Assembly: GCA_965224465.1 (NCBI GenBank)
Contig: OZ245049.1
Span: 2,490,001 to 2,522,000, forward strand
Direction: 5' to 3'
From: Flavobacteriaceae bacterium
GTDB taxonomy: Bacteria > Bacteroidota > Bacteroidia > Flavobacteriales > Flavobacteriaceae
DNA length: 32,000 nucleotides
Shown: piece by piece, positions 1-32,000 of the stretch
Layout: the number at the start of each line of letters is the position of its first letter
Numbering within the stretch: the first letter of the stretch is position 1
Notes under the pieces: model-generated
The model's input: the letters and a program-made list of their open reading frames with translations, nothing else
Database searches by the model: none
Told to the model about the DNA's origin: nothing
Translations under genes and position numbers: made by a program

Positions 1-29
1 AGCAATTACAACGGTTGGTTGTAATTGCT
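1..29 (+). promoter_or_regulatory. Stem-loop upstream of atpF, probably an atpE-atpF intercistronic hairpin or attenuator
   Basis: AGCAATTACAAC (1-12) pairs perfectly with GTTGTAATTGCT (18-29) around a 5-nt loop, followed by A/T-rich sequence. It lies 44 nt before the atpF start. Its upstream context is cut off by the window edge. Confidence 0.3.
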
Positions 30-72
30 ATTTATTTAAAAAAATTAAACAACATTAAACGATTATCGAACG

Positions 73-570
73 ATGGAAAAATTAATGAATGACTTTTCTT
101 TAGGCTTATTTGTCTATATGGGCCTAATCTTTATTTTCTTAGTTTTATTGTTAAAGAAATTAGCGTGGAAACCTATTTTAGATGCAGTTAATGAAAGAGA
201 AGACGGAATTAGAGATGCATTAGCAGCAGCAGAGAACGCAAAGAAAGAATTAGAAAATTTAAACGCAGACAACGAACGTATTTTAAAAGAAGCGCGTGCA
301 GAACGTGATGCCTTATTAAAAGATGCTCGTGAGATGAAAGATACAATTATTTCAGAAGCAAAAACAGCTGCCAAAGAACAACAAAACATAATTGTTGAAC
401 AAGCTAAAGTAGCCATCGAGAGCGAAAAGCAAGCAGCCATAGCTGACATCAAAAAACAAGTAGCTACCTTATCTATTGCAATTGCAGAGAAAGTAATACG
501 TAAAGAATTAGCAAGTGACGAAAAGCAAGCAAGTTTAGTCGCCGACATGTTAAAAGAAGTCAACATTTAA
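73..570 (+). CDS. atpF: F0F1 ATP synthase subunit b
   Basis: 165 aa with one N-terminal TM helix, then a long charged Ala/Glu/Lys-rich helical region. It sits directly upstream of the delta, alpha and gamma genes. Confidence 0.85.
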   Translation: MEKLMNDFSLGLFVYMGLIFIFLVLLLKKLAWKPILDAVNEREDGIRDALAAAENAKKELENLNADNERILKEARAERDALLKDAREMKDTIISEAKTAAKEQQNIIVEQAKVAIESEKQAAIADIKKQVATLSIAIAEKVIRKELASDEKQASLVADMLKEVNI

Positions 571-580
571 TAAGTGTACA

Positions 581-1120
581 ATGAGTGAAACAAGAGCAGC
601 AATCCGCTACGCTAAAGCAATGTTAAGTTTTGCACAAGACAAGCAAAACGAAGATGCAATATTTGACGACATGTCGTTAGTAATTGCTACTGTTGAACAA
701 ACTGTAGCCTTAAAACAATTGCTTTCTAGCCCCGTTGTTAAAAGTGATGTAAAGCAAAACATCTTAACCAAAATTTTTGGTGAAGCAACAACAGAAGCTA
801 CTGCAAGTTTGATACAATTATTAATCAAAAATAAACGTTTGCCTATTTTGGAAGAAGTAGCCAAGCAATATATTGTTTTATACGATAAGTTAAAAGGAAA
901 AGAGGTTGCTATTGTTACCACAGCAATCCCATTAACCGAAGCGTTAAATACACAAGTATTAGCCAAAGTAAAAGAAATTACAGGCAAAGAAGCAATAATT
1001 AAAAACACGATAGACCCAACCATTATTGGAGGTTTTATCTTACGCATAGGAGATGTACAATACGATGCAAGTATTGCAAACAAACTAAGTGCATTAAAAC
1101 AAGAATTTACTCAAAACTAA
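581..1120 (+). CDS. atpH: F0F1 ATP synthase subunit delta (OSCP)
   Basis: 179 aa, located between subunit b and alpha. Size and C-terminal region (GGFILRIGDVQYDASI) are typical of delta/OSCP. Confidence 0.85.
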   Translation: MSETRAAIRYAKAMLSFAQDKQNEDAIFDDMSLVIATVEQTVALKQLLSSPVVKSDVKQNILTKIFGEATTEATASLIQLLIKNKRLPILEEVAKQYIVLYDKLKGKEVAIVTTAIPLTEALNTQVLAKVKEITGKEAIIKNTIDPTIIGGFILRIGDVQYDASIANKLSALKQEFTQN

Positions 1121-1151
1121 TCAAATTAGATTCGTTTAAAAATAACTAAAA

Positions 1152-2732
1152 ATGGCAGCAATAAAACCAGCTGAAGTTTCAGCAATTTTAAAAGAACAAT
1201 TATCTGGGTTCGATGCATCAGCCTCTCTAGACGAAGTAGGAACAGTACTTCAAATAGGTGATGGAATTGCTCGTGTACACGGACTTTCTAATGTACAGTA
1301 TGGAGAGCTCGTTGAATTTGCAACAGGCTTAGAAGGTATTGTATTGAACTTAGAAGAAGACAATGTAGGAGTTGTATTACTAGGTGATTCAGTAGAAATT
1401 AAAGAAGGAGCTATCGTAAAACGTACCGAAAGAATTGCCTCTATCAATGTAGGTGATGGAATTTCTGGTCGTGTGGTAGATACTTTAGGAAATCCTATCG
1501 ATGGAAAAGGACCTATTGTAGGAGAAACTTTCCAAATGCCACTAGAGCGTAAAGCGCCAGGAGTATTATTTCGTCAACCTGTAACAGAGCCATTACAAAC
1601 TGGTATTAAAGCAATAGACGCCATGATCCCTATAGGACGTGGACAACGTGAGCTTATTATTGGTGACCGTCAAACTGGTAAATCTACCGTGGCGATCGAT
1701 ACAATTATCAATCAAAAAGAATTTTACGATGCAGGGGAACCTGTATTTTGTATCTATGTAGCTATTGGACAAAAAGCTTCTACTGTAGCAGGAATTGCTC
1801 AAATGTTAGAAGAAAAAGGTGCCATGGCTTATACAACTATCGTTGCAGCAAATGCATCAGATCCAGCAGCAATGCAAGTGTATGCTCCAATGGCGGGTGC
1901 GTCTATTGGTGAGTACTTTAGAGACACTGGTCGTCCTGCATTAATTGTATTTGATGATTTGTCTAAACAAGCCGTAGCTTACCGTGAAATTTCATTATTA
2001 CTACGTCGCCCACCGGGACGTGAAGCATACCCTGGAGATGTATTTTACTTACATTCACGTTTATTAGAACGTTCTGCAAAAATAATCAACAACGATAAAA
2101 TTGCAGCACAAATGAACGATGTTCCAGACTCTTTAAAAGGAAAAATTAAAGGAGGAGGATCTTTAACTGCTTTGCCAATTATTGAAACGCAAGCAGGAGA
2201 TGTATCAGCATATATCCCAACAAACGTAATTTCGATTACCGATGGTCAAATTTTCTTAGATGGAGATTTGTTTAACTCTGGAGTAAGACCCGCTATTAAC
2301 GTAGGTATTTCTGTATCTCGTGTAGGAGGAAATGCGCAGATAAAATCGATGAAAAAAGTAGCTGGTACACTTAAATTAGACCAAGCTCAATACCGTGAAT
2401 TGGAAGCATTTGCTAAGTTTGGATCAGATTTAGACGCTGCTACCTTAAACGTAATTGAAAAAGGACAACGCAACGTGGAAATTCTAAAGCAAAATTTAGC
2501 AGATCCATTTACTGTGGAAGATCAAATTGCGATTATATACGCTGGTTCTAAAAACCTGTTAAAAACAGTACCTGTAAAAAAAGTAAAAGAATTCGAAATA
2601 GAATACCTCGCTTTCTTAAACGCTAAACACAGAGATACTATGGAGACGTTAAAATCAGGAAAATTAACGGATGCAACCATCGATGTTTTAACAAAAGTAG
2701 CAAAAGATATATCCTCTAAATACGAGGCATAA
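1152..2732 (+). CDS. atpA: F0F1 ATP synthase subunit alpha
   Basis: 526 aa with Walker [10 protein letters not shown]. Conserved F1-alpha blocks run throughout (e.g. [27 protein letters not shown]). Confidence 0.97.
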
Positions 2733-2748
2733 TATATATTTAAACTGA

Positions 2749-2786
2749 TACTCTTAAGGCTTACAACAATGTAAATCTTAAGAGTA
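2749..2786 (+). promoter_or_regulatory. Intercistronic hairpin in the 103-nt atpA-atpG spacer
   Basis: TACTCTTAAG (2749-2758) pairs with CTTAAGAGTA (2777-2786), a 10-bp perfect stem with an 18-nt loop and no clear T-run. Further CTCTTAA/TCTTAAG copies occur at 2811 and 2827. Confidence 0.3.
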
Positions 2787-2835
2787 CTGTTTTAAAGATA
2801 CCAATATAAACTCTTAACATACTTAGTCTTAAGAT

Positions 2836-3696
2836 ATGGCAAATTTAAAAGAAATACGCAACAGAATCGCGTCCATTGGTTCAACCATGCAAATTACCAA
2901 AGCCATGAAAATGGTTTCGGCGGCAAAGTTGAAAAAAGCACAAGACGCTATCACACAAATGCGTCCGTATGCTAACAAATTGACCGAATTATTGCAAAAT
3001 CTAAGCGCTTCGCTTGATGATGATGCTACTGGCGTATATGCTACTCAAAGAGAAGTATCCAAAGTATTACTCGTTGTAATTACATCCAACCGTGGATTGT
3101 GTGGAGGTTTTAATTCATCTATAGTTAAAACAACCAAGAAACACATCGCTAAAAATTACATAGGTAAAAACATTGACTTATTTACTATCGGTAAAAAAGG
3201 GGATGCTATTTTAACAAAGGAGTTGCATGTAATAGAAAATAACATTTCTATTTTTGACGACCTTACTTTTGATAATACTGCTGTAATTGCAGAAAGTTTG
3301 ATGAAGCAATTTACAGAAGGGAATTACGATAAGATTGAACTAATTTACAACCGTTTCAAAAATGCTGCCACACAAATTGCAACTGTTGAACAATTTTTAC
3401 CAATCAAACCTATAGAAGGTGGTGAAAAAATAAACACCGATTACCTTTTTGAACCTTCGAAATCTGAAATTATTTTGGAGCTAATTCCTAAATCATTAAA
3501 AACACAATTGTACAAAGCTATTCGTGATTCTTATGCCTCTGAGCACGGAGCACGTATGACAGCAATGCACAAAGCAACAGATAACGCCACGGAGTTACGT
3601 AATGATTTAAAATTAACGTATAACAAAGCAAGACAAGCTGCTATTACCAACGAAATTTTAGAAATTGTAGGAGGTGCGGAAGCATTAAATGGTTAA
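2836..3696 (+). CDS. atpG: F0F1 ATP synthase subunit gamma
   Basis: 286 aa. The N-terminus MANLKEIRNRI...TKAMKMVSAAKL and C-terminus ITNEILEIVGGAEAL are characteristic of gamma. Confidence 0.95.
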   Translation: MANLKEIRNRIASIGSTMQITKAMKMVSAAKLKKAQDAITQMRPYANKLTELLQNLSASLDDDATGVYATQREVSKVLLVVITSNRGLCGGFNSSIVKTTKKHIAKNYIGKNIDLFTIGKKGDAILTKELHVIENNISIFDDLTFDNTAVIAESLMKQFTEGNYDKIELIYNRFKNAATQIATVEQFLPIKPIEGGEKINTDYLFEPSKSEIILELIPKSLKTQLYKAIRDSYASEHGARMTAMHKATDNATELRNDLKLTYNKARQAAITNEILEIVGGAEALNG

Positions 3697-3720
3697 TTTC
3701 TAATCACATATTTTTAAAAA

Positions 3721-3749
3721 AGCGTATCTGAAAGGATACGCTTTTTTTT
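3721..3749 (+). terminator. Rho-independent terminator after atpG (bidirectional architecture)
   Basis: AGCGTATC (3721-3728) pairs with GATACGCT (3735-3742) around a 6-nt loop, followed by a T8 run and preceded by A5. Confidence 0.8.
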
Positions 3750-3774
3750 GCATTTAGATTTCGTCAAACCAACA

Positions 3775-3895
3775 GTCATACCAAATACATTTCAAAGTGA
3801 GGGTTTAGAAATGGAATTAATTTTTGTTTTAACTAGGCGAAAAACATAAGGATAGCCTTCGCTATCGTTCTGTGTTTTAACAACGTTAAAACAAA
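3775..3895 (+). repeat. Dispersed structured repeat, copy A (orientation defined as +)
   Basis: Aligns by eye to the reverse complement of copies C and D: GTCATACCAAATACATTTCAAAGTGAGGGTTTAGAAATGGAATTA...AACTAGGCGAAAAA...GGATAGCCTTCGCTATCGTTCTGTGTTTTAACAACG. It contains the CATTTC...GAAATG hairpin and the GATAGC-CTTC-GCTATC hairpin. The tail up to about 3937 is diverged. Confidence 0.7.
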
Positions 3896-4000
3896 AGAAG
3901 TACTGAAGCAGCCTAAGGTATTTCACCTGGATACTATAAAATGAAGTACCTAAAACACGCCATTACATAAAACATGTTTTTTTATTCTCTCCAAGTTTGT

Positions 4001-4008
4001 TATATTTG
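4001..4008 (+). promoter_or_regulatory. Candidate Bacteroidota -7 box (TATATTTG) for the 4060 lipoprotein gene
   Basis: Matches the TAnnTTTG consensus 51 nt upstream of the ATG. No clear -33 element. Confidence 0.3.
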
Positions 4009-4059
4009 AATACAACAATATGGCATAATAAATGCCACTAGTACCCATAAAAAATACCT

Positions 4060-4539
4060 ATGAAAAATATAAAAACCATCAGTTTAATTCTTGTATTACC
4101 TATCGTTTTAATCAGCTTTGCACAATGTGCTAGCAACAAACCTTACAAACTTCAAAAAACAGCTCCGTTTACCGTAAAACAAGCGGTTAGCCAAGTTTAC
4201 TTAGGAGGACGACAAGGAAACAAAGGAGAGCAGTTAACAATAAGTATAAGCGACAAAAGCATTGTTTTAGACAGTCTGTTTTACAAAAACAGAAAACTTA
4301 AACTGCACCTAAATCAAGAAGGCAACTATACAGCAAAACTCAGATTATCTACCGAGAAACAGCTTACCATGCATGAAAGCCCAATAGAAGAATACGGGAA
4401 TAAAGCTCCTGTAATAGCTGATAAAATCCCCTTCGACTTAAAAGAAAAAGAAGCTGTAATCAGTTATCTTAAAAACAACAATATATACTATTATAACATA
4501 GGTAATATATCCAAAGGCAAAGTGATTATATATCCATAA
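4060..4539 (+). CDS. Hypothetical lipoprotein
   Basis: 159 aa with an N-terminal signal peptide ending in a lipobox-like SFAQC. I recognise no family. Confidence 0.6.
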   Translation: MKNIKTISLILVLPIVLISFAQCASNKPYKLQKTAPFTVKQAVSQVYLGGRQGNKGEQLTISISDKSIVLDSLFYKNRKLKLHLNQEGNYTAKLRLSTEKQLTMHESPIEEYGNKAPVIADKIPFDLKEKEAVISYLKNNNIYYYNIGNISKGKVIIYP

Positions 4540-4569
4540 TAATAGCATAAAACAAACCATTCAAACACG

Positions 4570-4596
4570 AAAAAGCAGCCAATTGGCTGCTTTTTT
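4570..4596. terminator. Bidirectional terminator between the convergent lipoprotein gene and rseP
   Basis: A5, then GCAGCC-AATT-GGCTGC (a perfect palindrome with its flanking A:T pairs, 4574-4591), then T6. Confidence 0.75.
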
Positions 4597-4616
4597 ATTT
4601 TATTTGTAAAATTATT

Positions 4617-5930
4617 TTACTGAAACAACTTCACAATATCATTTCCATTCGCCAATAACATCAATGCAAGTAAAAAGATAATTCCTGCCATCTGTGCATA
4701 TTCTAAAAATTTATCATTTGGTTTACGCCCTGTAATCATTTCAAACAATGTAAATACTACATGACCACCATCCAATGCTGGGATAGGTAATAAATTCATA
4801 AACCCTAACATAATAGATAAAAAGGCGGTAATTTCCCAAAATGCATGCCAGCTCCAAGTCCCTGGGAATATCTTACCAATAGAGATAAAACCTCCGATAC
4901 TCGTGGCTCCTTTTTTAGTAAATACATACGTAAACTGAGCAACGTAATCTTTCAACTTCCATATTGCTCTACTGGTACCTTCTACGATACTCTCCCCAAA
5001 CGTAAAACTTGTTCTTTGAATTGAAACTGCATCTCCATTGCTTATATTGACACCTACAAAGTGATCATCTCCTAAAACGACCTGAATTTCCTGTTCCTGA
5101 CCATTTCTATTGATACGCATAATTACAGGATTATCCGCTACCAATACCTCACGTTGAAAATCGTTCCAATAGCCCGTTGAATGGTTATTAACTTTTAGGA
5201 TGACGTCTCCCGTTTTAAGACCTGCTTTTTGTGCTGGACTGTTAGGCACTATAGAATCTAAGACTGTTAAAACACGTGGTTTAAAAGGCAACATATTTCC
5301 CTCTGCCCACATCATTTTACCAATATCACTAGGAATGGCAATACTTTTTATAGTTCCATCTTGTTTTTTTACTTCAACAGAATTCACATCTCTTAAAAAC
5401 AGATACATATTAATATCTTTCACATCTTTAAAAGGAGCATTGTTTACAGTCGTAATTTTATCTCCATCTTCAAAACCTAATTTATGAAAGGTTTCTGTGG
5501 TAGCAAATCCATATTTAATATCATCTGTAGCAGAAAAGCTTCCGCCCCATACAAACACGATCATTATATATATAAATCCTCCTAAAAGGAAATTAACAAT
5601 CACACCTCCTAGCATAATAATTAAACGTTGCCAAGCTGGTTTAGATCTAAATTCCCATGGTTGTGGCGGCTTTTTCATGGCTTCTGTATCCATGCTTTCA
5701 TCAATCATACCAGCAATTTTCACGTAACCACCTAACGGAATCCATCCAATCCCATACTCGGTACCTCCTATTTTCTTTTTAAAGATCGAAAATTTATAAT
5801 CAAAAAATAAATAGAATTTCTCTACCCGTGTTTTAAATAATTTTGCAGGTATAAAATGCCCCAATTCGTGTAACACGATTAAAAATGATAAGCTCAATAT
5901 AAACTGAGCTGCTTTAATTATAATTTCCAT
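4617..5930 (-). CDS. rseP: RIP metalloprotease RseP (site-2 protease, M50 family)
   Basis: 437 aa with an HELGH zinc motif in the first TM region, a PDZ-like central segment, and the NLLPIPALDGGH motif near the C-terminus. Confidence 0.9.
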   Translation of the reverse strand: MEIIIKAAQFILSLSFLIVLHELGHFIPAKLFKTRVEKFYLFFDYKFSIFKKKIGGTEYGIGWIPLGGYVKIAGMIDESMDTEAMKKPPQPWEFRSKPAWQRLIIMLGGVIVNFLLGGFIYIMIVFVWGGSFSATDDIKYGFATTETFHKLGFEDGDKITTVNNAPFKDVKDINMYLFLRDVNSVEVKKQDGTIKSIAIPSDIGKMMWAEGNMLPFKPRVLTVLDSIVPNSPAQKAGLKTGDVILKVNNHSTGYWNDFQREVLVADNPVIMRINRNGQEQEIQVVLGDDHFVGVNISNGDAVSIQRTSFTFGESIVEGTSRAIWKLKDYVAQFTYVFTKKGATSIGGFISIGKIFPGTWSWHAFWEITAFLSIMLGFMNLLPIPALDGGHVVFTLFEMITGRKPNDKFLEYAQMAGIIFLLALMLLANGNDIVKLFQ

Positions 5931-6218
5931 AAATAAGTTTCAATATTCTTTTTAAAAAACGTCCAAATGTACGCTTTTAATAATGGATGTAAAAACAGGA
6001 CTACAACCGTCCAAATCATTTAACAAAGTATTGGTAATATTCACATATTTTAGACTAATTTTGTATAAAATTATAGTTAGTACTTTTTAGAAATAAAGAA
6101 ACGATTTTGTGTGTTTTCAATACCAACTCGTTTGATTTCCCTAAGTAAAGGAACAAAAACCTCTAGCAGCAAAGCGCAACAAATAGATGCTAACTATCAC
6201 GCGTTAAAAAAAGATCAA

Positions 6219-6893
6219 ATGCCTAAAAATTCATTAAAAAAATCCATTCCTATATTAGCAGTAATGGCGACACTATCGATCGGAATGATCTGGTTAATTT
6301 ACATGCTACTTACACCACAAAAAAAACTTCCTATTTACAACCCTGCAGACGTAAATCCAAGATTGGTAGACCAAAGCATTAAACATGTACGACGCAACCA
6401 TAAGATTGCAGATTTTAGTCTGATCAATCAAAACGGAGATACGATAACGCAACAGGATTATAAAAACCATATATATGTGGCGGATTTCTTTTTTACACGC
6501 TGTCAAACAATATGTCCTATTATGGGAACTAACATGGCTAAATTACAATCTCATTTTGCAAATGACACTTCCATTCGGTTTTTATCACATTCAGTAACTC
6601 CCGAAATGGATAGCGTTTCCGTATTAAAAAAATATGCTATTAAACAAGGCGTCAACGATGCCGTATGGAATATAACAACAGGAGACAAAAAACACATCTA
6701 CGAATTGGCACGTAAAAGTTATTTTGCAGTCTTAGATGAAGGAGATGGAGGCACACAAGATTTTATCCATACAGAAAACTTTATTTTAATAGATACAAAA
6801 CGGCAAATTCGTGGATTTTACGATGGCACAGATCAAAAGGATATGAATCGATTAATTGCAGACATAGAACTCCTAAAGACAGAAACAAAATAA
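6219..6893 (+). CDS. SCO1/SenC family thioredoxin-fold copper chaperone
   Basis: CxxxC motif CQTICP followed by a conserved His region, plus an N-terminal TM anchor. The ORF is open from GTG 6111, but ATG 6219 gives the usual ~224 aa, so the start is uncertain. Confidence 0.8.
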   Translation: MPKNSLKKSIPILAVMATLSIGMIWLIYMLLTPQKKLPIYNPADVNPRLVDQSIKHVRRNHKIADFSLINQNGDTITQQDYKNHIYVADFFFTRCQTICPIMGTNMAKLQSHFANDTSIRFLSHSVTPEMDSVSVLKKYAIKQGVNDAVWNITTGDKKHIYELARKSYFAVLDEGDGGTQDFIHTENFILIDTKRQIRGFYDGTDQKDMNRLIADIELLKTETK

Positions 6894-6911
6894 ATCTGAC
6901 AACTATCTTAC

Positions 6912-6940
6912 ATTAGAATAATTCTAATTTACTATATTTG
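6912..6940 (+). promoter_or_regulatory. feoAB promoter region: 17-bp palindrome (candidate Fur-type operator) abutting a TATATTTG -7 box
   Basis: ATTAGAAT-A-ATTCTAAT (6912-6928) is a perfect 8+1+8 palindrome. TATATTTG is at 6933-6940, about 30 nt upstream of the feoA ATG. Confidence 0.45.
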
Positions 6941-6969
6941 CCTTTAATTTAATCTCATTCTTAATTAAC

Positions 6970-7194
6970 ATGCTTACAATTGCACAATTAAACATAGGTG
7001 AACGAGGAATCATAGAACGTTTTTTATTCGATAACGTTCCGTTGCAATTACTAGAAATGGGATGCCTGCCAGGACAGGAGGTTACACTTATCCAAAAGGC
7101 ACCATTACACGACCCCTTATATATTACCGTAAATGGCAGTCACATAGCCATCAGAAAAGAAACCGCAGCGCAAATACAAATTACTAAGCTTTAG
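6970..7194 (+). CDS. feoA: Ferrous iron transport protein A
   Basis: 74 aa FeoA-like small protein, 3 nt upstream of feoB. Confidence 0.85.
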   Translation: MLTIAQLNIGERGIIERFLFDNVPLQLLEMGCLPGQEVTLIQKAPLHDPLYITVNGSHIAIRKETAAQIQITKL

Positions 7195-7197
7195 TTT

Positions 7198-9309
7198 ATG
7201 TCACATACCTCGCCTCTTAAAGTGGCTTTAGTAGGAAACCCTAACACTGGAAAAACATCTTTATTTAACCAGTTAACGGGACTCAATCAAAAAGTAGGAA
7301 ATTACCCTGGAATTACAGTAGACAGAAAACAAGGGAGCTGCAAATTAGACCTGGAGCATGCTGCAATCATCACAGATTTACCAGGAACCTATAGCATTAA
7401 CCCAACATCATTAGATGAAACCATAGTACTAGAAACCTTACTAGACAACTCTAATGACTCCTATCCTGATGCCATTATAGTAGTCGCAGAAATAGAAAAC
7501 TTAAAAAGAAACCTCTTACTATTTTCGCAAATAAAGGAATTAAAAATACCTAGTATTTTGGTTATAAATATGGCCGATCAACTAGAGAAAAAAGGAATAT
7601 CCATAGATATTGAAGCTTTAAAGAAGGAGTTAAAAACAGACGTTCTTTTAATTAGTGCTCGTAAAAAAGAGGGATTAGAAGCTTTAAAAAAAGCATTAAT
7701 CAACTACAAAACATGGGACAAAGCTCCCTTATTAAACATCTCAGAAAAAATAGATGCCGTTTTTTTTAATGAGATATCAGAAAAATTCACAGAAATTCCT
7801 TTTTACAAAGCATGGTTATTTATCACCCAACAAAACTATTGCCCATTTCTATCTCAAGAAATGCACAAACGTATCGATGAAATAAAAAGGAAAAATAGTA
7901 CCATAAAACAATTACAACATAAAGAAACCATATATCGCTATCAAAAGATAAACGAGATACTAAAAAAAACATACCAAGTAGACAAATCTAAGGCTACTGG
8001 AATCAGGGCTACTCTAGACAAAGTTTTAACACATCACATATTCGGATATGTGATATTTACCGCTATCTTATTCTTAATATTTCAATCTATTTTTGACTGG
8101 GCAAGCATCCCTATGGATTTTATAGATCAATTGTTTGCAGATATTAGCTCCTATGCAAAAACCAATTTACCAGACGGAGTATTTACCAATCTAATTACAG
8201 AGGGTATCATCCCTGGTATTGGAGGTGTGGTCATATTTATCCCTCAAATTGCCATCTTGTTTTTATTTATTGCCACTTTAGAAGAAACAGGTTACATGAG
8301 TCGTGTTGTTTTTCTGATGGATAAAATTATGCGCCGTTTTGGAATGAGTGGAAAGAGCGTTATTCCACTAATATCCGGAACTGCCTGTTCCATTCCCGCC
8401 ATCATGGCAGCTAGAAACATCAGTGGATGGAAAGAACGGTTGATTACTATTTTAGTAACACCATTTACCACCTGTTCTGCAAGAATACCAGTATATGCCA
8501 TCATAATTTCTCTAATTATTCCTGACGAAAAAGTACTGGGAATATTTAATTTACAAGGACTCACCTTATTTGCTTTATATGTCTTAGGATTTGCATCGGC
8601 CATCTTATCTGCTATGATATTAAACCGGATCTTAAAAACAAAACAACGCTCGTTTTTTATCATAGAAATGCCGAGCTACAAAATCCCGTCCATTAAAAAT
8701 CTATTCTTTACAGTACTAGAAAAAACAAAAGCATTTGTGTTTGGAGCTGGTAAAATTATCTTGGCACTCTCCATAGTATTATGGTTTTTAGCCTCTAGTG
8801 GCCCTAAAGCATATAAAAACGCCGAAACCACCGTGCGTGCTCAAGTTCAAAACCAACAACTGACGGAAGAAGAATTGGCACATGAAATAGCCTCTTTCAA
8901 ACTGGAGAATTCCTATATTGGTATCATGGGAAAAGCAATAGAACCAGCAATTAGACCTTTAGGTTACGATTGGAAAATAGGAATTGCGTTAATCAGTTCT
9001 TTTGCCGCTCGTGAAGTGTTTGTTGGAACCCTAGCAACCATTTACAGTGTAGGAGATGACGGAGAAGATACCGCAACAATAAAACAACGAATGCGTGCCG
9101 AAATAAACCCTATAACAGGAGAAAAACAATTCAATTTGGCATCTGGAATGTCCTTAATGATGTACTATGTATTTGCCATGCAATGCATCGGAACACTCGC
9201 CATTGTAAAAAGAGAAACCAACAGTTGGAAATGGCCTATATTACAAGTAGTCGGAATGGGAATACTTGCCTATGTATCAGCCATGCTTACCTATTTAATT
9301 TTAAGCTAA
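7198..9309 (+). CDS. feoB: Ferrous iron transporter B
   Basis: 703 aa with an N-terminal G-domain (GNPNTGKTS, DLPGTYS, NMAD) and a polytopic C-terminal permease. Confidence 0.95.
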   Translation: MSHTSPLKVALVGNPNTGKTSLFNQLTGLNQKVGNYPGITVDRKQGSCKLDLEHAAIITDLPGTYSINPTSLDETIVLETLLDNSNDSYPDAIIVVAEIENLKRNLLLFSQIKELKIPSILVINMADQLEKKGISIDIEALKKELKTDVLLISARKKEGLEALKKALINYKTWDKAPLLNISEKIDAVFFNEISEKFTEIPFYKAWLFITQQNYCPFLSQEMHKRIDEIKRKNSTIKQLQHKETIYRYQKINEILKKTYQVDKSKATGIRATLDKVLTHHIFGYVIFTAILFLIFQSIFDWASIPMDFIDQLFADISSYAKTNLPDGVFTNLITEGIIPGIGGVVIFIPQIAILFLFIATLEETGYMSRVVFLMDKIMRRFGMSGKSVIPLISGTACSIPAIMAARNISGWKERLITILVTPFTTCSARIPVYAIIISLIIPDEKVLGIFNLQGLTLFALYVLGFASAILSAMILNRILKTKQRSFFIIEMPSYKIPSIKNLFFTVLEKTKAFVFGAGKIILALSIVLWFLASSGPKAYKNAETTVRAQVQNQQLTEEELAHEIASFKLENSYIGIMGKAIEPAIRPLGYDWKIGIALISSFAAREVFVGTLATIYSVGDDGEDTATIKQRMRAEINPITGEKQFNLASGMSLMMYYVFAMQCIGTLAIVKRETNSWKWPILQVVGMGILAYVSAMLTYLILS

Positions 9310-9422
9310 TGCAGGAAATACTCACCTATATCGCATTGGCACTAGCACTCGGATTTTTAGTAAAAAAATACATTATAAAAACTAAAAAGAAAGGGAATTG
9401 TGATGATGATTGTGGTTGCTAA
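9309..9422 (+). CDS. FeoB-associated Cys-rich membrane microprotein
   Basis: 37 aa: one TM helix (ILTYIALALALGFLV), a Lys-rich linker, and a C-terminal CDDDCGC. Its ATG overlaps the feoB stop (TAATG at 9307-9311). The track ORF 9183-9422 is this frame extended back into feoB. Confidence 0.65.
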   Translation: MQEILTYIALALALGFLVKKYIIKTKKKGNCDDDCGC

Positions 9423-9476
9423 AAAAATAGTTTCCACATTTTAACGTTGAATAAAAAAAGTTTTTTAACAAAAATA

Positions 9477-9641
9477 TTTCACCAAACACATTTCCTATAC
9501 ACGTTTCCTATACACGTTTTAGCAATGTAATTATTATTTATTTTATCTAGACAAAAATGAATAGATAGCCATAACTATCGTCCTGTTTTGAAAGAACGCT
9601 AGAACATAAAACAACCTTTTTATATAGGTTGTTTTTGATAG
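9477..9641 (+). repeat. Dispersed structured repeat, copy B (full length, contains an internal 13-bp tandem duplication)
   Basis: TTTCACCAAACACATTTCC...TTTTAGCAATG...TCTAGACAAAAATGAATAGATAGCCATAACTATCGTCCTG...TTTATATAGGTTGTTTTTGA aligns with copy A and with the reverse complement of copy D, including the tail (D reverse complement: TTTATATCGGTTGTTTTGGA). Confidence 0.6.
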
Positions 9642-10002
9642 AAATTGGTATTTCATGTATTCTTAGAATTCTATATTACATTAATTTGACCTAGGAATAT
9701 CGAATCGTATTGCTCTATTTTTAAGAATAATGTGTAAAAAGGCAAAGAATATCGCAGTTATTCTAAGATTGAATTGCTATTAATCCCCCCTCAATGAAGC
9801 ATTTAAAAAACGACTATCACTATCCCCCTCTTTTTATATAAAAATGTCTTTTTTTTAACAATTTCATAAAGATTATATTCTTTATTACAATTACCCTTAC
9901 TAACACTCACCTTATTACAAGAACACAACTAGCTAACTACCAGCCTATTTACAGGTTATGTTTATTGAATCTAAATAAGGTTGATTATTGAGATATTAGT
10001 TA

Positions 10003-10033
10003 TAGATTTGCCGTTCTTTAGATTTAATCTAAA
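10003..10033 (+). promoter_or_regulatory. TonB-dependent receptor promoter region: TAGATTTG -7 box followed by a 17-bp palindrome (candidate Fur-type operator)
   Basis: TAGATTTG is at 10003-10010. TTTAGATT-T-AATCTAAA is at 10017-10033 (8+1+8), between the -7 box and the ATG at 10050. It is identical to the feoA palindrome at 12 of 17 positions. Confidence 0.45.
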
Positions 10034-10049
10034 TAAACATAGCGAAAGA

Positions 10050-12425
10050 ATGAAAATCAATACTATAATCATACTCCTGTTTCATTTAATTTATCAAATA
10101 GGATTTGCACAAAACAAGCAAGAATTAACAGGGTATATCACTGATAATAATAGCAACGCCATAGAAGGCGTTAGTGTCTATGTAAAAAAGATATCGATAG
10201 GATCAAGCTCAGACAACAAAGGGTATTACAGCATTAAATTACCCCTAGGAAAACACATAATAACACTAAATTATCTTGGATACAAAACAATTAAAAAAAC
10301 CATAGACGTAAACAAAACCAAGTTAAAACAACTAAATTTTAAATTAGAAGAAACTTCTTATCATTTAGATGACATCGTAATTCAAGGAAAAACAAAAGCG
10401 CAACAATTAAGGGAGCAAGCCTATGCCGTAGAAGCAATAGATACCAAAATATTTAAAAACTTGGCTACCAATGCGAATGATATATTAGCTAAAATCCCAG
10501 GAGTAAATATAAGACAATCTGGAGGTTTAGGATCCAATTTTAGTCTTTCGTTAAATGGTTTATCTGGCAAGCAAGTTCGGACATTTATAGATGGTATTCC
10601 CATGGATTATTTTGGTTCTTCTTTAAGCTTAAATAATTTTTCAGCCAATTTAATTGACCATATAGAAGTCTACAAAGGAGTGGTTCCTATACATCTATCT
10701 TCTGACGCATTAGGAGGGGCTATCAACGTAGTTACAAGTAAAAGATTAGAATCATTTTTAGATGTATCCTATAGCATAGGTTCTTTTGAAACCCATATTA
10801 CATCTCTAAACGCACAATACCGAAACCCTAAAAACGGTTTTATATTAAAACTAAAATCATTTTACAATCAAGGAGAAAACAATTATAAAGTGCCCGTAAA
10901 ATTATTAAATATTAGCACAGGAAAAGAAGACAAATTTTACACACAAGTAGCGCACTTTCATGATGCTTATAATTCAAAAATGATTTGGTTAGAAACAGGC
11001 GTAACTGTCAAGAAATTTGCAGATCAACTTCTTGTTGGTTTTATGTATTCAGACAATTCAAAAGAAATACAACAACCTGCTAATGCCATAGGAGAGGCAA
11101 AAATACCTTACGGAGAAGTCATAACATTAGAAAAAAAATGGATCTCGAACATTCGATATAACAAAAAGGGACTACTTAATGATAAACTGTCAATCAATGC
11201 ATTTTTGGTAGGCGTATTTTCAGACAACACCTACAGAGACATCTCGAACTATCGCTACGACTGGCACGGAAACAAAACATTGCGAACCGACACAAATACA
11301 GGAGAAATAGAAAACAGAAAAACCAACCTTATACTGTCTACAGAGAATTTATTAGCCAATACCAATATTGAGTTTCAATTGACAGAAAACAGCAACATCG
11401 CTTTAAGCTACAGTTTTAACTCATTAAATATAGAAGGAACAGATGAATACAAAGAAGAAAACAACACTCAATTTAGCCATCCTAGTACCATAAAAAAACA
11501 AGTCGTAGCCTTTGCTTACACCAATGCTTTACTGGAAAACAAATTAAAAAGCACTCTTTTTACAAAACTTTACAATTATAAGATAAACTCCCTAGAAACA
11601 AATTATAGCGGTACTGAAATAAAGTTTTTAAACGAGAAAAAACAAAATTTAGGTGTCGGAATGTCCACAACTTATAAATGGGAAAAATTACAATTAAAAG
11701 CGTCTTTTGAAAAATCTGTACGTTTTCCAGAAGTTATTGAATTATTTGGAGACGGACTCACCTATACAGCTAATCCAGCACTACTCCCAGAGAAAAGCAA
11801 CAACTATAATGTAGGGTTTATTTATAAAATCGAATTCTTACACAGAGACTTAACATGCTCTGTAAACGGGTTTATGCGAGACGCACAAGACTTTATAATA
11901 CCGCAGGTTAAAGGAATAGAAGTCTTCCATATCAACAGCAGTAAAGTTTTATCAAAAGGAATAGACGTAGCTACTAATTATAGATTTACAAAGGATCTGT
12001 TTATCAATTTAAACCTTACGTATGTTGATTTAAGAGATAATAAAAAATGGAGAAATGGAATTACAGGAAGTCCAAACACACAGTATAAAATAAGACTCCC
12101 TAATGAGCCTTACCTATTTGGAAACATTTCTATTTCTTATAAAAAAGAAAAGTTATTTAAAAAAGATGATGATTTTTCGATCACAGCGAATCAAAATTAT
12201 GTTCATAGTTTCTATTATCGATGGGAAAACTTAGCCAATAAAAACAAGGGGCTAGTCCCTGAACAATGGACAACAAACTTAGACTTGGTTTATAGTATGA
12301 AAAAAGGAAAATACAACACCTCCTTTGGCATAACTAATCTATGGAATACCAACGTATATGACAACTACCAACAACTGAAACCAGGAAGAACTTATAACCT
12401 CAAAATAAGATATTTTATAAATTAA
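10050..12425 (+). CDS. TonB-dependent outer-membrane receptor (XusA-like, siderophore-type)
   Basis: Signal peptide MKINTIIILLFHLIYQIGFAQ, a CarboxypepD_reg-like N-domain (GYITD...GVSVYV...GYYSIKLPLGKHIITLNYLGYKT), a plug, and a long beta-barrel. Starts at ATG 10050 rather than the TTG at 9981 used by the track. Confidence 0.85.
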   Translation: MKINTIIILLFHLIYQIGFAQNKQELTGYITDNNSNAIEGVSVYVKKISIGSSSDNKGYYSIKLPLGKHIITLNYLGYKTIKKTIDVNKTKLKQLNFKLEETSYHLDDIVIQGKTKAQQLREQAYAVEAIDTKIFKNLATNANDILAKIPGVNIRQSGGLGSNFSLSLNGLSGKQVRTFIDGIPMDYFGSSLSLNNFSANLIDHIEVYKGVVPIHLSSDALGGAINVVTSKRLESFLDVSYSIGSFETHITSLNAQYRNPKNGFILKLKSFYNQGENNYKVPVKLLNISTGKEDKFYTQVAHFHDAYNSKMIWLETGVTVKKFADQLLVGFMYSDNSKEIQQPANAIGEAKIPYGEVITLEKKWISNIRYNKKGLLNDKLSINAFLVGVFSDNTYRDISNYRYDWHGNKTLRTDTNTGEIENRKTNLILSTENLLANTNIEFQLTENSNIALSYSFNSLNIEGTDEYKEENNTQFSHPSTIKKQVVAFAYTNALLENKLKSTLFTKLYNYKINSLETNYSGTEIKFLNEKKQNLGVGMSTTYKWEKLQLKASFEKSVRFPEVIELFGDGLTYTANPALLPEKSNNYNVGFIYKIEFLHRDLTCSVNGFMRDAQDFIIPQVKGIEVFHINSSKVLSKGIDVATNYRFTKDLFINLNLTYVDLRDNKKWRNGITGSPNTQYKIRLPNEPYLFGNISISYKKEKLFKKDDDFSITANQNYVHSFYYRWENLANKNKGLVPEQWTTNLDLVYSMKKGKYNTSFGITNLWNTNVYDNYQQLKPGRTYNLKIRYFIN

Positions 12426-12437
12426 ATACACTAAACA

Positions 12438-13694
12438 ATGAATACATTTAACGCAACAATAATAAAGCATCTCTTACTAACTACCTCAGTGTTACTGATG
12501 TTAAGCTGTGAGAAAAACGACTCGGACCCGACTCCAAAAGAACCAACAGGAACTATTCAGTATTATATAGGAATTGAGGCAGCTACGGATCCAGCAACAG
12601 AAGTGTTAAGCACTGCAATTAGTCTAACCGAAGGTGTAATAACTCCTGTAAAAAACGGGTTCGAACAACCTACTTGGATGGATTACATACAATTAAAAGA
12701 CAAAATAATTGCAAGCGGGTATACTTCGGCACCAGAATTCACAAGCTATTACTTGGTTGATGGTATTTTAACCAAAGGGGAAAGTTTTTTTACAGATATG
12801 GGAGTTTTTGCCTCAGAAATAGTTGACGACAACACCTTATTACTAATGGCATCTCCTAGAAAAGGGCTTGGTTCTAAAAAAATATATGTAATTAACACAA
12901 AAGAAATGTCTATTTCATCATCTAAAAGCATTGATTTCGGAAATGATATAGCCAATAATTTAACCTCCTTTCCTGTTGACATGAAAGTACGAGGAGATAA
13001 ATTATTTGTCGCCTATTTTATGAAAGAAGCAGAAGCTTTTAAAACACCCAATGCAAACCAAGCAAAAGTTGCAATATTCAGCTACCCATCCATGGAATTC
13101 GAAAAAATAATTACAGATGACAGAGCGCCAAACATTGGAAGATATTACACTAAAAATGCGTTAGAAATAGACGAAAAAGGAGACATCTATACATTCTCTC
13201 CCTCTTCACTAGCCTGTGGATACAATCCTGTACCAGAAAAAAATTCAGGGATTTTAAGGATAAAAAAAGGGGCAACTAAATTTGACCCAAACTATTACAT
13301 CGATTTTGAAACACTCTCAGGTGGTTATAAAATAAACGACTTATATTATGTTGCAGACGGAAAAGCTGTTGTAAGAATTTTAAAAGAAGACGAAAGTATT
13401 CCAGCATATTCTTGGGCTGCATACAGACCAACATCTCCTCAGCCAATAATGGACTTTGGTATTATAGATTTAGTAAAAAAATCGTTCACCTTAATTTCTA
13501 ACATTCCAAAAAGTGGCGGAGGATGGGCTTCTGCAGCACGTGTAGAAGGTAAAAAACTATATATTGGAGTAAGTAATAAGAACTATTCTGGCATTTACAT
13601 TATAGATACTGAAACTGCAACAGCAACAGAAGGAGCAACAGTTGAAGGTAATTACGCAAAAGCTATTTTAGCACTCACAAACAAAAAAAAGTAA
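12438..13694 (+). CDS. DUF4374-type surface lipoprotein (XusB-like)
   Basis: 418 aa with lipoprotein signal LLMLSC. Size, composition and position between a TonB-dependent receptor and a PepSY-TM gene match the DUF4374/XusB arrangement known from Bacteroides. The assignment is from memory of the family, not from a search. Confidence 0.6.
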   Translation: MNTFNATIIKHLLLTTSVLLMLSCEKNDSDPTPKEPTGTIQYYIGIEAATDPATEVLSTAISLTEGVITPVKNGFEQPTWMDYIQLKDKIIASGYTSAPEFTSYYLVDGILTKGESFFTDMGVFASEIVDDNTLLLMASPRKGLGSKKIYVINTKEMSISSSKSIDFGNDIANNLTSFPVDMKVRGDKLFVAYFMKEAEAFKTPNANQAKVAIFSYPSMEFEKIITDDRAPNIGRYYTKNALEIDEKGDIYTFSPSSLACGYNPVPEKNSGILRIKKGATKFDPNYYIDFETLSGGYKINDLYYVADGKAVVRILKEDESIPAYSWAAYRPTSPQPIMDFGIIDLVKKSFTLISNIPKSGGGWASAARVEGKKLYIGVSNKNYSGIYIIDTETATATEGATVEGNYAKAILALTNKKK

Positions 13695-13759
13695 CACTCT
13701 TTATATAACAAATCGCTCTAGGTCTCAAAAGATCTTAGGGCGATTATATAAACCAACTA

Positions 13760-14092
13760 ATGATCAGTATCAATCTAATTCTTGTATTCCTTGGAGCTTC
13801 CTTATTTTATTTGACCTCTAAAAAAGAAAACTTGTCACCAAAGACAGATCTAATACAATGGCTAAATAAGCGTAAAAAGCGCACTAAATTACTTGGGTTT
13901 ATTTGCTGTTTAGGATCAATTATTGGCTGTGTAAATCAGCATGGATTAACAACTGGTTTCATAATTTGGATACTGTTATTAAGTAGTTGTTTAAGCTTTA
14001 TTGTCATCCTTTTTCCGTTAAAGCTACTCAAAACAAAACAGCTCTTTTTCTGTTGTATAACCCTCTTTTTCATAGAATATATTTTAACTTAA
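13760..14092 (+). CDS. Small integral membrane protein (3 predicted TM, DUF3325-like)
   Basis: 110 aa and hydrophobic, with a basic loop KRKKRTK. Its stop overlaps the next start (TAATG at 14090-14094). Confidence 0.55.
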   Translation: MISINLILVFLGASLFYLTSKKENLSPKTDLIQWLNKRKKRTKLLGFICCLGSIIGCVNQHGLTTGFIIWILLLSSCLSFIVILFPLKLLKTKQLFFCCITLFFIEYILT

Positions 14093-14394
14093 TGCCTGCA
14101 AACCCAAAATACTTAACTTCTTCGCCGTGGCAACAATTTGCTAAGATTTCTTCTGGCCTTGTTGGAGGATATACAATAAGTGCATTGTTTCACATGTGCA
14201 TATGGTTAATGACGCCTTATAAAAACGAAATACTAGTTACTTCCATTTTTTCAATGTTCTTAATATGGGGGACATTGCTAATTCTCCCCTATCTCTTTAA
14301 AAATGCGTGGAGCGCATGGCTGTATTACATCCTAACAATAATATCCTTATCAATTCTTTATTATTTTCTACAAATTAACACAGCCATTACCTAA
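14092..14394 (+). CDS. Small integral membrane protein (DUF3649-like, GGY motif)
   Basis: 100 aa starting at ATG 14092 (MPANPKYL...). The motif SSGLVGGYTISALF resembles small proteins found next to PepSY-TM genes. Both ends are TAATG overlaps. The track ORF start at 13987 overlaps the previous gene and is not used. Confidence 0.55.
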   Translation: MPANPKYLTSSPWQQFAKISSGLVGGYTISALFHMCIWLMTPYKNEILVTSIFSMFLIWGTLLILPYLFKNAWSAWLYYILTIISLSILYYFLQINTAIT

Positions 14395-16460
14395 TGACTA
14401 AGAGAAATTACAATGTGTTTTTTAATGCACACACCGTTAGTGGAATTATCATAAGTGTTGCGCTTTACATCATTTTTTTCACAGGTGCATTTGCCCTATT
14501 TAAAGATGAAATTACCAGATGGCAAGAAGGCACGCATGTTAAATCAACTCATAAAAAAGATATAAACTACGATCAAATAGTATCAAGTATTGATAAAGTA
14601 CATCCATTATTAGGCAGAGACCTACAACTGTATCTAAACAAAGAACCAGGCAAAATATATGTCTATTTATTAGGCAGTAAAGACTCTTTGGCATTAGATG
14701 TAAACAAAGGCTCTCAATATTTCTCTGTAAACATTCAAAGTTTAGAACGTAAAACCTACGCAGAGAATTACAGCTTAGGAGAGTTTTTGTACCGATTGCA
14801 TTTTTTCCATCAAATCCCTTCAATCGGCATGTATTTGGCAGGTTTTATTGCATTATTTTTTCTGTTTGCAATCGTTACAGGAGTGATTGTTCATTGGAAA
14901 AAAATGATTTCTAATTTTTATGAATTTAATCCGAAAACAGCATTAAAGAACGTATGGTCTAATGCACATACAGCCCTTGGAATCATAGGACTTCCCTTTC
15001 AGTTTATATATGCAATAACAGGAGCATACTTTGCTTTAACCCTCCTTGTATTACTTCCTGCAAACATTCTATACAATGGTGATCAACAAAAATTAATGGA
15101 GGAATTACGTCCTGAACGTAAAACCTTTGAATGGATTTCTGCTAGCTCCGAGAAACTTCCCAGTTATAACAAATTTATACAGAAATCTGACAGCCTAGTT
15201 CGTGATTTTCATCCTGAAATGGTGTATATAAAAAATTATGGAGGTGTAAACATGCAATATATTCTCACAGGAAATGTATCCGACAAACAGAACTTTACAG
15301 GAAGTACTAGGATTGTATACGATCATTTAACAAAAGAATTTAACATAGAAAAACATCCCGATACTTTTTCCTATGTAGAAGATATACAAACAATTGTTTC
15401 TAAGCTACATTTTGCAGAATATGGAGGGAAATACCTTAAAATCATCTATTTTATACTGGCTTTTATAACCTGTTTTGTCATTATTTCGGGCATTTTAATA
15501 TACGTAGAATCAAGAAACAAAAAAGCAATGAAAATAGACCAACGCCTTTACACTGCTAAAATTGGACACCTCTTTATTTCTATCTGTTTATCAATGTTTC
15601 CCGTAACCGCATTGGCTTTTATATTTGTCAAATGCACACATGAATATTTTAATGATGGACAAATGGCAATCTATACGTTCTATTTTATCACATGGTTTTT
15701 AATGAGCCTTTATTATAGGTTTAAAAGGGACAATTATAAAACCAACAAATCTACTTTATTACTAGGTTCAATTTTTGGTTATTTAATTCCAATTGTCAAT
15801 GGAATAATTTCAAATAATTGGATGTGGATAACGTACAAAAACAAACAATTCGACATATTTATTGTAGATCTCCTATGGATAATTATAGCCTCTATCTCCA
15901 TTATTACTTACGCTAAGATAAACCCAAAAATAAAAGAACAAAGTAGTTTTAATAGACATCCAATAAATTACAAAACTATAGATCAACAAAGAAGAGAAGA
16001 ACAAAAAACAGCAACGAAACTACAACAAACAGATAGCAATAATTTAAAAAACGAAATACCAATGAAACTAAAAATCACACTACTTTGGCTGTTTTTAGCC
16101 ATAGGATGGATTGTACACCATATTTATGGATTATTTAATGTGTATTATATTGAAACCTTAGTCATGGAGGGTTCCACAGGAGAGGCACCTCTAGAACATC
16201 ATCTATATAGAATTGTATTTGAAGGACTATCCCTCCTTTTTGCTTTATTTACAATAGAATTCTCTGTTAAATTTTTTAAAGAAATTTCGTTCTACTTTGC
16301 AATAATTGCAGGACTGTATAATTTATATCACCTCGTAAGTTCTCTTGTGTATGACCTCACAAATATATCCGAACTATTTATGTTGACCTTAATGGTAATT
16401 GCAAGTGTCTTTTTAGTAAAAAACCTTGCGCATTGGAAGAACGAAATCTCACTAATATAA
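14394..16460 (+). CDS. PepSY-associated TM-helix protein (PiuB/XusC-like) with a C-terminal ~130-aa 4-TM extension
   Basis: 688 aa. The N-terminus (FFNAHTVSGIIISVALYIIFFTGAFALFKDEI) and the repeated TM/periplasmic-loop layout are typical of PepSY-TM proteins. After a polar linker (QQRREEQKTATKLQQTDSNN), an in-frame MKLKITLLWLF... module begins at 16062. Confidence 0.75.
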   Translation: MTKRNYNVFFNAHTVSGIIISVALYIIFFTGAFALFKDEITRWQEGTHVKSTHKKDINYDQIVSSIDKVHPLLGRDLQLYLNKEPGKIYVYLLGSKDSLALDVNKGSQYFSVNIQSLERKTYAENYSLGEFLYRLHFFHQIPSIGMYLAGFIALFFLFAIVTGVIVHWKKMISNFYEFNPKTALKNVWSNAHTALGIIGLPFQFIYAITGAYFALTLLVLLPANILYNGDQQKLMEELRPERKTFEWISASSEKLPSYNKFIQKSDSLVRDFHPEMVYIKNYGGVNMQYILTGNVSDKQNFTGSTRIVYDHLTKEFNIEKHPDTFSYVEDIQTIVSKLHFAEYGGKYLKIIYFILAFITCFVIISGILIYVESRNKKAMKIDQRLYTAKIGHLFISICLSMFPVTALAFIFVKCTHEYFNDGQMAIYTFYFITWFLMSLYYRFKRDNYKTNKSTLLLGSIFGYLIPIVNGIISNNWMWITYKNKQFDIFIVDLLWIIIASISIITYAKINPKIKEQSSFNRHPINYKTIDQQRREEQKTATKLQQTDSNNLKNEIPMKLKITLLWLFLAIGWIVHHIYGLFNVYYIETLVMEGSTGEAPLEHHLYRIVFEGLSLLFALFTIEFSVKFFKEISFYFAIIAGLYNLYHLVSSLVYDLTNISELFMLTLMVIASVFLVKNLAHWKNEISLI

Positions 16461-16567
16461 GTCAGACTCCAATAATATAAATTAACATTTTCTAATAATT
16501 ATTACAAATATCGCAACCAAACCGTTTCTGTTTTTAGACGCTGTTTGGGGTGTGAACAGTTGTCTAT

Positions 16568-16595
16568 GCTTCTTTTTTTGTTAAAAAAAAGAAGC
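16568..16595. terminator. A/T-rich 12-bp hairpin between the convergent PepSY and XRE genes
   Basis: GCTTCTTTTTTT pairs with AAAAAAAGAAGC around a 3-4 nt loop, 108 nt after the PepSY stop. Terminator function is plausible but there is no separate T-tail. Confidence 0.4.
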
Positions 16596-16882
16596 TGCAC
16601 TGTTAATAGTGTTACTAACTAATGTTGATGATTACTAATAAGTTTTGACGAAATTTATGATAACATCACAATAAATAAACTATTTGAAAGTAACTATTAA
16701 AAAACAGTACAAGCCCTGTTAGTTACGACGAAAACATAGAAAGGCATACTGGTTATCTTCAGATATATCAATACCATTCCATTTTTAAGAATGCAAGAAG
16801 AAGTTTTTAATATCAACATCAGCCAAGGAGATACCCGTTATCTATAAACCAAAATAGGTCCTTCTTTTTTTTATAAGATATG

Positions 16883-17236
16883 TCAATCCAAATTTTGAAA
16901 ATCTTTTGCTTGTCTTTCTAATACCGCAATAAGTCTATCTTTTTCTTTGAGCTGTTTTTTAAATTGTAGAACCAATTCTCTTGATAAATAAGCTTCAGGT
17001 AATACGTTGCTATTTGATGTCCCCCCTAAAAGAGAGTCCTTTGTTTGATTTGGGCAGAACTTACAGAGATTAAAACGTAAAAACTTACAGATTAGCACTA
17101 ATTTTTCGAAAGAAATTTTAGTTTTTCCATTTTCAATATTTGAATACGTTTTTTGAGTAATATTTAAGAAATCTGCCATTTCTTGTTGTGTGATTTTTTT
17201 ACTCACTCTTTTTGTTTTTAATGCAAGTCCTAACAT
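16883..17236 (-). CDS. XRE-family helix-turn-helix transcriptional regulator
   Basis: 117 aa with the HTH ITQQEMADFLNITQKTYSNIENGKTKISFEKL and a coiled C-terminal tail. Confidence 0.8.
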   Translation of the reverse strand: MLGLALKTKRVSKKITQQEMADFLNITQKTYSNIENGKTKISFEKLVLICKFLRFNLCKFCPNQTKDSLLGGTSNSNVLPEAYLSRELVLQFKKQLKEKDRLIAVLERQAKDFQNLD

Positions 17237-17253
17237 AATAATTCTTTTAATAA

Positions 17254-17406
17254 CTAAAATCCAAAATGACCGATATAAATAGTTTTTTTTACGTTCTAGT
17301 GTTGTTAAAAAACAGCACGATAGCTATGGCTATACTTAGATTTTTTTACCTAACTAAAATATAATTCCATTTCTAAACCGTCACTTAGAAATTCAATTGG
17401 TATAAC
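17254..17406 (-). repeat. Dispersed structured repeat, copy C
   Basis: Roughly 80% identical by eye to copy D over ~150 bp. It has an 8-bp hairpin ATTTCTAA-N8-TTAGAAAT and an ATAGC-TATG-GCTAT hairpin. It ends 17 nt upstream of the XRE start codon. Confidence 0.8.
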
Positions 17407-17431
17407 AAACTAAAAAATGCATATTATAAAC

Positions 17432-17666
17432 CTCAACAAACAATTTCTTATCAAGATAACCACTTGGTTTTAAAACTAAAAAAACAAAGCACAAAATATA
17501 CTACAGTACGAAGATATCGCAAAATCTCAAGAGATAAAAAGGAATTTTAATAAGATTTACTTATTCAGAATATATACAAACATATCTAATTATTTTGAGA
17601 TGCTATAGCCTGAAAAACAAGTTAAGTTGGTGTAAAAAAAGTAAATTGTTAATGCTGAAATTTGAG
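17432..17666 (+). mobile_element. Degenerate deletion remnant of an IS related to the intact IS at 18447-20018
   Basis: 17449-17640 aligns with the 5' UTR and first ~55 codons of the intact transposase gene (YEDIAKSQEIKRNFNKIYL vs EHEDITKTQEIKGKFNKIWL) but contains stops. GCTGAAATTTGAG (17654-17666) resembles the IS terminal repeat GCGAAACTTGAG. Confidence 0.6.
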
Positions 17667-17800
17667 CTTTAATCAACTATAAGGGAGCGATGGGGATTCT
17701 TTGTATTACTGGTATAATAAGACTATTTACGCAAACGTATTCTCAGCCCCAGAAAGCATAACTTATTCCATAGTATCAATACTTATAAAACAACTATTTT

Positions 17801-17914
17801 GGGCGTTCCCCAAGGGTCGGGCTATACGCTCATACGCTTCGGTATTTTCAGTTTGGAGTACTACTTCCTCCAACCTAAAAATACCTGCAGGGTAACCGCT
17901 CCTATCCCTAACGC
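17801..17914. repeat. Long imperfect hairpin element with GGGCTAT.CGCT / CCGCTCCTATCCC flanks
   Basis: GGTATTTTCAGTTTGGAG (17841-17858) pairs with CTCCAACCTAAAAATACC (17868-17885) at 16 of 18 positions around a 9-nt loop. It is flanked by GGGCGTTCCCCAAGGGTCGGGCTATACGCTCATACGC and GCAGGGTAACCGCTCCTATCCCTAACGC. The two overlapping track ORFs here (17701-17895 + and 17763-17963 -) look spurious. Confidence 0.5.
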
Positions 17915-18249
17915 AAATGAGTATTGAGATGTTAGAATGGAGAGACAAGAAAAAATGTAACATACATAAATGTCCCTAATGTAAATAACCAACAATATTC
18001 AGGAAACGTCCTAACAAACAGCAATCAATACCACAAACCGATGCATAGGAAAGAACATAAAAGTATATGACCTAAAAAAGTGACATCTATCAAGGTTCGT
18101 TCTCGATAGCCTTTCTATTATTAAATGCGCTCACCGTTTTTATAGATTTTAAAGATAACAAAACTCTCACAGCTGCAAGAGAACTCACTCTTTCCTTTAT
18201 AACAGTTCCGTTTTAGGTAACTATTTAGATAAAATTGATCTTTTAAAAC

Positions 18250-18364
18250 GGCACAAGTTGAACGGATTTAGTTTTTTATCTATTAACTAAGTGGCACAAG
18301 TTGACGATAATCACTGGCACTAACCGACCGTAATTGCTGGCACAAATAGAACTGTGGTAGCCAC
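18250..18364 (+). repeat. TGGCAC iteron-like array
   Basis: GGCACAAGTTGA occurs at 18250-18261 and again at 18293-18304. Three consecutive 23-nt units each start with (G/C)TGGCAC, at 18291, 18314 and 18337. The array ends in the palindrome GTGG-TAG-CCAC (18354-18364). Confidence 0.5.
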
Positions 18365-18446
18365 TTTAAGTTTATAAAAATCTAACTTTACACCCAAGGA
18401 CTTAAAACCCATTGCTTCTGCTGCATCACTTAATTTTATTAAATTA

Positions 18447-20018
18447 CTCAAGTTTCGCACTTAGATAGATTTACGCAACCTCTTGATAGTTAAGCTTGTG
18501 GATATTCACTAGGAATCCAAAATCTTCAATATTCGCTATTATTTTACGTGTAACCATTTCAACATCAATAGATTCAATCATCTTTTCCAAAATGTCAATC
18601 ACCAAGCTGATAACTGCTAATATCCTGATGTTTAGCTTATTCTCTATATAATCTTGTTTTAAATCTTTAAACAAGCCTCCTATAGTTTCGTAGGCTTCCA
18701 TTCTATATCGAATACTGGTGAGTAAATATTGAACCATTATAATGCTTATTTGTGCGATTTGAATATCGAAATTAGTAGACTGACATTTTCCAAGACCAAA
18801 CAACTGCTTAGCTTCTTTAAAAAACACTTCTATGGACCATCTGATACTGTATATTTCAATAGCCTTTACAAATTTCAGTGTTGTATCCGTTGATATTAAC
18901 GTGTGCCATTTGCCATTCTTTCCACCTTTTGAAATAAATACAGCAACCTTAAGACCATCAATTTCAGTTATGTAATGATGGTAGTAATAATTGAATTTAC
19001 GGCATCGTTTTGGTTTTATTTTCTGTTTTTTGAGTTGTGACAACGTTTTTATCTTTGATCGAACTTCAATCTTACTGTTGTATTTATACATCCCAATAAT
19101 ATGAGTTGAACTACTAATGTTCCGTAGCTTTCTAAGTAATTTAACACTTGTAAACCAGGTATCTATTAAGATGTAATCTATGGGGATTTTACGTTTTACA
19201 AGCCTTGAGAACATTTGAACTAGCAGGTCTGTTTTCTTTTTATTGAGTTCCTGATACCTCTTTGCTGCAATTGTTTTACTACATCTTGGAGTTTTCTTTT
19301 GAAGCCTACGTTGCTTCGCCGTTAGACCGTATTTTAATTTTGATGTTTTACTTTCACGATGCAAACTAAAGTCAACAGGGATAAATACACTTCCATTCCA
19401 ATAACCAGCTACAAGTAGCTTAAAGCCTAGGTAATACGTTTTTGACACATGGTTGTATATTTTTGAAACACCTTCAATTGTCTTTCCTGTTTTAGAAAGA
19501 TCAGTATCGTCAAAGATCAAGCACTTTGTAGCGTCTTGAGATGGAGTAAAGAACTCTTCTTTTAATAGATATTGCTTCACAAACTGAGCTAGAAAAACCC
19601 TCCAATTTATCTTTTGATTTGCTAGGATTCGATAGTATGAATCTTTACCCGACTGACCTAATCCCTTGTCTTTACTACTTGTAAGTCCATGAATAGAATC
19701 AAATCCGATAATAGGTAAAATTAAAAGTGTAGAGATTAAATTACCGAATGAAATCCCCGATTTCTTACACCAACTAAACTTGTTTTTAATTTTATTGAAT
19801 CCTAAAATATTTAGATGTGCTTGTAGGTATTCTGAACTAAGCCAAATCTTATTAAATTTTCCTTTTATCTCCTGTGTTTTTGTGATATCTTCGTGTTCTA
19901 GCATGTTTTGTACTTTCTTGTTCGTACTTAAAAGTACAATAAAACCAGGGGATTACCTTGGTTTTCATGCTATTTATTTTTACTTAAACACCTGTAAATG
20001 ATGGGTGCGAAACTTGAG
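18447..20018 (-). mobile_element. Intact IS4-family insertion sequence (~1.57 kb)
   Basis: Perfect 14-bp terminal inverted repeats: CTCAAGTTTCGCAC (18447-18460) and GTGCGAAACTTGAG (20005-20018). Flanked by the direct repeat TTAAATTA (18439-18446 and 20019-20026), which could be read as 10 bp TTAAATTACT with 12-bp inverted repeats. It carries a single transposase ORF. Confidence 0.85.
18471..19904 (-). CDS. IS4-family DDE transposase
   Basis: 477 aa. YSIRWSIEVFFKEAK fits the IS4 signature Y-(2)-R-(3)-E-(6)-K exactly. Candidate catalytic Asp regions are LIFDDTD and ILIDTWF. Confidence 0.85.
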   Translation of the reverse strand: MLEHEDITKTQEIKGKFNKIWLSSEYLQAHLNILGFNKIKNKFSWCKKSGISFGNLISTLLILPIIGFDSIHGLTSSKDKGLGQSGKDSYYRILANQKINWRVFLAQFVKQYLLKEEFFTPSQDATKCLIFDDTDLSKTGKTIEGVSKIYNHVSKTYYLGFKLLVAGYWNGSVFIPVDFSLHRESKTSKLKYGLTAKQRRLQKKTPRCSKTIAAKRYQELNKKKTDLLVQMFSRLVKRKIPIDYILIDTWFTSVKLLRKLRNISSSTHIIGMYKYNSKIEVRSKIKTLSQLKKQKIKPKRCRKFNYYYHHYITEIDGLKVAVFISKGGKNGKWHTLISTDTTLKFVKAIEIYSIRWSIEVFFKEAKQLFGLGKCQSTNFDIQIAQISIIMVQYLLTSIRYRMEAYETIGGLFKDLKQDYIENKLNIRILAVISLVIDILEKMIESIDVEMVTRKIIANIEDFGFLVNIHKLNYQEVA

Positions 20019-20103
20019 TTAAATTACTACCAACGCTAGTGGATGCACACAAGTCTCTGATGTCTTGTAAAGTAATTGGTTTGCCATAATGTTTGGATAT
20101 TCT

Positions 20104-20259
20104 ACTAATTACAATCCAAAACAACCGATATAAATAGTTTATTTTACGTTCTTACATCATTAAGAAACAGAACGATAGCTAGGCGATCCATCCATTTTTC
20201 GCCTAGCTAAAATATAATTTCATTTCTAAAACGTCATTTAGAAATATAGTTGGTATTAC
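20104..20259 (-). repeat. Dispersed structured repeat, copy D (best preserved)
   Basis: ACTAATTACAATCCAAAACAACCGATATAAATAG...AACAGAACGATAGCTAGGCG...CGCCTAGCTAAAATATAATTTCATTTCTAAAACGTCATTTAGAAATATAGTTGGTATTAC. It has a perfect 9-bp hairpin ATTTCTAAA-N6-TTTAGAAAT and a perfect 9-bp stem AGCTAGGCG...CGCCTAGCT. It lies 109 nt downstream of the TlpA-like gene stop, in the same orientation. Confidence 0.8.
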
Positions 20260-20368
20260 TGATTATTTTAATTTCTAAGTCTTTTTAATACACCCGAGTT
20301 TTACTATATCTTTTGCTGAAAAATAGTATTCGTTATTTATAGCCTTTATTTTTTATTAATGGTTACGT

Positions 20369-21520
20369 TTATAAACGAACCAAACTATCAATTCTTTTTT
20401 CCAAAAGACCTATATCAACGCTACCTGAAATCGATTTGTAAATTCTGCCCTTCTTGTCAATTAAAACAAAATCTGGTATTTCTTGAATGTCATATTTTAA
20501 AGCTACATCGTCGTTGACTCCTTCTAAATTTGATAAACTCACCCAATTTATTTTATCTTTTTCCACCATTTTTCTCCATCTTTTTTCACTTCTATCTAAG
20601 GAGTAATTTATTACTAGAAAGTCCTTTTTATCAAATTTATTTATGAATTTTGGAATCACATTTCTGCTAAATTCACGACAGGAAGCACACCAAGAAGCTC
20701 CAAAATCAAGTAGAATAACCTTTCCTTCAAAATCTGACAAACGAACGATTTTCCCATCTAAGTCCTTTGCTTCAAAATCTGTAAATAAGTCTCCATTTTT
20801 TAGTTTTTTATAGGTTAGATATTTTTTTAGTTTTTGTCCGTTAACCGATCTTTTAAATTGAGGATTCAAACGTTCATAGAATAATTTGAAACTATCAATT
20901 GGTATTCCATTTTTTTTGTGACTGAGAACTGTTATTATGGAATGATCCTGGTTCGGATTGTTAAATACGAAACTCCAATGTTGTTTTTTCTTTAAGTTTG
21001 CAAATTTTTCATAGACTTTATTTATGTCTTCTTTTACCTTGCTATTTTTCACAGCTTCGTTCTTATAGAATTTATTGCATTCGAACATCATTTTTATTTT
21101 GGCATCAAACGCAACCTTATTTACGATATCGTTTATCTGAGAACCTTCTATTTCACTGTTCTCAAAGTCATTAAAGCTTCCCGTGATTGCAATATTGGCG
21201 TTTTCTAACCAAAAACTCATACCATGTTCTAGGAATTGATTCGTTTTTGGGTTTCTAAATCCGATTGCAATTAATAAAGGCTTATCAATTTTTCCTTTAA
21301 GAATAAATGTCCCGTTTTTTGTATAAGTTGAATCAATAAAAAGAAACTTTTCATTTTTGTGTTGGTTTCGATCAACAATGTAAACTTTAAGGCTATCGGG
21401 AAGGGAACTGATAGTCGCATTAATAGTATACCCGTTAACAAGATTTTCAGTGTTTATTTGTCTGTTTTTTTTACAGGATGTAATTGAAATAAAAAAAAGA
21501 AGTATAAAAATATTTTTCAT
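20369..21520 (-). CDS. TlpA/AhpC-like thiol-disulfide oxidoreductase lipoprotein
   Basis: 383 aa with lipoprotein signal FFISITSC and a C-terminal thioredoxin fold with active site WCASC. Confidence 0.8.
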   Translation of the reverse strand: MKNIFILLFFISITSCKKNRQINTENLVNGYTINATISSLPDSLKVYIVDRNQHKNEKFLFIDSTYTKNGTFILKGKIDKPLLIAIGFRNPKTNQFLEHGMSFWLENANIAITGSFNDFENSEIEGSQINDIVNKVAFDAKIKMMFECNKFYKNEAVKNSKVKEDINKVYEKFANLKKKQHWSFVFNNPNQDHSIITVLSHKKNGIPIDSFKLFYERLNPQFKRSVNGQKLKKYLTYKKLKNGDLFTDFEAKDLDGKIVRLSDFEGKVILLDFGASWCASCREFSRNVIPKFINKFDKKDFLVINYSLDRSEKRWRKMVEKDKINWVSLSNLEGVNDDVALKYDIQEIPDFVLIDKKGRIYKSISGSVDIGLLEKRIDSLVRL

Positions 21521-21568
21521 ATTATTTGTGTTATTTTTTTAGTTGTGAGGCGTCAAATTGAGCCCTTA

Positions 21569-22172
21569 TTAATCAAAATTATGCACTAGCTTTACAGTAG
21601 GAATACCTATAAAAAAGACAAATCTGCAGCTGTTTGAGCAGCAATCATCTTTGGTTTCACAAACACATCCATTTTTAAAAAGTTCCTCGTGTCGTGCACG
21701 ATTATACCAATTAAAACCAACACCACCTTGACATACACCTGCCCATCATTTCAAGAAAACATCTTTTTTTTTAGTATATTTTAATGATCGTAAAACAAAA
21801 CTTGAGCATCTGTTATTCCTTTCTAGGACATAAAAAAGATTCATCCCATCAATTCCAACTTGCACAAGACAAGAAAATGGTAATTCAGTCAATAACCTAG
21901 GGGCAAGCCCACGAGGCATGAAAAAGAAAAAACCTTAATCATTTCGATGCAAGCATCGGGGAATTAAACCCACTAGTGAGATTAAATTTATCATTTGCTA
22001 TTTTTACTGCTGTATTCTGTATTTTATACAGATTCAGCGTATCCGAAATCGCCAGCAAACTTGAATGGTCTTGGTGAGGTAAAACTTGATCCTTTAAGTA
22101 TTTTGAAGTATGCTTAATTTTTAATGCTTCAATAATTTTTGTGGTAACATTCAGGAAATTGGCTGTTTCCAT
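21569..22172 (-). pseudogene. Frameshifted and truncated remnant of a peptidase-C39-like (VKOR/thioredoxin-associated) gene
   Basis: The 77-aa ORF (21939-22172) looks like only the N-terminal part of a C39-like domain (ALKIKHTSKYLKDQVLPHQDHSSLLAISDTLNLYKIQNTAVKI). The expected continuation (ELPFSCLVQVGIDGMNLFYVLERNN...DVFLK) is in another frame at 21746-21886, and a third piece (WAGVCQ...) is in a further frame down to 21569. The family assignment is from memory. Confidence 0.5.
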
Positions 22173-22481
22173 ATATGTATCAAAATTAAATCACACACAC
22201 TTGCTAATCATCAATCAACAAAGTAACGTATTCAAAGGGGGTTTTGTTTTTTTAATATCACGTATTAACACTAACAATAATAAGCACTTATTTCCAAACA
22301 TCTTGTAAAAATATTACTAAAATTCAGTAACTTATTACGGATTTCAATTGCCTTTGTTTAACTATCCTTAGTAACATTCTTTGTAACCGATCCGTTTCTG
22401 TTTTTCAACTAGGTTATTAATACCATCAAAACAAGATTACTTATTTCAATAACTAAAATCTCATATCCCAATCAATAACCG

Positions 22482-22489
22482 TACTTTTG
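22482..22489 (+). promoter_or_regulatory. Candidate -7 box (TACTTTTG) for the SseB-like gene
   Basis: TAnnTTTG match 32 nt upstream of ATG 22521. Confidence 0.35.
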
Positions 22490-22520
22490 CAGAAATTGAA
22501 TCCAATACACACGAATCGCC

Positions 22521-23159
22521 ATGCAAGAGAACCACAAAGAATATCAAAATATAATTGAAGATTTAATTGGTTTTTTCGACGAGAAAAAAAATATCAAGGC
22601 GGCTTATTTTGGCATGTTACATCAAGAAGGCGAAGACAAAAGTCAGTTAGTACTCGCTGTGACACATACTGGAAACTTAGAACATATCAAAAAATTGGTA
22701 CATGCCATAAAGCATAAACACCATCCCACACTCGAATTGTCTTTTGCATCTCCTGAAGATCAAGAAGATGTATTTGAGTTTGTAAGAAACACTAATTTTG
22801 CGTTTTATTTGGAAAACAAGAGCTTAAACGTAGCGCAAGAAATAATGAAACAATGGTTTAGCAAGCAAAAGTACAGCACCCAATTATGGGATGCTCTGTC
22901 CACCAATGACCCCATTATTTTAGTACGAAATTTAAACGAAGAGACCTCTTCTTTTGATGTTCAAACATTTTTAAATAACAAAAAACCTTTTGTCCCTGTA
23001 TTTTCATCTCCTGAGATGTTAGCAAAATGCGGGCTAAAAAACATCCCTAATGGAATGACTGCTATTGCCTGTAATTGGAAAGAAGTTTTTGGAGAAAAAC
23101 TAAAAGGACAAACTGCTATTTTAAACCCTGGAACTCATTTTCAAATACGATTTAACTAG
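22521..23159 (+). CDS. SseB-family-like protein (putative)
   Basis: 212 aa and cytoplasmic. The C-terminal half has the FVPVFSSPEMLAK-type motif that I associate with SseB N-domain proteins. Weak call based on motif memory only. Confidence 0.4.
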   Translation: MQENHKEYQNIIEDLIGFFDEKKNIKAAYFGMLHQEGEDKSQLVLAVTHTGNLEHIKKLVHAIKHKHHPTLELSFASPEDQEDVFEFVRNTNFAFYLENKSLNVAQEIMKQWFSKQKYSTQLWDALSTNDPIILVRNLNEETSSFDVQTFLNNKKPFVPVFSSPEMLAKCGLKNIPNGMTAIACNWKEVFGEKLKGQTAILNPGTHFQIRFN

Positions 23160-23161
23160 TA

Positions 23162-23265
23162 TTTACACCAAATACATTTCCAAGTGACAGTTTTGAAATG
23201 GAATTAGTTCCCACAAGCTACCTGTTAAAAACAAGTTACCATAAAAGGCTATGCTATTAGAACTT
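23162..23265 (+). repeat. Dispersed structured repeat, copy E (diverged 3' half)
   Basis: TTTACACCAAATACATTTCCAAGTGACAGTTTTGAAATGGAATTAG matches the first ~45 nt of copy A closely, and the later AAGGCTATGCTATTAGAAC matches weakly. It starts 2 nt after the SseB-like stop codon. Confidence 0.6.
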
Positions 23266-23458
23266 CTATTTTGTAAAAAATAATTCAATATAAAGATACG
23301 CTTTACAAAAGCTGCGAAATTTTGACCTTCAAAAAAATATTGAAGACACTACTCTCCTAATTTTTACACAAAAACGATTTGTTAAAAACGACAAGATCTC
23401 TACAGTAACATTTACACATAAATCCACTGTTACTTTTTTTATGGGAGTTCCCTCTGGT

Positions 23459-24283
23459 TTAGCTCAAACCAACATCCAAGGTCATCATTACCATAAACCC
23501 GACAATAAACCCCATGGTAGCAATATCCGTATATTTATCTCGCTGCGTTTCTGGAATCACCTCTTCTACAACAACAAAAATCATAGCACCTGCCGCAAAC
23601 GACAATGCATAAGGTAAAATAGGCTGAAATGTCATTACTGCCCAAGCACCAATTACGGCAGCAATAGGTTCTACTAAGGCAGAAGATTGACCGTACATAA
23701 AACTCTTAAACTTACTTACGCCTTGTCTTCTGATAGGCATAGAAACTGCAAATCCCTCGGGGAAATTCTGTAAACCAATCCCAATTGCCAAGGCAACAGC
23801 GCCACCAATAGTAGCTCCATCAAAACCCGCAGCAACACCTCCAAACAACACCCCTACAGCCAATCCTTCAGGTATATTGTGTAAAGTAATAGCCAAGACC
23901 AATAAGGTAGTTTTATGCCAAGGAGTTTTCACTCCTTCTTTTTCTGATTCTTTAAAATTTACATGTAAATGTGGCAATACTTTGTCCAAGCCAAAGAGAA
24001 ATAAAGCTCCTAAACCGAAACCAACCACTGCTGGAATCACTTTTTCAAACCCCTCCCCTGGACTCATTTCTATCCCTGGCGCTAACAAACTCCAGAAACT
24101 TGCAGCCACCATTACTCCACCAGTAAAACCTAACATACCATCAAATACCGCACGGTTCATTCCTTTAAATAAAAACACCAATGCCGCACCCAAAGCAGTT
24201 AAAAACCACGTAAAAAGTGTCGCGTATAAAGCAGCTAAAATAGGATCTATACTTCCCATGTACTCCACAATTTGTTCTAACAT
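23459..24283 (-). CDS. ZIP-family divalent metal transporter (ZupT/GufA-like)
   Basis: 274 aa, polytopic and Gly/Ala-rich, with the ZIP motifs HNIPEGLAVG and QNFPEGFAV. Its start is 3 nt downstream of the regulator's stop, so it is probably in an operon with it. Confidence 0.85.
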   Translation of the reverse strand: MLEQIVEYMGSIDPILAALYATLFTWFLTALGAALVFLFKGMNRAVFDGMLGFTGGVMVAASFWSLLAPGIEMSPGEGFEKVIPAVVGFGLGALFLFGLDKVLPHLHVNFKESEKEGVKTPWHKTTLLVLAITLHNIPEGLAVGVLFGGVAAGFDGATIGGAVALAIGIGLQNFPEGFAVSMPIRRQGVSKFKSFMYGQSSALVEPIAAVIGAWAVMTFQPILPYALSFAAGAMIFVVVEEVIPETQRDKYTDIATMGFIVGFMVMMTLDVGLS

Positions 24284-24286
24284 GAT

Positions 24287-24958
24287 CTATTTTTTTACAT
24301 ATAAATTTTTTGATATTTGGTAAGAAACCGTTGTTACATTTTTATCAATTTCTATTTGCATAGACTGATCAAATTCCTCTAATGACAAGATTTTTATAGT
24401 GTTTCCCAAGCGAATATTAGCATTGTCCAAAAACTTTAAAAACGAGGAAGAAGAGTCCTTTACCCCTATTACAATACAGGATGCATTTACTGCTACGGAA
24501 GACAACATCACATTTTTATGATGTTTAATAACTCCGTCTTTGTCTGGAATAGGATCTCCATGAGGATCATAACTAGGAAAATTCAAAAACTGATCCAACC
24601 TATCCACAAGACTGTCTGATTTTACATGCTCCATCTGTTCTGCAATATCATGAACTTCATCCCAATTAAAATCTAATGTATCAACTAAAAAACACTCCCA
24701 CAACCGATGACTTCTCAAGGTACTTACAGCAATTGCCACGCCCTTGGAAGTTAATAATGTCCCCTTGTACTTCTTGTGTTCTACCAAGCCTTTTTCTGAT
24801 AACTTCTTAATCATATCTGTGACAGAAGAGGCTTTGGTATTCATTTTCGAAGCAATCTGATTTGTATTCACACTTTTACCAGTGTCAATTCCAACACTAT
24901 AAATAGCTTTTAAATAATTTTCTTCGGCTTGTGATAATTCTGATTTCATATACTGCAA
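24287..24958 (-). CDS. DtxR/MntR-family metal-dependent transcriptional regulator with a C-terminal FeoA-like domain
   Basis: 223 aa with N-terminal AEENYLKAIY...wHTH, a central metal-binding/dimerisation region (HRLWECFL...EVHDIAEQMEH), and a C-terminal SH3/FeoA-like domain. The start could be 24958 or 24949. Confidence 0.85.
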   Translation of the reverse strand: MQYMKSELSQAEENYLKAIYSVGIDTGKSVNTNQIASKMNTKASSVTDMIKKLSEKGLVEHKKYKGTLLTSKGVAIAVSTLRSHRLWECFLVDTLDFNWDEVHDIAEQMEHVKSDSLVDRLDQFLNFPSYDPHGDPIPDKDGVIKHHKNVMLSSVAVNASCIVIGVKDSSSSFLKFLDNANIRLGNTIKILSLEEFDQSMQIEIDKNVTTVSYQISKNLYVKK

Positions 24959-24984
24959 ATATACATTTTATTTGAGAGTAATAA

Positions 24985-25021
24985 AATTTTTAGACAAGTC
25001 TAAAAATTATTTATATATTTG
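24985..25021. promoter_or_regulatory. Divergent control region: perfect 24-bp palindrome (candidate DtxR/MntR operator) plus a TATATTTG -7 box for the receptor gene
   Basis: AATTTTTAGAC-AA-GTCTAAAAATT (24985-25008) has 11-bp perfect arms. TATATTTG is at 25014-25021, 17 nt before ATG 25038. Confidence 0.55.
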
Positions 25022-25037
25022 CCAAAACTATAAAACA

Positions 25038-27341
25038 ATGAAAACTTATATATTACTAATATCCCTACTAATTAGTCAGTTAATCCCCGCAAATAACGAC
25101 GGAATAATACAAGGGACTATTCGCGACAAGAGGACAACAATCCCAGGCGCAACCATCTTTATAAAATCATTACAACTCGGTACTACAACAAATTTTAAAG
25201 GACAATACACCCTAAACGTACCTGAAGGCACCTATAAAATTACCATCCAAGCATTGGGCTATAAAACCGTACAGAAAAAAATTAGCATTCAAAAACACAT
25301 AACAAAAACACTCCATATAACTTTAAAAGAAAGTACATTCTCCCTAGATCAAATAGTAATCACTGGAACCAAAACATTTAAGAGGCAAACAAATTCCCCC
25401 GTTATTGTAAACATTATAGATTCAAGTACACTTAACAATGTACAAGCTTGCAACTTATCGGAAGGCTTAAATTTCCAACCAGGATTACGCGTAGAAACAG
25501 ACTGTCAAACATGCAACTACACCCAGTTACGAATGAATGGATTGGCGGGTGGTTACTCACAAATCCTTATCAATGGACGTCCAATTTTTAGCCCACTTAC
25601 AGGACTTTATGGCTTAGAGCAAATCCCAGCAAATATGATAGAACGTATAGAAATTGTTCGAGGAGGAGGCTCTGCCTTGTACGGATCAAGTGCTATTGGA
25701 GGCACCGTAAATGTAATCACAAAAATACCGAAGGAATCTGCCTACAGTTTGGACTATTCTTTCTTAAGCATCAATGGAAAAGCAACAGACCATATCCTAA
25801 ATGCTAACGGAACCATCCTCAGTCCAAACAACTCCGCAGGCGCTTCATTTTTTGTAAGCAAAAGAGACAGAGAATATTATGATGCAAATGGCGATAATTA
25901 TTCAGAATTACCCGCTTTAAAAAACAATTCCTTTGGAGTAAACATGTTCTTATTACCTACAGAAAATCAAAAAATAGAACTGAGTTTAAGCAGTATGTAC
26001 GAATTTAGATACGGAGGAGAAATGGTAGACAAAGCAGCGTACCTCACAAAACAATCTGAAGAACGCACGCACAACGTATTTGTTGGAAGTTTGGATTATC
26101 AAATCAATTTTAACAATCTCAACAGCTCATTCATCACTTACGTATCTGGACAAAAAACGAACAGAGATCACTATACTGGAATTTATCCAGACAGTCCAAG
26201 CGACATCCAAGCACATTTAGAAAACCCACCTTATGGAACTTCAGAAGCATCAACATTACAAGGAGGTATTCAATTAAATCATCGTTTTACGAAATTTTTA
26301 AAAGGAGAAAATGTCATTACTTCTGGTATTGAATATGTACAAGACAAAGTATTAGACGAAATAGATGCCTATAATTACCTCATAGATCAGACAACCACTA
26401 CACTAGGAATTTTCCTACAAAGTGACTGGGAAATTACACCTCAAATTAACTTATTAACAGGTGTACGAGCGGACAAACACAACCTACTCAATAATTTTGT
26501 TTTAAGTCCACGTGCTTCTTTATTGTATAAATTAAAGAAAAGCACACAATTTAGATTGACCTGGGGAACAGGCTTTAGAGCACCACAAGCATTTGATGCC
26601 GATTTACATATCGCATTTGCTGGCGGTGGTGTTTCAAGAATTATTTTATCACCCGATTTAAAAGAAGAGAAATCAAGTAGTATTAGTGGCTCTATCAATT
26701 ACGACAAAGCAACAGATACTTTTATTGCAGGATTTACAATTGAAAGCTTTTACACCCACCTAAAGGATGCTTTTTATCAAGAACCAATTGGCACTGATAA
26801 ATTTGGAGAAGTGTTTGAAAAAAGAAACGGAGATGGCGCAACAGTAAAAGGTGCTTCTTTAGAATTGAGAGCCAATTACAATAAAAAAATCCAACTAGAA
26901 ACAGGGATCACGGTACAATCTAGTAAATACGACACCGCCGTAAGCTATTCTGACGAACTCACACCTACCCGTACTTTTCTAAGAGCACCTAACGTGTATG
27001 GTTTTGCAACCCTCACATTTACTCCTAACAAAAAATTTAGTACTTCTCTAAATATGGTGTACACAGGAAGTATGGATTTGGTGCATTTAGCAGGAGCTCC
27101 AGAACAAAAGAAAGACAGTTACGTAAGTGCTCCTACATTTACAAATATAGGTATTAAAACCGCCTACAAGATCAATTACGACGCTATAGAAAGTACTATA
27201 GAATTCTATGCAGGCGCAAAAAACGTCTTCAATCAGTATCAAAATGATTTTGACTCAGGAAAAAATCGCGATAGCAATTATATTTATGGTCCTAGTGCAC
27301 CGCGCACGTTTTTTATTGGCTTAAAAATGAGTTCGCTCTAA
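25038..27341 (+). CDS. TonB-dependent outer-membrane receptor (metal-regulated, substrate unknown)
   Basis: Signal peptide MKTYILLISLLISQLIPA, a CarboxypepD_reg-like domain (GTIRD...GATIFI...GQYTLNVPEGTYKITIQALGYKT), a plug containing ETDCQTCNYTQLRMNGL, and a beta-barrel. Starts at ATG 25038, not the TTG at 24972. Confidence 0.85.
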   Translation: MKTYILLISLLISQLIPANNDGIIQGTIRDKRTTIPGATIFIKSLQLGTTTNFKGQYTLNVPEGTYKITIQALGYKTVQKKISIQKHITKTLHITLKESTFSLDQIVITGTKTFKRQTNSPVIVNIIDSSTLNNVQACNLSEGLNFQPGLRVETDCQTCNYTQLRMNGLAGGYSQILINGRPIFSPLTGLYGLEQIPANMIERIEIVRGGGSALYGSSAIGGTVNVITKIPKESAYSLDYSFLSINGKATDHILNANGTILSPNNSAGASFFVSKRDREYYDANGDNYSELPALKNNSFGVNMFLLPTENQKIELSLSSMYEFRYGGEMVDKAAYLTKQSEERTHNVFVGSLDYQINFNNLNSSFITYVSGQKTNRDHYTGIYPDSPSDIQAHLENPPYGTSEASTLQGGIQLNHRFTKFLKGENVITSGIEYVQDKVLDEIDAYNYLIDQTTTTLGIFLQSDWEITPQINLLTGVRADKHNLLNNFVLSPRASLLYKLKKSTQFRLTWGTGFRAPQAFDADLHIAFAGGGVSRIILSPDLKEEKSSSISGSINYDKATDTFIAGFTIESFYTHLKDAFYQEPIGTDKFGEVFEKRNGDGATVKGASLELRANYNKKIQLETGITVQSSKYDTAVSYSDELTPTRTFLRAPNVYGFATLTFTPNKKFSTSLNMVYTGSMDLVHLAGAPEQKKDSYVSAPTFTNIGIKTAYKINYDAIESTIEFYAGAKNVFNQYQNDFDSGKNRDSNYIYGPSAPRTFFIGLKMSSL

Positions 27342-27382
27342 TAATAAAATAACAAAAAAACTAACAGTACAAATTAAATCAG

Positions 27383-27390
27383 TATTTTTG
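27383..27390 (+). promoter_or_regulatory. Candidate -7 box (TATTTTTG) upstream of the 27416 gene
   Basis: TAnnTTTG match 26 nt upstream of the ATG. Confidence 0.35.
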
Positions 27391-27415
27391 ACCTTAGTAA
27401 ACCCTAATAATTGAG

Positions 27416-28081
27416 ATGAAACGATTTTTTGTACTGTTATCCCTTTGTGCTAGCACTCTTGTGGCACAAGAAAAAATAGAAAAAGACACAACCTACGCCT
27501 ATTTGACCGAAACAATAGTTCACATAGACATATTAAAAGCTGTAAAAGTTCAAGCTGAAAACAAATTTTACATCAATAGCCGTTCTAATGATTTTGTAAA
27601 AGGAGGAAAATCACGAATTATCCTTCCCATTCAGCTACCCAAAAATACGGTAAGCTGGCATTATGAATTCACAGCCTCTAGAAATGAATCTGATGTAAAT
27701 AATACCATTAGCACCTTTAACTTGCTGTCCGAATTATCAGATTACGCAGAAAAAGAAGGACTAGGCTCCGCCATTTCTAAGTTGACGCCTCCTCCAGGAG
27801 CGAACATCTGTGACATTTATTTAGTGGATAAGGAAAACGCCCACCTGTTCCGAACAAAAGAAGACTTTGATTATGACATTAATGGTTCTCGAGAAAATTT
27901 CAAAGCAGGCATCGTAAGCATCCTATCACCTAAAGAACAAACCGTATATTTAGCGATAAAAAATCCAGATAATATCTATGGAATCCATATCGGGATCCAA
28001 GTCATAGCCATGGTAAAAACAAAAAAAACAACCAAAAAAGCCTATAGAATCCCCGTGATTACGAGTTATAAAAAAGACTAA
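27416..28081 (+). CDS. Secreted hypothetical protein
   Basis: 221 aa with cleavable signal peptide MKRFFVLLSLCASTLVAQ. I recognise no family. It lies between the receptor gene and panE. Confidence 0.6.
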   Translation: MKRFFVLLSLCASTLVAQEKIEKDTTYAYLTETIVHIDILKAVKVQAENKFYINSRSNDFVKGGKSRIILPIQLPKNTVSWHYEFTASRNESDVNNTISTFNLLSELSDYAEKEGLGSAISKLTPPPGANICDIYLVDKENAHLFRTKEDFDYDINGSRENFKAGIVSILSPKEQTVYLAIKNPDNIYGIHIGIQVIAMVKTKKTTKKAYRIPVITSYKKD

Positions 28082-28092
28082 ACACCAAGACC

Positions 28093-29016
28093 ATGAAAAT
28101 ACTCATTTACGGCACAGGAGGTGTGGGAGGCTACTTTGGAGCACGCCTTGAACAATCCGGAAATGAAGTACTATTTATTGCTAGAGGCGTACATCTAGAA
28201 GCGATAAAAAAACAAGGTCTATCTATTAAAAGTCCCAAAGGAAATTACACCGTTTCCCCAATAAAAGCGCAAAAAGATGTTCAAGGAATCGGTCATATCG
28301 ACCTAATTATCATCGCCGTAAAAACATGGCAATTAAAAGAAGTAGCGAGGACTATTTTTCCTGTTTTAAATGATAACACACTGGTACTCCCATTATTAAA
28401 TGGAGTTGCATCAAGCGATATACTTAAAGAAATTATTCCCGAAAAACATATTATTGGTGGTTTATGCAAAATAGTAAGTAAACTAACAAAACCCGGAGAA
28501 ATTACACATCTATCTTACGAACCAACTATTGTTTTTGGAGAATTAAACAATGTAAAAACAACAAGAATACTAGCTTTACAAAAGGTTTTTAACAATGCTA
28601 ACTTCAACACAATTTTAGCACAAGATATCCAAACCCAAATTTGGACTAAATTCATATTTATCTGTACCATTAGCGCTATAGGTGCTTTGACCAGATCCAC
28701 TGTTGGGGCGATGAGAACAGCTACCGCTGTCCGTAAAATAATGACAGACACCGCTCATGAAATTGTAGCCATTGCAAAAGCAAAAAACATTTATCTCGAA
28801 AAAAACATCATCGAAAAACAATTTCAAATTATAGACCAACAACCCTACGACACAACCTCTTCCCTTCAACGTGATATGATGGCAGGAAATCCCTCAGAAT
28901 TAGACAGTCAAAACGGAGCAGTAATAGCACTTGGAAAGACACTCGGAATTCCTACACCCGTAAATGCATTTATCTACGACAGTCTTTTCTTGCAAGAACA
29001 AGATGCACGGCGCTAG
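28093..29016 (+). CDS. panE: 2-dehydropantoate 2-reductase (ketopantoate reductase)
   Basis: 307 aa with an N-terminal Rossmann motif ILIYGTGGVGGYFGARL and an ApbA/PanE-like C-terminal domain (SSLQRDM...SELD..NG). Confidence 0.8.
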   Translation: MKILIYGTGGVGGYFGARLEQSGNEVLFIARGVHLEAIKKQGLSIKSPKGNYTVSPIKAQKDVQGIGHIDLIIIAVKTWQLKEVARTIFPVLNDNTLVLPLLNGVASSDILKEIIPEKHIIGGLCKIVSKLTKPGEITHLSYEPTIVFGELNNVKTTRILALQKVFNNANFNTILAQDIQTQIWTKFIFICTISAIGALTRSTVGAMRTATAVRKIMTDTAHEIVAIAKAKNIYLEKNIIEKQFQIIDQQPYDTTSSLQRDMMAGNPSELDSQNGAVIALGKTLGIPTPVNAFIYDSLFLQEQDARR

Positions 29017-29059
29017 CTTGTATCCAAACACAGAAACACATTTCCCGCTCCTAAACATC

Positions 29060-29136
29060 ACCAATTACAATCCAAAAATTATGGATATAAATAGTCTATT
29101 TCCCAAACCATCATTTGGAAATTTAATCGGCATAAC
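29060..29136 (-). repeat. Dispersed structured repeat, copy F (short internal-deletion derivative)
   Basis: ACCAATTACAATCCAAAAATTATGGATATAAATAGTCTATTT is joined directly to CCCAAACCATCATTTGGAAATTTAATCGGCATAAC. Both ends of copies C and D are present, but the central ~80 bp is missing. It lies 35 nt downstream of the GH5 stop, in the same orientation. Confidence 0.6.
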
Positions 29137-29171
29137 GCATTGTTTTTTACTTACTTAATACTACAATACTT

Positions 29172-30773
29172 CTAATTATTTACATACTTCAATAACAACT
29201 TACGAGAACCCTTACGCCCTATATATTTCACATATAACCATCCCGCATCTGTACCTTCAATATTTATTAACATCTCGTTTTTAAAAGACACTAATGTTTC
29301 TGGACTTAAATTAGAAACCCGAGGCACATAAACAATTGTAGCTGACTTATTTACTTTAGATTCTTCCCACTCCATCGAAAAACACAAATTATCAAAATCA
29401 TTTTCATAAGAAATAAGCGTGCCATTTACGGCATAAGGATAAGGCCTTAATAGTATTTTATTGAAAAAATCAAGGGTATCTGTATCTTCATTATAAGACC
29501 AATACGCATTTCCGAATTTATATTTTTCGATAAGATGGATGGCATTTTCAGCCACAGGAATTGCAGTGATAGAATTCCCATAAAAAGCGCCCCATTCCCC
29601 TAACCAAACAGGCATTTTAAGTTCCTTCCCTTTTTTATAAATCTGATTGTAAATATAAGCAACTCGTTCCTTAGAAGCAGATGCAACCGCTTTGGTATCC
29701 GTTACCAGATCATATCCATGAGGAGCATAAGCAACCAACGGATCTGGATCCCCATTCTTTAAGACAACACGAGCAATACTACTTTCTACCCCCGTATTCC
29801 CATAATAACTATGCTCTAAAAACAAGATATGATTCGTATCTACTTCACGAATTGCAGCACTCACTTTTTGATACATTTTTTGTAAATGATTGGTTTCAAA
29901 TTCACGGTTCAACTCAAACAACTGGCTAAACACCTGATGGTAATTTTCTTGTGTAGAAATTAAATCCAGCGCTTTCATCCTCCGAGATTCATCCGCCCAC
30001 ATATGCATCAATTCTTCTTCTGAAAGCAACACACCTTTTTCTTTATAATACAATTCACCAAAAGCTTTTAATAAAATCATGGTGGATTGTACGCCCGATG
30101 TCCCAGGAAAGGGTTCATTCATTAAATCATATCCAATAACAGTGGTATTAGATGCATATCGTTTTGCAACATGCTTCCACACATTCGAAAAATGATCTTG
30201 AATACCAATACCATCTGGAGCTGGTTTATTTTTCCAAAAATTATCAAAGGATGTTTGAACCGCGGCACTCATCATATAAGCATCACTCCAAATAACACCC
30301 GTTGTGTGTGGTTTTCCTTCATCCAAAGTAGCCCATTCAGGAGCTCCATCGCTATATTTAACACTAAATAAATCCTGATGCATGTCCAATACAACAAAAA
30401 TATTATGCTTTTTTGCCCAAGCAATACGCGTATCTATTTCTTTTAAATACTCCTCGTTATACACCCCCGGTTCTGGTTCTAATCCATCCCAAATAATAAC
30501 CAATCGAATGCAATTTACTCCCAAGGAAGACAACTTAGAGAACATTGCTTCGCCACTTTGATACATATACCCCTCTTCTTTGTTTTTACTGACAATATTA
30601 ATTCCGTTAAGAGTAATTTGACGTCCTTGATTGTCTATAAATACGTCTCCCTTAATGGTTACTGAAACAGGCAATTCGGATAATGACCTCTCTTGAACAC
30701 TAGAACATGTCCAATTTAAAAACAGCATTAAAACAACAGCTGATACGAATACTACATTCTGAATATTTTTCAC
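29172..30773 (-). CDS. Glycoside hydrolase family 5 protein (endoglycosylceramidase/cellulase-like) with a C-terminal beta-sandwich domain
   Basis: 533 aa with a signal peptide. The acid/base motif is GYDLMNEP and the nucleophile motif is VWLGEWG. TIM-barrel GH5 hallmarks are present (e.g. NCIRL..IWD). Confidence 0.8.
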   Translation of the reverse strand: MKNIQNVVFVSAVVLMLFLNWTCSSVQERSLSELPVSVTIKGDVFIDNQGRQITLNGINIVSKNKEEGYMYQSGEAMFSKLSSLGVNCIRLVIIWDGLEPEPGVYNEEYLKEIDTRIAWAKKHNIFVVLDMHQDLFSVKYSDGAPEWATLDEGKPHTTGVIWSDAYMMSAAVQTSFDNFWKNKPAPDGIGIQDHFSNVWKHVAKRYASNTTVIGYDLMNEPFPGTSGVQSTMILLKAFGELYYKEKGVLLSEEELMHMWADESRRMKALDLISTQENYHQVFSQLFELNREFETNHLQKMYQKVSAAIREVDTNHILFLEHSYYGNTGVESSIARVVLKNGDPDPLVAYAPHGYDLVTDTKAVASASKERVAYIYNQIYKKGKELKMPVWLGEWGAFYGNSITAIPVAENAIHLIEKYKFGNAYWSYNEDTDTLDFFNKILLRPYPYAVNGTLISYENDFDNLCFSMEWEESKVNKSATIVYVPRVSNLSPETLVSFKNEMLINIEGTDAGWLYVKYIGRKGSRKLLLKYVNN

Positions 30774-30898
30774 TTATCTCATCTTTTAAGTTCCTAAAAT
30801 AATAAATAAACGTTAAAATAACATTTATTTATTAAAATCATTTACCATTATTTCCTTTTCAAGCTTAGCCCATCCTTTCTTTAATCAGCAATAAACCG

Positions 30899-30906
30899 TA
30901 GCTTTG
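30899..30906 (+). promoter_or_regulatory. Candidate -7 box (TAGCTTTG) for leuS
   Basis: TAnnTTTG match 68 nt upstream of ATG 30974. Confidence 0.3.
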
Positions 30907-30973
30907 CGTTTTTATAATTAGATATGAATCGCTGTGATACACTTAATTGATTGCAACGAAATTAAGATAAACA

Positions 30974-32000
30974 ATGGAATATAACTTCAGAAAAATTGAA
31001 GCCGATTGGCAAAAATACTGGGCAGAGAACCAAACATTTAAAGCCTCCAATCAATCGGAAAAACCTAAGTATTATGTATTAGACATGTTTCCTTATCCGT
31101 CAGGAGCAGGACTCCATGTAGGGCATCCGTTAGGATATATTGCCTCTGATATTTACGCGCGTTACAAACGTCACAAAGGTTTTAATGTATTGCATCCTCA
31201 GGGCTATGATTCTTTTGGTTTACCCGCAGAACAATATGCCATTCAAACAGGACAACACCCTGCTACAACTACAGAAGAAAACATAAAAACCTACCGCCGT
31301 CAATTAGACAATATCGGTTTTTCCTTTGATTGGTCTCGAGAAATCCGCACTTCAAATGCTGATTATTACAAATGGACACAGTGGATTTTTATCCAACTAT
31401 TTAATGCTTGGTACAATTTAGACACTGATAAATCGGAAAATATCAGCAGCTTAATCACCCTTTTCGAAACCGATGGAAACGCCACTGTAAAAGCGGCATG
31501 TGATGATGAGATTGACGCATTTACTGCAGCCGATTGGAAACTATTTTCTGAAGATAAAAAACAGGAAGTTTTATTACAATACCGCCTTACATTTTTGTCA
31601 GAAACGGAAGTTAACTGGTGTCCTGCCTTAGGAACCGTACTTGCAAATGACGAAATGGTAAACGGACTTTCTGAACGCGGAGGACACACCGTTATTCGTA
31701 AGAAAATGAAACAATGGAGCATGCGTATTTCTGCCTATGCACAACGCTTGTTAGACGGATTAAATACCATAGATTGGCCACAACCATTAAAAGATTCTCA
31801 AACCAACTGGATTGGAAGATCACAAGGAGCAATGGTGAGTTTTTCTCTTGAAAATTTTGAGGAAAAAATACCGGTTTTTACTACAAGACCTGATACTATT
31901 TACGGGGTAAGTTTTATGACGTTGGCTCCAGAACATGAATTGGTAGCAAAAATCACAAGTCCTGAACAAAAAGAGATTGTAGAAGCTTATATTAAAGCGA
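30974..32000 (+). CDS. leuS: Leucine--tRNA ligase, 5' part (continues beyond the window)
   Basis: Open frame from ATG 30974 to the window end: [24 protein letters not shown]...[23 protein letters not shown] (HIGH motif)...[14 protein letters not shown]. It is not in the ORF track because there is no stop in the window. Confidence 0.95.

Follow-up and report, generated by a model that had tools for sequence, protein, structure and literature searches.

A palindromic repeat of about 160 bp, present in six copies within 32 kb of a Flavobacteriaceae chromosome, is very probably a MITE

Several families of short repeats have been described in prokaryotic genomes, and they differ in their size and in the way in which they mark their target. 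The Correia and RUP elements duplicate a TA dinucleotide, ERIC sequences measure about 127 bp, and REPs are palindromes of 20-40 nt that have neither terminal inverted repeats nor target duplications. With regard to the insertion sequences, the ISL2, IS1031 and IS427 subgroups of IS5 produce duplications of 2-4 bp and the IS30-family enzymes likewise produce duplications of 2-3 bp, whereas IS4-family elements generate much longer ones. Prokaryotic MITEs range in size from about 50 to 800 bp, and thousands of MITEs have been predicted in Flavobacterium (PMC11602168). A 3-bp TTA or TAA duplication beside inverted ends is the hallmark of the PIF/Harbinger elements, the transposase of which resembles that of bacterial IS5 (PMC2213677).

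The window, i.e. the whole stretch of 32,000 nucleotides that was analysed, is chromosomal DNA with a G+C content of 33.8%. Its gene order starts with atpFHAG, an ORF of 159 aa, rseP, SCO1 and feoB with a 37-aa FeoB-associated ORF, and continues with the genes for a TonB receptor, a DUF4374 protein, a PepSY_TM protein and an Xre-type HTH protein up to an IS4-family element. Then follow the genes for a TlpA-like thioredoxin, an SseB-like protein and a ZIP transporter, and a 223-aa ORF (24287-24958) that occupies the position of the DtxR-type repressor gene of the relatives; the last part holds a second TonB receptor gene, a 221-aa ORF, panE and a GH5 glycoside hydrolase gene. A 77-aa ORF (21939-22172) was considered as a remnant of a peptidase C39, for which no Pfam match was obtained. 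The AtpA encoded in the window is 97% identical to that of the Flavobacteriaceae MAG NORP129 and 86-89% identical to proteins of named Lutibacter and Urechidicola.

An earlier note on this DNA had described one hairpin-containing unit at six places in the spacers between these genes. The six loci, designated A to F, and the single insertion sequence of the window are as follows (ranges after nhmmer are those of the profile hits).

Copy A: 3779..3903, plus strand (nhmmer 3777-3903, profile positions 2-128, E = 1e-33).
Copy B: 9480..9650, plus strand (nhmmer 9493-9651, E = 2e-33).
Copy C: 17249..17402, minus strand (nhmmer 17404-17252, E = 1e-38).
IS4-family element: about 17452-19960, with the transposase at 18471-19904 (387 bits against model NF049925).
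Copy D, the locus that had been flagged: 20103..20255, minus strand (nhmmer 20256-20103, E = 2e-38).
Copy E: 23166..23210, plus strand (nhmmer 23165-23209, profile positions 3-47, E = 2e-7).
Copy F: 29059..29132, minus strand (abutting nhmmer pieces 29134-29101 and 29101-29059, E = 0.04 each).

A family alignment was made of 15 copies from the window and from the MAGs NORP129, NORP150 and NORP167. Searched with the nhmmer profile of these 15 sequences, the window returned all six loci as members of one repeat family, A-D with E-values between 1e-33 and 1e-38, E less strongly and F as two weak pieces, and no more copies beyond A-F were found in the 32 kb. The recurrence at six places as well as the coordinates and strands in the earlier note were borne out by these hits. 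The comparison with shuffled sequence, on which that note had staked its claim, also came out in its favour, as zero profile matches at E <= 1 were obtained in 20 block-shuffled windows. With C or D as single-sequence query, the nhmmer E-values ranged from 1e-11 to 1e-21 for A-D and from 8e-4 to 0.02 for copy E, and F gave a weak match. The similarities C/D, A/C, A/D and E/C were recovered by a repeat search of the window. The identity of C and D, put earlier at about 80%, is 79% in a gapped alignment; blocks free of gaps reach 82-85%. The copies are all situated between genes and have no ORF in common: stop-free runs do not exceed 65 codons in any of them, and no shared frame was seen. Six copies in 32 kb contrast with zero to two in the fetched loci of relatives that overlap parts of the region.

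Outside the window, loci of related genomes were fetched (L-numbered below, about 400 kb in total), and at least 17 copies with unrelated flanks were found in related genomes. A pattern scan in which each species was represented by one genome gave at least 21 loci; among the matches listed, full-length copies were present in the Flavobacteriaceae MAGs NORP129, NORP150 and NORP167. Nine of the loci matched the pattern only and fell outside the family profile. These nine hits, in Saccharimonas, Nitrosopumilus, Croceitalea, Flagellimonas and others, were rejected as chance or unrelated hairpins.

When the 15 copies were aligned together with their flanks, the similarity began and ended abruptly. 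The unit thus delimited measures about 160 bp (copies 159-197 bp, derivatives 45-75 bp). It runs from 5'-TACCAATTACATTTCCAAGTGAC to GTCATTTTGGATTGTAATTGGTA-3', closing in ATTGGTA. These ends are best seen in the copies of the North Pond MAGs, which are better preserved than those of the window. The 5' TACCAATTACATTTCCAAGTGAC pairs with the 3' GTCATTTTGGATTGTAATTGGTA in a terminal helix of 19 pairs, 88.8% of which are paired over the 15 copies. The ends had been described as only weakly inverted, which did not hold: the better-preserved copies of the relatives carry long terminal inverted repeats, and the ends of the window copies are weak because these copies have decayed. The pairing extends beyond the ends, since the entire unit forms an imperfect palindrome with 57 pairs, in which 88.7% of the cells are paired over the 15 copies, compared with 39-51% when the partners are slid. 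A copy such as L003:5372-5545 folds into one hairpin with an energy of -47.7 kcal/mol and z = -6.1, and in intact copies the reverse strand matches the family profile too. The two hairpins that had been noticed earlier are therefore local pieces of one long imperfect palindrome.

A direct repeat of 3 bp flanks 11 of the 15 copies. It is TTA/TTA in six (L003, L013, L021, L018, L015 and L009) and TAA/TAA in five (L008, L030 and three copies in L002); mixed pairs are absent (Fisher p = 0.002), and in the background TTA and TAA together account for only 6.2% of the 3-mers. The triplets do not represent an extension of the inverted repeat, as this would yield mixed pairs. Flanks that do not match occur at four of the 15 copies and, together with the TTT/TTT of copy B (9477-9479 and 9651-9653), are attributed to decay. 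The flanks of the window copies are eroded in general: TTA adjoins the 5' end of C (17403-17405), E (23163-23165) and F (29133-29135), D has TAA on its 5' side (20256-20258, element strand) and GAA on its 3' side (20100-20102), and the 3 nt preceding the end of A are TCA (3776-3778). The target site is a trinucleotide, TTA or TAA, which is duplicated upon insertion.

These features bear on the possibility that the repeat is REP- or BIME-like and mobilized by a tyrosine transposase of the RAYT (IS200/IS605-like) type, or that it is Correia- or RUP-like and spread by a TA-duplicating enzyme of the IS630/mariner type. The repeat resembles those families in being palindromic, intergenic and multicopy. 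For a REP, a unit of about 160 bp with terminal inverted repeats and target duplications is out of character, and the window ORFs that were compared with Pfam and NCBIfam include no RAYT-like protein. Duplication of TA is also at odds with the sequence: the direct repeat is TWA, situated outside the symmetric TA of the end, with the W matching directly and not inverted. A relationship of either kind is considered extremely unlikely.

The copies of the window are old: their identity to the family consensus is 77-87%, their ends and flanks are eroded, and they include a 5' fragment, a 3'-truncated copy and a deletion derivative; probably they are no longer mobile. Copy A (86% identity to the consensus), located in the spacer between the atpG terminator (3719-3750) and the 159-aa ORF, has kept its 5' terminal inverted repeat and its centre; its 3' end is missing or has decayed beyond recognition past about 3903. 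Copy B, between feoB with its 37-aa associated ORF and the TonB-dependent receptor gene, is of full length and the most decayed (77%), with a tandem duplication of 13 nt in its 5' terminal repeat (9491-9503 and 9504-9516). Copy C is nearly full length, having lost about 3 nt in its 3' terminal repeat, and is situated 13 nt upstream of the Xre-type HTH gene (16883-17236, minus strand); it is 87% identical to the consensus compared with only 79% to D. Copy D is of full length and 85% identical to the consensus. Its 3' terminal repeat has decayed to AATTAGTA in place of AATTGGTA, and a small change in its centre has turned the GATAGCC/GCTATC hairpin of the family into an 11-pair AGCTAGGCG.../...CGCCTAGCT stem. 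Copy E is recognizable over no more than its 45 terminal nt on the 5' side. It begins 7 nt past the stop codon of the SseB-like gene, in a convergent spacer that measures 300 bp in the window versus about 150 bp in relatives. Copy F, between the convergent panE and GH5 genes, had been recognized as a shortened form and is a 74-bp internal-deletion derivative, in which the 5' module is joined straight to the 3' module (profile positions 2-35 and 121-162).

Movement of the element can be followed in the relatives. An example of nesting is found in L002, where TAA/TAA bounds a full copy (5245-5082, minus strand) located inside another copy; deletion of the nested copy and one TAA restores the register of the outer copy and its length, which is then that of the family consensus in this stretch. 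The same locus contains a derivative of 57 bp (4305-4367), which consists of little beyond the two ends and has its own TAA/TAA. To judge from this derivative, the two ends may suffice for movement. A second short derivative of this end-only kind was found at L010:6806-6850, and copy F is a third. A filled site is provided by L030, where a diverged copy (4036-4205, E = 2e-16) flanked by TAA/TAA lies between rseP and SCO1. In L029, L028, L026 and the window the corresponding site is empty and has a single TAA at the insertion spot (GTATTAG-TAA-TAWT); the flank identity in this comparison is only 85% on one side, and the junction is blurred by a few bases. Taken together, the duplications, the nested insertion and the filled and empty site demonstrate that the element is mobile.

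Syntenic relatives, for which AtpA (identity 95-97%) and the TonB receptor (85-86%) served as entry points, lack the copies of the window. Copy A is absent from the spacer between atpG and the 159-aa ORF in L026, L027 and L028, the stretch of copy B from the spacer after feoB in L031, copy E from the spacer that separates the SseB-like gene from the ZIP gene in L029, L031, L032 and L033, and copy F from the region downstream of panE in L031 and L032. Copies C and D are part of a 6-kb segment (16461-22520) that is missing from L031 and L032, where the distance from the PepSY_TM gene to the SseB-like gene is 183 bp. The nearest homologue of the thioredoxin-like gene (L022, 62% identical) was also tried as a comparison locus; it is non-syntenic and therefore uninformative. 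Among themselves the window copies are 66-79% identical, i.e. less than to the consensus. Such star-like divergence fits dispersal from master copies followed by independent decay and not local duplication, even for C and D. In a scan of metagenomes only two hits were obtained, one of which (L024) contains a diverged relative and a solo end, and neither revealed an autonomous element. The only hit in a scan of viral contigs was located inside an ORF of 716 aa and was rejected as a chance match.

The six loci very probably represent a MITE, i.e. a non-autonomous DNA transposon, with a unit length of about 160 bp. The size, the lack of coding capacity, the inverted ends, the 3-bp duplication and the mobility apparent from the number of copies and from their presence or absence between genomes are those of a MITE. 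The earlier note had left the choice between a MITE- or REP-like mobile element and a family of structured RNAs. From these, the MITE was retained on the basis of the inverted repeats, the duplication, the nested insertion, the filled and empty site and the absence from relatives, and the REP-like element and the RNA were not. The most likely 'function' of such an element would be selfish spread, tolerated in spacers near the 3' ends of genes.

That the hairpins are the functional fold of a small structured RNA, either trans-acting or part of a 3'-UTR or cis-regulatory element, and that the copies are paralogous genes for it, was weighed against the folding data. Single copies do fold better than shuffled sequences. 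For D, in which the two hairpins that had been reported were found again as stems of 10 and 11 pairs, the fold has -38 kcal/mol and z = -3.6, and that of the other strand z = -5.6; the z-score of L003 (-6.1) is of the same kind. Both strands fold equally well, which is expected of a DNA palindrome. The location would also suit an RNA, since all 17 copies with readable neighbours are in tandem or convergent spacers near a gene 3' end. In the first hairpin, the change in the stem of F had been taken as compensatory. This reading was not upheld. The consensus has a C opposite an A at that position, C and D have a one-sided C-to-T change, and F has a one-sided A-to-G change and an extra G, so that in each of the three copies the mismatch is closed by a change on one side.

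Covariation was assessed with RNAalifold, which returned 22 mostly invariant pairs, a covariation term of +0.16 kcal/mol and a double change in one of the 22 pairs. For the long hairpin the covariation did not exceed that of shuffles, as 44 of 500 shuffled alignments reached its score and 123 of 500 its number of double changes. No copy matched any of 4227 Rfam models at the gathering score or at E <= 5. The Bacteroidota-type -7 box TAnnTTTG is not conserved on either strand of the copies, and terminator-like sites were not found within copies C, D and E. An outward promoter in the 3' end was considered as well; the sequence there, TCATTTTG or TTATTTTG, misses TAnnTTTG by a single base, and the full box occurs at this place in no copy. 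The flanking duplications, the nesting, the absence from orthologous sites and the persistence of truncated and deleted copies argue against an RNA too. A structured RNA is accordingly regarded as very unlikely. For a MITE, the sub-terminal and central hairpins would be pieces of the palindrome and would probably represent transposase-binding architecture rather than an RNA fold.

Two pairs of the terminal inverted repeat show double substitutions, in three copies each, and window copy C has one of the two in common with L003 and L013. They resemble markers of subfamilies, the two ends having changed together, as is expected if one transposase must recognize both ends, and they are no statistical evidence for an RNA. 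Double substitutions in end pairs could also mean selection on the hairpin itself, though they are not above the shuffle controls. As hints of a selected fold-back, these two double substitutions, which keep the ends complementary, can be mentioned together with the one-sided changes that close the mismatch of the sub-terminal hairpin.

The neighbouring genes could be read on both sides for 17 copies, of which 11 are in tandem, six in convergent and none in divergent spacers. The chance of finding no divergent one is 0.75^17, or about 0.008, if it is assumed that a quarter of the spacers are divergent. The diverged copy in L030 is an exception and occupies a divergent spacer. Copies adjoin the 3' ends of genes, often at 2-13 nt from the stop codon. 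We read the avoidance of divergent spacers as selection against insertions in promoters. An apparent bias in orientation, by which 16 of 19 copies were co-oriented with the upstream gene, did not persist: the convergent spacers were excluded from the count because they are uninformative, and the remaining 8:3 is not significant (binomial p about 0.11).

It was also asked whether a mobile MITE has been partly co-opted, either as a co-transcribed hairpin that stabilizes or attenuates the mRNA as a 3' structure, as has been proposed for REP and ERIC, or as a hotspot of recombination. The proximity to stop codons, the hairpin of -47.7 kcal/mol formed by intact copies and the eight of 11 copies in tandem spacers that are oriented as the upstream gene would agree with this. 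So would the comparison of L029 with L030, in which the L030 insertion site marks exactly the point where the identity jumps from 85% to 99%. The weight of these points is limited by the lack of significance of the 8:3 ratio, to which the convergent cases add no information. Furthermore, the avoidance of divergent spacers is explained equally well by purifying selection against promoter insertions, the copies of the window are decaying and not conserved, and the switch in identity may be a chimeric join at the repeat in a MAG assembly. Co-option is regarded as quite improbable. The more far-reaching idea that the 57-pair fold-back is kept by selection, with copies at 3' ends acting on mRNA stability or as recombination breakpoints, or its milder form of a 'Tourist-like' family in the Flavobacteriaceae with strict TTA/TAA targeting and an undescribed IS5/PIF-like transposase, is given a small chance. 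The jump in identity at L030 fits the idea of a recombination breakpoint.

The reading as a MITE implies a transposase that would be supplied in trans and would bind both ends of the element. The window and the approximately 400 kb of fetched loci yielded neither an autonomous partner, with matching ends around an ORF, nor unpaired or widely spaced matching ends. The only insertion sequence of the window is the IS4-family element, which lies between the tandem copies C and D and has sub-terminal inverted repeats of about 160 bp. It was rejected as the mobilizer, as neither its ends nor its long sub-terminal repeats resemble the ends of the MITE; it is a bystander that inserted between two tandem MITE copies. 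The mobilizing enzyme would be a DDE transposase, most likely of the IS5/PIF-Harbinger type, a candidate suggested by the length and the sequence of the TTA/TAA duplication alone; against it stands that the enzymes of the IS30 family produce duplications of 2-3 bp too. That the partner is specifically IS5-like is a tentative assignment, with a probability somewhat short of even.

For annotation, these stretches should be labelled as copies of a MITE and not as small-RNA genes, riboswitches or regulatory sites. At six copies in 32 kb, the family probably leads to broken assemblies and chimeric joins in the MAGs of this lineage, and it also marks a lineage-specific expansion of the genome. The strict 3-bp TTA/TAA duplication is a specific and testable pointer to the family of the mobilizing transposase. 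Beyond these points of annotation, assembly and transposon biology, the repeat is an ordinary selfish element of one marine Flavobacteriaceae lineage.

As to known families, the named candidate that comes to mind at once is the Flavo-1 RNA motif (RF01705), which is likewise an intergenic hairpin specific to Flavobacteria. No copy matches it; its one weak hit in the window (17811-17919, 23.9 bits where the gathering score is 42, E = 0.6) is inside the IS4 element. The earlier note could match the repeat to no named family, and this was borne out in the collections searched: besides Rfam, BLAST against the plasmid and phage collections gave no match, and a search for the end sequences gave no relevant match in the literature searched. 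ERIC/IRU sequences are comparable in being imperfect palindromes of similar size, in their location in transcribed or 3' intergenic regions, and in having shortened and lengthened variants. The element described here differs from them and from REP/BIME by its clear duplications, its nested insertion and its filled and empty site, and REPs are moreover much shorter. The closest resemblance in kind is to prokaryotic MITEs such as Correia/NEMIS of Neisseria and RUP of Streptococcus, which are also small, non-coding, multicopy and intergenic, have terminal inverted repeats and a short target-site duplication, vary in presence between relatives, give rise to internal-deletion derivatives and can fold back. 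Unlike Correia and RUP, the present element duplicates 3 bp, TTA or TAA, and not TA. This 3-bp TTA/TAA duplication beside terminal inverted repeats is what it has in common with the Tourist-like MITEs of PIF/Harbinger and with IS5 (PMC2213677). The G(N)5GTT motif of the plant PIF/Harbinger elements (PMC2213677) is absent from its ends (TACCAATTACA...), and an IS5-type transposase gene with these ends was not found in the window or the fetched loci; the link consists of the insertion signature only. In kind the repeat is a standard prokaryotic MITE, and as a specific family it is without a match in Rfam, the plasmid and phage collections and the literature searched; what makes it mildly notable is its strict Tourist-like TTA/TAA duplication together with its local density.

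A segment of ~6 kb in the window (16461-22520), which holds two copies (C and D) of the palindromic MITE family, is missing in the syntenic relatives L031 and L032, where PepSY_TM lies 183 bp from the SseB-like gene. The segment appears to be an island, either acquired or rearranged. It contains an Xre-type HTH gene, MITE copy C, an IS4 element, MITE copy D and a TlpA-like thioredoxin gene; in its last kilobase (21521-22520) no ORF longer than 77 aa and no Pfam match was found. The features of the insertion sequence are as follows.

Window 17452-19960, possibly 17412-19985: complete IS4-family insertion sequence, between MITE copies C and D
Window 18471-19904, minus strand: IS4-family transposase gene (387 bits against NF049925)

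The transposase shares a 90%-identity cluster with transposases of Tenacibaculum dicentrarchi and T. finnmarkense. The sub-terminal inverted repeats of the element are unusually long (~160 bp, 80% matching), and one of them runs into the 5' end of the transposase gene. The ~830 bp at 17640-18470 contain no ORF longer than 66 aa; within this part of the element a sub-threshold match to the Rfam family Flavo-1 was obtained at 17811-17919 (23.9 bits against a threshold of 42).

In the spacer 3' of atpG, the position of copy A in the window is occupied in L028 (3895-4040) and L026 (12600-12640) by a G+C-rich repeated motif (GGCTTCGGCCCCGCTCAGCCACC... and ...TAGCTTCGCTCAGCTACC), which differs from the MITE and may be another small repeat family. 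The NORP129-type relatives carry the following gene between atpG and a 159-aa ORF.

L026:12804-17861 and L027:3351-8408: 1685-aa gene with IgGFc_binding, FIDD and CHU_C domains

This gene is missing in the window and in L028, a further presence/absence difference at the spacer that houses copy A in the window. Copy B contains within its 5' terminal repeat a perfect tandem duplication of 13 nt (TTTCCTATACACG twice, window 9491-9516), which would probably disable this end. Nearby lies a small ORF that is easy to overlook in annotation.

Window 9309-9422: 37-aa ORF overlapping the feoB stop codon

This ORF, which is conserved in L031, matches PF12669, the family of FeoB-associated Cys-rich membrane proteins; at E = 1e-5 the match falls slightly below the cut-off. 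Between rseP and SCO1, where L030 carries a MITE copy and L029 an empty site, these two related assemblies are 85% identical to the left of the insertion site and 99% to the right of it, and the switch falls exactly there (L029:4197-4207 versus L030:4035-4206). The jump marks either a breakpoint of recombination at the repeat or a chimera created by MAG assembly.

Outside the window, the MAG NORP167 contains a subfamily of the MITE.

L007:4792-4960, L008:2118-2304 and L014:4826-5022: members of the NORP167 subfamily

An extra 22-23 nt are inserted near the 3' third of this subfamily and both ends are changed in matching fashion (CCAAATAC with GTATTTGG); the L014 copy has an additional G+C-rich insertion of 12 nt. 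The metagenome contig Ga0209417_1000172 harbours a diverged relative of ~130 bp (L024:5852-5983) with similar ends (ATACCGATTAAAC...CACAATTGGTAT). After it come TAA and then a solo 5' end (L024:5828-5850), identical to the family consensus at 22 of 23 nt. These two sequences indicate that the MITE family, or the recognition sequence of its transposase, reaches beyond the North Pond lineage.

Follow-up and report, generated by a model that had tools for sequence, protein, structure and literature searches.

MITEs, which are non-autonomous DNA transposons, occur in 56.5% of prokaryotic genomes, with ~90% of the bacterial copies being intergenic (PMC11602168), and among the Bacteroidota one such element, MITECca01, is known from the symbiont Cardinium (PMC9769881). 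On the eukaryotic side, the Tourist-like MITEs of the PIF/Harbinger type make a 3-bp TWA duplication (PMC2213677). The repeat described here, found in a 32,000-nt stretch of flavobacterial DNA (the window, meaning the whole stretch that was analyzed), resembles MITECca01, the Correia elements of Neisseria, the ERIC elements of enterobacteria, and the RUP elements of Streptococcus pneumoniae in its length of 100 to 200 bp, its non-coding nature, its terminal inverted repeats (TIRs), and its short duplications. It also resembles prokaryotic MITEs in general in having a long hairpin, dispersed and mostly intergenic copies, and both truncated and internally deleted derivatives. It is not known to share sequence similarity with Correia, ERIC, RUP, or MITECca01. 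Moreover, its duplication is a 3-bp A/T triplet (TTA, TAA, or TTT) rather than the TA of Correia and RUP, and TTA or TAA makes up five of the six perfect cases, as in Tourist, PIF/Harbinger, and the IS5 group; the TTT of one copy (copy B) departs from the TWA of Tourist and the IS5 group. The element ends read TACC...GGTA. Duplications of 3 bp are likewise produced by the IS3, IS30, and IS982 families, so that the mobilizing transposase need not be of the IS5 group.

Two MITEs that act on mRNA, ERIC in Yersinia and Correia in Neisseria, are co-transcribed with their neighbors and alter the stability or processing of the transcript in a way that differs with their orientation. In a similar way, three copies of the present element (E, D, and B), which have no terminator after the upstream stop codon, would be co-transcribed and form a long RNA duplex, but the element differs from ERIC and Correia in showing no significant orientation bias and in having many copies beyond terminators. 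Unlike known MITEs, this family has been seen only in a Lutibacter-like lineage and in three subseafloor MAGs. It is a new family of an already known kind, the bacterial MITEs.

Architecture and copies of the element

To delimit the repeat, a profile made from its clear copies was run over the window with nhmmer, and exactly six members were recovered (Table 1), which bears out the six copies that a sequence-only reading had placed there. The gene names given in that reading agree with Pfam (atpG, FeoB-associated microprotein, XRE, DDE transposase, TlpA-like thioredoxin protein, SseB-like protein, ZIP, GH5, and PanE), and its distances to the upstream stop codons (78, 54, 109, 2, and 35 nt for A, B, D, E, and F, respectively) were reproduced from the sequence. 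Two of the copies are incomplete. Only ~46 nt (23164-23209) of the stretch 23160-23265 is recognizable as copy E, the remainder aligning poorly, and the DNA that follows, from 23210 to ~23325, is unrelated or heavily decayed in a gapped alignment; copy F, counted as a clear copy, is present but is an internally deleted derivative.

Table 1. Copies of the element in the window, with the only transposase gene
Feature	Position	Profile match	Strand	Evidence	State and surroundings
Copy A	3779..3940	3775-3937	+	nhmmer E = 5e-38	Near full length, 3' end decayed or rearranged; 78 nt after the atpG stop, past the atpG terminator (3716-3747)
Copy B	9480..9650	9492-9651	+	nhmmer E = 1.5e-35	Full length, 13-nt tandem duplication at 9497-9522; 54 nt after the FeoB-associated microprotein stop; duplicated TTT at 9477-9479 and 9651-9653
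Copy C	17248..17402	17406-17249	-	nhmmer E = 7e-41	Full length, 3' inverted repeat decayed; ends 11-17 nt before the XRE start; adjoins transposase-derived DNA
Copy D	20103..20255	20259-20102	-	nhmmer E = 9e-40	Full length; starts 109-113 nt after the TlpA-like gene stop
Copy E	23166..23209	23164-23209	+	nhmmer E = 6e-8, model positions 4-49	5' terminal fragment only, ~46 nt; TTA before it at 23163-23165; start 2-6 nt past the stop of the SseB-like gene
Copy F	29059..29133	29136-29101 (5' part)	-	nhmmer E = 0.006; 3' part, 42-nt match to consensus positions 122-163 (alignment)	75 nt, internal deletion, both TIRs kept; between convergent GH5 and panE, 35-38 nt after the GH5 stop
DDE_5/DDE_Tnp_1 transposase	18471-19904		-	Pfam	477 aa; only transposase in the window

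Six further copies (L001 to L006) were found outside the window, and the consensus, TACCAATTACATTTCCAAGTGACGGTTTAGAAATGGAATTATTTTTTGTTTTAGCTAGGCGAAAAATCTAAGGATAGCCTTAGCTATCGTTCTGTTTTTTAACAACGCTAGAACGTAAAATAAACTATTTATATCGGTCATTTTGGATTGTAATTGGTA, was derived from an alignment of the four full window copies with these six. Similarity among the copies starts and stops at fixed points of the alignment, at 5' TACCAATTACATTTCC and at 3' ...TTTTGGATTGTAATTGGTA, and in the consensus the TIRs, TACCAATTACA...TGTAATTGGTA, pair without a mismatch for 11 bp. Beyond the TIRs, the whole element is an imperfect palindrome, with 56 Watson-Crick, 7 G:T, and 2 A:C pairs at ~78 positions; owing to this complementarity across its entire length, the consensus folds as a single long hairpin (-56.3 kcal/mol and z = -8.9 as RNA; z = -6.9 as DNA), and the reverse strand of the full copies also matches the element profile in nhmmer. 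Two TIR variants are altered at both ends jointly, as at pair 10-150, where C:G has become A:T in copies C, L001, and L003. The full copies measure 153 to 178 bp and have no conserved ORF, and hence no coding capacity. MITEs were taken to be non-coding elements of ~50 to 800 bp with TIRs of at least 10 to 15 bp, and the element lies within both ranges. The twelve copies, six in the window and six in three MAGs, are dispersed at unrelated loci, each with different neighbors, and some show the forms of decay typical of MITEs, namely, a lone 5' end (E), a lost middle (F), an internal tandem duplication of 13 nt (B), and insertions of ~23 nt at a single internal point (L002 and L006). At this point, after ...AACGTAAAA (approximately consensus position 125), unrelated inserts of ~23 nt or longer are present in two or three of the copies, located at ~6620-6645 in L006, ~4830-4855 in L002, and ~3895-3940 in the window.

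Among the eight copies with two readable ends, the sequences directly outside the ends form a perfect 3-bp duplication in six, the triplet being TTA in L001, L003, and L004, TAA in L005 and L006, and TTT in copy B. The flanks of copy D, TAA and GAA, match at two of three positions, those of copy C (TTA and AAA) do not match, and those of copy F are also mismatched; one end is unreadable in A, E, and L002. A 2-bp TA duplication of the IS630/mariner type was considered and rejected, because it fits neither copy B nor the register of the two inverted repeats, which leaves a length of 3 bp. The outer T and A of TTA/TAA could also be read as part of the TIRs; on that reading, independent evidence of duplication would come only from the middle base and copy B. 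In L001 (MITE at 5378-5542), the 3' duplication TTA (5540-5542) also serves as the stop codon, TAA, of a 632-aa gene in the opposite orientation (5540-7438): the insertion landed in the stop codon, the duplication regenerated it, and the reading frame stayed closed. Targeting of A/T triplets of the kind seen at L001 would account for copies lying against stop codons in either orientation, as copy E does. Taken together, the TIRs, the hairpin, the 3-bp duplications, and the decay derivatives identify the repeat as a MITE, and we consider it highly probable that it is a non-autonomous DNA transposon of ~159 bp that targets A/T triplets and whose surviving copies sit in harmless DNA behind genes.

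Position, orientation, and terminators

The sequence-only reading had emphasized that five of the six window copies lie behind a co-oriented gene, a bias which it held not to be expected from random insertion. This did not withstand a null model in which the intergenic lengths of the window were used with the elements removed, and both placement and orientation were random: under this model, the chance that a copy ends up 3' of a gene with its own orientation is p = 0.54, giving P = 0.15 for five or more of six. With the six MAG copies added, 9 of 12 copies are 3' of a co-oriented gene (P = 0.12). Moreover, copies E and F are located between convergent genes, where either orientation is co-oriented with one neighbor, and their orientation is therefore uninformative; according to the flanking genes assigned by Pfam, L001 and L006 are likewise between convergent genes. 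Two MAG copies are co-oriented (L002 behind rplT; L004 behind a gene for a histidine kinase), while L003, between ahpC and ahpF, and L005 are each antisense to both neighbors, so that two of the four informative MAG copies are antisense. Orientation in co-directional intergenic regions is thus 6:2 (two-sided p = 0.29), the window copies in such regions being co-oriented in 4/4 cases (p = 0.06). We infer that the co-orientation seen in the window is no stronger than chance and reflects a small sample; a weak orientation effect may nevertheless exist among the 12 copies, considering these 4/4 window copies (p = 0.06) and the better folding of the forward strand in 9 of 10 copies. No copy (0/12) lies between divergent genes, with P = 0.14 under the intergenic proportions of the window and 0.03 under a generic 25%, which is the direction expected if insertions into promoters are lost but is not significant. 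Of the three explanations put forward in the sequence-only reading, selection against other placements is the one that fits the data, when combined with the choice of A/T-rich 3-bp targets.

A scan for intrinsic terminators revealed that 5 of the 12 copies (A, L001, L002, L003, and L006) are separated from the stop codon upstream of them by a terminator, which they follow at distances of 6 to 143 nt, and thus lie outside the main transcripts. The machinery of transposition might accordingly target terminators or their hairpins, placing copies just behind genes, and these five copies are what speaks for it: the element begins ~30 nt after the atpG terminator in A and 6 nt after the rplT terminator in L002, while the terminator is ~55 nt away in L001 (a bidirectional one, at 5291-5323), ~60 nt away in L003 (1471-1792 of that locus, MAG NORP167), where the element lies beyond the ahpC terminator and 11 nt from the ahpF start, and ~140 nt away in L006, where the element stands between two convergent terminators. 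In the same L003 locus, a terminator-like hairpin is present at 1709-1726 with the MITE downstream. Against such targeting, no terminator-like site was detected beside B, C, D, E, F, L004, or L005, none of the 12 copies lies inside or interrupts a terminator hairpin, the distances are scattered, and the duplicated triplets are plain A/T triplets that any AT-rich intergenic DNA offers. A preference for terminator hairpins, which had been proposed for the window copies, has at most weak support: five copies do lie beyond terminators, but none within one, and the others have none nearby. Targeting of terminators is an unlikely explanation for the placement of the family.

A second possibility is that the element works as a 3'-UTR module, being co-transcribed with the upstream gene so that its hairpin stabilizes the 3' end of the mRNA, terminates transcription, or yields an sRNA, with orientation maintained by selection. 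The 4/4 co-orientation of the window copies in co-directional regions would agree with this, as would the start of copy E 3 to 6 nt past a stop codon with no terminator between, the better forward fold of the consensus (z = -8.9 versus -4.7), and a central hairpin bordered by runs of A and of T, which gives a weak terminator score on both strands but has a stem of only six pairs with the T-run 6 nt away from it. The remaining evidence points the other way. The five copies named above are past the terminator of the upstream gene itself, L003 (ahpC/ahpF) and L005 are antisense to both of their neighbors, and L001 occupies the 3' region of an oppositely oriented gene. Furthermore, the forward-fold advantage rests on 7 G:T versus 2 A:C wobble positions in the consensus, and of the changes that individual copies show at paired positions of the consensus, 27 lead to G:U, which leaves the forward strand paired, 22 lead to A:C, which leaves the reverse strand paired, and 45 break the pair; with 27 versus 22, pairing is not maintained in a strand-specific manner, and the strand asymmetry was rejected as evidence for an RNA after these wobble counts. 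RNAalifold detected essentially no covariation, with one pair changed on both sides, the copies being too similar, and essentially no compensatory change is strand specific. The few two-sided changes are shared TIR variants and are equally expected if one transposase must match both ends.

Searches against known RNA families agree with this picture. No Rfam 15 family matched at its gathering threshold anywhere in the window, permissive Rfam searches of three copies gave best scores of 14 to 22 bits against thresholds of 37 to 119 with hits differing from copy to copy, and scans of the window for tRNA and tmRNA found none. The Flavo-1 RNA motif (RF01705) shows some likeness, being from Flavobacteria and giving weak sub-threshold matches of 16.8 and 14.5 bits at a shared part of two copies, but membership was rejected: the scores are far below the 42-bit gathering score, with E = 0.55 to 1.6 in searches of 200 to 300 nt, and copy D has no match. 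The element is also not conserved at matching sites in relatives (see below). Consequently, the 3'-UTR function suggested in the sequence-only reading found no support in the copies beyond terminators, the antisense MAG copies, the pairing, or Rfam, and we regard it as quite improbable. A repeat dependent on single-strand transposition (REP/REPIN-like, of the IS200/IS605 or RAYT type) instead of a cut-and-paste MITE would also be palindromic and intergenic, with a forward strand that folds somewhat better and no partner DDE transposase found, but it can hardly be maintained, since such elements have neither target-site duplications nor TIRs and the present one has both, its ~159 bp compare with REP units of 20 to 40 bp, and its orientation flips inside the 32-kb window, which leaves no replication-strand rule.

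With respect to promoters, no exact Bacteroidetes -7 box (TAnnTTTG) is present in any window copy, and an element-borne Bacteroidetes promoter (TTTG...TAnnTTTG) was rejected on this ground. The suggestion that any XRE promoter lies within copy C or reads through it seems reasonable; copy C itself has no exact -7 box, and the closest such box upstream of it spans 17577-17584. Elsewhere in the window, exact -7 boxes occur 30 to 55 nt upstream of many start codons (4001-4008, 6933-6940, 22482-22489, 27383-27390, and others) and probably mark promoters; in L017, a relative's locus, the box at 4001 is conserved along with the DNA around it. Within the MITE reading, there is a slim chance that some copies have been adopted by the host: where transcripts read through E, D, or B, the ~75-bp RNA duplex could protect the 3' end or serve as an RNase III site, favoring co-oriented insertions, and the XRE gene could owe its promoter or leader to copy C.

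Mobilization, distribution, and genomic surroundings

As a MITE, the element would depend on a transposase of the DDE type whose gene lies elsewhere in the genome; this enzyme would bind both ends of the element and act in trans, inserting it by a 3-bp staggered cut. Insertions into coding sequences or promoters would then be lost, and the survivors would be those behind genes, often beyond the terminator, where TAA/TTA targets would be common in stop codons and in the A/T tracts around terminators; such abundance of targets would bring copies into contact with stop codons in either orientation. No autonomous IS with the ends of the element was found, as the terminal repeats have no further occurrence in the window and 17 other loci. 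A link between the element and the neighboring DDE transposase element was examined and rejected, the ends of the two being unrelated.

To describe the distribution of the family, 185,579 species genomes (one genome per species) were scanned with an exact pattern. The true copies outside the window number six, all of them in three Flavobacteriaceae MAGs from the North Pond subseafloor, NORP129, NORP150, and NORP167. Two other pattern matches were dismissed as chance, one in an Acidobacteriaceae MAG (L007) and one in a metagenome (L008), where the contig is eukaryote-like and carries telomere-type repeats; the metagenome scan gave no other match. Viral contigs, scanned twice, and plasmids, searched by distant BLAST, returned nothing. 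The atpG gene of the window is ~80% identical to that of Lutibacter and 89 to 92% identical to those of metagenomic relatives, and the host is a Lutibacter-like flavobacterium.

Comparison of orthologous intergenic regions, which the sequence-only reading had named as a check, revealed that the element is absent at the sites of A, B, E, and F in relatives, all at 71 to 92% protein identity and too diverged for the exact empty site to be aligned. The sites of E, B, and F lack it in the syntenic loci L009, L010, and L011, and that of A lacks it in L012, L016, and L017, which keep the same terminator and downstream promoter region. For instance, the SseB-ZIP region measures 299 nt in the window but 121 nt in L010 and L011, where it holds an ordinary terminator hairpin. 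Two further sequences were noticed in these relatives. In L010, positions 1970-2075 on the minus strand, within the FeoB-SseB intergenic region of NORP167, weakly resemble the 5' half of the element, with a local score of 57 versus 34 +/- 5 for shuffled sequences (maximum 48), and could be a decayed antisense copy. Downstream of atpG, L017 (~3900-4075) and L012 (~1980-2150) share a different and more G+C-rich sequence (GGCTTCGGCCCCGCTCAGCCAC...), which may be another repeat family in the same safe spot.

Several features of the surroundings of the copies are also worth recording. At 9650-22520, ~13 kb separates the feoB-associated microprotein gene from the SseB-like gene, which are adjacent in L009 and L010; this extra DNA carries genes for a TonB-dependent receptor, DUF4374, PepSY_TM, XRE, a DDE transposase, and a TlpA-like protein. 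It resembles an island for iron uptake that was inserted here, and MITE copy B stands at the left edge. Within it, an inverted duplication of 160 nt with ~80% identity (17480-17639 and 19761-19922) covers the 5' end of the transposase gene and seems to be what is left of another copy of the DDE_5/DDE_Tnp_1 insertion sequence, in inverted orientation, and MITE copies C and D flank the whole transposase block in direct orientation. Beside panE, the window has a convergent gene of the GH5 cellulase family (29017-30773) where relatives have leuS (L010, 8474-11406), and copy F is located at this synteny break. Small ORFs beside TlpA-like thioredoxin genes (21746-22172, minus strand) recur in L012 at 4025-11765, where the small ORFs and TlpA-like genes occur with a peptidase-C39 ABC transporter, a grouping that suggests a peptide-export or redox cluster.

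These results explain a conspicuous repeat of the window as a mobile element, and a regulatory hypothesis is no longer needed; copies between convergent genes, in particular, constitute no evidence for an orientation rule. Since MITEs were already known to be common among prokaryotes and to sit mostly between genes, the finding holds little biological surprise. For the Lutibacter-like Flavobacteriaceae, the consensus and the profile can be used to mask the family or to take a census of it. Moreover, as L001 illustrates, the targeting of A/T triplets allows this MITE to hit a TAA stop codon and to restore the stop through its own duplication.
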